Shown here piece by piece: positions 1 to 64,000 of a DNA stretch of 64,000 bases. The stretch is from Trypanosoma brucei (taxonomy: Eukaryota), in NCBI GenBank assembly GCA_000002445.1, contig CP000070.1:224001-288000 (forward strand). The letters run 5' to 3'. The notes under the pieces were generated by a model. The model had not been told where the DNA came from. It searched no databases and saw nothing but the letters and a program-made list of their open reading frames with translations. The first letter of the stretch is position 1. The number at the start of each line of letters is the position of its first letter. The position numbers were made by a program, and so were the translations under genes.

Positions 1-3000
1 GCCAGTGTCCGCGCATCCTTAAATCCTTCAGAGTAAAACATGATTTCAGCAATAAGAGCGTAATCGGGGATCATCATGCAGATGGGACGAAACAGGGCTT
101 TCAGGTTATCTGGAAGCTCGGTACGACCTGCATAACCAGGGTTCATGGTGATAAAAACACCGAAATTCCTGCTCAGTTTGATCATATGCCCGTCAAAGCT
201 CATGCTTTCTAGGCGTTGCGCAAGAGCACTAGTAATATCTAACATCTGCTGCGCCACCACAGAGAGCACCTCTAGTTCAATACGGTTGAACTCGTCAAAG
301 CACGCCCATGCACCCGCCTGCGCTAACCCAGCAAACATACGAGACATAGTCTTGTAGTTGATACCATCAGAACAGTTAAAAACAACAACTTGTCGGGCCA
401 ACGCTTTCCCCAAGTCCTTCACCGACTCGGTTTTGCCTGTACCCGCAGGTCCCTGGGGAGCGGCTCCAAGATTCATTGCCAGAGCGCTGGTACATGTCAG
501 AAATGCACGATCGGTCAGCGGGGTAATTACAAGACGCGGTTGATTCCCAAGATACTCATAACCATACCACAGATGAGCATCGCAGTGGTGGATTCCAACG
601 CTCATGCCAGATTTCACAGAGTCAGTAGCCTCCCAATAATAACGCAGTTGCTGAGCCCAGGCAAAATCACTGAGAGAAGTCACACTGCTCTCATGAAGAG
701 TATACACGATGTCACGATTGTGCACGTTAAGCACAATTAGTGTACAAACAAGCGTCCGTTGCAACTTAGTTAGGGACCCCTTCACCAAATTGACTGTCTG
801 AAAAATTTGTTGCTGGTAATGTTCGTGATACTCCAGTAATGAGCCTGCCCTTATAGCCTCTTCGACTTCTTGGGTCCACACAACCATATCAACCGCCTGA
901 ATACACTGCGCAGGGTGGTTAAAAAACCAGGTTTCACGTGCCTCTGGGGTATACGCCTCAACTGTCTTACGCATATGCATAAGCAACGAGGCTCTCATCA
1001 TACTCTCGATCTGGCACAACCACTTCTCTACATTGCCAATAGGATACACAACTTTCTCAAATTCAACTTCTTCTCCATCTCCAGACATCATCCCCGAAAT
1101 TTCGCTGTATGTATCCCCCGAAAAAATAAGGGATGCTATCGAATCAAAGCATTTGGTGAGATGCGGTTGCACTGCCTTGGGATTACGCACGTCGGAAAGA
1201 ATTGACAACAGTTCGTCGTTTGAGAGGAAGTAGAACCGAGGAAACGCAGCACGCTTCGTCTCGAGACACTCTTCCAGTTTCTTCTGAATGTAATCAATAT
1301 TCAAATTAGCTTGCTGCAGTTGCTCCAGCACACCGTTCTCGGTGCATATCTGGTAAACGTTCTTGTCGTTATGTGCCTTCATTGTCAGCAGACACAACAA
1401 GGTATCCACCGAGCTGAACTGCATACTTTCTTCAGGAAGCTGGGCTTTGATATCGTCTGAAGAAAAAATAAATTCAAGATACATCCAGTTCTTTTGAAGG
1501 TTAGTCCACTCTTCCATAACATTACCTACGTGTCGAAGGTTGCGAATCCATTCCTCCACACGGTCGCGAACCGGTGCAGCAAATCGTGAAGCCATTATCG
1601 TCTGAAGTTCAACTTGATTATCATCCAGTTGCTGGATTACATCTTCTAGAGCATCCAATATGAAAACACCGTCACGGTTTCTGTAAGGTTTGGTGGTGAA
1701 CGAAATCCCGTTCCATGTCTGTTTAATTTTGTCCAGGTCATTGGATATCTTCCACTCACCGGTTGCTAGCCCGACTTGCTCAGATAGTACCTCCTTGTAT
1801 TCAAGAATATTTAGGTCTTGCAAGTTCCGCAAACTCAAACCTTCGTGATAGCGATTATCCGAACCAGTGGCCTCCCTCAAAACAATATTCCAGTGGCTAT
1901 CAGTCATGTGTTTGTTACCACAATCGTGAATAACGGGCATAATCGCTCTGAGTTCTTGAAGTTCAGTTAAAAGATGCTGCCCCACTTCATCTTCATATTC
2001 CTTTTCCTGGACCTGTCTGTTCAGAGCACCGGTGCGCCTTATGAGTTGGTTGACTTCATCCTCCATGGCAGCTGTGTCCAGTTCTCTAACAGGACTATTA
2101 AACCACATTTCTCTTTGTTTCATAAACGTGTCTAAGAGTGTCCAAGCTTCACGGCGGACAAAAACCAAGCTCCTCATTTCTTTGAGAGTAGACCAGTCGA
2201 TTGGAGGCCGATCAAACAGTTTCGCATATTTGGTCAGCTGCGTTTCACTTGCCTGAATCTCGCTGAGCTTCGTATTAAGTTCCGCTAAGTACTGAATTAT
2301 CGGTTCTACGTTCTCCGTTAAAACAACAAACTCGCTGTTGGTAAGAATTTGCTTGATCGTAACGCACTCGTCTTCGACGTTGCACACGCTGTCTTCCAGC
2401 GTTTGAGTATGAAACGGCAAATTTTCTTCGATAAAGGCTTCGGCATGGAGTCGCGCTTCATCGAAGAGAATCTGAAGGGACATTGCCGTACTGACACTAC
2501 CTAGAGTTCTCTCTCTAAGTTGCTTGTCTTCGTCATCCAAAAACTCCACTTGTTGTCGGTCCATCAAATCGCACAAAGCGTCCGCCTGAGCAACAGCAGC
2601 TTCGGTTTCAGTAGTCTCGCTCACGACCTCCTTGTAATGCGCCACATACTCTGCAAACTGGCTCAGTTGACCCGGGCGTTCATTTAGCACCTGGATCTTC
2701 TGCTTGAAATACGAGTGCAGTGAAGAAATGGCCGTCCTCGTAATTTCCCGAAGTGTTGAATCAATTCCATCACGGACAATCCGCATACGAGGCTCAATTT
2801 CTGTCTTGAGCTTTGCTGCGTTAATCCATAACATATTCCCTACAAATGACGCCATCAGAACGCGTAACGTATCTTGTGCATCCTGGATTTTGTCGTACAA
2901 CTTGAACAGGGTAGAGCACGTTAACGGTCTTTCGCCCGTCTCCTCTTCCCATTGCGCCAATATATCGCTCCATTCCCTCTCCAAGAAATGAATGTGAGGG

Positions 3001-4655
3001 AGTGTAACGGCATACGCCTGCATCTTGGTGTTAGCCTGGGCGTAATCGTCGCCAACCAACTGAAGAATACTAGACTGAAGATAGAGCGTGCGTGCGTCAG
3101 ACTCGAGTTCACCTCCTAGCACCCAAAGAGCAGGTGCCTTGGTGAAGTGACCCTTCAGCCGCTTCTGGGAACACAACCGTGTAACCGAACCAGTAACCTC
3201 GATGCATTCGGTGATAAGCTCCGTGCAAAGAGTACGTATAGCCCTCTCAGGTGGATTAAATAACATCTGATCCTCCGTTGGCTGTAACAAAACCTGAAAA
3301 CCAACTGAACGCAGTTCTTGACTGCTCTGGATATGCAATGTGTTATACAGTGTTTTGATCGCCGAAAGGATTACACGAAACACAGTTTCCGATGTAACAC
3401 AGTCCACCATACGAATTAATTGGTCAATTTGTGAGTACTCTACTATACTGCGTTTCAGCTCACGCATTCTTTGTAACTGTTCTCCCCTGGCATCGTGCAT
3501 CGACTTCATCTTACGTTGTGAGCGAAAACTCCCCGACCCTGTAACAATGGCGTTAGCGAGTAGGTACTGCTCTAACGCCTCTTTTGTGTTTATGTCGGGA
3601 ACGTCTGCCTTGCTCTTCATAACTTCAATCAGTTTCATGACACCAGTCTCAATCTTCTCCATACACGCAACGAATGCAGCCGAAGTTTTTTGGCGCTGCT
3701 TCGCCTGCTGCGTCCGAAAGTCCTCGATAGTATAATCGTGCTTTCCCTGCGCCTCGTACAGCACCAATGGATGTGTTGTAAGGTCGTAGGAAGCGTTAAG
3801 AACTTCCAGAATAGGGGTACTGAAAGTGGATTTAGATATGAGTAAGTTCCTTGAAAGCAGCCGCCTCTTGTTGAGAAAGTCCTTAGCACGTACATTTTTG
3901 TACCACCGGAAAAAGGCTTTGTAGACGAGGTATGTCTTGAAGAAGTGTACTTTTCGAAGGACATCAAAAAGCGATGACTCCCGCATCCACTCAGCTAAAC
4001 TAACAACCTCCGAAGGGTGTCCTGGTCGGACATGGACAACCCCTGTTGCACTCATTATGTAGTGCTCCTTCTGCTCCAATCCACGCTTCATAGGGCTAAC
4101 ACATAAATCATAAGGTCTGAATTCGAGTACATGAGGAGCACGACATAAGTATACATATTTCAAATGGCTGCTCGATCCATTGGCTGCAAAAAAAGTTATA
4201 CAATCTTCAGCTGTTTTAAGTTTGCGGATGACGGCTGCATCGTCCGGAGCTACCGGGGGGACTGAGCTCTTGTTAGGTGGCCGCATTGCCCTTTGTATCA
4301 TACGAAGAATCTCACTGTCCTGCTCGTCTAGATGGGTACGCCAAAAGGGCCGGACCCCCGACACAGATTCAGGTTCCATGTGGTCACCATTTGCACCAGG
4401 ACCATTCAACCCTCTCTCACGGCTAAGGCTACTAGCATCACAAACTTTGTTAGCAACAGGAACACCTCCGTGACGCAAGTTATAACGGAAGTTTTCCGGC
4501 TTTTGAAACTCGTATAGCTGCACAGGATCCAACGTTCGATTAATTTCCTTCTCCACTTGTGCAGCAAGATAGGTTTGTGAGACAGTTTTCCCTCTCTCAG
4601 TCGACTGGTATAAGGTCTCAAGAAATTCAGAACTGCTATCCCTCTTCGACTGCAT
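1..4655 (-). CDS. Dynein heavy chain, 5' portion (N-terminal tail/linker through the AAA1 P-loop). Partial: the ORF continues past the window start.
   Basis: Reverse-complement translation from the ATG at 4655 (in-frame TAG 10 codons upstream) is open to position 1. It contains the canonical dynein AAA1 region ...GPAGTGKTESVKDLGKALARQVVVFNCSDGINYKTMSRMFAGLAQAGAWACFDEFNRIELEVLSVVAQQM...HMIKLSRNFGVFITMNPGYAGRTELPDNLKALFRPICMMIPDYALIAEIMFYSEGF (Walker A GPAGTGKT, Walker B CFDEFNRI). It is absent from the ORF track only because it is open-ended. Confidence 0.85.
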   Translation of the reverse strand, partial: MQSKRDSSSEFLETLYQSTERGKTVSQTYLAAQVEKEINRTLDPVQLYEFQKPENFRYNLRHGGVPVANKVCDASSLSRERGLNGPGANGDHMEPESVSGVRPFWRTHLDEQDSEILRMIQRAMRPPNKSSVPPVAPDDAAVIRKLKTAEDCITFFAANGSSSHLKYVYLCRAPHVLEFRPYDLCVSPMKRGLEQKEHYIMSATGVVHVRPGHPSEVVSLAEWMRESSLFDVLRKVHFFKTYLVYKAFFRWYKNVRAKDFLNKRRLLSRNLLISKSTFSTPILEVLNASYDLTTHPLVLYEAQGKHDYTIEDFRTQQAKQRQKTSAAFVACMEKIETGVMKLIEVMKSKADVPDINTKEALEQYLLANAIVTGSGSFRSQRKMKSMHDARGEQLQRMRELKRSIVEYSQIDQLIRMVDCVTSETVFRVILSAIKTLYNTLHIQSSQELRSVGFQVLLQPTEDQMLFNPPERAIRTLCTELITECIEVTGSVTRLCSQKRLKGHFTKAPALWVLGGELESDARTLYLQSSILQLVGDDYAQANTKMQAYAVTLPHIHFLEREWSDILAQWEEETGERPLTCSTLFKLYDKIQDAQDTLRVLMASFVGNMLWINAAKLKTEIEPRMRIVRDGIDSTLREITRTAISSLHSYFKQKIQVLNERPGQLSQFAEYVAHYKEVVSETTETEAAVAQADALCDLMDRQQVEFLDDEDKQLRERTLGSVSTAMSLQILFDEARLHAEAFIEENLPFHTQTLEDSVCNVEDECVTIKQILTNSEFVVLTENVEPIIQYLAELNTKLSEIQASETQLTKYAKLFDRPPIDWSTLKEMRSLVFVRREAWTLLDTFMKQREMWFNSPVRELDTAAMEDEVNQLIRRTGALNRQVQEKEYEDEVGQHLLTELQELRAIMPVIHDCGNKHMTDSHWNIVLREATGSDNRYHEGLSLRNLQDLNILEYKEVLSEQVGLATGEWKISNDLDKIKQTWNGISFTTKPYRNRDGVFILDALEDVIQQLDDNQVELQTIMASRFAAPVRDRVEEWIRNLRHVGNVMEEWTNLQKNWMYLEFIFSSDDIKAQLPEESMQFSSVDTLLCLLTMKAHNDKNVYQICTENGVLEQLQQANLNIDYIQKKLEECLETKRAAFPRFYFLSNDELLSILSDVRNPKAVQPHLTKCFDSIASLIFSGDTYSEISGMMSGDGEEVEFEKVVYPIGNVEKWLCQIESMMRASLLMHMRKTVEAYTPEARETWFFNHPAQCIQAVDMVVWTQEVEEAIRAGSLLEYHEHYQQQIFQTVNLVKGSLTKLQRTLVCTLIVLNVHNRDIVYTLHESSVTSLSDFAWAQQLRYYWEATDSVKSGMSVGIHHCDAHLWYGYEYLGNQPRLVITPLTDRAFLTCTSALAMNLGAAPQGPAGTGKTESVKDLGKALARQVVVFNCSDGINYKTMSRMFAGLAQAGAWACFDEFNRIELEVLSVVAQQMLDITSALAQRLESMSFDGHMIKLSRNFGVFITMNPGYAGRTELPDNLKALFRPICMMIPDYALIAEIMFYSEGFKDARTL

Positions 4656-7600
4656 TGTTTTTTTTTGTGCTTCTTCCCTTGACTAGGAGTTTTCAGTTTT
4701 GTAAAATTTATATCCGATCAAAATGGTGGAGAAAGTTATACACGAATACGCACATACGACGCAAATAATGCAAAAGATACGATGAATGCGCTAACCGCGG
4801 AAGCAAGATCGGCTCCTCGATCCCATTCGGTGGCACAGAGTCACAGACAAGTTTTCATATGCGTCACGTCTGCGCGCAAATGCATGGGGACGGAGACAGC
4901 GTGTAGTAGAGGCAAATGTGGCACGATACCCAGATGAGTAGATAACCACAATGACTCACAGCAAAATAATAATAACTCAAGTGTCCCGATGGCAAAAACT
5001 ATACAAACACAGTTGCAATGACGGCAGAATCACCAAAAGAGAAAAATCACCGCAAATAGATTGATGTGATGCTATAAATCAAATATCCCCTTTGACAAAG
5101 CGATCCAGAGACCGCGCAGTCCGTACACAACCAGCCGTTTTCCCAACATATTCGTCTAAAAATAGGCAAGTGTGCCCAATGCATCAACACGGTAATACTG
5201 TACCAAAGGTTTGCCGTGCTGACTCCATCCTAGTATCACAAACAGTCCAGAAATGCAGTCCTACGATACTTAAATCCTGGCCTACATTGAAGAAACCTAT
5301 AAGTTCATGGCATCGATGCCAACCTTCAAGTATGTCACGTCAACGTAAAATGTGAGCCCAACCAGAGCTGGAGAGTCGGCTTCATCCACTCAAACCCACC
5401 AAACTTCCCAGAAAAGGTCAAAAAAATATACACTAAATAAGCGAGTAACGAACACAATAGATCGCATGGGACCCGCAGAGCTAAAGCAACGGCCCCCAAC
5501 AAAAAAGAAAAAGACAAATACCCCAAACACGCTGCACGGACCAACACCAAACCACTTTCGCTCATTGAAAACTGGGGGAAGCCTGCGACAACTTAGTTTC
5601 CAGCGCAACTGGGAGAAGTAGAACAATGACACTTACGAAAAGCACGTTCTGGTAGGCTCCACCTAGACCAAAAGGGACGCCGATACGTCACTGCTCTGGT
5701 CGGGTGGAGCAGTCCATCGACAATGTGAGGGAAGGGGAGAGGAAATAGGCAACCGTACTTCTCTAGATCCCCTATTCGACAAACTCGGCACTTTAAATCT
5801 CAACGACTGCCTCAGGTGCAATTATCCATTTACAAATGACATTCCACCCACCTGCCATTATCCAACAGTACCTCAGTTGAAGCAAAAAGAACACAACAAG
5901 CAGGTGATCAAGGCACCCAGGAGACACAGTAGACATGCGGAACCCGCAGCACAACGAGAAAACCACAGCGACAATCCCAGGGACCACAACAACTGGAATC
6001 AAGGATCCTCCACCAACCAGCGGAACATCAGCAAGGGACACTACACACTACTAACCTCCGCAAACCACACTCCTCTCACGAATACACATAGCACAGCGGC
6101 ATCGCCTGACCACGCCAGGCGCCTTCCCATGGTGTTGCAACGCAGCGTCATCTTCCACAGTGAGAAATGTCGCAGCAGGACCCTCCGGGAAAGCCGGAGT
6201 GACGTGGTCGAGGCGGTCACACCTAAAGCGGAGCGGACCGTCATACTCGAAATGTGAAACAGTATCACCGACACCGAGGCCCCTAGCCTGGCACTCAGTA
6301 GAGAAAGTGCCCATGACCCCCACCCCTCTTTTTCAGCGCGGAAGCCAAGAACAGCTGACGTCCCAGCGTCAGAAGAATAAGACGGAGGAATACGCCGCCG
6401 GTAAAGGAGGCAGCTCCTCTTGGAGAACTAGCTATTGAATAGAACGGCACAACCGGGTTTTTTGAGGAAGCGAAAACCGTGGAGTGGAACGGGTCCGTCC
6501 GTTCCAGAATGCCACACCCGTAGCAAGAAACGGGACCCTTGCCTCCCGTTGCTGAAAGGACTGATTTGGCTGAGCGAAGAGGCCCGAACAATTGGTAGTC
6601 GCGAGAAGGGGTACGTTGTGAAAGGAACCATTCGGATTCAAGGAACTACTAACAAACTACAACGCAAGGTCCTCCCTAGATTAGTGCGTGTTAGTGGATA
6701 TGGGGTTGCAACCCCGACAAAAATGGGGGCGTCAAAGCGGTGGTACCTAGTGAATTGATTCGGTACTTTTTTGAACTTTTTGAATTTTCTTCGTGGCCCT
6801 GTGTGAGCCCGCTCGTTTCGCTGAAGCTCTCGACTCCAACCGCAAAGAGTGTTCCACGTTGCTGTTAGGGGGGTTCGTGGTCGATAACCCCTTTGTTGTT
6901 AGTATCGCGTGCCTCCATTCACCTTTTGCTTTCTGTGTTAGAGCCCTCACAGTCGGTAGATGGAGCAGAGAACTCCCTGCAACAGGCTCATTCCAAGAAC
7001 GTCTGCCAGCCATTTCAGCAGCCGTTGCAGCCCTATCTCTAATGCTAAGCATTCCGCTCTGTAACTGCATGAGAGTTCCCCTGCTCCGGTCTTGGGTGCG
7101 CAAATCAGCGTGTTGTTTCTATAGAGCAGGGCAGCTGCTCCGGACTTCTCGCCGAGGGACACGGATGTATCAGCCCACAATTCGTAGTGCTCTCGTCGCT
7201 GTGGCTCCTTCACCCTCCGTGCAAAATGCCGTGCAATCCACTTTTCGGAAGCCTCCCTTTTGACGTCGTCAGGGTCATCAGCGCACACAGGCTTTATCTG
7301 CGTGTGAAATAGCGGTCGGCAGCTGTGGCGGAGTGTCGATGTCTCTAGTGGGTGCTCGCGTGGCTCAATGTGGAGGTGGGGGTAGGACCGCATGATGCGG
7401 GAATGTAGGGCTCTGACTGGGTGTTTGCTGTGGTATACTTCCTCAGCACTGCGGCGCAAACATCCGCCTCGTGACTCACACATCAGCATGAATTTCATGC
7501 TGCGCACAAGAGTGGCCGTCTTGAGTGGCAGGAGGTTTGCTTCCAGCAGAGAGTCCTCTTTGCGCGTCCCATGCGGTATGCCGGCTATGATGCGACTACC

Positions 7601-10600
7601 CTTGTGTTGTGCTGCTGCAAGGAGGTCGCGACTTCGTTCCGAAGCGTCCCAGTACCATACCTCAATGCCATACATGGTGTGTGCCTGTAAGAGGTAAAAG
7701 AACCGCAGAAGCTGGTGTGCTTAGCCCTGCGTGAAAGCAGATATTGCTCCTATTTGAAGTAGCTCAGGTCAATTTTTTCGTACTGTCTGTGCAGCGCGCC
7801 CTACCATTTCAGCTGTGGAATAGTATCATAAAGAGAAACTTTTCAAGTTCTTTCAAGTCCCGCCCACACTCCATCGGCGTTTGGCGTGAGCTGTATTCAT
7901 TTCACAGAATCAAAGGATGTGCTTTTCATCTGCGTTACGTAAACTTCCATTAGGTACTCTCAAGACAATGGTGCCACCATGTCCACTTACCTCCGCAGTG
8001 TGTGTTTGATTGTTTCCTTCTTCGTTTGAGGAAGCAGCAGCGTTAGGTTATGTGCCGCTGCTCGACGCTCAACTGCTTCGTTTCCTGTACTGAGCTCAGC
8101 ATGCCCCATTGCGCCGAAGGCTTTTCACCACTGACAAATACCACAACCATACACGATGTTGGTAAGGCGCGGCTAAGGAATCCTGTTTAGTTTGGAAACC
8201 ATTTTGCTGTGCATAAACTTTGTCCAGTCCCTAACTGTTGTGGTGCGAGCTGGGCTTCAGTTATTCTTTCCCTCAATCTTCATGGAGAGCTCGTGAATGC
8301 CACTAGTTCATTTGTATTTTAATATTTCTTCTTCTTACCATCTTTCTGGATATGTAGAGGAACTCCACACTTCCATGCTGTTGGTGCAATTCCTTTCTGT
8401 GCATTCATATTGAACTGTTAAAGCACCAGTATTGGCACTGTGTGATCGAAGTAACGCAGTCACTCTCCGTGCAAGCGATTGTGGGCCGTCACTGAGGTAT
8501 GAAGTGTTTATTTTAGCGATTTTTCGGGTCCATCACTCATTGTTGGTTGGAATTCGGCGGCCTCCGTTTGTCTCAGCGGCTTTGTGTCTGAGCTGCCATA
8601 TATATCTTCTTATGTGATGCACGTGCTGCAACAAAATGTCGGGCCTTCCGAAAATCTCTGATAGCAGCTTCACCTACTGTGAGTGCCGTAATCATTGGGT
8701 GCTTGGCGATCGCAGCGAATAAGCATTCCTGATGCGCCAGTTGCAGCGGTTCTGTACTTCGTCTTGTGTGGGCGGCACGAAACACTTACGGGTCGCGTAC
8801 GGTCCAGCTACTCTCCCACAATGATGTCCAGTTTCTTCCTATTCGACCAATGGCGACACCCCACGATCTTCCTATGAAGGCCAGTAAGCTAAGGCGTCAA
8901 GTGCTGTGGTGTGACTCTGCTCCCTTAGGGAACACCTTCGTCGGTTCCAAAACTTTCGGCGCAGATCAGGTGTTTTTCAAATTCGTCTCTTCATCATATT
9001 CTAACCACCCCACAGAGTCACCAGGCAGGACTGTGAAGTGTTCTCCATTTGGCTTTGATCCATGAGCCTGTGATAGTGCTTTGACGCTAAAGGTTCAGGA
9101 TATCCGTTTTGTTTCGGCAACCATGTTGAAGAACATATGGTGGTGGCGACCACCTGCCTACTACGATGATTTCGCATGTAACGGTCAATTCCTTGACAGT
9201 GGCATATAAGTGTTGCCCTTCCGTGCTGTCGCGTGTGCACGGTGTATTCGGTAGTATTACAGAACGGAAAATTGTTATTTATGCACCACTTTATAAGGGA
9301 CCAATGCCTGGTGTTCGGTGGGGGTTGCGTGATCTCACGCCAAGGCGCATGCATTAGAATTCGTGTCGACATGTTGCGGGCGCCGACCTGCTTTTTGCTC
9401 AAAGGTTGGATATGGTGAGCATACGACGTCGTAGCAGCGGCAATTGGCATCTTTCTAGTTGGTTGCATTCCGGAGTGCACATGCCCGGTGCATTCAATGA
9501 TGGTACCGGCCGCCTCTGCCATCAGATCTTCCCCAGCGAGTGTGTGTAAGTCGCCGCCGTCACGGTTGTAAGCTATGCTATGACGTTGGCGACCGGAAAT
9601 GCTAAAGTGCCCCGGGTTTCTTTTGTCGTCTTTGCTGTCCTCGGCTGACAGAAGACCATCTTTTCGTAATAGAGGTTTTTGCGGAGTATTGATTTCTTTC
9701 CTTTTGGAACTCTGCGCAGTTCCTCCGCTTTTCGCGTGAGGGTAGGCCTGAGTCGTCCTTCGAATCACAGGACGGCGGCACCTCACTCCGGAAAATATTC
9801 GTGACGGCGCGGTACCGCGTTCGCAGTGACTGGGAAGGAAGAAAAGCGGTGCTCTGGCGCGGCACGGCTGGTCCCTCTGCGTTGCCCTGGCATCTGTGGA
9901 CATTTGAAGACGGTGTTCTGTCGGTCCAGAGCCCTATCGGCTGGCGTCTGCCCCTGAAAATGCGAGGTAAGAGAGTGAGCGGCGCCGCGTTGGATGGGTA
10001 GGAGGGTCGCACCATGGAATTGATGTGTGTGATGGCCTTCCTGCCTTAGCCGATTCCAGTGGAGGTTCTCGGAGGTGATGAGTTTTTACTTTCGAACTGA
10101 CTACATGCCGCAGCATGGGCGTTCATCGACCGCTGGACTCTAGCAGCCGTGGGGCGTGCTGATTTCGGGAGGAGCAACAAGTGCCGAAGCCTCCCCGAAA
10201 CATCCTCAGTTCGGGTCGGACACGGCAGCTGCTCCCCGTTCCGGTTGAGGCGTTGCTGCGCTTTCGAATCGTCGGCGGTTAAGGGATTCTAGTCCCACGT
10301 GAAAGAGACCACTTGTCAATACGATCGCCGCCGGTTTCGGCTAACCATTCTGATTGTGCTTTGCAGTGCGTCACTTGCCACGCTACTGCTTCAGAGCGTG
10401 GCTGCTCCGGAAGGGTTTTTGGCGAGCCCCCTGGCGGTTGTTTTCACGCTGGCGTTAATCGGACATGATCCCCCGTTTGTTGTCTGATAACGGAGGTAGC
10501 GAAAGAGCATGTGGCGTCGTCACATGGGAATAAGGGGAGCGGCGCCAGGCATTTTGCTGTGCAAACCCCTCTTTGTTATACAGTTTGCTGTCTCCTTTCC

Positions 10601-11925
10601 CATTGGGGTGCTGATGAAGTGCCGAAGAATGATCTTGTGAGGTAGGGGCGACTTTACTAGTCGGGGGAGGCGTCTGCTCTATTACTCTGGAGGTGTAACG
10701 CGTAAGTTAGGTGGATGTTGGAGCGTATGCTGGTAGTATTTCAATGTGGTGCAAAATTTTTTGTTTTCCTCCAGCGAAGTTATAAGTGCTCCATGAGCGT
10801 GCGGGTTCTGGGGATGTAGGAATCTGTGTGAACGGATCGTGTTTGGATGGGAGTCGCACATTTTCTCTTCGAGAGAGTGTTGGGAGGTTTGCTCCTTTTA
10901 ATTCCCTTTGTCTGAACAGCAGGAGTTTTCTGATTCTTTGTGGCTGGCCTCTTTTGCTCATCAAGTGTTATTATTATTTTTTAAATTTCATCGCCTACGG
11001 TACGTGGACGGGGAGCTGTGCTGATATCACCGCGCTTCCGTGTTTCGCTTCGTACTTGTTTATTGTTTTGCCGTCTTATCACTCTACGAACCGTACCTCG
11101 TGGATGGTGAGCAGTCTTGTTAGCTGCTTCGTTGCCCGAGGTAAAAGGTACGCGCTGCTTTTGGGTCGAGGAAGTCCCTGCGTTAGGGTGATTCACTCAC
11201 GCTGTGTTGGTCGTGAAGATGCGCTTCCGCTGCATTTCTTGGGGCACACGTGTCTGGAAAAGAAATTCCCCCGACTCACTTGATCGTTTGGGCTCCGCTG
11301 TGGTATGTCGCAACACATAACCACGATTTATCCTTCATAAAATATCTTCGTGTCAAGGAATTGAACTCGAAAACACTAAAGGAGGTGCGGAAAATGCTAA
11401 TATACAGTGCTGTTCCGCTTCGTTTGCTCACGTGCTCGCGTGAAGCGGGCCCATATTGCATGCGTGCCAAAACATGGGTTAAGTTGTCGTGTGTTTCGTC
11501 CTTTCCTCTTATCTTGTGCCCTGTCCCACGCTGTGCGACCTTACATTGTGACTGTTGGTTGGATAAATTGGGTATCGTGATTAAAGGAGTGTACCACTCC
11601 TTTCGTAGGTTTACATATGGGCTACTCTTCGCTTTGATGCTGCCCTTTTTCGCTCTTACTGGGCGGTGATTCCCGTGCACTTAGCACCGAAACAATCGTA
11701 TTTCAACATTTGAGAACTAACTCATAAATATAGCTTTTTTGTCCAAGATCGGTCCTTTATTTTTTAATGTTATACAAACTGTTGATTTATTTAAAATATG
11801 AACGGTCATCCCAGTTATCAGAGCTTTTATGCTTGTGCTCGTTGTTAAATTCAGCTCCACCTTTGTTCCAGTCGCTGAAAGGGTATTTCACTCTTCTTAT
11901 TTTCCTCTTTTGGTTAGTAGTAGCG
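4656..11925. promoter_or_regulatory. Divergent strand-switch region between the minus-strand dynein unit and the plus-strand polycistron. Candidate bidirectional Pol II transcription-initiation zone.
   Basis: The minus-strand gene starts at 4655 and the first convincing plus-strand gene starts at 11926. There are no long, non-repetitive ORFs in between. In trypanosomatids, divergent strand-switch regions are the known polycistron start sites. Confidence 0.6.
6947..7675 (-). mobile_element. Degenerate non-LTR (ingi/L1Tc/DIRE-like) retrotransposon remnant. RT C-terminal 'thumb' plus the start of RNase H. The relic probably extends further on both sides through frameshifts.
   Basis: The 242-aa minus ORF begins MYGIEVWYWDASERSRDLLAAAQHKGSRIIAGIPHGTRKEDSLLEANLLPL. 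This matches the conserved non-LTR RT thumb signature YGsEtWtl...R..L.afEm.clRrIlGI.w.drvtNEevl..agl.pL. Its C-terminus, ...ELWADTSVSLGEKSGAAALLYRNNTLICAPKTGAGELSCSYRAECLALEIGLQRL, matches the RNase H N-terminal motifs (YTDGS... GAG... TNNRAELxAxxxAL). Flanking frames contain stops, so the element is frameshifted. Confidence 0.6.
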
Positions 11926-13158
11926 ATGTCTCGTCGGCGTCCTAATGTGATGTTAACTATCCCTAAGAATACGCTACAAGTCTTTGATATGGGGTTAGAT
12001 TTCCGTTCTTACCTATCCCGCGTGGATGTCAATGGACTACCAGTTTTAGGCAATGTCGTATCCTATGAGGCATCAAAACTGACTGAAGTATTTACTCCGA
12101 CTGTAGGGTTGTTAGTGACGATACTGCACATGCTTGCTCATTGCACCTCAAGTTGCTCCGCCGTAGCTTGGCTGAAAGCCTATGATGCCATCCAAAAGAT
12201 GTATATCGAAAATTCAGAGGAAGAAAACACGGAAGCCGTTCGATACGCTGTGGAGGCTAGAGCGGCTATCAAGGATTATTTGACTGGTGACGCTGTACCC
12301 GGTACAAACCTCCTTTGTGAGAAATTGTTGACTCTTCTCGACCAGCAAAGTGGCATCCATGGTTCTCAAGCTCCATCTCAACGGAAGGTCCCGCGGGAAC
12401 CGAAGGGGGCTTTTTGCAACCTACATCTATCGGACCAAAAGTGCTACCAGGATTTTGCTTGTAATCAGCTTCATTTACAAGAAGTGAAGACGGTGCGTCA
12501 CAGGAAGATTTTTTACATGCGACTTATTGAAGTGCTAAAAGCGGAAAAGCGATCTCGCCAGCAAATCCGCCACCGAATAAAGGACTCAGTTTTCTTTGCC
12601 CGATATGGCAATAAGGTTACCGTTCAATGCCAGGGTAAATGGATTCCATTTTTCAAAACAGTTTATACGGACGGAAGGCTAGAGCAGGCGCTTCGAACTC
12701 AGCATTTCGCTTGTGGTGACAGCGCTTGCGCCGACGAAAATTGTCTGGGAATACATCCACAAGACCGGCGCGTTACCACGTCCAGTAAACTGATGGATCT
12801 TAATAACCCCGATGTAGTACTTCAACAGATAGAGGAAGAAGCGGAGCGACACCTGTCGATGGAGGGGGCATTCAACGATCACGAAGCAGAACATATCTCC
12901 GCAGCCGCAAGTTCATCTTCGATGCCTTCGCCTACATCGGAAATGTGGAGAAATACTGTAAGGGAATATGTGCGGCAAACGGGAATCCCACAGGTGGAGG
13001 CCGATGAGTCGTTACTCAGGACACTGCAAGATGCAAATGTCCTGGCCACACCAACGGCCTCAACAGAGAGCTTAACGCCACTCTTAGACGAACTCGATAT
13101 GCGCACGTTCAGCTCGAGCTCTCCGGTCAGAGAGCATCCCAATGCTGAAATAGGGTGA
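11926..13158 (+). CDS. Hypothetical protein, first gene of the plus-strand polycistron. No recognisable domain.
   Basis: Long ORF (track 11767..13158). The first 53 codons are pyrimidine-tract-derived low complexity. The likely start is MSRRRPNV at 11926, preceded by a polypyrimidine tract and AG dinucleotides. Coding-like, non-repetitive composition. Confidence 0.5.
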   Translation: MSRRRPNVMLTIPKNTLQVFDMGLDFRSYLSRVDVNGLPVLGNVVSYEASKLTEVFTPTVGLLVTILHMLAHCTSSCSAVAWLKAYDAIQKMYIENSEEENTEAVRYAVEARAAIKDYLTGDAVPGTNLLCEKLLTLLDQQSGIHGSQAPSQRKVPREPKGAFCNLHLSDQKCYQDFACNQLHLQEVKTVRHRKIFYMRLIEVLKAEKRSRQQIRHRIKDSVFFARYGNKVTVQCQGKWIPFFKTVYTDGRLEQALRTQHFACGDSACADENCLGIHPQDRRVTTSSKLMDLNNPDVVLQQIEEEAERHLSMEGAFNDHEAEHISAAASSSSMPSPTSEMWRNTVREYVRQTGIPQVEADESLLRTLQDANVLATPTASTESLTPLLDELDMRTFSSSSPVREHPNAEIG

Positions 13159-13818
13159 GATGCGTTTTACATAACAGTAATTGTGGGAGCTTACTAAAAC
13201 CTAGAGAACCGAAAATCCGTTTGAATAGCGTGGGATAGATACTGGGGAAGGGCGCAGGTGCACACAACTGCATGGGGCTGCGCATACCTGCAAGCGCAGG
13301 TATCGTTATATACGTATATATATAAATATTTATATATGTATATGGGTGACTATACCACTTTACCAAAAAAAAAAAACAACACAACACAGAACAAAAATAG
13401 TGAAGGAAAAACATGCTTTCATAAGATGATAAGTTTTATCTTAGTTGGAATGAAGGTGGTAAGGTTGTCTTCAAATGATTTTTTTTTTTTGAAGAGAAGG
13501 AATTAACTTTATGGAAAAAAGTCCAAGGAAGTGGTTGAGGGAAAGAGAGTACCCTGATGCATTTATCGGTTATCGACACCCGTATGGTATGGGACGGAAT
13601 CGCAGAAGTATTCCAGAGGAATCAGAGTCATCATTTTTTTTCTTTCGAAATATGATGTTTCAATGATGTCAGGAGCAGGTGAATTTCCCCACGTCACATT
13701 GTGCAGAGCATGAATTGAAAGAGAACTACTGCTCGCATATATCGGATTCTCTGCTGACTGTGCTTCTTCCTTGCTACTATTGTGTAAAATGTGACTAAGG
13801 TTAGTTTAGAAATATAAT

Positions 13819-15264
13819 ATGACCGATATGTTGTTTGCTGTTTTATTGACTATATCGTTGTTGGTGCATGTGTCGTTGGCACTGGACCCTACTTATGGAG
13901 CCCAAGACGCGTATCTTGACCATTTTAAGGGGATTAGTTCCAGTGGAGCGTTCCAGTGTCTTACCGGCAGCAAAGTCATAAAGGGTGATCAGATTAATGA
14001 TGATTTTTGTGATTGCCCCGACGGAAGTGATGAGCCAGGGACATCAGCTTGCACAAATCACTTTACCAAAGTTAAGTTTCCTGACGGGTGGAAATTCAGA
14101 TGTCGCAATATTGGTTTTAAGTCAAAGGAAATACCACACAATAGAGTCAACGATGGTTTATGTGACTGTTGTGACGGCTCTGATGAATATGGCGGTATTG
14201 TGCAGTGTGCTAACATTTGTGCGGAGGTGCAGGAGAAAGAGGCGGAGGAACTTATGCTGGAAAGGGAGAAAATGAAGCTTTCTTTAGAGGAAAAGAAGAA
14301 GATGGTTGAGCAGGCCACAGTCAAACGGGAACAAGATAAAGTTGCTTTAAAAGAAGAGAAAGCAGAGCTGGAAGCGGCGGAAATTTCCCGTGAGCGGATG
14401 TCAAGAGACCTTCCGCCGTTGGAAGACCACGAAAAGAAGGAGAAACAACGCTTATCCGAGGAGTTCAAAATTCTTCAAAAACACATCCAGGAAAATGAGG
14501 CGAATGAGGAGGGCACAAAGTTGAAATATAGGGCAGGCTGCACCAAATGGTACACAACAGTGGACTGTGGTACCAAATCAAGCGTAACAGATGAAAAGGG
14601 ATGTGACGAGCTAATTCCAGGTAACGTGTCTGGTTACTGTGAATGTGCTGAAGCAAAAACAGATGCTACAGTGAAATACCAAAAAAATTGTGACCACAAA
14701 CCTCTTCGCTGTTCATTTGTTTGCAAAACGGCGGGAGAGGAAGGGACCTTGTCAAGCAGTGAGGAGCAATACTTCGATACAACCAATGACCCCTCTTATG
14801 AGTTGCCAGGGGCCAAGAATTTACGGGCAAAAATAAAGGACCTTGACGAAAAAATGGACAATCTTCGGTCCTCTATTGCTGCTAAGGAGGCACGGTTGAA
14901 GAGAAACTTGAATACGGAAGACATAATACGGACACTCGAGGATGAATGCTTCACTCTCGACGTTAAAGTATACACTTACAAATTTTGTCCTTTTAAAGAT
15001 GCTCACCAGTACTCCAAAGGAACTGAAATTGGGAATAGCATAGGGAAATGGGTACGTTTCGGTGAGAGTACCTACTCTTTGTGGTCAACCACCGATGACC
15101 ACACACACATGTTGTACGAAGGGGGTGATTGGTGTTGGAATCATGATCAGCGAACCACGGATGTTCGTCTGGTGTGCGGCCCGGAGAACAAGTTGTTGAA
15201 GGCTGAGGAACCGATATCATGCAAATACGCAATGGTGTTCCAAACACCCGCTATATGCGAGTAA
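13819..15264 (+). CDS. Glucosidase II beta subunit (PRKCSH-like ER lectin subunit).
   Basis: N-terminal signal peptide MTDMLFAVLLTISLLVHVSLAL. Two LDLa-like Cys-rich repeats (CDCPDGSDEPGTSAC, DGLCDCCDGSDEY). Central coiled-coil/acidic region. C-terminal MRH domain (YTYKFCPFKDAHQ...GGDWCWN...RTTDVRLVCGPENKLL...CKYAMVFQTPAICE). Confidence 0.8.
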   Translation: MTDMLFAVLLTISLLVHVSLALDPTYGAQDAYLDHFKGISSSGAFQCLTGSKVIKGDQINDDFCDCPDGSDEPGTSACTNHFTKVKFPDGWKFRCRNIGFKSKEIPHNRVNDGLCDCCDGSDEYGGIVQCANICAEVQEKEAEELMLEREKMKLSLEEKKKMVEQATVKREQDKVALKEEKAELEAAEISRERMSRDLPPLEDHEKKEKQRLSEEFKILQKHIQENEANEEGTKLKYRAGCTKWYTTVDCGTKSSVTDEKGCDELIPGNVSGYCECAEAKTDATVKYQKNCDHKPLRCSFVCKTAGEEGTLSSSEEQYFDTTNDPSYELPGAKNLRAKIKDLDEKMDNLRSSIAAKEARLKRNLNTEDIIRTLEDECFTLDVKVYTYKFCPFKDAHQYSKGTEIGNSIGKWVRFGESTYSLWSTTDDHTHMLYEGGDWCWNHDQRTTDVRLVCGPENKLLKAEEPISCKYAMVFQTPAICE

Positions 15265-15477
15265 ACCGCCTAATAGTCGGTTAATAATTATCACTTTCTC
15301 GTAAGATGCTACCCAACTCCAACTACTCTTGACAACATTCCCTCTGGACCCCTGTACTTTGTAACATCTTCCTCCTCCGAGTTTTTCTTTCCCCCCCTCA
15401 CGTTGTAAATTGGATAGTGTGGAGTAAGGTAGTGTCAGGAGTAGTAAGTGGTATACTTTTCATAGTTTTGTCCACAT

Positions 15478-16962
15478 ATGAATCCGAAGCTGTTCTCGAC
15501 GTACGTAATCGACTGTGTCATACTGTTTCTTTTAGTTCTGTTTGCATTTGGATACCAAACGGTTCGAAATCAAGAGCGTGTTGATGCTCAATTTGAGTTA
15601 GCTGCTTCTCTCTTTGGCGCTAAGGACAAGTCTGCTGGAGCTGAGAAGAGCATAAGTTCCGTGAAAGATTTTTTTACAGTTTTCAAAGGTATAATTGATG
15701 CTTATTATCACATACCGGCTGCAGCAACTGGGACATTCATGCACTATACGTATGGGGTGGGCAATTTCACACCGTTGGTCCCTGTTGTTGAAATAACGTT
15801 TCACGACAGACCGCAGAACTCCCTCGCAAAGGTGCCGCTTGTCTTTTCCTTTGATGTTCAAGCAAGCGATGTACTAGGACCGTTCATAAGTCCTCAAAGT
15901 TATTATTACCAGAATGGCTTTTGTGGAGACGGAGTTACTAGCAGGTTGCGTTATATCCTATGCCAAACCTCATCCACACTGGATGTGTTTGACAACGTCG
16001 ACAAGGTTAAACTCTCATTTCAGCTATATTCCATGAGAAGGTCAGATGACGGTAGGGTGCGCCCTGCGGAATGGGACATAGAGGTGATGTTTGGTATGGG
16101 TGGGTACGGCCCTGTTATTACCATGACCACTTCGTTCAGCAGTATCGAGGAGCGTTTCCCGCAGCGTTTTCCCGTCATGATAAGTTGTGCGGTGGCACCT
16201 CTAGTACTGTTGAGCTTTTTGTTTCGCATGGATAGGATCTCGCAGCTTGTAACATACGTGAAAGTGGTGTTAACTACTTGCAGAAGGAGTCAGTGGTACG
16301 GAAGGTTGCGCCCCGATAATTCTGGTTTGAGAGGTCAGAGTTTTCTTCTGCTTGGTGTTTTTTCTGATATAGTTGCGTTGACGTTCAGTATAACGTCACT
16401 TGTGATTCAGTTTACCCCAAAAGTGAGCGGAACGACGGAGCATGCGTTAACAGTCCTACTCGGGTTCGCGGCTTTCATGCGCTCAACACAGTTGATCTCT
16501 GTGCTGAAGCTCTCACCAAGTCTTTGCGTAGTGGTCGATGGTTTTGTTACTGCTAGTGACCAACTTTTCATGTATGTCGTGGCGGTCTTCCCCATTCTGC
16601 TTGGTTATTCAGTGTGCGGTTTCATTGTTTACGGAAGTTACCAGTCTTACTTCAAAACCGTTCCGTATTCAATTGTTACTCTCATCTGTGCGGCGTTCGG
16701 GGATAACCTGATTGATACATTTGTGGACATGGATAGGGGAGCCTACGTTGTTCAAGTGCTCTTCACCCGTATCTTTTTTGGTTCATTTTTGGCGTTTTTT
16801 ATATGTAATGTGCTCAATGTGGCATACAGTATCATTCAGGATTCGTACAATCAAGCTATCCGGATGCACGGTGCGACATCCAGTGGCACCACTGGTGCAA
16901 ATGGCAGTGGTACTCGTTTAACCGAAGAATTGAGGGAAATATTGGGGAAGTTGAGGGGGTAG
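15478..16962 (+). CDS. Polycystin/mucolipin (TRPP/TRPML)-like multi-pass cation channel.
   Basis: N-terminal TM helix (YVIDCVILFLLVLFAFGY), then a ~200-aa loop and 5-6 further hydrophobic helices. Pore-like region ICAAFGDNLIDTF and terminal helix FFICNVLNVAYSIIQDSYNQA resemble the PKD2 filter/S6 (LGD..., LLNMFLAIINDTY). Confidence 0.5.
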   Translation: MNPKLFSTYVIDCVILFLLVLFAFGYQTVRNQERVDAQFELAASLFGAKDKSAGAEKSISSVKDFFTVFKGIIDAYYHIPAAATGTFMHYTYGVGNFTPLVPVVEITFHDRPQNSLAKVPLVFSFDVQASDVLGPFISPQSYYYQNGFCGDGVTSRLRYILCQTSSTLDVFDNVDKVKLSFQLYSMRRSDDGRVRPAEWDIEVMFGMGGYGPVITMTTSFSSIEERFPQRFPVMISCAVAPLVLLSFLFRMDRISQLVTYVKVVLTTCRRSQWYGRLRPDNSGLRGQSFLLLGVFSDIVALTFSITSLVIQFTPKVSGTTEHALTVLLGFAAFMRSTQLISVLKLSPSLCVVVDGFVTASDQLFMYVVAVFPILLGYSVCGFIVYGSYQSYFKTVPYSIVTLICAAFGDNLIDTFVDMDRGAYVVQVLFTRIFFGSFLAFFICNVLNVAYSIIQDSYNQAIRMHGATSSGTTGANGSGTRLTEELREILGKLRG

Positions 16963-17676
16963 TTTCCTGCCCTTCTTATTCATTGTTGTTGTTGGTGACA
17001 GCAACATCAGGTTTCTTAGGTGATGCGGCTGTGTCTGGTGAGCTCGCAGTCGGTTGCGTTTGCTTCGTTGTTGTTGCCTTGTTGAGTGAGGGGATGCTAC
17101 AAAGCGTCTTATGCGAATTTAAGTGGATGACTATTGCTCATATTTTTATCCTTTCCCTTTTTTGCTCCCTTCCTCTGTTAATTTGTTTTGTTGTGTAATC
17201 TTTTGATACCGTTGTACTATGGTGTTTTGTTTCTAAATTTCTACTCCAATAACGCACTTTTTGCGAAGCTCAGCGAACCCTAGTCGAAACATAAAATCAT
17301 TTTTATTCACCCCATCGAGTTGGCAAGTGCGTTTGCTGCGGTGAGTCGCCATACTTCAACTGCTAAGTTAACACCGAGAGGGAAGAGAGCTAGAGGAGCA
17401 GCATCAGCGCAATTTCACGGATTTAGTGTTGTTAGACACAACCCCTTTTTTGTGTTGCACCCGGCCGTTGCGTGAACGACGCGACGAAAACTCATACAAC
17501 ACAAAACCCTTACCGCAAACAGCAGGCAAATCGGCTGGGGAATAGAAAAAAGGTGTTGTAGCACCTTGTATATATATAATTTGTAGCACGAAAAGTATAA
17601 CGGATCCCTTCAAATAGTGGTGTACCCAAGTACTCCCTTTTCAGGTAGACAATAGTGCATATTTGGTTGTGCATCA

Positions 17677-20268
17677 TTGTTTGCTTGTGCGGTAGAGGGG
17701 CGTGCGCTAAAGGACGGCATGACCAGAAATGCTGATGCACACTTTTCTGTTGGGACGGCTGCGAATCGGCAATTGAACGTGCCTGCGCCAAGTCATTTAG
17801 TGACGTGGAGTGCTGACAGCCTTGCACAGAACCAGCCGTCGATCCCCTCACTGGGGAACCTGAACCTTCGCAACCCCGGCATCTGGTCCAAGCGTGAGGA
17901 ATTGACCCCGAGGCGCCAGTCTCCGGTTGTTGCTGCTCGCATGGCCAGGATAGTGAGTAGCAGTAATATATCACCACGCTACACCACCTTTACGCAACGC
18001 TGGTCTCCCGTGTCGCCTCTGGATCTTTCACTCACACAGAGCTCACACCGTGCACAGACAGCGGGCGAGCGGGGGTTCGCATTTATTGCGCGTTATGGAG
18101 GTATTGCGAGGTCTCCGGCGCGCCAGGCGGCCTCTCGTTCGGGTCAGTCACCCGAACTGGAAACAAGTGTTGCAAGCCGCCAAACTTCTCAACACTCCTC
18201 GCTTCCAGTGGAGATGACACCGCGTGACCGATCTTTGAAGCGTCAAATTATAACTGAGCGGAAACTTCGCATCGTTCGACAGGAAAGTAGCACGCCTGGG
18301 GCAAGCAGTTCTAATTTGGCATGTTTGAGTGAGGCTAATGGGTCCAGAACGAGGCTTTTGTCTCAGGAACAGCTTAAAAAGCAGGGGAGCTCGATTCATC
18401 ATGGAGGGGAAACCGGTTTAACCGATAAATCTCCTGTTGCCGCACCGCTCACGGTGGAGCAACTCCTGAGGAAACCTCCTCAGAAGGCCAGTACGTCCGT
18501 GGGACGGCGCGTGCAGACTCCAGAGATTAGCATCTCATTGCGTGGATCGTTTTCTGCAGGAAACGACTCGTTGAGTAGCGCACATGTGGCAGAACTGAGC
18601 ACCACTACCGCTCGCGAGTTGCCTTCCGGTGGCGTTCCATGTGTGGCTCCTCATCGGATGTCAGACAAATCGATGTCTGCCTCCATTTCCTCCTGTGTCC
18701 ATCCGGTAATTGTGCAGCGCCGGCGTTGCAGCGACTGTACTACTAAACCTGCTCCGTCCGCAACAACATCACCTGGGACCATGACAGCGACGACCGCAGG
18801 CGCCACTCCCACTACCAGTAGCAACCGTAGCCAAAGCAGTGTGGAGACGGTGACGGACATTCCCAGTGTTGGTCAAGTGGCTGCACCCTACAATGGGCAG
18901 AAGTCTTCTTTTGTCTCCAGTCGGCTAGTTATGCAGCAGTTTGTACAGCGTTGGAGCAACCATTACGAAGAGAACAAAAAGGCCTATTTCGAGGGAGGAT
19001 ACATGTCAGTCGTACCGGGGAAGAAGCTGAACTCTCGGTATGTAATCGTGCAGAAGCTTGGCTGGGGTGAGTTCAGCACTGTGTGGCTTGCGTACGACAC
19101 TCTGCATACAACCCTTGGGAAACCACATCAGGCATTCGTTGCGGTGAAGATTGCCAAGTGCGACAGTGTTGTGTCCGAGAGCACCCAGTACGAGATCAAG
19201 CTGCTCCGCTATATTGGATCGAATACGCCATCACATGCTCCACTCACAGGTCTGTTGGATTCATTTGAAGTGGCTGGTCAGTATGGTTCGCACACGTGCA
19301 TGGTTATGCCCCTACATGGTTCAAATCTTTTGAGTATTATTGACCAGATGAAGGCCAAGAAGGGTATCCGGAGCCCCTCCGAGATATCCCTGATTAAGGA
19401 GATCGTTGTTTCAATCCTTATTGGCCTTGATGAACTCGATAAGCTAGATGTCATTCACACGGACATCAAACCCGAAAATATCCTTTGCTCATCGTCCGAC
19501 CCCAAGGTGCTTGATACAATTGAGAATTTCTGCCTCCGGAACAAGGATCGCTCGAGCATGGTGCCGGCTGACCGCGTGCGGAAGGCTATGTGGCAGGGGG
19601 ACCCAAATCACTTGGTTTGTATTGCTGATTTCGGTCTATCTGTTGCGCTTAAGCCGTCCAAGGGCCAGGCTGTGACCGGAAAGGGACAAAAGGATGTTGC
19701 TGCGAAGGCCGCTATTGAGAGTAAAAAGGAATTCCCCGTTGAAAAGGCTGGTACTGTGTCAAACGTACGCGGTACGATGATTCAAACGCGTGAGTACCGC
19801 GCCCCTGAGATCCTTATGGGGATGGATTTCAACACCCGCACCGATATTTGGAGTGTTGGTTGCATGGTGTATGAGCTAATTACGGGAGAGTTCCTCATGG
19901 ACCCGAAGCGTCGTACAAGGAATGAACGCATGATGGACGTGGAGCACCTTGCCATGATGATGCAAATACTTGGTCCTGTTCCTGAGAAGATAATCAAGCT
20001 TCGAGAGGGATGTGGTAACGGCAAACCCCCTCCTCGCTACATCCATCGCTACTTCGATGAAAACAATCGTTTCATATACAGCGATAAGTACAGACTTTAC
20101 CCGCGTCGTCACATTGACAGGGAGTTGCAGGCATATCTTCCTCCTGCAGAAGCGAAATCGGCAGCGGCCTTTATTGTGGGCTGCCTCGCTTCCTATGAAC
20201 CAACTTCTCGCCCGTCAGCTGGAGAGATGCTTAACCACACGTGGCTGTATGATGCCACCAACAACTGA
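17677..20268 (+). CDS. SRPK-like (serine/arginine protein kinase family) CMGC kinase with a ~440-aa Ser/Thr/Pro-rich N-terminal extension.
   Basis: Kinase subdomains: YVIVQKLGWGEFSTVWLAYD (compare SRPK LGWGHFSTVWL), VAVKIAK, HTDIKPENIL, IADFGLS, a spacer insert, then TREYRAPEILMG and DIWSVGCMVYEL. The N-terminal region is low complexity and rich in S/T/P/R. Confidence 0.8.
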   Translation: MFACAVEGRALKDGMTRNADAHFSVGTAANRQLNVPAPSHLVTWSADSLAQNQPSIPSLGNLNLRNPGIWSKREELTPRRQSPVVAARMARIVSSSNISPRYTTFTQRWSPVSPLDLSLTQSSHRAQTAGERGFAFIARYGGIARSPARQAASRSGQSPELETSVASRQTSQHSSLPVEMTPRDRSLKRQIITERKLRIVRQESSTPGASSSNLACLSEANGSRTRLLSQEQLKKQGSSIHHGGETGLTDKSPVAAPLTVEQLLRKPPQKASTSVGRRVQTPEISISLRGSFSAGNDSLSSAHVAELSTTTARELPSGGVPCVAPHRMSDKSMSASISSCVHPVIVQRRRCSDCTTKPAPSATTSPGTMTATTAGATPTTSSNRSQSSVETVTDIPSVGQVAAPYNGQKSSFVSSRLVMQQFVQRWSNHYEENKKAYFEGGYMSVVPGKKLNSRYVIVQKLGWGEFSTVWLAYDTLHTTLGKPHQAFVAVKIAKCDSVVSESTQYEIKLLRYIGSNTPSHAPLTGLLDSFEVAGQYGSHTCMVMPLHGSNLLSIIDQMKAKKGIRSPSEISLIKEIVVSILIGLDELDKLDVIHTDIKPENILCSSSDPKVLDTIENFCLRNKDRSSMVPADRVRKAMWQGDPNHLVCIADFGLSVALKPSKGQAVTGKGQKDVAAKAAIESKKEFPVEKAGTVSNVRGTMIQTREYRAPEILMGMDFNTRTDIWSVGCMVYELITGEFLMDPKRRTRNERMMDVEHLAMMMQILGPVPEKIIKLREGCGNGKPPPRYIHRYFDENNRFIYSDKYRLYPRRHIDRELQAYLPPAEAKSAAAFIVGCLASYEPTSRPSAGEMLNHTWLYDATNN

Positions 20269-22019
20269 GGTGAAAGTACTGGTTCCCTGAGAGCGATAGC
20301 AATACAATCACCCTTCTTCACAATTCCGCTGTGATCTATATTATTTGTTTGATGTATTGGTCATTTCGGCGGTCTTGAGGCTAGTATGGAAAAGGAAGCA
20401 CGGAGATACAGGTGTCTTGGTCGTTGCAACTGGTTTAGTGCACAGAGGAGGATGGAAAGATATAATTAAAGGGTGACCGCTGGCGGTTGCGAGTTGGTCG
20501 AGAAGAGTTACGACCTGATGAAAGTGACGATTTGGGAACGGTAGGAGTGAAGAGGAGGGCCGCCCACAAGGCCGTTATTTCCACTATGTAATAATTTTAA
20601 AATGGTGGGGAAAATAAGGCAAGAAGGAAAAAAAAAATAAGAATAAGAAAGGCACGTACAGTTGAAGATTTTGATTTGTTGCCCTAACTCGTTCCCGCTT
20701 GTTAGTGTAAACCTTCCCCTTCGCGCTAGACTAAAGGGTTAAAACCCTGAGGTGAAGGACTGAAGGCTCTCCTTGTATATGTATTGGTATACTAATTTGA
20801 GTTGTCAGCACATATACTTATATACTTGAATATATGCGCATGCACGTGTGCGTGTATGTGTGTGGGTTTACACGACTGCTAGGTGGGCGCGATGGAGATA
20901 TACTTATGTTATCATGTGTGCTGTGGATGTTCGTGTTTTCAAATACACGTTGATTTGTTTGTGTTTGTGCTTGCGTTTTTTTTATGCCCTTAAATTTCAT
21001 CTCTTCCGTTTTAATATGTGCGTTTGATATGAGTTAGTTGCTGTTCACGCAGGGGAGTACAGGGCTACAAAAGGCTCACTGATGAAGGTAGAGTGACCTT
21101 CCCTGTTCTTTTCGGGAAAACGTGTGAGAGAAATGCAAAGGAAGAAGAGAAAATGATAATGATTGTAATAACAAATTGGTGAGATAGAATAAAAAATTTA
21201 AGTGAAAATGAAGGAGTGTGGTGGATACAGTACGTTTGTGTTTGTGTGTAGTGGAGTTGTTTTGGAGTCGGTGTGCTGAAAGGAATGAGAGGTGGAAGCA
21301 ATAAAAGTGAGAGAAAAGTATGTTATACGGAGCGGAGAAGAGAGAGAAAGAAGGGGGGAGGGACGGGGGAATTCACTGAGGGGGCGCGTGTGATGCTGCA
21401 TCATTTCCAAAAAAGGGTTAAATGGTTCCGTGTATCAGCTTGGTTTCCCCTGAGGAGAAGCTGTGTTGTACTCCACAAAGTGGGTAGAACTATCACTATG
21501 CATTTTCAGATGGCTTTTAACACACACACGCATAGTTCTTTGAATGGGTTCGGCTGTTCATAACACGGTTGTGCAAATACTTGTTTATCCTTGCGCATGC
21601 ATACTCTGTTTCTATGGGTCCTCTTTTGTGCTTCAGTTTGCCTAACAATGCAGTTTACCCTTCTGCGTATTTGGGTGTGCGTGCGTCTTCTCTGGTGCCG
21701 TTACCCTCATTGTTTTCTGTATCGGTTGCACTTCATTTTTTGCATCCGTTCTCCCCTTGTTTTCCTTTCGCTTTTATGCCTTTTTTGTTTTGGGGGACCC
21801 CAGGTGTGCATGACGATGCGTTGTTCTTTTTTTCCCCCCCGTTAGTCATTCATTTCTCCCCGTTTTCGTTGATTTTTTCCCTATCTACAATGCACGTGTA
21901 CATATGTCTGCAGTGTGCGGTATCATGTATGACATGTTAACCAATGACGAGGTAAAGATTTGACGTCTGGGAACCAACACGCATCCCCTCTCACGCTCCC
22001 GTATTCGTCCCCCCTTTAC

Positions 22020-22080
22020 TTTCTGTGTTCTTTTTCTTTTCTTTTTTCTTTTCTTTTTTTCTTTTCTGTTTTTTTTTTTA
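22020..22080. repeat. T-rich (TTTTC/TTTCT)n polypyrimidine tract.
   Basis: ttctttttcttttcttttttcttttctttttttcttttctgttttttttttt. Confidence 0.8.
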
Positions 22081-22542
22081 CTAATAGTTTATCTAACTTC
22101 ACTTTCTGCCACGACCACTCCCCGTCTCTTCCCGCTTGTCACTGCAGGGGAGAGTCGAGGGGGTGTTGCGACGCTCGTTTGGGACGAAGCGATTATTCAC
22201 GTAATGTGCCTCTCCTCCCTTTTGTCACAACTGATCCCGTCGGCAAGAGTGGCTTTTTTTTAAAAAAAATTCCCCTTCTTTTTTTTTCCCATTCATTACT
22301 TCTTTTCCCTCATATTCTGTGTTTTTCTTCCCCCTTTCTTCGGTAACACAGTTTATATTGTTTTGTAAGGCACCAGGCGTAACGTACGTGCCGTTTAATA
22401 TGAGAAGATATATAGTAACAATAATAATGATGGTTTTCTGTTTCTTCTTTTTTTCATTTGTGAGCCGGAAAAAAAAACCTACTATCCCACCTGCAATTTT
22501 TTCCCCTTTATATTTATTAATATTGTTAGTATTCTTCTGACT

Positions 22543-22615
22543 ACCATTATTATTATTATTATTACTATCACTATCACTATTGATTTTATTGTTATTGTTA
22601 TTCTTGTCATTTGGA
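22543..22615. repeat. (ATT)n / (ATC)n trinucleotide microsatellite.
   Basis: accattattattattattattactatcactatcactattgattttattgttattgttatt. Confidence 0.8.
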
Positions 22616-25600
22616 TCATTTTGTCCCCTCCACCGCATATGCTTTTTTTTTTTATTGGATGTGTTGAGTGGAGGGCTGCGAAACTAATGATATGGCCTCT
22701 CATTTGACAAGTGATTTCATTCGTAGTGGAAAGAAGCGAACGAATAGACGCAACAAATTGAAAACGGGTAGGCGAAGGAAAGGATGTATTTTTTTTTTTA
22801 AAAAAAAAAATGGAGTTTTCTCGCCTTGTGAGAGTATATAGGATCAGAAAGAGAGAAAGAGAGGGCAAAAAAAAAAAAGAAAGAAAAGGTGGAAGAAGAA
22901 GGAGGCGTTACATCACGGAAAGGAAGTTAACATTGTTTTGCGCCATCCGTTTCAAAGCTTTACGTACCCGCATGTACATAATCGTAAATAGTCCGCGGAT
23001 AGCGGATGCGCGGACTTGCAGTTAGTAAGGGTTTGGGAGAAGAAGATGTTTAATGGGGTGTAAAGTTTTTGATGTATGTGTGTGTGGTTATTAATATGAG
23101 TATATGGTGAGAAGAATATGGAAAGGAAAAAGGGGTGTAACGGAGTTTGGGTTCGGTGGCTGTAATTGGCTTTGGGCGCCGTTACTCCTCATAGTTTGAA
23201 AGCATCCATTTTCTTTTCTTTTCTTTTTTTTCTTTTTTTTTTTTTTAAACAGTCTCTTCGGATTCTTGTTTGCCATGTATATGAGTTTTTATTCACTCCC
23301 CACCCACTACCTTTTTCCCTCCGCAACGTCCCCTGCAAACCTGTTTTTTTTCCCCTTAATCCTTCTATCTTACCTGTTGTTCCTTTTTTTTTTTGGTTCT
23401 GTTGGTTAACTTCCGGGTTATCCACCAGCATCACTTGCTCTCATCCTGTAATTATAGTTTTTCAGGGACAGCACCTCGCAATGTATCGAAAGAACAAAAA
23501 TGGCATGAACGATGGGTTTGTACTTTCAGTGTGGGGAAAGGGTGTGGGTGGGAGGAGTGTAGAAGGATTTATGAACTTGGGTCTTCTTTATAAATAAATA
23601 ATATATATATATATACAAATTTGAGCGGTGCCAGCAGTGATTTTTTTTTTTCTTTGGTGGTGAGGAGGGAGGATTTCGTACGCAGCGTCGCGTGTTGCCT
23701 CCTCCGTTTTGTTTCACCTTTTGAACTTGTTGTGCTGTTAGGTGACAGTGAGAGGAAACTTTTTATGTATGTAAAAGGAGGCTGTGCAAACCTGAAGATA
23801 TGTATGGTGAGTTAGGGATACATCAGAAGGAAAGTGAAAAATCAAGTAAAGAGGTAAATGAGTGCATGTGCGGGTCGATGGAAGGGAGGTGAAAAAAAAA
23901 AAAGGAGAGATAAACATACGTATGAGTGTACCACTGCTTCAAGAGGTGTGATTTCTCAACACAGAGGAAATTTACTTTCCTCCACCTCTTTTTTATTTTA
24001 TTTTGTTGTTCCCCAAAGAATTAGTGCAGGGTATCGCCCAGTTTTTGTTGCCTGTTTCACTGCTGCTTCCTCTCTTTTTTTTTTTTCTTTACTTCATTCG
24101 TTGTGTCGGTCTTAGCCTGCTTTCGTTCGTGCCTCGGTTAGAATCACTGGCTATAACTGTGTCTCCATTGTGAATGTTTTTTGTCTTCCCCCGCTTTATC
24201 CCTTTGTTTGAATCAAAGCTGCTTTCTTCTTCCCCTCATCATCCTTTCACCATCTTTTTTTTTCCCCCTTCTTCTTCTTCCGTTGAATGATTGCACGACC
24301 CCCTTTTACCTTTTTCGTGTATAGATAATTTCCACAACAACTTTACATAACCCCGCGCATAGCATCGGTTATAGCCTATTACAGGCTTTTTCAAGTGATG
24401 TAAGTTCTGCGAGAGGTGTGTGGGTTAAACAAGGTGTAAAATGTGGTTTCTTTAAACACCCAAATTGAGGTGCTGGAGTCCCCCACATCACCACTTTACC
24501 CACCGCTACTGTTTTTTTTTTTGCCTTTTGTTTTGTTTTGTTCAGGGATAAGGCATCATATGCAACGATTGAGAAGCAGTCAAGCTTGCTTATGGTCGGG
24601 GAGGACATTTTGTGTTACCTCTTGCATTTTTTCCCCCTCCCCCTCCCGTGACGTTACATGGTTGAAGGTGAGAGAAGCTGAAAACAACGGACGTGTTGTA
24701 AAGTGAAGTGAAGCGAAGTGGAGTGGAGTGCTGCGTGTATGACTGTGGGATAGTGAGCTGAAGTTGGGGTTGCACTTCAGTACTGCAGCGTGTTTCTCGG
24801 TTTCTCTTTCTATTTCTGTGTGTGTGTGATTGCATTTGTGTTTATACGTGTATGTGTGTAAACGAAAAAAGGTTACCTGGTAGGAGTTAAGGTGTGCGGT
24901 GAGGGGCTTCTCAACATTTTCGGTTTGACTGCTTCCCTTCAGTGGAGCGTAATATCGCCCTTCTATTATCCGCATCTTCCTCTTCAGTATTCTTGAAAGC
25001 CGTGTTGAGCGACATGTGCTGATGGGACACACGGATTTCAAAAAAAAAAAGAAGGGAATGGAGCGTGTATGTATGCATGAAAGTGTGAATGACGGAGGAT
25101 GCGTATCTTACCTGACTTTACTTGATAGCGGTAAGGGAGAGCAGTGGGAGAGCGAAATGAAGGAAAAATGTGGTTAAGTGCACGGAGCAAAAAAAAAAAA
25201 AAAAGAAGGGATATAAAGTCCGTCATTGTAGTGGTGAAGGTGGAAAGAGGTAATTACGGAAAGAAAAAGGAAAGGTGAGCAATGCTGTCGGAAGGGTGTC
25301 ACAAGCTGAAAGAAGGAAATCTATGACGTAATGCGGCTGTTGTGTTTTCAAATACAGAGTTGTGGTAGGTATTCATAGATCCCTTCCCTCCCTCTTTACA
25401 TATATAAATATATATTTTACGACGTGGTGTTCACTGCCTCCAGTTCCTCATTTTTTTTTCTTGTGTTGCTCGCTTTGCTTTTTTCCCCCTGTGGTTACAC
25501 GGTGTTGTTTTTCCATTCGTCCTGATTCCAACCTCTTCCCTCTCACGGTGCTTCGGCGTCGTTTTGATTTGATGCTTGTGGTTCATTGGTTTCCTTGCAG

Positions 25601-26705
25601 TTTTTTGCCATCTGGTTAGTTGGTTGGCTCCTTCCTCCTTGTTGATGAACTGTCCACTTGTTTCGCAGTGCGAGTTGGTGAAACGGCGTGTGCTGTTCTG
25701 AAAAGTGTGTGGTCCCGTCGCTGCACTGCCATCTCACTTATCAGTTTGTTGCGCAGACTATCGTCGGCTAATGCTCTTTTTTTTTTTTCCACCATTCCCT
25801 GTCGTTGCTTACCTTTTGTAATCTTTCAAAGTCGTGTGATTCATCCCTACCTTAATTCTGTTATTTACATAACGAATTTTGTGTTCATTTTCAGCGTTGG
25901 TACCATCATTCTCATTCCTTCAACTTCTCATGGTCCAACAGGTGTGCAGAATGTGTGTATCGGGAAGCGGATTTAGCGGTGTGAGAGAGAGAGGGCGTGT
26001 GACCACATTAAAGGGGTGACGGCATTGATGCAAAGCAAACGAGAAGAAAGAGGATGAAAGGCAAAAAAAAGAAAAAAGAAATAATAGTTGAAAAGGTGAG
26101 GTGGGTACATATCACTCGTCCCACTTACAGTCGCTAAAAAGGGGGAAAAGAAGCAGAAGAAATTGAATTCAATTTAGCATCCCGAGTTCTTGGGTGCGTT
26201 GTTGATGTGGTTGGAGGGGGGAAAGTGGAGGACAGAGCTTCGGTTATATTGTATACGTTTGTATATATACATATATTTATGCATATGCACACCTGTGCTT
26301 GTGGGAGATTGTACGTCAAATAAGACTTACATGGACGGAAGGAAAAAAAAAAGAAGAAAAGAAGTTAGCAAGAAAAGGGGAACAGGTGATTGAGATTGTC
26401 CGCCTTTTATATTTTCTTCAGGACCTCTACTCCGCAGGAGTGATCTTTCCCCATACCATTATTCTTCACGTCGCACCACACTTATTGAAAATTTGGGTTA
26501 CTGGCAATAGCTTTTCGTGATCACAGTAGATTATTTTGTCTTATGCGATTAAGAGAACAACCGCATCTGTACTTTACGCTTTACTCCTTCTACCTCACTT
26601 GATTTATGTCTGAATTTTTTGTTCCCCCAGTAGCAACACCGATATAAGGGGGGCCTCTGCATTGAGAGCTAAATCGTAAGGACTAAGGGTTACTGTGCGG
26701 CTGAT

Positions 26706-26740
26706 CGCGCACACGCGCACATACACACACACACACACTG

Positions 26741-26774
<34 letters not shown>

Positions 26775-26778
26775 TACA
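26706..26778. repeat. (CA)n followed by (TA)n microsatellite immediately upstream of the NMD3 start codon.
   Basis: cgcgcacacgcgcacatacacacacacacactgacacacacacatatatatatatatatatatatat. Confidence 0.85.
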
Positions 26779-28407
26779 ATGGATCTCGATGACGAGTTCA
26801 TTACAAACCGCAGTGAGGCCACCATTCCAAAGGTCCTCTGCTGCGTGTGTGGGCTCCTCATTGACAGTAACCCGAGCAACATGTGTAGCAGCTGCCTACG
26901 CTCTCACGTTGATATCACAGAGTCTGTGCAAAAAGAATATATAATTGTGTATTGTCCCGAGTGCAGCCGCTATTTGCAACCCCCACAATACTGGACTCGA
27001 GCGGATCTAGAAAGCCGTGAGCTCCTTACCATCTGCCTCAAGCGTGTGAAAGGTCTCAGTCGAAACGTTTTCAAACTTGTTGACGCCAAATTTATATGGA
27101 CGGAACCACATTCCAAGCGCCTGAAAGTAAAATTGGTGCTTCAGAAGGAGGTGATGAGCAATATCGTGATTCAGCAAGCGTGCGTTATTGAGTATGTTGT
27201 CGTGTGGCAACAGTGTCCAACCTGTCAGAAGGTGGCTACCGGGCAGCCTCAGTGGGACGCTTGCGTTCAGCTGCGGCAGAAAGTTGCGCATAAGAAGACG
27301 TTTCTTTATCTTGAACAACTCATTCTGAAGCACAAGTTACAGGAAAATTTCATTCGAGTCGAGGCACAGCCCGATGGATTGGACTTCTTTTTTGCACACA
27401 AAAGTCACGCCTTGAACTTTTTGGAGTTTGTCAGTCGCAATAGTCCTGTCACGCGCCGCGATGCCGTACAGCTAGTCTCACACGATAGCAAGAACAATAC
27501 CGCGGTTCAGCATCATACCTTTTCTCTCGAAATTGCTCCCTTGTGCCGTGAGGATCTTGTACTGCTACCTTACCAAAGTTACTACCTGAAGCTTGGCGGA
27601 CTTGGACCTCTCGTGCTTGTCCACAAGGTTTACAGCAGTGTTGTCCTTGTCGATCCTCGGACGCTGCGGGCCAATGAGTTCACAGGGACGTATTATTGGA
27701 AGAAGCCCTTTCTTCCTCTCATGAACTCTCGCGAAATGACGGAATTTTACGTGCTACAGTGTACACCAACTGGTGTAACGAATGGTCGCTATCACTTAGG
27801 TGTTATTACCGTCTGTCTTTCCAGTGAAGTCGGCTACGGACGCGAATGGATCGTCACATCCCACTTGGGTGGGCTTCTGCAGCCGGGTGACCTTGCAATG
27901 GGTTACTTACTGGAAGGCAGAACCTTCAACCATGAGGAATGGGAAAACAACAAGTATAAGCAAGACCAGTTGCAAGAGGTGGTGCTTGTGAGGAAGCACT
28001 TTCCGGCGCAACGCGCTCGTCGCCACAGGCGGAACTGGAAGTTAAAGCGGTTGGATGTTATGGATCCTTCTTGTGCTGAACGCAACGCAAGGCGGCAGGA
28101 AGAACAGGAGGAGGAGCGGCTTGAGTTTGAGGACGAACTGGAGCGAGATGTGGAACTTCGCCGTGATGTACCCATCTATAAGATGCTTGATAGTGAATTA
28201 GCTGAGCGGGTGGTAAAGAAAAATGAAGGAAAAGGAAATGCCAACCCTGAGAATGAGTGTGATGACGACGCGGACGAGGCGCCGCAGATAGCATTGGAGG
28301 AGATGTTGGACGAACTTAGGCTTAGTGACGATGATGAGACCGCTGCTGCCGACGATGAAGAGGCATCCGTCGAAAACGCCAGAAAAAAGAAACGGCCTGA
28401 GGTGTAA
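26779..28407 (+). CDS. NMD3: 60S ribosomal subunit export adaptor NMD3.
   Basis: MDLDDEFITNRSEATIPKVLCCVCGLLIDSNPSNMCSSCLRSHVDITESVQKEYIIVYCPECSRYLQPPQYWTRADLESRELLTICLKRVKGL is the N-terminal four-Cys-cluster zinc-binding domain typical of NMD3, followed by a conserved middle region and an acidic C-terminal tail. The track ORF starts 28 codons earlier inside the CA/TA microsatellite. The ATG at 26779 is preferred. Confidence 0.85.
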   Translation: MDLDDEFITNRSEATIPKVLCCVCGLLIDSNPSNMCSSCLRSHVDITESVQKEYIIVYCPECSRYLQPPQYWTRADLESRELLTICLKRVKGLSRNVFKLVDAKFIWTEPHSKRLKVKLVLQKEVMSNIVIQQACVIEYVVVWQQCPTCQKVATGQPQWDACVQLRQKVAHKKTFLYLEQLILKHKLQENFIRVEAQPDGLDFFFAHKSHALNFLEFVSRNSPVTRRDAVQLVSHDSKNNTAVQHHTFSLEIAPLCREDLVLLPYQSYYLKLGGLGPLVLVHKVYSSVVLVDPRTLRANEFTGTYYWKKPFLPLMNSREMTEFYVLQCTPTGVTNGRYHLGVITVCLSSEVGYGREWIVTSHLGGLLQPGDLAMGYLLEGRTFNHEEWENNKYKQDQLQEVVLVRKHFPAQRARRHRRNWKLKRLDVMDPSCAERNARRQEEQEEERLEFEDELERDVELRRDVPIYKMLDSELAERVVKKNEGKGNANPENECDDDADEAPQIALEEMLDELRLSDDDETAAADDEEASVENARKKKRPEV

Positions 28408-28763
28408 AGGCGAGATCTAATTAAAAGACGGAAACTGCACCACCGCAGCAGGGAAATCCAATTACATGGCTACCGGGGAGGGGAAAAGGTTTGCCACGTG
28501 TGTAATGTAGGGGTTCCCTTCTCTGTGTGTTTGTGTGTGTGATGTTTGCGCATAAAAATCTTTTGTTATTAATACGGTACGTTAATCGAGGACACTATAT
28601 ATAAATTTATTTTCTAACCTCAGTGTTACCTTGCTTCAGGTGCTTCATGGGGTCAGGATTCCAACGAGTTCAAGACTTTATATCCCTTAACCCCGCTTAG
28701 CTGTTTTATCCTTTCATTTTTCGTTTCTGCCGTAGTAGACAAAATCAATACTTACAGAGGTGT

Positions 28764-31682
28764 TTGCTGCCCGAAGGTTTGTCAAATTGTGTCCATTGCA
28801 TAGCCATGAAAGTCGCAGGTTCAATTCTCGCATTACTGCGCAACAGACTACCAACTGCACCTCTACATCCAGTGACTGCAGCGGAGCTTCTGTGTGAGCT
28901 TCATCCATCTGAAGATCGAGTTGTGTCCGCCCATCTTGTGGGATGTGTGGAAGGGAATGGTGTTTTGCTATCGCTTCCCGTCCTACTCGGCCTCATTCGA
29001 CGCGGTTACTCCGACTCCTTAAAATCGTTTGGTAGTTCTGCACTTAGTCAATGGGGACCAATGGAAGAAACAATTTTTACTGCACTGTGGGTGCAGCTGC
29101 GAAGCCAGCGGGAAAGTTTAGTTGAAGTTGGAAGTGGTCCGGATGCCACAGACGGGATCGGTGAGAGTGAAGCCCAAGTGTCAGCACCGGAGAGACTCCA
29201 CGCAGATTCCTGTCTCCTTATTGAGAGGATGATGCTTTTGATGATTAGCCTGGGAAAATTTGTGCTTCACTCAACACTCACGCTGAAGGGTGTTCGCCTT
29301 CAGCTCTTAGCTGAAGCACTGTCACCACTATGCGATGCTGTCGAATCAGCATGGTGTCGCATGGCAGAAGCCAGGAATGCTGGTGAAATCCCTTCTGAAA
29401 GATTGCTGGACATCAGTAAGTTGGTGGCAAGGTGTGTTCATATATACGGAAAGTATTTTGCGGCGTATCATCACATATTTTGTGCAATTTTATTTACTGG
29501 TGTTGAAGCATCCCGAAAACTACTCGAGGCGCAGCTACCCTTGACCGATCGCGAAACACTCGCACGCGTACGTTCAGCTCGTGATGTGCTACTGGAGGTC
29601 AAGCCGCTGTTGACGGGACTGTTGGTTCGTGCTTCCTCTCGAGAAACTCAGAGGTACGTTACGGAAGTTGAGGAGTGGTTGGAAATGATTGTCAGTCTCG
29701 TTGAAACGCCTGTCCTGAAGGCCGTTGGCCTGCAACTGAGAAGTCATATCTGTAGTTTGGGCTCCTCTGGCAATGTAGATAACAGTGAAATTCTCGGCGC
29801 GGAGTTGAGAAATTGTTACATTGTGATGATGCACACAGCAGCGGTTTTGCTCGCAATGCGCTTTCACCGCAACCGATTTTTTGAGGAATGCAACTTCTGT
29901 GTGCGTGCGAATAATTTGATTGCTCAGGGCCTGAAAACGATATGGTGGATGCTAGACACCATTACCATGTCCATGGGGTCGCCAAATAAGGCTGTAGAGC
30001 TGCAGGATCTCCACTCCGAAGACAGCGTAACGTGGTGTGAGTGGGGAAACTGTTGCGAGGTAGCGGAAGTTGTTCGTAGGTTTTTCCCCCTTTATAGCGA
30101 TGACGCTCGTGTGTCTAAGATGGCCTTGACAAACCCTTATTTCTGCGTGTCTCACCACCCTCCGGTAAGTGAAATAACTAGCGTTCTTCTGCGCATACTT
30201 CGTGCGGCGTGTCATCGTCTCGCTAGGTCTGTTGCTGGTGATGGTGATTTGCAGTGCTCTACTGTTCCTTTCGTCGTTTTTCTTCAGATTGTACGGGCTG
30301 CACTCAGTTGGGGAGATGCATGTCATGAAGATGGGGGACTCTCCCCGAGTTTTGTATGGTCGACCATCCGTGCAACTTTACCCCGTCAGCTTCATGCATC
30401 CTCACCGCCACTTTGGACTGTGTTGGTGTTACTGGAAGATCTTGGCGCCTCCGCATATTTCTGTGCATATCATTGCCGGGTGAAGTTGAGCATTGAAGAC
30501 AGGACTGTAATTGATGCAATGAAGGAAATGTGTGACAACTGCTTGGCGTATCTGAACAAGCGTTACTTATGCGATGATGACCTAGCTGATGCTGATGTTA
30601 TTTGTCGTGTTCTCCATACCCTCGCCGCACTGAAAACGAGGGAAAGAGACCAGTCCACGCTCTTTGGAGGAGACCTTTTTTCTAGACATTCCACCCTAAT
30701 GAATCATTTAAGGAAGCAGCTTGTGCCACTGGACCAAGGTGTGCTGCGTCGCTCGGGTGGTTCATCCACGAGCTCAAGCCGTACGGGAATAAACAATCTG
30801 GCAGGTGATCCTCAAGGTGGGGACTTTCATGGAGGTGCTTACTGGTTCATCTGTAGTGCGTGCGAAACGAATATTCTTTGGCAGAAAGGTACCGCGTCAA
30901 TTAGCTCCCCGAGCAGTTGCCACTGCTGGATGCGACGCAATGACCCAGTTGAGGCTGTGGTAGCGTGCATAGAGCTGTTTCTTCCATTACTTGGACAGGA
31001 AGATAGGGTTGGAGACCACGAGCATTTTATGGAGGATGCTTATCCTACTTTACGGTCTGTGTACAATGCTGCCATCCTTAGTTATTGCACCACGACTCCT
31101 TTGTGCGGTAGCTTGGGATCCGATGAACTTTTTTCTTCAGATTGTGCCCTCCCATCAAAATATGGGACCGGTAGTGAACGCCAACCCCTGGCGCCTACAG
31201 CATTCCTCGTGGAGTGTCACCAGTATCTTCTGTTGCTTTACCCAACTGCAATGCAGCCGCAGCATGCGTATCGGATATTGAGGGTTATGCTAACTACCTC
31301 ACCACTTCTTTTTGCCCACACACCGCAATTGGCGCGCTTCCTTTTCCGTTGCCTTATTCCAGTGGAAAGGGGCAGAAGTACAAGCGCCCACGACTTCATT
31401 GAGAGTTGCGATCCCCAAGAGTTGTGGCAGGTTCTTTTGTGTGCCTGTGCCACTCAGGTTGCGTGCGCTGGGTGTAAAACCTCGTCAAATAATGTTCGTC
31501 GCGATGAGGGAGGCAAAGTGCCGATCATACCCTCAAGCATTTGGAGTGAAGATGCTGAAATTGTTTTTGGTGTTTTGTACGACGTTGGCAACAGTGATGT
31601 GGGAGATAACGACACGTTTCTTACCATACGAGGGCATGTGGTTCGTAGGGCGATGGAGATTCTACATGCACAGGGTCTTTAA
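28764..31682 (+). CDS. Large hypothetical protein (972 aa). No confidently recognisable domain. Possibly alpha-helical repeat architecture.
   Basis: Uninterrupted 2.9 kb ORF with coding-like composition on the polycistron strand. An alternative start, MKVAGS, lies at 28806. Confidence 0.55.
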   Translation: MLPEGLSNCVHCIAMKVAGSILALLRNRLPTAPLHPVTAAELLCELHPSEDRVVSAHLVGCVEGNGVLLSLPVLLGLIRRGYSDSLKSFGSSALSQWGPMEETIFTALWVQLRSQRESLVEVGSGPDATDGIGESEAQVSAPERLHADSCLLIERMMLLMISLGKFVLHSTLTLKGVRLQLLAEALSPLCDAVESAWCRMAEARNAGEIPSERLLDISKLVARCVHIYGKYFAAYHHIFCAILFTGVEASRKLLEAQLPLTDRETLARVRSARDVLLEVKPLLTGLLVRASSRETQRYVTEVEEWLEMIVSLVETPVLKAVGLQLRSHICSLGSSGNVDNSEILGAELRNCYIVMMHTAAVLLAMRFHRNRFFEECNFCVRANNLIAQGLKTIWWMLDTITMSMGSPNKAVELQDLHSEDSVTWCEWGNCCEVAEVVRRFFPLYSDDARVSKMALTNPYFCVSHHPPVSEITSVLLRILRAACHRLARSVAGDGDLQCSTVPFVVFLQIVRAALSWGDACHEDGGLSPSFVWSTIRATLPRQLHASSPPLWTVLVLLEDLGASAYFCAYHCRVKLSIEDRTVIDAMKEMCDNCLAYLNKRYLCDDDLADADVICRVLHTLAALKTRERDQSTLFGGDLFSRHSTLMNHLRKQLVPLDQGVLRRSGGSSTSSSRTGINNLAGDPQGGDFHGGAYWFICSACETNILWQKGTASISSPSSCHCWMRRNDPVEAVVACIELFLPLLGQEDRVGDHEHFMEDAYPTLRSVYNAAILSYCTTTPLCGSLGSDELFSSDCALPSKYGTGSERQPLAPTAFLVECHQYLLLLYPTAMQPQHAYRILRVMLTTSPLLFAHTPQLARFLFRCLIPVERGRSTSAHDFIESCDPQELWQVLLCACATQVACAGCKTSSNNVRRDEGGKVPIIPSSIWSEDAEIVFGVLYDVGNSDVGDNDTFLTIRGHVVRRAMEILHAQGL

Positions 31683-33176
31683 TCTGTTGTGGTTTAGTGA
31701 CGCCTGTTGTTATTGTTCTATTTTTTTAAAATCACAAATTATCTTTATTTCAGTTGACTGTGTGTCTCTCTCTCTCCCTTTTTTTTGGGGGGGCTCTTCA
31801 CATATTTTGCGCCTTTCGGTTTCACTTTATTTATTTATTTTTTGTCTCAATATTTGGTTACCACGTCTTTTTTTCTTCCTTTTTACAAGGATGGACGATT
31901 TGTTCTTTTTCTCTTTGGTTCTTACTGACTTTGACGTAATCAGTCTTCTTCTTTTGAAGCTTTTTATTTCACCTTATTGCTGTCTAGTTTTATGTTAGTT
32001 CGTTCTTTACCTCTTGTTCTTAGTCTTCTATTTTCACTTCGCTAATTCCATCTGGTCCTCGATCTATGGGGAGTTGACAGACATTCGAATTGTTTTGCAG
32101 GTGTCTGACTGTTTGTGTGGAAGGGGAAGAAGGTTTCAAGGATTGCCTTGTTAGTTAATCATTTTGATTTTTTTCCGTATCGGGATTTAAAGGGGGGTTC
32201 CATTGACCACGTTGTCGATTCTGTGGTTTTGGGGCAATTAGCACGTGAGCTCTTGTTTATATCCCTTTCTTGAGTGCTGATTAATGCCTCGAGGAGTCAC
32301 CGCACGTCCTCAGTGAGGTGCGTTGATGCCATGAGGTTGACAGTTATTTCATAGCGGATCGACTTGCGGTTGACTCAGCGTAGAAAATCTTTTTTTCTCG
32401 AATGTACGGGAAAGGGGCCATCTTCCGGGGTATCCGTGTGTCGGCCTTTGATATCAACGGAGGGGCTGAACTTATTTAACTCCTTGTTGTGGCTCCACCC
32501 GAGGTTGCTTCCCAAAACGAGACTGGGGTTAACGCCGGTTACTTAGTTTGTCGAAAGCTCTTTCCACTGTTGTTTGACGTGGGTGGTGCTTTCATTTTTT
32601 TTATCCTTTGCGATGATTTAAATCAGATACGTGCATGTGTGTGCAATTCTGTATGCCGGTGGTGTAGGGAGTGGGAATGTATCTGCAAGTTCAAAGGCTA
32701 TGTTGTCGCTGTTTGTGTGTGTGTGTGTGGTGAAGGGTGGGGAAAGTGTAGTTGTTTACGAGTTGTGTGAGTGAATTCTGTCCTATGAAACACATTAGTG
32801 TGCCGATATTTGGGCCTCATGCGCTTGTTTTCTTAATATTGTTTCCAACTCCGCTCCTGACCCCTACCTTGTTTGTCAATTTCACAATGGCGTGCTTGCT
32901 GTTAAAAGTATAGCTCGCGGTGTGCTGAGGGAGGTGTAGCGTCGCTAAAACAGTTTCTGAGGTAAGAAAGAGGGGAGACACACGCATAAATATCAATACA
33001 CACAGGGCAACAATATACGGCTGCCGTTACAGCAAGAGGTCAAGGACAAAAACAAATAGCGTAAAAAAGGAAGGGTGTGGTGTTTTTTCCCCCTCCAGTG
33101 TATCTGTCAGCCCTCCACGCTGCGGTAGGGTGAAAGTGGTTCATACTCACAAAAAAAAGAGGGGGAAGTATAATAA

Positions 33177-35513
33177 ATGTCTGACAGTGGTGACGAATAC
33201 GAAAGGAGGGAGGACATCCTTCTGCAGGATGATATTAACCTGGCGGGGGCCAATGTTAATGGAGTGGACACTGATCCGTGCGGTTATTACGCATCGCTTG
33301 GCGTGTCGCAGGACTCCTCGCAGGCAGCGATCCGCCGTGCGTTTCTCCAATTAAGTCAAATTTTTCACACAGATAAGCACGTTGGTGAGGACGAAGAAAT
33401 TCAGGCACTTATGAACGAGCGATTCCAGCAACTGATGGAGGCGTACTCTGTGCTTTCTGACGAAGGGAAGCGGGCTGCGTATGATGCAAGCGGCAAGTTG
33501 GGTCTTAACCGCTACTCGCTCATTCCCAAAGAGATCACACAGAGAGAAGATATTTTGCGTTACATGTCTACTCTGGAGAGGGAAGCAGAACTGTTGAAGC
33601 TATCGAAATTGCTCTCTGCTAGTTCTAGGACTACCGTCTCGTATTCTGTCGATCATCTCACAAATTCCATGTGGAAACTTGGAACTTCTGCAAATGATAC
33701 TTTGCAGCAGCAGAGTAATGGTGTTGATACTGAGGAGGCAGGTACTGACGAGGGGGAGACGGAGACACCTCCTAAAGGTGACATAGCGGATGCGGCAAAC
33801 GGGGCGGAAGGAAGCAGTGCGCAACCTGTTCCACTCAACACGAGTGTCGCCGTACGAGAAGTGCAGCTAGATGGAAAGAACTTACTTGTGTTAATTCCCG
33901 GAGATGAGGTGCAGCAGCAGTTGCGGCAGCAGTTACAGCATTCGACTGGTGGTGGCAGTGGAGGGTCAGCGGCTCCTCTCAGCCCTGAGCAGCGCTTTGG
34001 TGGGGTCCCACTTGCAGCGAAATTACTGCTTGGGTTGTTACCCCGAAAACTCCATTTCGAACACTCCATCCACCACTATGCATCGCCGTCATTTAGTGTG
34101 CGAACGAAAACGGAAGCCCAGCACGAGGGGATGCGATCGGTTTTGCGGTGTACAGCGATAGCATCCTATCAACCCAATCCAGTGACATTATATTCTATTT
34201 CGTGGCGCCTGTCTGTCGCGAGGTTGCACATCGCTTGTACTTGGGAGCGCATACTCAACAACTTGTGGAGACTTAAATCAAAACTGGTACTGTTCAACAC
34301 CCAGTCTCTACTTCCCATGTATGAGCTGTCTCTTAAACGGATGCTGGCTGCTGGGTTGGAGATCGAAAACACGTGGGTTATGTCAATGAGAAACAGGGGC
34401 TTGTTCAGAACTACGATAGGGCAATCTACGCCTGAAGGTGCGCAACGAGGTCTGCAGTTTCTTGTTGGTTATCGCAGTGCAAATGTTTCTCTTTTCAGCA
34501 CTGCGCCTGTGGTGTGGGGGGGAGGGGAACCAGGCTGTGGGGGTGTTTCGAGGGGCGTGTTGGAGCATTCAGTGAGCGTAGATGCGTTGCGGGGCAGAGC
34601 GCACGTTGGCTTCTCCTCATGGTATACTATTTCGAAGTATAATCGGATTGGGGTCGGTTTTTCCACGGCCCTTCCATGTCCTCGTGGTCTTTCGAGGTAC
34701 GTCTCGCCATTTGTGGACCACCCCGAATACCTTTCTATCAATGAAATGTCATTTCTCTTAGGGAGGGGTGACCATCTTATTCGGATCCCTGTCGTCGTTT
34801 TCCACTCACCGAAAGTTCAAAGCGCCTTACTGTGGTTGACAGCTCCGGTGTTACTTTATCGTATTGGGCGGCTTGTTATGCGACCATATCAATCGGCTCG
34901 CATGGCGGCTCTGTATCGTCAAAATCGTTTGGACCATCGAACAGAGATGGATGTGGCCCGTGTGCGTGCCACTCACGAACAAAAGGCATTGCAGAGCAGC
35001 TCCCTCCGCAGTCGTATGGCGGAGGAGCAAATCGGTGGACTTGTTATAATCAATGCGAGATATGGCGTGCTTCAGCCGCGCTACCCGGAGTCGTTGGTTT
35101 TGCCACCGAAACAACCGAATGCCGCGGGTAACCGTTCTGAAGTTAGTGGAAGGCAACGGCAGACGTGGTGGAGGTTTTGGCGGGCGGGGAGGGGGACCCC
35201 CACGCCTTCGGAGTCCGTGACCGTGAACGGTAAAAAAAAAGACGAAGGTGAAGAAACCGAAGGCGATTCATCATCCTCAGTACTTGTGTTGGACGTAACG
35301 GTGCCGCTGCAAAACTTTGTTCGAGACTCTCAGCTTGTACTTCCAGAGGGATCCAAGAGTAAATTGGTTGGTTTCACCGACCCTGATCCCTTTACACGGG
35401 AAAGAAAGCAACTTAAAATTGTTTATAGGTTCCAGCGTCGGCGACATGTGGTTATTTTAGATGATGAAGATATCGTTCGACTGCCACAAAGGGAACATTT
35501 GGTTGAGTCGTAG
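33177..35513 (+). CDS. J-domain protein with a large C-terminal region. The J domain has HTD in place of the canonical HPD tripeptide.
   Basis: DPCGYYASLGVSQDSSQAAIRRAFLQLSQIFHTDKHVGEDEEIQALMNERFQQLMEAYSVLSDEGKRAAYDASGKLG aligns to the DnaJ J domain (YY..LGV..., KYHPDKN, AYEVLSD..KR..YD). The HPD position reads HTD. Confidence 0.75.
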   Translation: MSDSGDEYERREDILLQDDINLAGANVNGVDTDPCGYYASLGVSQDSSQAAIRRAFLQLSQIFHTDKHVGEDEEIQALMNERFQQLMEAYSVLSDEGKRAAYDASGKLGLNRYSLIPKEITQREDILRYMSTLEREAELLKLSKLLSASSRTTVSYSVDHLTNSMWKLGTSANDTLQQQSNGVDTEEAGTDEGETETPPKGDIADAANGAEGSSAQPVPLNTSVAVREVQLDGKNLLVLIPGDEVQQQLRQQLQHSTGGGSGGSAAPLSPEQRFGGVPLAAKLLLGLLPRKLHFEHSIHHYASPSFSVRTKTEAQHEGMRSVLRCTAIASYQPNPVTLYSISWRLSVARLHIACTWERILNNLWRLKSKLVLFNTQSLLPMYELSLKRMLAAGLEIENTWVMSMRNRGLFRTTIGQSTPEGAQRGLQFLVGYRSANVSLFSTAPVVWGGGEPGCGGVSRGVLEHSVSVDALRGRAHVGFSSWYTISKYNRIGVGFSTALPCPRGLSRYVSPFVDHPEYLSINEMSFLLGRGDHLIRIPVVVFHSPKVQSALLWLTAPVLLYRIGRLVMRPYQSARMAALYRQNRLDHRTEMDVARVRATHEQKALQSSSLRSRMAEEQIGGLVIINARYGVLQPRYPESLVLPPKQPNAAGNRSEVSGRQRQTWWRFWRAGRGTPTPSESVTVNGKKKDEGEETEGDSSSSVLVLDVTVPLQNFVRDSQLVLPEGSKSKLVGFTDPDPFTRERKQLKIVYRFQRRRHVVILDDEDIVRLPQREHLVES

Positions 35514-35945
35514 TTAGCCACCCTGCGTTCATACAGCGCTAATGTGTGTTTGTGGGGGAGGGGCTGAGGAAGGCGAAATATGTTTCAAGTCCGCCCCGGC
35601 TGGGTGTCATTATGCAGCAGCGGGAGACTCGGGAATATCTGTGGTGCCACCTCCCTCTGCGGAGGTGTGGTGTGGGGGAGGCTTAAACTGGTGTTTAGAC
35701 TGATTTGAACGAACGGTAGCGAATGCGGATGGTATGATTCGCTGTGTAATTATAATCTTTAAGGGTTTCCTTTTTATTCATTCGTGCCCTTTCACCGGCA
35801 ACGTAGGCATGCCGCCGGTGCCGTTTAAGCATACTTCATCATTTTCTCATTATAAAAGGTATTTGCCTTCCTTTGTGGTATCAACCCCTTGCCTGAACTA
35901 TTCAACCTGTCGTGTTGTTTCTTATAGGGGGCCGCTACAGGTTAC

Positions 35946-38027
35946 ATGACACGTTGCCGGCTCGTTGGTGCTTCTTCTGGTGGGAAATATATTTCTACTA
36001 CCAATGCAAAGACTCGCCCCGTGATGGGCTGTTTGAGGTTTGCCTCAAGATTGTCGGCCCTCGGATCGACTCAACAACCGAAGTTCTTCGCCCTGCCGCT
36101 GCTTGCAACAACACGTGGTTTCGGTCACCTTGTGCGCGAGGTAGATATGCGGGGCTTTCGAGGTGATTTTGGACAACTGCGACACAAGAACTTGGCGAGT
36201 ACACAACGGTATGTCACTGATGCCCTTGGAGCCAAGAAAAACGTAATATTTTGTGGTGCCTATCACACGGGGAAGTTAACAATTCTGAAGGCAATAGGTG
36301 AAGCGTGTGAGGCCCGGGGGAAGAAGGTCGCATACGTGTCGTGTAACCCTCAGCGCGCGTCTCGTTTCGGTGGTTTTTTGTTGTATCACTTTGTTGGGCT
36401 GCGTTACCTGTTCCGTAACGAGATTCCCTCACGAGACCAGTTGGATGGGGCGTTGGAAAGACATGCACGGCTTTGTGAATCTACATACGCTGGATGCGTA
36501 CCAAGTTTGAAGTCAGTTGATGTGTTGATATTCGATGCTGTGGATCAACTTGAACCCACTATTCTGGCGTCTATGGATGCGGTGTGTCGCCGTTTGCGAG
36601 GGAAACCGAATGACGCCTTTGGGGGCCTGCGTGTCTTTGCTGCAGCTGATTTCTGGCGTCTCCCGGTTCATCCCAGCAGCGACACTGGTGGCTATATCTT
36701 CCAACTAGATAATTGGGGGGAGCTGTTTCCAAAGCAGCATCTGCTGAAGAAAATCTATGGGCAGACAAAAGCACTTACCACACTTGTGAACAAGGCATAT
36801 TACGGCCAACTCTCTGCTGAGGATATTGAAGAACTTGAGGCGCGGTCATCGGCGGGAAGGACGGAAAGTGGAGCTGCCTGTGGTGGCTCAAAAAAGGAGG
36901 CTTCCGAGACAAGTGGAAGTTTTAGTGTCAGTGACGATGGCAGTCGCCAGGTGGAGGTTGAAGAGGAAGGAGCAGGCTCTGGTTTGTTGCCACCGCAGCG
37001 ACTAATTTCCAACGCTGAAGCCATTATCAAATTTACCTCACGTTTCCCGAAACAGCCGTCGATCCGTGTACTGCCACCGCGTTTTCGAACGCTGAAACGA
37101 ACGGAAATAGGGAATTACATTGTAAACATGATGGTTCAGTCCTCCACGCTGCATTCTTTTGGCCTCGTTGACTCACTGAACCTTGACATCGGTGCGTCCG
37201 TGCATCTCCTTTTTGATGGCACCGCAGACTTTGGTGTAACGGCAGGAACGGTTGGTGAGGTGTTGCAGGTAAAAGAACACGCGCTTGTTGTCCACTTTCC
37301 TTCCGTACATCGCACTGTGGATGTTCCTCGCATGCGAATTAGCGTTTACCACCCCTTCTACCCCGAGGTGCGGTATGAAGTTCAACAGTTTCCCCTATAT
37401 CCACGCCATTGTATCTCACCTATTAACATGTTGACGTATCATCACGCATACCAAGTGCACATTGACTGTCATCAACTTGCAGACACAAACGATCTGGGGA
37501 ATATACTTGCACGCATGCGTACCTTCGATGACTTTACAATCGAGCGCGTCCATGACTTTGCCCATTTGGATGGTATGGTACACGAGCCAACTCGAATTTA
37601 TTATCAGCGCATCGACAACCAACCCCTTTCTTCAGCGGCAGAGCAATGGTGCCGAAACTGCAAGTCTTATGTTTCAACCTCCGACTTCTACACCCACTGG
37701 GATAAGTGTGTTCGTCAGGTTCGTTGGTGTACCGTATGCAACACGCGTATCCCACTGGAACGGCTTGGCCCCCACCAGGAGAAGCATCAAATTGTGTTAT
37801 GCCTGGACTGCGGTCGTGCGGTTGAGTGGCGTCGGTGGGAGGGCCACCGGCTCACGTGTTCCGCAATGATGCGCGAGGTTTCACCTGAAAATGAATTCCT
37901 TCCGCTACGTACCCGCCAGCTGGCGTTAGAGATGGGTCTCGATAAACGTGATTTACATACAATGAAGGGCTTTAACCGCGGCATGCTCCCAAAGTCGCGA
38001 AAACAGTGCAACGGTGGAGAAGCTTGA
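35946..38027 (+). CDS. PIF1-family helicase-like protein with degenerate Walker A/B motifs (probable pseudo-helicase) and a C-terminal Cys/His-rich zinc-finger-like region.
   Basis: Colinear PIF1 motifs: [16 protein letters not shown] (vs PIF1 NIFYTGSAGTGKSILL; P-loop Ser/Thr replaced by Leu), [12 protein letters not shown] (vs ALVVDEISML; Walker B Glu replaced by Ala), [19 protein letters not shown] (vs FGGIQLIFCGDFFQLPPV). The C-terminus carries CRNCKSY...HWDKC...[45 protein letters not shown]. Confidence 0.65.
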
Positions 38028-38522
38028 AGGAAGAGGCTACTAGTTTTTTTGGTGATGGTGGTGGTGGTGTGCTGCATGTACCATGGATTAGAGAGGATTG
38101 CAGAGGGTCAAGTGATGTGTGTGCGTGCAGGTGGGGACTTGGAGGGTGGGGGGAGGGGTGCGTTCATCTCTTTATTCCGCGCTTAGATGACAGATTGACT
38201 TTAGCGGTGTACGACTGGAATGCCGACGTAGATATGCACTTTCGTTGCCTCATAGTCATTTTCGTATTCACTTCTGTACTGTTGTTGTCATTGCTATTGC
38301 CTTCATGTTGAGTGGTGTGGGTGCTGTTTTGCTTTGCATTGCGAGGTTGCAGGTTTTCGCTCTACTAGCATTATTACTGGTTCCATCTTGAATGCACCCT
38401 CCGCTTCATGTACACAACACGTTTCTTTCCCATAACATTCTGGATCCGTAGTTAGTACGACCCTTAACCCAGGAGGCTCCGTATCAGCTAGCCGCACTTT
38501 CCCCTCTTGGTTGAAATAGGAA

Positions 38523-39038
38523 ATGCCACCGAATTCGGCTACGCGTTGGCTCCCGTTCGTCTCTTCTGACCTTAAGGATTATCTTAACCGCTATTGGGCG
38601 GTTATGTTTACGGTCGGTGCGCGCCCAATAGAGACGGGCCACATTCGCCACTACGTGTCATGGTATTGTACACGGATGAAGGTGGTGCTTTTGGACCACC
38701 ACGTTTACGTGGAACCGTTGCGCCAACAGTTGCAGGAGGTGAGTCGCACCCCTGAGTTACCGCTTCTCTTTGTTAATAAGAAACTTGTGGGGACACTCCG
38801 AGATGTGGAACTGCTGGAGCGTGAGAAGAAGTTGAAGGATGTGTTGCATTTTGGTTTCGAATGGCGCGTTGGGGGGAGCGTTGCCGCCACGAATGGACAA
38901 AAATCTCTAATGGGCGCCCTTCCAGCCCCTTACGGCGATGCGGAATTCTTCCGTGGCCGTTACCGTGGCCCCCCTGTTGCGCGCCCGGTTGTGTCCCTTC
39001 CAACGTTGCACCCCTTCGCCCTCCGATCGGAGGAGTGA
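38523..39038 (+). CDS. Small glutaredoxin-fold-like protein lacking a CxxC dithiol (single Cys in the YC context).
   Basis: AVMFTVG...VSWYCTRMKVVLLD...PELPLLFVNKKLVGTLRDVELLEREKKL resembles the Grx beta-alpha-beta core (VVIFSK..CPYC..K.LL ... PQVFINGKHIGG). Confidence 0.4.
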   Translation: MPPNSATRWLPFVSSDLKDYLNRYWAVMFTVGARPIETGHIRHYVSWYCTRMKVVLLDHHVYVEPLRQQLQEVSRTPELPLLFVNKKLVGTLRDVELLEREKKLKDVLHFGFEWRVGGSVAATNGQKSLMGALPAPYGDAEFFRGRYRGPPVARPVVSLPTLHPFALRSEE

Positions 39039-39264
39039 TTTTTCCCCATTGCATTATACTCGCTGTGTCAGCACTTAAAAGTTATTGGTGTGATAGAATG
39101 GGGTAATTGTAATTATATATTGCTGCAAACCGAAAGAACGTAGTGGGTCTGCATTAGTGTTTTCAATTTGCTTCTTCGCCTCCCCGTGCCTTCGATTTGT
39201 TAACGGTGTCGGCAATGCTAGGTAAGCAGCGGCCTCCTTCATGGTAGAGGAAGTGCTGTAACAA

Positions 39265-40218
39265 ATGTCCTCCGGCGAACTGCAACAATCGACCCCCGGA
39301 GCGCCGCAAGATCTGGAAGAAATGCTCACTGCTCTGCGCAATGAGGCGGAAGCAGGAGCATCTGGTGGATCTACCAAACCCGAGAGAAGCCACCCAGCTG
39401 TTGCATTTTACTGTGGTAAACGTGCTGTGCGACTGCAGGTAGTACCAGATGGCACAGATATTTCGCATTCTGAGGACTCCACACTGTATGTTATTTCCCT
39501 TCATCAAGCACTCCTCCCTGCCCACTACAATGATTCATTTAGCGAGGAGGAGCATTCGTTACGTCTTTCTAGCTCTGAGGGGCTTGAGTTGTTGCGCACT
39601 AACTGGGAACTCCTACTGTGGCTACTCATGCCCTCTGTACAAATTAGCGCTTCGTGCGACCCGATGGACGGGGCTGATGACTCCTCACCAATATCTTCAT
39701 GGCGTGAATTGTGTTGTCCCTTGACATGGGAGGACTATAAATGTCTTCGACGACACGGTGTAATGGACCGCGTGCATTATAGTTACGTAGTGTTTCTGCG
39801 CTTCTACGGATGGCGGTTGCATAATGAGGAGAACGGAGTTCTTGACCGACATAGAAATTGGGAAGCAAGGTACAGATTACTCGTATCTCCGGATCAGTGC
39901 TGTAAGTGTTCGCTCGGAGGTGGTGTTGCTTGCGACGAAGTTGTCAGGCGTTGGACATGTGATGACGGGGTGCCTTGTCCCTACACCGCGCTAACCCGGA
40001 TTTTAAAGGTGTTGCTGGAATTGTGCTTCAATCGATACGCGGTGAATTTGGTTGCATTCATCATTGAAGAAATGAGCAAGGGGCGCTTGCTGTTTTTGCA
40101 GCAAATACTGGAAAGTGTTTGGTTCCCAATTGTCGTGAACTCCAAGCAGGTTGCCGATGCCGACAGGGATTACCTCAGTCGGAAGCTGCATCACCTCACT
40201 CACAGCGACTCCGACTAG
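39265..40218 (+). CDS. OGFr (opioid growth factor receptor conserved region) family protein.
   Basis: YSYVVFLRFYGWRLHNEENGVLDRHRNWEARYRLL ... YTALTRILKVLLELCFNRYAVNLVAFIIEE is colinear with the OGFr conserved region (...LLMLSFYGIRLEDRATGAV.RAQNFQPRFQNL ... NLRITRILKSLGELGLEHFQAPLVRFFLEE). Confidence 0.45.
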   Translation: MSSGELQQSTPGAPQDLEEMLTALRNEAEAGASGGSTKPERSHPAVAFYCGKRAVRLQVVPDGTDISHSEDSTLYVISLHQALLPAHYNDSFSEEEHSLRLSSSEGLELLRTNWELLLWLLMPSVQISASCDPMDGADDSSPISSWRELCCPLTWEDYKCLRRHGVMDRVHYSYVVFLRFYGWRLHNEENGVLDRHRNWEARYRLLVSPDQCCKCSLGGGVACDEVVRRWTCDDGVPCPYTALTRILKVLLELCFNRYAVNLVAFIIEEMSKGRLLFLQQILESVWFPIVVNSKQVADADRDYLSRKLHHLTHSDSD

Positions 40219-41230
40219 GGACGGCAAACCTATTATAGCAGCTTGCATTGAGGCCAAGTCCCTATCCTTGCTGCAGTGGTGCCATTTCTCTTCCAGTGAT
40301 TGGACCAACATTAACGCTAAGCGCTGGTGGCGTGCTTACGATCATGCACTATGCTCTAGCTCTGCGATATTTGTGAATCTGGTGCAATAAGGTATTACGA
40401 ATCTACTCCTTGTTCATGTAGATTTGGTCGCTTCTTCCTCTTTCTTTTATTCCGTTGCCGTACGACTGGGATACTTCAGAGGCTTCAGAGTTGGAGGCAT
40501 TTGTAGGAATAGGTCAAGGGTGAGTGTTGTAACGCCTGTGAGACAACACGTAGTCCCCAATATGGATTATCAGTTCTTGTGGGATGTGGAGTTTGTCTTT
40601 CCACTGGCTAGTTTGCTGCTTTCCTCAGCCATCACTTGGGTAGGTGCTCCCATTGTTTCGCGGTGGTTGCCCCATCTTCCACCGGTGGAAGAGAATGAGC
40701 CCCGATTCACTCGAACACCGCGGAAAACCCGTACCAAGGGAGACTAAAAAGCTGCGTTGTTGCCAACTTCCCCCTCCCCCCATCTTTCACATTCACATGT
40801 GCACGTTTGTGGGTGCCCCTTTGCGTAAGGGGCTCAGCGCTGACTACCCACACGAACCGCAGGAGTAAAGGGAAGTGCCTCATTTTTGTTCATGATCAGC
40901 CATGTCGTTGGCGCGCTTCTGTAGACGTGTGTAACGTGGTAAGTATTTTGTGCTTTTGTATTTTGCGCTTCGAGGGCCCGCTACGCACAAAAAAAATGCT
41001 CTCCTCTAAACTTCGATTCCTTATCTCTTGTGATGTCTTTACACTGTGCAGAAGGGGTAGCGAGTGTGGGGTACAGAAGGTGCTGTCGCATTGTAGCGTT
41101 TGCACGGTCGTTATCGCTGTTGTTCTGCGGCGATCCACCAAAACAATAGCCCACAACGAAGCGCAGGCAAGACAGTTGTTTGTTCAGTTTATTTCCTTCT
41201 CTTTGTCTGTTCAACTGTCTATAGTGCCAC

Positions 41231-43843
41231 ATGCACTGTTGTAAGGTTTTTTCGTTTCGCCTCACGGCAGGCCTTCTGCAGCGGCTGCCTATGCCGATGC
41301 CTCCGCCGCGACCAGGAGTAAGCGTCAACATGCAGCATGCGGTTGAAATAGAGGCGAAACGGCGGGTGGAGCTTGACGAGGCCACGCGCGCCCGGTACGT
41401 CGTTGTGAAGGAAGAAACTCGTGCTTCGGGGGACCGTGTCATTGGCATAGACCTCGGTACTACGAACAGCTGTATTTCATATATCGACAAGAAAACGAAC
41501 AGGCCAAAGATAATTCCATCTCCAACGGGGTCGTGGGTTTTTCCCACCGCAATTACGTTTGATAAAAGTCACAAGGTTCGCTTATATGGTGAAGAGGCCC
41601 GGGCCTGCGTACGGACGAGTGCGAGCGCGACGTTGTGCAGTGGAAAGCGCCTTATTGGCAGGGGTGTTGGTGAGTTGGGCCGCGTACAGTCCCAGCTCCA
41701 TAAGACAAATATGGTTACGCTTAACGAACGGGGAGAGGTGGCAGTAGAAATTATGGGTCGCACCTATACAGTAACCCATATCATAGCCATGTTCCTGCGC
41801 TATCTGAAAAAGGAGGCAGAAAAATTTCTCAAGGAACCGGTGAATGCCGTTGTAGTGAGTGTTCCTGCATTCTTCACCCCACAACAGAAGGTAGCGACGG
41901 AGGATGCTGCACTTGCCGCGGGTTTTGATGTCCTGGAGGTAATTGACGAGCCATCCGCCGCTTGTTTGGCTCATACTGTTTTGCAGCCTAGTAATGCCTC
42001 ATCAAGGGAACATCTATCGGGATCTAAGCGTATTGTACGTTCGCTGGTGTTTGATTTGGGCGGTGGCACACTGGACTGTGCTGTGATGGAAAATGATCGG
42101 CGACGGGGTACTTTTACACTTGTTGCGACACATGGTGACCCATTGCTTGGCGGCAATGATTGGGATGCTGTATTGTCTCAGCATTTTTCTGACCAATTTG
42201 AGCGTAAGTGGCGAGTACCTCTGGAGGACGCAGAAGGAAACGTGGGGCAAGGTGTAGCTACGTACCGCCAGCTCCTTCTTGAGGCTGAGAAGGCAAAGAT
42301 TCATTTTACGCACTCAACGGAGCCATATTATGGCTACAATCGTGCATTTCACTTTTCAGAGAAGCTTCGTGACATTGTTCCACTCGAGGCCACGCTCACG
42401 CTTGAGGAATACATTGAACTAACTCGGCCATTGAGGGTTCGCTGCGTGGAATGCCTCAACAAGCTTTTCGACCACACAAGCATACGTCCAGCAGACATTG
42501 ACAATGTACTACTTGTGGGGGCCATGACACGTGACCCCCCAATACGCCATCTTCTGACAGAGTACTTTGGTCGACATGTGGAATCTGAAGCCTCGTGTCC
42601 TGCCGACTACGCTGTAGCCATCGGTGCCGCCGTCCGCGGTGCCATGCTTCAGGGTGGATTTGATGACTTATTGTCGAACACACGATTTGTCACGGGGACC
42701 GCACAAGCCTTGAAGCAGGGTGGTTTCCTGCGTCGCTGCTGCAATCGCATTGGATCCTTAGTCAGTAGCAGCGTTAATCCAAATGCCATTGGCCAGCGCT
42801 GGCGCGGGCGCGCAAAAGGGCTCTCTGATGAAGAAATAGCTAACTATGCAAAGGAGCTTGTTGAGTTTGAGGCAGCGTGCGACCGCCGGCTGCTGCTTGA
42901 AAGAGCAGAGAACGACGCAAACTTCGTGATGCGGCGTGTAACAGCCGATTCGAGCAAGCGGCAAGGGATGCAGGAAAAACGTGTGCGGCAGCTAAGTGAA
43001 CAACTGAAGTTCTGGCAGTATATGGTGCACAACTTTCATGATCACGAAGACGAGTTACTACGAACGGTACGAGAATTGGAGCAAGCACTGGATGAATTGG
43101 AAGGGCTGGCAGAGGATAACACGTCGGGCCTCACAACCGCAGGGACAGTTGACTTCTCCTCAGTGACCCCTGTGAACCATTGCGAGGAAGAAGAGCGAGA
43201 CTGCAGCAGTGTTTCTGCAGCGTCAAGATCGGCACAGCTTAGGACGGCACATGGGGACGGAAAGCTGAAGGAGCGCACACAGGACGAGGAGGGGGAGAAA
43301 CCGAAAGGTCGTAAAATCATGAGGCGAGCTGTACCGCTGCCAAGGGCAAGTGCAGAAGCGCAGGAATTGGTGGAGGCGGGGCATCCCGCACTGCGAGGTG
43401 CCGATGTTTCCATGACAGAGTCCACGAGAAGTGCATTTTTCGAGGCACAGGTGGAGGAACGGGCATGGCGGGAGCCACCAACACCGCCTGGTGAGCATGG
43501 CTCATGGCAGGAGGTGAAGCGTGCGGTTGACGCTGGTGAGCCCGTTGGGAGCCCAATTGGTCTTCAGGAGTTACAGCGCCCAATGACACATGAAGAGATG
43601 CTACAGGTACTTAACAATATCGCACCCATTGATGATCCGGTGAGCGAGGAGCACGCCAGGAAGAGGGACCACTCCATTGATATGCGAACCATGACTATTG
43701 TTGAGGGTGCCGTAGATATGGTCGCGCTGCAGGAACTACTTGAGGAAGAAGCCAAACGGGCGGAGGAGCTTCAGCGTGCTCAGAAGAAGGGTGAGAAGCA
43801 ACTTGTAGCCGATTCATCAGCCAAACTGTTCGCGATGGACTAG
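41231..43843 (+). CDS. Atypical Hsp70-like protein: a recognisable Hsp70 nucleotide-binding domain followed by a ~400-aa non-canonical, coiled-coil/acidic C-terminal region. Possible N-terminal targeting sequence.
   Basis: VIGIDLGTTNSCISY (phosphate-1), KRLIGR, VVSVPAFFTPQQKVATEDAALAAGFDVLEVIDEPSAACLAH, VFDLGGGTLDCAVM (phosphate-2), DPLLGGNDWD, VLLVGAMTRDPPIRHLL. No canonical substrate-binding domain or EEVD follows. Confidence 0.75.
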   Translation: MHCCKVFSFRLTAGLLQRLPMPMPPPRPGVSVNMQHAVEIEAKRRVELDEATRARYVVVKEETRASGDRVIGIDLGTTNSCISYIDKKTNRPKIIPSPTGSWVFPTAITFDKSHKVRLYGEEARACVRTSASATLCSGKRLIGRGVGELGRVQSQLHKTNMVTLNERGEVAVEIMGRTYTVTHIIAMFLRYLKKEAEKFLKEPVNAVVVSVPAFFTPQQKVATEDAALAAGFDVLEVIDEPSAACLAHTVLQPSNASSREHLSGSKRIVRSLVFDLGGGTLDCAVMENDRRRGTFTLVATHGDPLLGGNDWDAVLSQHFSDQFERKWRVPLEDAEGNVGQGVATYRQLLLEAEKAKIHFTHSTEPYYGYNRAFHFSEKLRDIVPLEATLTLEEYIELTRPLRVRCVECLNKLFDHTSIRPADIDNVLLVGAMTRDPPIRHLLTEYFGRHVESEASCPADYAVAIGAAVRGAMLQGGFDDLLSNTRFVTGTAQALKQGGFLRRCCNRIGSLVSSSVNPNAIGQRWRGRAKGLSDEEIANYAKELVEFEAACDRRLLLERAENDANFVMRRVTADSSKRQGMQEKRVRQLSEQLKFWQYMVHNFHDHEDELLRTVRELEQALDELEGLAEDNTSGLTTAGTVDFSSVTPVNHCEEEERDCSSVSAASRSAQLRTAHGDGKLKERTQDEEGEKPKGRKIMRRAVPLPRASAEAQELVEAGHPALRGADVSMTESTRSAFFEAQVEERAWREPPTPPGEHGSWQEVKRAVDAGEPVGSPIGLQELQRPMTHEEMLQVLNNIAPIDDPVSEEHARKRDHSIDMRTMTIVEGAVDMVALQELLEEEAKRAEELQRAQKKGEKQLVADSSAKLFAMD

Positions 43844-44227
43844 CGTGGAAGATTTACGAATGACGGTGTTGTCGTAGGTATCGGGGTAGGGCCGATTACT
43901 CTCTCTCTCTGTGCTTGCTCCTCTTTATCTGCCTGCACCGGGTTTTCCCTCATAGTTTTTTTTTAAAAAAGAGACCCAACGCGTCTGCCCAAGTTCTGTT
44001 AATGAGGAACATACGAATAGCGTAAATGCAGGTCCGCTCGGGACCATCGCATTCATTCAAAGGGCGCTTGGACAGGTTCTTCTGCCGTATATACGGCTCT
44101 GGAAGTGCAACTGACAGTTGTTTCCGCTAACACCCTCGTGTTTACCTGAGTCTCATTTTTCGACCTTTCCCATCATCTTTTTCTGATTGCGGATAAACGT
44201 TCAAACAAAACAGGTTAGCCGCTAAGA

Positions 44228-44677
44228 ATGTCCGGTGAGAAGACGCACACCCTCAAGCAGGTGCAGACCTTCGGCAAGAAGAAAACGGCCATTGCGGTCG
44301 CCACGGTGACGAAGGCCCCGCAGTGTAACATTCGCATCAATGGTGTCCCCATATCTCAGATCCTTCCTGAGACGCTCCGTGCGAAGATCATGGAAGCTGT
44401 CAAGGTAGTGGGCGCTCGGTACTTTTCTCGCCTGCGCGTTGATGTGAGGGTTCGTGGCTCCGGTCAGGTCGCTCAGGCATACGCCGTCCGCCAGGCCATC
44501 GCGAAGGGTATCATCGCATATTACCAAAAGTACCACAATGAGATTGAGAAGGCTGCACTGAAAGACAAGTACTTGGAGTATGACAAGTTCCTCCTCATTG
44601 CGGATCCTCGCCGCTGCGAACCCAAAAAATGGGGCCGTCACTCTGCCCGTACGCGCTTCACAAAGTCGTACCGTTAA
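44228..44677 (+). CDS. RPS16: 40S ribosomal protein S16 (uS9), copy 1.
   Basis: MSGEKTHTLKQVQTFGKKKTAIAVATVTKAPQCNIRINGVPISQILPETLRAKIMEAVKVVGARYFSRLRVDVRVRGSGQVAQAYAVRQAIAKGIIAYYQKYHNEIEKAALKDKYLEYDKFLLIADPRRCEPKKWGRHSARTRFTKSYR is a full-length eukaryotic S16/uS9. Confidence 0.9.
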   Translation: MSGEKTHTLKQVQTFGKKKTAIAVATVTKAPQCNIRINGVPISQILPETLRAKIMEAVKVVGARYFSRLRVDVRVRGSGQVAQAYAVRQAIAKGIIAYYQKYHNEIEKAALKDKYLEYDKFLLIADPRRCEPKKWGRHSARTRFTKSYR

Positions 44678-44951
44678 TCGCCTGCTGTATGACAGCGTAT
44701 TGATGAGGTGGCGGCACGATATACACCCGGGTTGCGGAGTTGCCTTTATCAGTTGCATGTTTTTAATTTCTCTTTTAACTGTTTGTTTCACTATTAATTT
44801 CTTATCTGCTTTCACACCCTTCTGTAATGGGGTGGTCGTCGCTGCCGTGTGTTGCCACTTTCCTACACTGTCATTGGAAGTTGCGGTGATTTGCTTTCAC
44901 CCCTATTTGTTTGTTTTATTTTCAACTTTTTTGTTGGTTGCTAGCACCCAA

Positions 44952-45401
44952 ATGTCCGGTGAGAAGACGCACACCCTCAAGCAGGTGCAGACCTTCGGCA
45001 AGAAGAAAACGGCCATTGCGGTCGCCACGGTGACGAAGGCCCCGCAGTGTAACATTCGCATCAATGGTGTCCCCATATCTCAGATCCTTCCTGAGACGCT
45101 CCGTGCGAAGATCATGGAAGCTGTCAAGGTAGTGGGCGCTCGGTACTTTTCTCGCCTGCGCGTTGATGTGAGGGTTCGTGGCTCCGGTCAGGTCGCTCAG
45201 GCATACGCCGTCCGCCAGGCCATCGCGAAGGGTATCATCGCATATTACCAAAAGTACCACAATGAGATTGAGAAGGCTGCACTGAAAGACAAGTACTTGG
45301 AGTATGACAAGTTCCTCCTCATTGCGGATCCTCGCCGCTGCGAACCCAAAAAATGGGGCCGTCACTCTGCCCGTACGCGCTTCACGAAGTCGTACCGTTA
45401 A
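44952..45401 (+). CDS. RPS16: 40S ribosomal protein S16 (uS9), copy 2. Tandem duplicate with a CDS identical to copy 1 except for one synonymous site.
   Basis: Nucleotide identity to 44228..44677 over the whole CDS (ACA vs ACG Thr codon near the 3' end). The track ORF 44580..45401 is intergenic read-in fused to this copy. Confidence 0.9.
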   Translation: MSGEKTHTLKQVQTFGKKKTAIAVATVTKAPQCNIRINGVPISQILPETLRAKIMEAVKVVGARYFSRLRVDVRVRGSGQVAQAYAVRQAIAKGIIAYYQKYHNEIEKAALKDKYLEYDKFLLIADPRRCEPKKWGRHSARTRFTKSYR

Positions 45402-46034
45402 TCGCCTGCTTTGTGCTCGTGCACTGGGTGCATACTTTCCTATTCAGATTTTTCGTCATTTCAGTCTCGTTATGTGACTTTAAATTTTAAAAGAGTGACA
45501 GAACTACCGAGGTGGAGCTGGAGGCGCTGCACGGCAACTGTTTGCCATTAACGTGGCCCCCTCCCCCTCGATATGTGCCTCACTGTGTTCTATCTTATCT
45601 GCCTTCTTGTCATCCGGGGGCTGTTATCGGTCTTTTTCTTGAAACCCTCTTCTTCTTTTCTTCGGTTTTTGCCCTTGGTTACATGATGAGGTCCCGGTAG
45701 GAAGGCACCGCACAACTCAAGGAACTGGTAAAAGCAAAAACAGAAGAACACGGCGAGAAAAGCATTCCCACATAAGCGGCCGGAGAGAAGTGTCTTCAAA
45801 TCATCGCTACATAGATTTACTGACGTTGACATAATAATTTCAGACGCATAAACATATACAAAGTTATTTCACAGCCCCGTTCTGCAGTAGTTCGTTACCC
45901 AATTACATCGAAGCTCGCACTGGAGGGTGATTTGGGTGTTTTTACTGGAGTTGTAACGTTTTTTTTCTTTGCGTGCGTCCTCTCAGGGTGGTGGTTGGCG
46001 GGACGAATACAAGCATAAACGAGACTCAGGCGAG

Positions 46035-47519
46035 ATGTTTCGCGTTGTGTCGTTTGGTTCACTTATTCAGGACTCGCGTTTCTACTTCAAACGCAATGGC
46101 AGAGTGACAACAATGTATCCTGACGGCTACACCATCCAGAGACGCGTTTTTTCGAAGGGGAGGCGTACACGTGCCAAGATCACACTCCCCGGCGATGACG
46201 CTAAGAACGACTTGGGTGAGGTATACTACACCGCTACTATTAAGCGGAGGGACGATGGTGGTCCGTGTTTTCAAGTAGTACGAAGTGATAAGCCAGATGT
46301 TATCCACAGCGGTGATCAATGCTCCCCAGCGTGGCGCAAGGCCCTGGAAGCCGCAAAGCAGGACTTTCCCGATGCCCATAAAGAACTGGCGTATGTAGGA
46401 TCTGATGACAAGGGTTGTATGATCGTCCAGGGTGCCATTCTGTTCGGGCTTACTGCAAAGCCTGTGGTGGACGAATTGAACAAGATGGCGAAGGCATTAA
46501 GCATAAATGAGTGGTTGAGCACTATATCGGCGGACACCAAATCATTGGGAGACCCGATAGGGAGCCCCATTCCCTCTTCATCTTCTCAGCCACGCAAGCC
46601 AAAGCAACAACTCGTCACGAGTTCACAACCCTCTCAGTCGTCCTCGTGGAAGACAAGGGGAAAGAAAAGCGTGGAGGCTCCTGAGGACGACGATGTACCG
46701 TATTGTGTCCGACTTTCCAATAGTGAAGTTAGTGCCTCTGTACCTTGTTCCATTTGCGGATCGACAACGCCATTTTGTCCAATAACGGGAAAACGGCATG
46801 ACACAACGGGAAAGGGTGGAAGAGGGAGAAAGAAGTCTGAGTTGACGGAAGGGGCCGTTGCTCCAAGTGAGCCAACCGGGAAGAAAAGGGGAAGGAGGAA
46901 GAAGCAACCCCGTGATGATGATGGAGCGGAAGGCTCTCAAAATATGAGTGCTTCCAGTGGCGATGCGGTAAAGCGGCGGAGGACATCAGATGGAGCCACT
47001 GAAAGAGGCCCCTCCACCCGAGATGCGAAGCGACAAATGCTGCTGTTTGAAAACAACGGTAACGCAGTTGACGGGTCGTTGGCGAATGGAGAAGTACCCT
47101 ATGCACCGCCCCCAGTACTGTTTCGGCCACCGCTTTCACCACCACAGTCGAAAGAGGCCCTGCGCGTTCTGCAGCGTACGCTACAGGCGTTGTCGGTCGT
47201 TCGAACACCATTTACCTCTTTGTTACAACTGCGTGAACCAGGCGTCAAGAAGACCACACACGCCAGCAGCAAGTCTGACAAGGGAGCCGGCTCTCAGGCA
47301 AATATTATTTCTGTTAATGGTGCCGACACTGACGGAAATGATGCGGCTGCCGCTAGGAAACAAGCAGAAGAGGGAACGCAACACTTCCTTGACATCGTAG
47401 ACATGGACAAAGGCACCCGGGCGAGACGTTACATAAAATTCATGAAACTGTACACAAGTGAGAGGACCAAAATGGATCTGTTGAAAAAGGCTGCTAACAG
47501 CAACCCAGACTCATCGTAG
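46035..47519 (+). CDS. Hypothetical basic protein with AT-hook-like GRGRKK / KKRGRRKKQP motifs. Possibly nuclear or DNA-associated.
   Basis: Track ORF 45969..47519. The likely start is MFRVVSFG at 46035. The C-terminal half is rich in S/P/K/R with RGR-cored basic clusters. No catalytic domain recognised. Confidence 0.45.
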   Translation: MFRVVSFGSLIQDSRFYFKRNGRVTTMYPDGYTIQRRVFSKGRRTRAKITLPGDDAKNDLGEVYYTATIKRRDDGGPCFQVVRSDKPDVIHSGDQCSPAWRKALEAAKQDFPDAHKELAYVGSDDKGCMIVQGAILFGLTAKPVVDELNKMAKALSINEWLSTISADTKSLGDPIGSPIPSSSSQPRKPKQQLVTSSQPSQSSSWKTRGKKSVEAPEDDDVPYCVRLSNSEVSASVPCSICGSTTPFCPITGKRHDTTGKGGRGRKKSELTEGAVAPSEPTGKKRGRRKKQPRDDDGAEGSQNMSASSGDAVKRRRTSDGATERGPSTRDAKRQMLLFENNGNAVDGSLANGEVPYAPPPVLFRPPLSPPQSKEALRVLQRTLQALSVVRTPFTSLLQLREPGVKKTTHASSKSDKGAGSQANIISVNGADTDGNDAAAARKQAEEGTQHFLDIVDMDKGTRARRYIKFMKLYTSERTKMDLLKKAANSNPDSS

Positions 47520-48233
47520 GGGCACTTAGGCTCAGTTGGAGAAATATCTATCGCCGAAGTGACCACTTGCTTATGTGCGCGCGTGTGTGACGGAAAGCAT
47601 TTGCATTTTTTCCCACGCGATATCTTGCAAGGACCGACGCGAAGGTTTTCATCAGCGGGAGAACAGCACAACGTGGTTAATAGGTTTGGTGCTTGCACCA
47701 GGGAAGCAGTTGATGCTGTACCACAATAGTGGTTTAAGATCGGACAGTTAGCAAACGGAACGCTTCTCATTGACAGGTGAAGGTGGTGACGTTCGAGAAG
47801 GGTAATGTGTGGTGGCGGTGAATCCAACAGATGAAATAATTTAACAATTACTATTTTTAAAAAAAAAATATTTGCGTCTTTGTCTTGCGGTACCCCACCT
47901 TAGGTTCCGTGGGAGCGAGTTTCGCAGATGAGTGAGGTAGCAGCACTTCACGTTGCGCCACCTGCCATGTGCCATAAAATTCTTCGTTTGGAGGAATTGG
48001 TATGCAGACGGAATGCTAAACGGTGTGGGTGCGTCTAATATTTCAATGTTTCTTTCTTAAATCATGTCCTACTCTGCCTCTTCATGTTTTCGGTTGTTCT
48101 AGCTGAACCGCAGAAGTTTTTTTTTTTAAAATCACTGCGTAAAACCTTTGTACACCACTATTTTTCTAATTTATTTTCTTCTACTATTCCCTCTCCTCTC
48201 TTGTTTTTTTTTCTTTGACTGGGTAGCTGAGCT

Positions 48234-50921
48234 TTGATGGCATTGGCTCAGTCATGTCGTCACTTTGCTGCGACGACGTACCGACAGTCCAAAATTACAG
48301 ATCGCTTCCAGCTGTTAATAACTAAAAAGGAAATTGAATGTGACTACGTTGCGGTGGACGCCACTGCCCTCGTCGCAACGGGGTTACGTCTCGCAAAGAA
48401 CGTTACAACTGAGCAGCGTCGCCATAAGGAAGTGGCGCGTCATGTAGTACAGTCAATACAACAGTTGTTGAAGAAGGTGCGTTGCAAGAAGTCTCTTCTT
48501 ATAGCAATGGACGGAGCTGAGAATCTGCTCAAGGCGGATCGTACACGGGGTAGCAGTTTAACCCGAAAGGTGGAAAGTCGTCTGATGAGACTACCGGGAA
48601 CTCCACTTATGCAGGCAGTGGAGGAACGTATCGTTCGTATGATGCCAGAGCGGCAGATATTACCCGGTGAAGTGGTGTTTGCCGGCACCTGTGTTCAAGG
48701 GTGTGTCGAGCAGAAGATGTCCGCTTGGGCACTTGATCTGGCGTCCCGAGACACCTTTAACGGCAGCAGCGACTCACTGAATTTGATTGGGGCCTCTGAG
48801 TTGTACCTTAATGTGTTGGCGCTGTCGCCCTTCTATAACGTATCGAGTGTGGTGCAAAATAACGCAGATTTGCGACATATACGACTGCAGGATATTTTGG
48901 AGTGGCTAGAGCTAGATAAGAAGGCGAAGGAAGGGGAGAGTGTCACAATAGCCAAGATGAGAACGGATATTTTATTCCTCTTCATTATCGCTAACGGCGC
49001 CTCGGCAACTGAGCTGAATCCCATTCCTGCTGTTGGTTTCCATGAAATTGTTGATAGGTACATGAAGGTTCTCGCAGAAAACGGTGCTACGCCCCCTTCT
49101 CAAAGCGCGACCGCGAGCGCCCCAACTGCTTCAGCCAACGTCCCGGCCGCCCCAGCATTTCTTTTTGAGGATAGTCCGGGCAACACACTCCAACTGAATC
49201 TTCGCATGCTCTGTCGCATCATGCAGTTAGTGGCGCGTAAGGAGGCGCCAGCCCGTGTGGATGGTCTGTCAGAAGCCTACTTGGAGCACGCCTTACAAAC
49301 GCATGCAATGTTGTGTACTGGACAGGCACCCCAATGCACCTACTTGCCAGCAGCGGGTACAGGACAACTAGGCTCGACGGCGCCTAGCGCCGTGCAGCTC
49401 GCAGGTCATCTTGCTGCATTATGCGCATCCACAGCACAACGCAACGCACGGTGTACTTCTCTGCAGCCCTCGCTGGTAACACCAGAAAAGGGATCGTGTG
49501 AGGAAGACAGTTCGGCAACAAAGCTGCCGCCGACACCCCCAACTAGCGCGGTCGCACCAGTTGAAGACAAGCCGCTGACAGCAGCTGAATACACCATTCT
49601 CTGTCAGTCGCTTCCCGCAGCTGTGGAAGGATTGATTCATCAGTACGTAGGCGTAGCGCCTAAGCCGGATGTTGGGAAGATGATTACAACGGCGACCACG
49701 GAGGAAGCCTACCGCCTTGTTCGGGAAGTGCTTTCTTATGCGAACCCTCTTCGACCGCATAAGTGCTTATGCCTTTCCCCATCTTATTGCTGGCTCCAGA
49801 ATGAAAAGACGCAACTGTGGCGCTTCGAATATGTCGATATTGGTGTCAAAAGTCATGAACTGGGGACACGTCGGCAACTCAATGCTATGAAGGGTGTAAC
49901 GCTTGAAGTGAACATGTCCCGTGATGGTCCTTCGCATTTTGATCCACTGAGTGGGACGTGGGAGCCAATTGCCAATTTCCCGTGCGGAGCGGAGTGCGAA
50001 TATGACAAACATACTGAAGAATGCACATCTTCTCCTTCAGCTCCACAAACTGCAAAAGAGGTTGAAGGAGGACCAGTTAAGGCATCTTTAAAATTGCTGA
50101 CATGGAATGTCATGTTTGATCGTTACAGCGGCAAACCAACTCCTTTAGGTATGCCTGGTATAGATTGGTGCTCCCCCAAGAGGTATCCCGTCATTGCCAA
50201 GATCATAGAGGAGGAGGATGCGGATGTTGTTGGCATGCAAGAGGTGGAGCCTGTATTTTGGGAGTTCCTTTCCAAGCGGCCACTTATACGCCAAAGGTAC
50301 TACTTTTCGTGCGGTCATATGAGTCCAGCTATTGCCCCGTGGGGGGTGCTGATGTTGATACACCGTCGGCGTCTTCCAGTACAGAGCATCAACTATCTTA
50401 ACGTCCCTGCGTGGACTAATCATGTTTCTCTCATGCCGGTTGTGGGTCTGAAGATGGTGCACGGTACTGTACACATAGCTGCCGCACACTTACTCGCGCC
50501 ATACACGAAGTCCCACGAGAACGCTCGTACTTCCCAGGATACCGCGTTACGCCATCACATGACGAAGACGTTGGGTGGCGGGGATGTGGTAACTATGGGA
50601 GATTTCAACGACTGGCCTACAAATGAATTTATTATGCCACATGAATCACAGTACGTGGACTGTTGGCCCGTTTTGCACCCCAACAACCCTGGAAAGACTA
50701 TGGATGAAACAAACACCTTTTGTAAACTGAAAGTGGAGGAAATGTTTTTTGGCCGTTCCGACAAGGTGTTTCTGCGAAGCAGGCGGCTTGTGCCAGTCGA
50801 AGCTCATCTCGTCGGAACACGGAGTGTAAACGATGAGAACAACAACGCCGACGCACCCGCATATTTGTTCCCATCCGATCACTACGGCGTAAGTATAACG
50901 TTTTCATTGAAGTTACCGTAA
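48234..50921 (+). CDS. Two-nuclease-domain protein: an N-terminal 5'-3' exonuclease/PIN-like motif plus a C-terminal endonuclease/exonuclease/phosphatase (EEP) domain. Architecture resembles the kinetoplastid RNA-editing exoUases KREX1/KREX2.
   Basis: N-terminal CDYVAVDATALV ... SLLIAMDGAENLL resembles the FEN1/XPG/XRN-type acidic strands (VAIDAS..., LDMNG...). C-terminal EEP motifs LKLLTWNVMFDRYSG, VVGMQEVEPVFWEF, TMGDFNDWP, FPSDHYGVSITFSL. Basic N-terminus MMALAQSCRHFAATTYRQ. Confidence 0.5.
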   Translation: MMALAQSCRHFAATTYRQSKITDRFQLLITKKEIECDYVAVDATALVATGLRLAKNVTTEQRRHKEVARHVVQSIQQLLKKVRCKKSLLIAMDGAENLLKADRTRGSSLTRKVESRLMRLPGTPLMQAVEERIVRMMPERQILPGEVVFAGTCVQGCVEQKMSAWALDLASRDTFNGSSDSLNLIGASELYLNVLALSPFYNVSSVVQNNADLRHIRLQDILEWLELDKKAKEGESVTIAKMRTDILFLFIIANGASATELNPIPAVGFHEIVDRYMKVLAENGATPPSQSATASAPTASANVPAAPAFLFEDSPGNTLQLNLRMLCRIMQLVARKEAPARVDGLSEAYLEHALQTHAMLCTGQAPQCTYLPAAGTGQLGSTAPSAVQLAGHLAALCASTAQRNARCTSLQPSLVTPEKGSCEEDSSATKLPPTPPTSAVAPVEDKPLTAAEYTILCQSLPAAVEGLIHQYVGVAPKPDVGKMITTATTEEAYRLVREVLSYANPLRPHKCLCLSPSYCWLQNEKTQLWRFEYVDIGVKSHELGTRRQLNAMKGVTLEVNMSRDGPSHFDPLSGTWEPIANFPCGAECEYDKHTEECTSSPSAPQTAKEVEGGPVKASLKLLTWNVMFDRYSGKPTPLGMPGIDWCSPKRYPVIAKIIEEEDADVVGMQEVEPVFWEFLSKRPLIRQRYYFSCGHMSPAIAPWGVLMLIHRRRLPVQSINYLNVPAWTNHVSLMPVVGLKMVHGTVHIAAAHLLAPYTKSHENARTSQDTALRHHMTKTLGGGDVVTMGDFNDWPTNEFIMPHESQYVDCWPVLHPNNPGKTMDETNTFCKLKVEEMFFGRSDKVFLRSRRLVPVEAHLVGTRSVNDENNNADAPAYLFPSDHYGVSITFSLKLP

Positions 50922-51341
50922 GTTCAGATTGTTGGTGCCCTTTAGGGCGTTACCTTCTGAGTCTGTCGCGGTCATTTCCCGCTGTCGACTTATATTCACA
51001 TATTTTTTACCTGTTTGAAATGGACACCACCCCTTCTTCTTGTAGTCGCGGGGCATTCGACATGAGGATGATTGTGTTTTGTCCAGTGGATGGAGTTCAA
51101 CTCCAAACATAGCTTACTTCCGGGACCTTTCCTATCCTTCCTGTCTCTTTTTTTTTTGTTTACGGTCTCCTCCATTACTCTCCGTCCTCTTTCGTGGCGC
51201 CTATAGCAAAGACAACGTGAGGGTTAGTGCGTGAGACGCTGGATTTTCCTCTGTTGGTACTGAATCAGTCGAGGGATTGCGAAGGTTAGTGCGCTCACGC
51301 GTGCAAAGCGCAAACATTACCTATTACCAACAGCAACATCT

Positions 51342-52490
51342 GTGTTGGGGCAACTGTGCCTTTCTTTATTTTCTGGCGCAGCAGTCCCATACCTCCCCTG
51401 TTCACGAATGATGCAACGTTGCGGCACTTCACTGAGTCGCCTGTGCTTCCGCCGCTTATTGCGTACACCACTCCTTGTTTATTCTATACCACCAATTCGT
51501 GATGTGCCATCGGGGATAGCACACTGCCCATTGAGCTGCAGCATGCGTATGGTCACTTCTTCGAATGATGACGAGTTTGTGTTTGATCCTACTCTCAGTA
51601 TCCAGAAGGACGCCGCGATACACACGGCCAAGAAAAGCTTCGAAACTATTGTACTCGAGTATGTTCCTGCGCACGCTCCCGAGGAGGCGAGGCAGAAGGT
51701 GAAGTCGTACCTGACCCAGCACCCAATCGACATACTTATAACGCAACCTAAGGTGCAAATCACTCACTTGGAAGACGCAGAGTCGGGGGCAGAGACAAAA
51801 GTTTCATTGAGTCCGTGTGACCTTCCCGAGGCGCTGCAGCAGGCAAGGGAGCGTGGGATGAATCTCGTTCAAATGGGGGCGCGTGGAGATGTGGCGTACT
51901 GCAGGATCCGCCGTGAGTCCGCCCGCATTCTGAGTCTCATACACACCGAACTTGAGGCCCTTCGCGAGCAGGAGGAGAAACAACAGGGGAAAGGACGCGG
52001 TGGGGTGCAGGCAGCGGCTAAAATGGGTGAGCTCATTGACCACACATTCCGTGACGCAGTGGATGCCCATTTTGTTGGGTGGCGAAGCAAGAAAATAGTG
52101 GAAGATATCAGGAGGCGGCACCCGGTGAAGTTGACTATCAAGGAGTTTCAATCACCCGAGTGTGCTATCGGTAAGCTTAGGGAGATGTGCCAGGCGATGC
52201 AGCATTACGCACAGGAGAAGGTCATATACCACCACTTCACCAGCATCGTGGCAAATGATCGCGAAGCAAGTATTACTTTTGCCCCTGCGCTGCCCATGGC
52301 CAAGAGTGATTCGTGGAAACATATAAAGTACCCGGGCGAGAAGGAATGGACTAATGCTTTGAGGCGAATGGAAGATGCGTGTCGTAAAAGTGGGCGTTAT
52401 GGCACGTATGCAAAAAGCAACAAACTCAAGTTGCGCTCCTTGGGTCAGACATCATATCGTGTAGACAAATACGGGAGGAAGATGGATTAA
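51342..52490 (+). CDS. Hypothetical protein (382 aa). The N-terminus is basic/amphipathic (possible mitochondrial presequence). An alternative start, MMQRCG, lies at 51408.
   Basis: Uninterrupted ORF on the polycistron strand, with polypyrimidine tract and AG upstream. No recognised domain. Confidence 0.45.
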   Translation: MLGQLCLSLFSGAAVPYLPCSRMMQRCGTSLSRLCFRRLLRTPLLVYSIPPIRDVPSGIAHCPLSCSMRMVTSSNDDEFVFDPTLSIQKDAAIHTAKKSFETIVLEYVPAHAPEEARQKVKSYLTQHPIDILITQPKVQITHLEDAESGAETKVSLSPCDLPEALQQARERGMNLVQMGARGDVAYCRIRRESARILSLIHTELEALREQEEKQQGKGRGGVQAAAKMGELIDHTFRDAVDAHFVGWRSKKIVEDIRRRHPVKLTIKEFQSPECAIGKLREMCQAMQHYAQEKVIYHHFTSIVANDREASITFAPALPMAKSDSWKHIKYPGEKEWTNALRRMEDACRKSGRYGTYAKSNKLKLRSLGQTSYRVDKYGRKMD

Positions 52491-53534
52491 TGAAAGGGAG
52501 GAAACTGAGGCTTCATGACAACCCAAAAGCATATTGTGAAGGGGTGATGGTGATGGTGATGGTGATAGCTTTGTTTTCAGTTGTGTGTGGACATTTTTTT
52601 TTTGTATCGGGCATCATGTTTTGTTTTCCCTTGTTCACCAGCGAGCACGGGCGCGAGAGTGAGCAAGTATTCAACTTGTGCATTTTGTATTCCTCTGGCG
52701 TCGACAGCGCACTGGATTGTGTGACTGCTGGGCCACAACGAGTCCGCCTTGCTGTTTGGGAGTTTGTTCCGTTCATACCTTCAGTTCCGCGCTCTATTTG
52801 TTTTATTGAACAGAAATTAGGGAGAACACATGTGGGGGATGGAGGCATATGTTAGCCCATGTGGGAAGTGGAATAGTGTATGCTTACTCTGTGTATTATA
52901 AAGGTTCTTTGTTGTTGGTTGCAGTATTGTTGGGAACAATGGAGTGGGGAGAAAATGTGCATTCTTCAGTAAGTTACGATGAGATGTCGCATGTATTGGA
53001 CATGTCTGCTTACCCTTCAGCATAAATTACTCCACTCTGGCAATGGCGTGCACTCATGTGCGGTATTTCTCGCTGAGCCTCTTATCCTTTATCGTGATTT
53101 ATTGCCCACACCTTTATTTTTGCCGATGTTACCGGAGAGGGTATCCACGTGTATACAAGAGTGTAAAAAGAAAATGGATCGTGAGCGCCAATGGCTTAAA
53201 GAGGTGTGGGTGAGTGGGTAGTTCGTGCGGCCAATAGGTTGTGTTTCACGTAATATCAAAGAAGTCTTCTCGTTCAGGGTGCCGGCCCACTCGCGCTGAG
53301 TTTGGTTTCGGGCTGTAATAAACGCGAAGCTAACGCTTCACGAAACTTCTCTTTCTTTTCCTCATTTTTTAAATTCTTTGTGCCGCTTCCTCAGCTACAT
53401 GTTAAGGGTGAGGCTCTGTTTGGCTTCCAATTTTTTTTGGTTTTGGGGCTTTCTATGACTTTATTTGAGAACTGCATCGTCTTTCCACCAAGCATCAAAA
53501 AGAAGTACCAAGAGGCTTGCGCGGTCGTGAGTAA

Positions 53535-56500
53535 ATGCCACCGAGGAAGAGAAGCAAGCGGCCACGAGACCAAGAACAGTCCGCTGAAGCTGAGACAGCA
53601 ACGACAGGAATCGAATCACTGGTGGGTCGTGAAGGGGACCCCATTACACATGATTTCATTGACGAATGCAACGGTGATGAAAGTGATTCGGATAACCAGA
53701 TATTAGCAGCTTCATTCAAGAAGCGGACGAAACGCCGAGCTGAAAAGATGGTGGGCAACGGGAACGACACTGTGCTGACTGATGGTGACGATGATGAGTG
53801 TATCGCTGAGCAGGAAGACAAGGTAACGAAAGCGCTACAGGCACGACTGCGGTGTGGAATGCAGCGCTTTGCAACGTCGGCAACGAATCAGGGGGGACTA
53901 GTCAAACCCTCCGGGCCACCGAGTTCAGTTGCAGCCGCCGCTCAACGTAGTACGACCACGAAAAGGGATAATCTCACTAACAGCCGGCGTCAGGAGATTT
54001 TTGTTGAGCACGTGAAGCACTTTATGCGATACACGGTGATTGCCGATAAGGCCCGGAAGTTGGTTTCGCTCGAAGAACGGCCGAAGGAGGATCCAGATGT
54101 TGGGAACGACCGCGTAGAACTACTGCGGATTCACGTGTCCTTGCCATGCGTATGGCGCTACATACTGCACGAGTGGGAGCGAGTGGAAGAAGCGTCTAAG
54201 AAATCATCGTCGTTGGCAGCATCCCGTGATGCCTCAGTGAGCAGACTCGTGAGTTTATTCATGAAGTGCCTTAACTCTTTAGATGGCATTCACGCGCTTC
54301 TATTCATTGCTTGTGCAGCTTGCCGTGCGTTGGATTTGACGGGCGGCGTAACGAGCGTTCTATTGCACTTGTTGCTGGAGACTGGTCGCGTGGAGGAGGA
54401 CCGCCTTTTGAAATCAGATAGTGGGGAGCTCGTGTACAAGGCGATCGAAGAAATTGATAAGGAAATGCATAGTCGGTTTGGGGGCAGCGACTGTTGTTAT
54501 TTCCAGACTCACTCGTACCTTTTGTTGTTAATATGGTACACCCAAAGGGATGTGTCCGACAACGGAGGTCCTCTGAAAATGAGCCACCAAGTCGTCCTTT
54601 CACAGGCATTTGTGAAGGCGACATCGCCTTACCAAACGGCGCGCACGCGAAGGGGAAGTAAAGCAGCGGCTTCTGTTGCTCCCTCTGAGGAATCAGGGAA
54701 GAGAAAGCCGCGCGGCCGGCGCTGCGCGGGAAGCAGCGAAGACGGTGCCGCGTTATCAGGTTTTGATCGGCATGCGACTTTGGTGACGGAGGTGCAGGAG
54801 CATGAGACGAGGTGGGCGGAAGACAGTTCCAAATTCCTTTTCAGTTTGTACGCTCTTCAAAATGCCAGCGGTAGTGCCTCCTACGGCATGAAGAAACTGG
54901 CGCTCCGGGAGGTCATGGGAGCCGTGTTCCTCTTCCACCGCGTCCTTTCTGAAAGCGGAGTGAATGACTTCCTATTGGAATCAAAGGAAAGCCGCATAAG
55001 GGAGTTACATGAATGGTCGTTGTCAAAAGGCTTTGTCACGCCCCCTCTCACACATGGTGGTGAGAGCAGCAACAACGGTACCACTGTTAACAGCTTTGCT
55101 TCAACTGATGTTGGAGAGGATGGTCTGAACGTAATGAGTATGGCCGGAAGGACCTACCGTGAATGTACTGACGTGGAGAGAAGTTTTCCACGCGTGGCGA
55201 ATGCGCGAGCTATGCTTCAACACGTCACGCAGATTGCTGCCGCTAATTACCGTGGGAACACACGTGCAGTAGGGGAGGGGTTCCCCCATGAGTATATTCG
55301 GGCACGTCTGCATCCTCACCAAGTAGAGAGCCTCGCTTACATGCTTGAACGGGAAACGCGTGGTCTGGCACAGTACGTTGAACTTCGTGGCTTCTTTGAA
55401 GCTACCTCAGGCTTACCCTCAGAAGTTGCGGATCGAAGTGCAGGAAGAGGGAGCAGAGAGTTTTCACTCTTCTACTCTTCCATGTCCTCTGAGTGGTTCA
55501 TTGTGCGCAGTGATTCTTTGTCTGCTCGCTTCGCTCGTCGAGCACTGCATTGCGGTTTTTTATGTGATGAAATGGGATTGGGTAAAACGCTGGTAGTGCT
55601 CTCCCTGTGTGCAACCGCAAAGAAGCGTGCCATTGAGTTGGAGGAAACAGAAGTACCGACGGTCACCACATTAGGCACCGTGAAGGGGTCTAATGTGGGT
55701 GCCGTCAACAAGGCATTTGCAGAGAGTGATGCCGGCACGGCGGGCGCAGGTGAGGATGAACCGATCTATTTGTGGCGACACATCCGGGTTCGTAAAACAG
55801 GTGCACCGTGGTCAGATATGTTGGAGGTTTTATACGGCAGCTTACCGCAGCCGGTGTACCTTCCCACACCAAAGCCGCTTCCGAAAACGACCCTTGTGGT
55901 GGTGCCGCTCTCACTATTGATTCAGTGGGTGTCGGAAATTGATCGCTTTTATCCACTTGCTCGATACATATTGTTTCACGGCCCATCGCGGCAGCGCTAC
56001 ACCTATGAAGACTTTTGCTCTGCCGATTTTGTGATCACCACGTACGAAACCGTCGGTGCCCACCTGCGAGTGGAGACAGATGCAGCGTTTCGTCTTCTAA
56101 CTATGACGCTGCCGTATATGGAACATAAAGATGCTTCCTTGGCGCAGTGGGATACCTTTTGCCGCGGATGTAACGAACGTCGGGCCCGGGCAGCGTCAGC
56201 GTCCCAAGGGGTAAATGACTGCGATGGATCCGCTGATGTCTTCGATAGCATTCTTAGCCTGTTTGAATCGGCCCGGAGGCAAGTAGTTCTGGAGGCGGAA
56301 GGGGCACCGCCCGGTCCGACACTTGACTTTGTTTCTCAGTGGGACAAAACGTTTCGAGAGTTCCTGCGGAGTGACGTTCTTTACCTGACGGATTTCGTCT
56401 TTGAACGCATTATACTTGACGAATCGCAGAAGTGCTCGAAGACCTCCAGGCTTCAGTACCTCCAGGCTCGCCGACGATGGGTTGTGTCGGGAACACCCAT

Positions 56501-58373
56501 CAACAACAACGACGTCAACTCTCTTCAACCTTTATTTAAGTTCCTGTGGGCCGAGCTTAGTCCATCGTATTCTGTGTCTCCACTAAGCGCGTTTTATTGC
56601 TCCTCTTACGACAAACAGCGGCACATGATCTCCGCCCTCAACGCATTCAGAAGTTCGAGGAAGATGGCACGATATGCGATTAACAGCTTTTACGTCGGCC
56701 GTCACTCAAAGTCGTCCCCAAGTGACACACGACATGTCCTGACCCAACCGGCAATAAGGAAGCCACTGTGCATGTGTAGGCTCTGCAATCCGTTTACTAA
56801 GCAAACAGTTTATCCGAAATCCCCTGTGCTCACTTTGAAGGATGCATTGTATCGTCGTGTAACGTCCGCTGCAAGCGAGGAAGAAACCGAGGGATTCATT
56901 TCCGACCGTGGTGGTTTGTTCCGGTCGTGGCGGTTTTCTGTGCCCTTGACACATCTGATGGTCCGTCATGAGAAAACGGAGGAGCTGCAGAGGGCTCTGC
57001 AACTTTCTCCTGTCACCGAAGCGCATGTGGAGGTTCCACTACTGGACGGCGAGCGCTTTCTCTATGATTACGCGGGAGACGTTGTAGCTCGGGGCGTTGC
57101 ACTTTTGCAACGCCAGGGGTTGGTGGGAAACTGTTCAGCGAAGCTGCTGTCATGGGTCTGCTTACTTGGCCGTATGGCGTTGCATCCTTCAACAGCCTTC
57201 GCTGACGTCCGAAACAGTGATCAAGCACTGTATGTGCAGTCCCATCAGAAAAATGAGCAAGTCGCTTCCAACTTCCTGAGTTCAGTTGTTTCCGTAACAC
57301 CTAACGACGCGTTGGCGTACGCTAGGAAGCTTATCGCGAACCGGCTTAATACTACGGGAACCAGGAAAGGTCGGGGTGAAACCAATGTGTTGGTTCCCCC
57401 GGAGACGACGGTGGAGACACTGCGCAAACTGACGCTTGATCCCCCTGAAGTTCCAGAGTGCGCCATATGTCTCGATACTATGCTCCACCCAACCTTACTA
57501 AGCTGCTTCCATCTATTTTGTAAGGAGTGTCTGTTTGCGACGATACAGGTGGCGAGACCAACACTTTCAAACGAAACTACCGCCCGCTGCCCTCATTGTA
57601 GAAACCCCAAAAGCATGAGGGAAAAAATGATGGTAATTCAGGTGGAAAATACGCAAGTAAGCACGCTGGGTGCACTCCAAGATGAGGGCATGGCGCCCCC
57701 CAACGGTGAAAACGTTTCTCACGAAGAACTGAAGCGACGGGTTGATGCTGTTGGGCGCGGTAGTCGAATTCCAAGGCTGATTCAACTGCTTGAAGACATA
57801 TGGGATGAGGCCCCAGACGACAACGTGTTGGTGTTCTCAAAGGTGCCAGCGATCCTGCAAATGGGAGAGGCAGCCCTAAAGGAGGCTGGCTACCAAAACG
57901 TACACGTGATCGATAATCACGTAACTTTGGTTCAGCGGAAGAAAATTTTCGCCCAGCTCCACGCCAATGCAGCGACCACCGCCTCAGCAACAGGGTCGGC
58001 CTCAGGAAGCACGCCTTCGGGTAACAACCGAGGACACGTGCTGTTTCTCTCTTCCCGGGTTGCATGCTCAGGGCTCAATTTGGTCTTTGCGAACCGCTTG
58101 ATTTTTATGGAACCCAACCTCAACCCAGCCCAGCACCAGCAGGCAGTTGGTCGCATTGACCGTTGCGGACAGTTGAAGAGAACATATGTGTATGTAATGT
58201 ATGCACCTCGCACTATTGAGGAGAGGATCATGAATCGGACCTCAGCTCTGCTGCAGGAGGCAAGTCAAGGTACTTTTCCTGACGTAGCAACAGGTCGAGG
58301 GGCTCCGGCAGGAAATACCTCTTCAATGGGACAAAGCGAGTTAATTACTTTACTTCAAGCGCAACAAGCGTGA
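53535..58373 (+). CDS. SNF2-family ATPase with a RING finger inserted between the helicase lobes (Rad5/Rad16/HLTF-like) and a ~570-aa N-terminal extension.
   Basis: LHPHQVESLAYMLERE (SNF2_N start), GFLCDEMGLGKTL (motif I), RIILDESQKCSKTS...RWVVSGTPINN (motifs II/III; DESQ in place of DEAH/DEGH), CAICLDTMLHPTLLSCFHLFCKECL...CPHCR (C3HC4 RING), VLVFSKV...LFLSSRVACSGLNLVFANRLIFMEPNLNPAQHQQAVGRIDRCGQ (helicase C, motif VI). Confidence 0.85.
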   Translation: MPPRKRSKRPRDQEQSAEAETATTGIESLVGREGDPITHDFIDECNGDESDSDNQILAASFKKRTKRRAEKMVGNGNDTVLTDGDDDECIAEQEDKVTKALQARLRCGMQRFATSATNQGGLVKPSGPPSSVAAAAQRSTTTKRDNLTNSRRQEIFVEHVKHFMRYTVIADKARKLVSLEERPKEDPDVGNDRVELLRIHVSLPCVWRYILHEWERVEEASKKSSSLAASRDASVSRLVSLFMKCLNSLDGIHALLFIACAACRALDLTGGVTSVLLHLLLETGRVEEDRLLKSDSGELVYKAIEEIDKEMHSRFGGSDCCYFQTHSYLLLLIWYTQRDVSDNGGPLKMSHQVVLSQAFVKATSPYQTARTRRGSKAAASVAPSEESGKRKPRGRRCAGSSEDGAALSGFDRHATLVTEVQEHETRWAEDSSKFLFSLYALQNASGSASYGMKKLALREVMGAVFLFHRVLSESGVNDFLLESKESRIRELHEWSLSKGFVTPPLTHGGESSNNGTTVNSFASTDVGEDGLNVMSMAGRTYRECTDVERSFPRVANARAMLQHVTQIAAANYRGNTRAVGEGFPHEYIRARLHPHQVESLAYMLERETRGLAQYVELRGFFEATSGLPSEVADRSAGRGSREFSLFYSSMSSEWFIVRSDSLSARFARRALHCGFLCDEMGLGKTLVVLSLCATAKKRAIELEETEVPTVTTLGTVKGSNVGAVNKAFAESDAGTAGAGEDEPIYLWRHIRVRKTGAPWSDMLEVLYGSLPQPVYLPTPKPLPKTTLVVVPLSLLIQWVSEIDRFYPLARYILFHGPSRQRYTYEDFCSADFVITTYETVGAHLRVETDAAFRLLTMTLPYMEHKDASLAQWDTFCRGCNERRARAASASQGVNDCDGSADVFDSILSLFESARRQVVLEAEGAPPGPTLDFVSQWDKTFREFLRSDVLYLTDFVFERIILDESQKCSKTSRLQYLQARRRWVVSGTPINNNDVNSLQPLFKFLWAELSPSYSVSPLSAFYCSSYDKQRHMISALNAFRSSRKMARYAINSFYVGRHSKSSPSDTRHVLTQPAIRKPLCMCRLCNPFTKQTVYPKSPVLTLKDALYRRVTSAASEEETEGFISDRGGLFRSWRFSVPLTHLMVRHEKTEELQRALQLSPVTEAHVEVPLLDGERFLYDYAGDVVARGVALLQRQGLVGNCSAKLLSWVCLLGRMALHPSTAFADVRNSDQALYVQSHQKNEQVASNFLSSVVSVTPNDALAYARKLIANRLNTTGTRKGRGETNVLVPPETTVETLRKLTLDPPEVPECAICLDTMLHPTLLSCFHLFCKECLFATIQVARPTLSNETTARCPHCRNPKSMREKMMVIQVENTQVSTLGALQDEGMAPPNGENVSHEELKRRVDAVGRGSRIPRLIQLLEDIWDEAPDDNVLVFSKVPAILQMGEAALKEAGYQNVHVIDNHVTLVQRKKIFAQLHANAATTASATGSASGSTPSGNNRGHVLFLSSRVACSGLNLVFANRLIFMEPNLNPAQHQQAVGRIDRCGQLKRTYVYVMYAPRTIEERIMNRTSALLQEASQGTFPDVATGRGAPAGNTSSMGQSELITLLQAQQA

Positions 58374-58844
58374 TGCTGGCATTTTTTTTGCTGTTTCTGA
58401 ATTGACCTCGGGATCGCCGACGATCACACGACCCTCCACCCTCCACCCTCCAAGCCCAAACCCATTTTTTGAGTCGTTTCTTTTTTTTTTTTTTAAATAA
58501 CTATTTTATTTCCTCTCCCTTATATTTGTGACGCCCAGGATATTTTGTTTCTGTTTGGAGACGATTGTTGTGAGTTCTAGAACTGCACCCTGAAAAAGGA
58601 TTAAAAAAAAAGGGGGCGATGGGATGTTTGCCATTTTACGTTTTTTTGTTTTTCTTTTTATGTCGTGCATTCTTTTAACGTTTGTTGCCGTCTCCATTTT
58701 GTCTTTGTTTATTATTATTATTTTTTTTTAGGGTTGATTCAGGGGTGGTGGGTGAGGAGGCCCTTGGCGGGGAATTTATCTCTTTCTCTTTTCTTCTGTT
58801 GACTTTGTTTTTCCTTTTATCCACAGGGTAGCGATGAGGCAAGG

Positions 58845-58849
58845 ATGTC

Positions 58850-58884
<35 letters not shown>
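58845..58884. repeat. (TA)n microsatellite.
   Basis: catacatatatatatatatatatatatatatattta. Confidence 0.85.
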
Positions 58885-58890
<6 letters not shown>

Positions 58891-61258
58891 GAAGGAATGT
58901 ACAAACATGAAACAAATAAGCGGATATTTAAATATATAAGTATATATGTACTTGTGTAATGTGAGTGAGTAAATAAATAAGTGAATGAGTCTGCGTGTGT
59001 TTCGAATATTGACGAAGTGAATCTATGAACTAAGTTATGTATTCTTTTCCCCCCTTTCCAGTATCCCTTGTATTTTCGGGCGCTGATGTTCCTTTTGTTC
59101 TGTTCTGTTGTTGTTCTTTTCTAGAGACTTCGTTCCAAAGTACGAAAATGCCTCGTTGGTCTCTTTTCTTGTTCTTATTCTGTCTGTGAGATGCATTGCT
59201 TCATCTTAAATTTTCTGGCTTCACCTTTCGTTTTTTTTTATTGTTTTCGCCTTACTACCGCTTCCGTGACCATCGAGAGGCGCACGTTGCTTTTGTTATG
59301 GTGCCTACGTATGCGTTGCCCATATTCCTTCACATTACATTACATTACATCACTGTTGTGAGCTCAATAACGTACTCAAGGAGACGGCACCACAACGAAC
59401 GAGAGCGAAATGAATAAATGGAGGACAGGTGGCGAAAAAGAAAAAGTAAGAAAAAAGAGGAAAATAATAAAAGAGAAAGAAATAGAGAAGTAGAGAAAAC
59501 AATTACAATAATAAAGCAAAGCATATATCATGACGGTAACTACAATGTCTCGTGCTTTCCCCCACACATCAACGGCCCCCAAAATCTCGTCTTCCAATCA
59601 GTTCTTTCTTTCCTTTTTTGTTTTGTTGTTGTCGGCATTGGCTTTGCTTTATCAACCTATATCTATATCTATCCATATTTATATATTTTTATGATTTGAA
59701 GTGACGCAACCTGCCGGTTCGCTTTATGTTAACTGAGTGGGTGGGAACAAAAGAAATTGTAAATAGCTAATTTTGTTTTCCTTTAATTGGGACAATTTTA
59801 GCGAGTACATGAGATCTTTTCCCCTTCCGTTTTTTTGCCTCTATTGTTTATGACACAAACACAAACACACACACATATGCTCAAAAAGGGGGGAAAAAGA
59901 GAGGAATACTTGTGTATGCACAAAGAAGAAAGAAAAAAAAAGAAGAATGAAATATAGAAGGGAGCTATGGGAAGAGCAATTTTCATTGTGGTTATTTCTA
60001 CTACTATTATGAGGAACGGTAACATTGTTATTATTTAGCTTTAGTGTGCGACTATGTTACCCCATTTTGTGTTTGTTTGTTTAATTGTTATGTTCGTTCT
60101 TATGGATATGTGTAACAAACACATCATCTTTATCTTCTATGCGCCGGGCAGGAATGATCTTGTGAATGGCGTCTTTTGCTTTTTTTTGTATGTGATGGAA
60201 AGAGAGAGTTCAAGAAGGGGGAAGGGGAGTAAAAAAAAATAAATAAAAGAAAACATCATGCTTGCATGCATAAGCATTAATGTATGTCTTTGTGCGTAGT
60301 ACATCGTTGCTCCAGAACACAGAAATGCAATATCTCACCAAAGTAAGGAGAGAGGAGACATAATGCGTGATACTATTTTTTTCTTTTGAAAAAGATGAAA
60401 AAGAGATAAAGCAACAGGGGATGAAAGGTTTAAAATTATGCTTTGCTAATCGGTTACTATTATCACTACGATTATCATTACAATTACTGTTGTCATTTTT
60501 TTTTTTTAAGTTTTAATAAAAAGAAAAGCAACAATACCATCATCGTTGCGTCGTAGAGGATACACACTTCTTTGCTACATCCCCTGTTATTTTTCCATTT
60601 TAAAACAAAATTTGTGGTGCTGACTAATGGAAGTTAAGTGGAGCGCTCATGCACCAACGAAGAAGGACGAGGAGAGGAGGGAAATGCGGAAAGGAAAAGG
60701 AAAAAAGAAAGATCGAAACCTTCAAAGAGAGTCTAAAGGGGTGGCGTGCCGCTTACATAAAAGTAACTCCATACAAGACGTACACAAATATACATATACC
60801 TGTTCATCCTTTGATTTTCCCTTTCTTCCTCTTCTTTTTCATTTCGGCCTTGAAGCGACATTAATACTTAAAGATCCCTTGTTTTACATCTCACAGTTTA
60901 AGATTTGTGAAGAGTGTGCATGTTTTGCTCGGCAATAAATGGGAAAATAAAGACGTGAAATATATGTATGTATGTATATATATGTATTTCGTCCTCTCTC
61001 ACACCCTCGTGTGTTCCACACGCTCAAGGGCGAACTTTTGTTGATTCTTTTTATTATTTTTCTCTTGAATGCTCTTTTACTTCCTCATAAGTTTTTATTA
61101 GGAAGTTTAATTGTTTATTACCCTTTAAAAAAAAATACGTATTTTAATTTGTTTTTGCTGTTTTTTGCGAAAAAAAAATTCACAAAAATTTCGTAAAATA
61201 AGTTGTCTTTTTCCTCCTTTTCTTTTCTTTTTTCTTTTAAATTCGTTCTTCCCGCTGT

Positions 61259-61283
61259 TTATATATATATATATATATATATG
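61259..61283. repeat. (TA)n microsatellite.
   Basis: tatatatatatatatatatatatatg. Confidence 0.85.
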
Positions 61284-61384
61284 TGATGTGCGTGTATTGA
61301 GAAAAGTGGGTTAAGTAGGGAGGTGGAAAAGGGTTCGTTAATCAAATTAGGTTAAACCTGAGAAAATAAAAAGAACGAAAATTT

Positions 61385-63604
61385 GTGCCAATGAATACCA
61401 CCGGGGAGCCCGCAAAGGCTGCTGCCCCACCAGCGGTCCGGCGGCGTGGGCGGGGGACATTCAACAGGCCGTTGCGAGCTGAAGAACCCACCGCGCCCAA
61501 CGCCACAGCGAGTCATGCGGGTGATAATGTTTCCGTAATAACAACCGTCACAACCGCTGTTCTTCCCGCCTCAACAGGTCCGTCAACTCGGGTACCTGAG
61601 GAGGATCTTGCGGCGGAATATGGCGGACAGAAGCGTGACATTCCTCTCAACATCCGTGAAAACTTCGGTGTGCATGAGGAGGAACAGGTGGTGGACACGG
61701 TGCGGCAGCTTCTGTTCCGCGGAGAGAAGCGCCGGCGGTATTGCGTTATCGTGGGAAACCTTCAAAACCCCGACAGGCCCATTACACTGAAACTGTTTGG
61801 TCATAAAGGATTGAAGCCATTTAAACTACAGAACAAACTCATCAGGTTAGTTAATATAAGCGTTAGCCGCCCACGTCTAATCAAGCAAACAGATGCATCG
61901 AAGGAAGAACAAGAGGTGTGGAGTGGGGGTGGTAGCGACGATGAGGTAATTGCGGACGCTCAGGCTGACACTGTGACTAAGACCGAAAATGATTTCGACA
62001 ATCAAGGTTCCTGTGACCACGGACAGCAGCAAAAATGGCGAAAAGAAGAACAAGAAGGCACACCGAAACGCGACTATGAAAGCGAAATCCAGAGGGCGCA
62101 TGAGCGACGAAACCCGGGAGGGGATGGGGGAGTAAAGGATGGTGAAGAATCCCAACCGACCATTCGAATGAGTGGAAGTGAAGTGGAAAAAAACGGAAGT
62201 GGGGATATGGATGTTAAGGCCAACGAGCGACCACCCAGTCAATCTGGTGAAGGACGAGACCAGGGTTGGGAGGAGAAGACGATGGATACAGAAACTCGCG
62301 ACGTTGATGACTATGCGAACGAGGATGTGGTTTTGCCGCTCACCGTGGAGATACGTGATTCCACCGCCACCAACATTGGTCAGCCGTCGTCCATTGCGAA
62401 CAGTCCTGTTCTCACCGCAGCACGCTTCGACACTCTTTATGGTTATTTTTTTCGTGAGTTTCAGCATCTTCTGCAACTAGAGGATGTTCGGATGCATCAA
62501 GTCTCTATTAACCTTAGTCTTGGTGCCGTCTATTGTTGTTTGGCCCGTGAGGGTTCGTACATCACTCCGCTGAAATACGCAACATTTAGTGAGTTTGTAC
62601 AGCGCATGAACGAGGAAAGCATGCAACTTTACTTCTTGAAGGACGCCCCGATTTGTGTTTCCCGTGCTGTTGACAGGGAGTGCGGTGCGCTGCAGTCTGA
62701 GGCCGCATTTTCGCTTGTCAAGATTTACTTCTTTTCAAATGAGCGGCAAAGCCGAACGGTTGCGCGGGCGATGTGGGATGCGCATGAAAATCGGTTCGTA
62801 TTGCTCGATATGGAGAACATGGGCGTAACCTTCACATGGACCGTCTTCTCCGTTGATGAAACTGATATTCAGAATAACCGAAAGAAACATCAAGGGGAAG
62901 GCGTAAGCAATGATAGTGGTATTCCCGATGGTGACAGTGCTACGGAGACCGATAAACCCATGCGGAAGAAAACAGTAGCGTTCCCTTTCGAATTGGAGCT
63001 CCGGGCCTATCGTCGTTGGAAGCAGCACACGGAGCACCCGGTCGCCCCAATTGCTGAGGCAATCCTCGACAAACTTTCGTTGGCGGAGCACAATCTCATT
63101 CAGTACGGTTCCACAATAGGCTATGAGAATATGGACTTGTCGAAAGTATGCGATGCAGACGCCGAATCAGAAGACTTTAACGTTGAGAGTATCATCGTCG
63201 AGCACACATCAAGGGTCAAACCGCGCGGTACCGACCTAACGGTTGACAGTACCTCATCATTGTGGATTGAAAACTTTGCCGCCGCCCGGGCACTTCGCGA
63301 GCGCATGGCGAAAGGACTCGTTGGAAATGAGGAAAGAAGTAACGTGAAAACGCGCCACGGGGAGCGGTCGGGGCGCAAGGGAGCGCCAGTTCCTAACGTA
63401 AAGCCAGTGACGCCCGCATCCCGGTTGACATTTTTTCGTTCTCGTGGTTCAACAGTGCACTGGAAACTTCGACCGGGATACAGCACTGAGGAGAACCTCT
63501 CCCCTCTGAGCGAAGCTCTACATTTTGTGCAACAGGTGCTCAAGACGGCAAACGAAATTGAAGGCCGGTCCGCGCGTGGTGGTGTAGCACCTGAACCTTT
63601 ATAG
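61385..63604 (+). CDS. Hypothetical protein (739 aa). The N-terminal third is Ala/Pro/Glu-rich low complexity and the C-terminal half is globular. No recognised domain.
   Basis: Uninterrupted 2.2 kb ORF on the polycistron strand with coding-like composition. Confidence 0.5.
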   Translation: MPMNTTGEPAKAAAPPAVRRRGRGTFNRPLRAEEPTAPNATASHAGDNVSVITTVTTAVLPASTGPSTRVPEEDLAAEYGGQKRDIPLNIRENFGVHEEEQVVDTVRQLLFRGEKRRRYCVIVGNLQNPDRPITLKLFGHKGLKPFKLQNKLIRLVNISVSRPRLIKQTDASKEEQEVWSGGGSDDEVIADAQADTVTKTENDFDNQGSCDHGQQQKWRKEEQEGTPKRDYESEIQRAHERRNPGGDGGVKDGEESQPTIRMSGSEVEKNGSGDMDVKANERPPSQSGEGRDQGWEEKTMDTETRDVDDYANEDVVLPLTVEIRDSTATNIGQPSSIANSPVLTAARFDTLYGYFFREFQHLLQLEDVRMHQVSINLSLGAVYCCLAREGSYITPLKYATFSEFVQRMNEESMQLYFLKDAPICVSRAVDRECGALQSEAAFSLVKIYFFSNERQSRTVARAMWDAHENRFVLLDMENMGVTFTWTVFSVDETDIQNNRKKHQGEGVSNDSGIPDGDSATETDKPMRKKTVAFPFELELRAYRRWKQHTEHPVAPIAEAILDKLSLAEHNLIQYGSTIGYENMDLSKVCDADAESEDFNVESIIVEHTSRVKPRGTDLTVDSTSSLWIENFAAARALRERMAKGLVGNEERSNVKTRHGERSGRKGAPVPNVKPVTPASRLTFFRSRGSTVHWKLRPGYSTEENLSPLSEALHFVQQVLKTANEIEGRSARGGVAPEPL

Positions 63605-64000
63605 TTGGGAGGTATTCTACGCGGCAATTACGATTGGCTTTCGTGAGAGAATGTGTTTCATACTGTTGGGCTAAGAAGTCTGCTTTCCCCCTCTTAACCT
63701 GTTCGAAGCCCCTCGATCTCGTTATGTCGTTGGGTACACCAATTGCCCCTCCTCTATTGCTTGCAGCTTATGGAATTTTTGTTCTGTTGCTCTTTTTTTT
63801 TTTTCCTCCTCCTCCCCTCAATCTTTGCGCTACTGACATTCCCATCAATACCAATAACAGACACAAAACAGTGTAAGCAGGTACCATCGCAATACCGAGG
63901 AGAATATAGCTTTGTTTGTTTTATTTTGACGTAGTGCTAAACTTTGTGTTCGCGTGCAAGTTCAGTGATATATATATATATTTTTTTTGGTAAAAGTAAA

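What the first reader, a model, noticed from the sequence alone, without database searches (positions are those of the whole stretch)
48234..50921. Protein combining a 5'-3' exonuclease-like N-terminal motif with a C-terminal EEP nuclease domain: the KREX1/KREX2 (RNA-editing exoUase) architecture
The C-terminal ~330 aa carries the full EEP motif set (WNVMFD, GMQEVE, GDFNDWP, PSDHYGVS). The N-terminus has FEN1/XPG/XRN-like acidic strands (VAVDATAL, LIAMDGAE) and a basic, presequence-like start. This domain combination is characteristic of the kinetoplastid editosome U-specific exoribonucleases. If it is an editosome exoUase, the integrity of its EEP catalytic residues is of interest, since some lineages carry inactive KREX2. 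If it is not, this would be an undescribed dual-nuclease fusion.
Basis: partly seen in the sequence, partly recalled or inferred. Interest (0 to 1): 0.5.

Follow-up and report, generated by a model that had tools for sequence, protein, structure and literature searches.

The report
Trypanosome RNA-editing exonuclease KREX1 gene
This gene is the already well-known KREX1 (TbMP100) enzyme of the Trypanosoma brucei group, which trims surplus uridines from mitochondrial mRNAs during RNA editing; it is intact and ordinary.

The parts
48160..48231 (+). Upstream polypyrimidine tract (48160-48219) followed by AG dinucleotides at 48225-26 and 48230-31. This is a candidate trans-splice acceptor region for the KREX1 mRNA.
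   Evidence: Read directly from the sequence. Its role is inferred from general knowledge of trypanosomatid trans-splicing signals and was not tested.
48237..50921 (+). KREX1 (REX1/TbMP100) coding sequence: 894 codons plus the stop codon.
   Evidence: ORF; first ATG at 48237; identical protein called in T. equiperdum OVI contig CZPT02000704.1; MP100-annotated orthologues at 67-76% identity in other Trypanosoma species.
48237..48302 (+). Basic, acid-free, disordered N-terminal segment (aa 1-22), a putative mitochondrial presequence.
   Evidence: Composition; pLDDT <50 for aa 1-15. The targeting function is inferred from the known mitochondrial location of the editosome and was not tested.
48309..48812 (+). 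XRN-like catalytic-core segment with sequence-level homology (aa 25-192). It carries D41, D92, K99, PGT120-122, E158, K160 and E188.
   Evidence: hhalign of the KREX1 N-terminal alignment against the XRN alignment: probability 92.7%, E 4.2e-7, aligned to Xrn1 residues 18-211. Pfam XRN_N. The N-terminal profile's only PDB matches are Xrn1 and Rat1, all weak.
48309..49967 (+). Full extent of the XRN-like fold in the predicted structure (aa ~25-577). It is interrupted by low-complexity disordered inserts at aa 284-305 (49086-49151) and aa 407-443 (49455-49565).
49977..50078 (+). Disordered linker between the two domains (aa 581-614).
   Evidence: pLDDT <50; poorly conserved and variable in length among orthologues.
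50085..50909 (+). EEP (endonuclease/exonuclease/phosphatase) domain, the U-specific 3'-5' exoribonuclease module (aa 617-891). Codon positions of the catalytic residues: N624 (50106-08), E669 (50241-43), H751 (50487-89), D789 (50601-03), N791 (50607-09), D842 (50760-62), D881-H882 (50877-82). Specificity pocket: T825, G839, S841.

Best explanation
The ORF is the nuclear gene for KREX1 (REX1, TbMP100; orthologue of T. brucei Tb927.7.1070). KREX1 is the U-specific 3'-5' exoribonuclease found only in the deletion-type RNA editing catalytic complex (RECC1) of the trypanosome mitochondrion. After import, it associates with the KREN1/KREPB8 endonuclease module. When KREN1 cleaves a pre-mRNA at a deletion site specified by a guide RNA, the C-terminal EEP domain removes the unpaired 3' uridines from the 5' cleavage fragment by Mg2+-dependent phosphodiester hydrolysis, and an editing ligase then reseals the RNA. 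Shown here: gene identity, domain architecture, and an intact EEP catalytic set (N624, E669, H751, D789/N791, D842, D881/H882). Taken from the literature: exoUase activity, RECC1 specificity and the knockdown phenotype. Inferred: the N-terminal XRN-like domain keeps only part of the XRN acidic cluster and lacks the 5'-phosphate-gripping arginines, so it most likely serves RNA or protein binding or as a scaffold rather than as a canonical processive 5'-3' exonuclease.
For: Named homologues are MP100. In the NJ tree the window protein lies inside the MP100 clade, separate from Bodo and Lotmaria MP99. The identical protein is on record in T. equiperdum OVI, and the window DNA is 99.9% identical to that contig over 11.5 kb. 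The neighbours match FYRP (Tb927.7.1060) and the 4839-bp TbRAD5 (Tb927.7.1090), with KREX1 = Tb927.7.1070. The published REX1_Tbrucei pocket T825/G839/S841 is found at exactly those positions, whereas REX2 has R834/G848/A850. The EEP domain passes Pfam's gathering score, and its catalytic residues are invariant. XRN-like N-domain. [quoted passage not shown]
Against: Nothing contradicts the identification. Four caveats apply. The exact source species within the T. brucei group is not determined: there are 9 mismatches and 3 gaps against T. equiperdum OVI over 11.5 kb. If the source is a dyskinetoplastic lineage, the enzyme may have little or no substrate. The EEP part of the structure model is only moderately confident, with several loops at pLDDT <50.
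Confidence: 0.96

Rival explanations
1. It is the paralogue KREX2 (REX2/TbMP99), the exoUase-like subunit common to all three RECCs and bound to KREPA2 and KREL1, rather than KREX1.
For: KREX2 has the same two-domain architecture and belongs to the same family (PMC1525001). Family members at 31-38% identity exist.
Against: The MP99-named proteins (Bodo saltans P0039 and the Lotmaria cluster of P0053) form a separate clade. The pocket residues are the REX1 set T825/G839/S841, not the REX2 set R834/G848/A850. Synteny is with chromosome 7 genes Tb927.7.1060 and Tb927.7.1090, whereas KREX2 is Tb927.10.3570.
Confidence: 0.01
2. It is a non-editing EEP enzyme (of the TDP2, CCR4/Nocturnin/PDE12 or sphingomyelinase type) with an unrelated N-terminal extension.
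Against: These matches have only 15-20% identity and reflect the shared fold. All close homologues are kinetoplastid MP100 proteins. The N-terminal region is a bona fide XRN-like domain, which none of those families has.
Confidence: 0.01
3. It is KREX1 by descent but functionally redundant or decaying, because the source could be a dyskinetoplastic member of the T. brucei group (T. equiperdum or T. evansi) in which RNA editing has lost most or all of its substrates.
For: The exact protein sequence is on record only in T. equiperdum OVI. The nearest other sequence, P0001, differs at 8 residues.
Against: The ORF is complete, with no frameshift or stop codon. All catalytic and family-invariant residues are intact. 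Seven of the eight differences from P0001 fall in disordered inserts. The window is not identical to the OVI contig, so the source is not established.
Confidence: 0.02

Closest known systems
T. brucei KREX1 / REX1 / TbMP100 (Tb927.7.1070, UniProt Q57WU3)
   Same: Same length class (894 aa, ~99 kDa). Same residue numbering at the published pocket residues T825/G839/S841. Same chromosomal neighbours. Same XRN-like plus EEP architecture. All EEP catalytic residues present.
   Different: Nothing of substance. A reference TREU927 sequence could not be retrieved for a residue-by-residue comparison. The nearest retrievable non-identical sequence, P0001, differs at 8 of 894 positions.
KREX2 / REX2 / TbMP99 (Tb927.10.3570)
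   Same: A paralogue with the same XRN-like N-terminal domain and, in Trypanosoma and Bodo, a C-terminal EEP domain with the same catalytic residues. It shares the same partial acidic cluster in the XRN-like domain.
   Different: Identity is only about 28-38%. It forms a separate clade. Its pocket residues differ. It is a common subunit of all three RECCs and is dispensable in T. brucei, and it lacks the EEP domain in Leishmania-type species (PMC3305318; the 671-aa Lotmaria MP99).
XRN family 5'-3' exoribonucleases (Xrn1, Rat1/Xrn2)
   Different: The equivalents of E176 (C156) and D206 (none) are not acidic. R100/R101 correspond to S106/S107. The D291 equivalent could not be placed. There is no detectable sequence similarity to the CR2 half. 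No 5'-3' activity has been demonstrated. The domain is fused to an EEP domain, which XRNs lack.
TDP2 and other Mg2+-dependent EEP nucleases (ExoIII/APE1, CCR4/Nocturnin)
   Same: Four-layer alpha/beta EEP fold and the full N-E-H-D-N-D-DH catalytic constellation.
   Different: Identity is 15-20%. The substrate is RNA 3' oligo(U). The small polar pocket (T825/G839/S841) replaces the bulky hydrophobic pocket of APE1/ExoIII (PMC1525001).

Membership tests
KREX1 (REX1/TbMP100) orthologue group | Closest relatives are KREX1/MP100 proteins, and it groups with them rather than with KREX2/MP99 | tested here: met
   MP100-named hits at 67-76% identity in other Trypanosoma species and ~40% in Leishmania. 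The NJ tree separates the MP100 and MP99 clades.
KREX1 (REX1/TbMP100) orthologue group | Conserved chromosomal position (Tb927.7.1070, between Tb927.7.1060 and Tb927.7.1090) | tested here: met
   The upstream 494-aa FYR-domain ORF corresponds to FYRP, Tb927.7.1060. The downstream 4839-bp SNF2/RING ORF corresponds to TbRAD5, Tb927.7.1090.
KREX1 (REX1/TbMP100) orthologue group | REX1-type EEP pocket residues Thr825, Gly839, Ser841 (REX2 has Arg834, Gly848, Ala850) | tested here: met
   T825, G839 and S841 are found at exactly those positions (against PMC1525001). T/S-G-S is conserved across the KREX1 clade (with S841 replaced by A in one member, P0015) and differs in the KREX2 clade.
KREX1 (REX1/TbMP100) orthologue group | U-specific 3'-5' exoribonuclease activity and exclusive association with KREN1-type (RECC1) editosomes | not testable with these tools
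   Biochemical property; known for T. brucei KREX1 from the literature (PMC3305318, PMC12936278).
KREX1 (REX1/TbMP100) orthologue group | Mitochondrial targeting | tested here: inconclusive
   The N-terminus is basic, acid-free and disordered. No targeting predictor was available.
EEP superfamily (Pfam PF03372), catalytically competent | Profile match above the gathering score, plus the Asn, Glu, Asp-x-Asn, Asp and Asp-His catalytic residues | tested here: met
   32 bits against a cutoff of 24.5. N624, E669, D789, N791, D842, D881 and H882, plus the motif III residue H751, are present and invariant. Structural matches to TDP2, ExoIII and CNOT6L.
XRN 5'-3' exoribonuclease family (Pfam PF03159 XRN_N) | Profile match at or above Pfam's gathering score | tested here: not met
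   21.0-21.1 bits against a cutoff of 22.9 for this protein. 18 of 19 orthologues match at E<0.01, best 7.9e-7. hhalign probability 92.7%.
XRN 5'-3' exoribonuclease family (Pfam PF03159 XRN_N) | XRN catalytic-core fold | tested here: met
XRN 5'-3' exoribonuclease family (Pfam PF03159 XRN_N) | Complete set of seven acidic metal-binding residues (Xrn1 D35, D86, E176, E178, D206, D208, D291) and the 5'-phosphate pocket (K93, Q97, R100, R101) | tested here: not met
   Present: D41, D92, E158, E188 and K99. Absent: the E176 equivalent is C156, D206 has no acidic equivalent, and R100/R101 correspond to S106/S107. The D291 equivalent was not aligned. KREX1 is therefore XRN-like in fold but should not be filed as a canonical XRN enzyme.

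The most novel reading that the evidence does not exclude
The XRN-like domain of the KREX proteins is neither a canonical 5'-3' exonuclease nor a decayed relic. It is a conserved variant site. Four of the seven XRN acidic residues, plus K99, K160, D244 and R104, are kept in almost every KREX1 and KREX2 examined, including MP99 forms that lost the EEP domain. That site could carry a function not yet assigned in the editosome. One possibility is binding a metal and the 5'-monophosphate of the 3' cleavage fragment, to position the nick for U removal and ligation. Another is a weak second nuclease activity.
Probability: 0.2. Interest if true: 0.55.

Novelty: already known. Interest (0 to 1): 0.1.

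Why it matters
KREX1 is an essential, parasite-specific enzyme of mitochondrial U-deletion editing in the agents of sleeping sickness, nagana and related animal diseases. Finding it here only confirms a known annotation. The gene is intact, with a complete EEP active site. The one point of residual interest concerns its large N-terminal XRN-like domain. That domain's function has been listed as unknown since 2003-2006 and was re-predicted as 5'-3' exonuclease activity in 2024. Across the whole KREX family it carries a strictly conserved but incomplete XRN active site. This argues against simple decay and against a canonical XRN mechanism, and it identifies specific residues to mutate: D41, D92, E158, E188, K99 and K160.

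Tried and rejected
1. A direct phmmer search of the full protein against PDB sequences gave only weak TDP2 hits (E 0.035). This was not informative for the N-terminal domain, so profile and structure searches replaced it.

2. The N-terminal profile against the PDB gave only XRN hits, all at non-significant E-values of 0.25-1.9. I used this as a lead and then confirmed it by hhalign and fold search.

3. hhalign of KREX1 aa 306-580 against the XRN CR2 region found no similarity (probability 0.06%). The apparent resemblance of 'SPSYCW' to the XRN 'CPSWSWYYP' motif is therefore unsupported and was dropped.

4. The equivalent of Xrn1 D291 could not be placed. Manual alignment suggests A255/S256, with a conserved E/D at 259 nearby; this remains unresolved.

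5. KREX2 identity, a non-editing EEP enzyme and a pseudogene were each considered and rejected (see the rival explanations).

6. PMC2673068 (Ernst et al. 2009, on the differential functions of the two exoUases) is not held in the library. Rogers et al. 2007 was not looked up.

7. Scans of the whole window for tRNAs, Rfam families and tandem repeats found nothing.

Both matched PDB chain 6q8y_z exactly, and the other XRN sequences used were those printed by the tool.

Full report
OBSERVATION. The tool uses the bacterial code, so it starts the ORF at a TTG. The first ATG follows immediately at 48237. The eukaryotic coding sequence is therefore 48237..50921, giving 894 residues and 98.7 kDa. A long polypyrimidine tract (48160-48219) and two AG dinucleotides lie just upstream. 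This is the usual look of a trypanosomatid trans-splice acceptor region; that reading is an inference from general knowledge.

DOMAINS BY PROFILE. Pfam finds Exo_endo_phos over residues 621-882 at E 1.4e-7 and 32 bits, above the gathering score of 24.5. It finds XRN_N over residues 31-95 at E 2.4e-4 and 21 bits, just below the gathering score of 22.9. When 19 orthologues were scanned individually, all 19 matched Exo_endo_phos and 18 matched XRN_N at E<0.01, with a best value of 7.9e-7.

IDENTITY. The homologue search returned a 99%-identical protein from a public read-set assembly. It also returned 'putative exonuclease' proteins from T. congolense (76%) and T. vivax (72%). Further hits included 'RNA-editing complex protein MP100' from T. 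grayi, T. rangeli, T. cruzi, T. conorhini and T. theileri (67-71%), and from Leishmania major and L. mexicana (about 40%). MP100 is the older name of KREX1/REX1, gene Tb927.7.1070; MP99 is KREX2, gene Tb927.10.3570 (PMC12936278).

An exhaustive HMMER search of 1.84 billion representative proteins showed a second tier of full-length relatives at 31-38% identity, and a tier matching only the N-terminal domain. Source names for these include 'RNA editing 3' exouridylylase MP99' from Bodo saltans and 'MP99' from Lotmaria passim, the latter only 671 aa with no EEP domain. A neighbour-joining tree of 52 family members puts the window protein inside the MP100 clade, well separated from the MP99 clade.

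Three independent checks confirm the assignment:
- The exact 894-aa protein is called on contig CZPT02000704.1 of assembly GCA_001457755.2, which is Trypanosoma equiperdum OVI (PMC5278650). The window is 99.9% identical to that contig over 11.5 kb, with 9 mismatches and 3 gaps. The source is therefore a member of the T. brucei group, and I cannot say which one.
- The modelling paper on the REX proteins gives the nucleotide pocket of REX1_Tbrucei as Thr825, Gly839 and Ser841, and that of REX2_Tbrucei as Arg834, Gly848 and Ala850 (PMC1525001). The window protein has T825, G839 and S841 at exactly those numbers.
- The upstream gene (46035-47519, 494 aa, with a Pfam FYRC match) fits FYRP, Tb927.7.1060, a 54-kDa protein with an N-terminal FYR domain (PMC4646403). 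The gene two places downstream (53535-58373) is exactly 4839 bp and has SNF2, RING and Helicase_C domains, as described for TbRAD5, Tb927.7.1090 (bioRxiv 10.1101/543975). Tb927.7.1070 lies between them.

N-TERMINAL DOMAIN. A profile of the first 278 residues of ten orthologues matched only XRN-family chains in the PDB, weakly (E 0.25-1.9). To test this properly I obtained authentic XRN sequences from the PDB alignments and ran profile-profile comparisons. KREX1 residues 25-192 align to Xrn1 residues 18-211 with probability 92.7% and E 4.2e-7.

STATE OF THE XRN-LIKE ACTIVE SITE. The hhalign alignment gives these equivalences, KREX1 to Xrn1:
- Kept: D41-D35, D92-D86, K99-K93, R104-R98, PGT120-122 to PGT135-137, E158-E178, K160-K180, G185-G204 and E188-D208.
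- Lost: Xrn1 E176 corresponds to C156, D206 has no acidic counterpart, and the arginines R100 and R101 correspond to S106 and S107.

D35, D86, E176, E178, D206, D208 and D291 are invariant in my three-sequence XRN alignment. From my own knowledge of the Xrn1 and Rat1 crystal structures, these are the seven metal-binding acidic residues. D208 is a metal-chelating residue whose alanine mutant is inactive (PMC11982291). R100 and R101 contact the 5'-terminal phosphate, and even Arg-to-Lys changes impair degradation (PMC12972898).

Across the family table, D41, D92, E158, K160, E/D188, D244, G254 and R104 are almost universal in both paralogue clades. They are present even in the MP99 proteins that have lost the EEP domain. 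Position 156 is never acidic (C, P, S, A, L, M or W), and neither is position 186. The site is thus a conserved partial version of the XRN site, neither canonical nor decayed. I could not place the D291 equivalent.

WHAT IS KNOWN. [quoted passage not shown] A structure-based annotation study again predicted PF03159 for KREX1 (Q57WU3) and KREX2 (Q38BP2) and called for wet-lab tests (bioRxiv 10.1101/2023.01.18.524644, also held as PMC10830352). [quoted passage not shown] RECC1 uniquely contains KREX1 and catalyses deletion editing, and no complete atomic structure of a RECC exists (PMC12936278).

MECHANISM. The most likely mechanism, with high confidence for the EEP part, runs as follows. The protein is imported into the mitochondrion and joins the KREN1/KREPB8 module of RECC1. 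After guide-RNA-directed cleavage at a deletion site, the EEP domain removes the unpaired 3' uridines of the 5' fragment by Mg2+-dependent hydrolysis. The small polar pocket T825/G839/S841 accommodates the flipped-out uridine, as proposed in PMC1525001. A ligase then reseals the RNA. Gene identity and active-site integrity are shown here; activity and complex membership are taken from the literature. My inference for the XRN-like domain is an RNA-binding, protein-binding or scaffolding role. The loss of two or three acidic residues and both phosphate-gripping arginines argues against a canonical XRN mechanism. The strict conservation of the remaining site residues suggests that the pocket still binds something.

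RIVALS. KREX2, a non-editing EEP enzyme and a decaying copy in a dyskinetoplastic lineage were each considered and are each contradicted by the data above (details in the Rival explanations section).

VERDICT. The gene, its architecture and its function are already known, so interest is low. The only residual question, already recognised in the field, is the role of the XRN-like domain. This analysis adds the family-wide conservation pattern of its incomplete active site.

Noticed in passing
window 51408-52490 (+): The 360-aa gene immediately downstream of KREX1, at the position of Tb927.7.1080, has no significant Pfam domain. It has a weak sub-threshold match to IF3_N, the N-terminal domain of translation initiation factor IF-3 (E 0.0032, 18 bits against a cutoff of 26.9). 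It could be a divergent mitochondrial IF3-like protein.
   Followed up: no
window ~6900-11800: Apparent divergent strand-switch region. The only ORFs of 220 aa or more on the - strand are at 6947-7675 and 9001-9903, and every large ORF from 11767 onwards is on the + strand. GC skew changes sign at about 8 kb. The 6947-7675 ORF contains an RNase-H-like string (SYRAECLALEIGL) but has no Pfam hit. It may be a retroelement relic.
   Followed up: partly
window 20300-26700 and 58400-61400: Long stretches without any ORF of 220 aa or more and with low G+C (0.38 at 22-24 kb, about 0.40 at 58-62 kb). The short ORFs there are low-complexity. No tRNA, Rfam family or strong tandem repeat was found anywhere in the window.
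   Followed up: partly
window 46035-47519 and 53535-58373 (+): The flanking genes match published T. brucei chromosome 7 genes. The first is FYRP, an ISWI-complex FYR-domain protein (Tb927.7.1060). The second is TbRAD5, an SNF2/RING helicase (Tb927.7.1090, exactly 4839 bp).
   Followed up: yes
window 13819-45401 (+): Other genes in the same + strand run (a presumed polycistronic unit): glucosidase II beta subunit-like (13819-15264), polycystin-like cation channel (15478-16962), protein kinase (17677-20268), NMD3 (26695-28407), DnaJC11-like (33177-35513), OGFr_N-like (39265-40218), HSP70-like (41231-43843), and a Ribosomal_S9 protein with an N-terminal extension that may be mitoribosomal (44580-45401). 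Large ORFs at 28764-31682, 35946-38027 and 61385-63604 have no Pfam match.
   Followed up: partly
KREX family proteins P0034, P0042, P0041 and P0050: A few family members deviate at otherwise universal XRN-like site positions: D92 is G in P0034 and P0042, and E158 is A in P0041 and K in P0050. These are unnamed metagenome or read-set assemblies. Whether the deviations are real lineage-specific losses or assembly errors is unknown.
   Followed up: no
window 48237-50921 compared with P0001: The closest non-identical sequence differs at 8 residues. Seven lie in low-confidence or disordered inserts or in the linker (302, 307, 397, 426, 439, 596, 611), and one is N817D in the EEP domain. This fits strain-level polymorphism concentrated in unconstrained regions.
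   Followed up: yes
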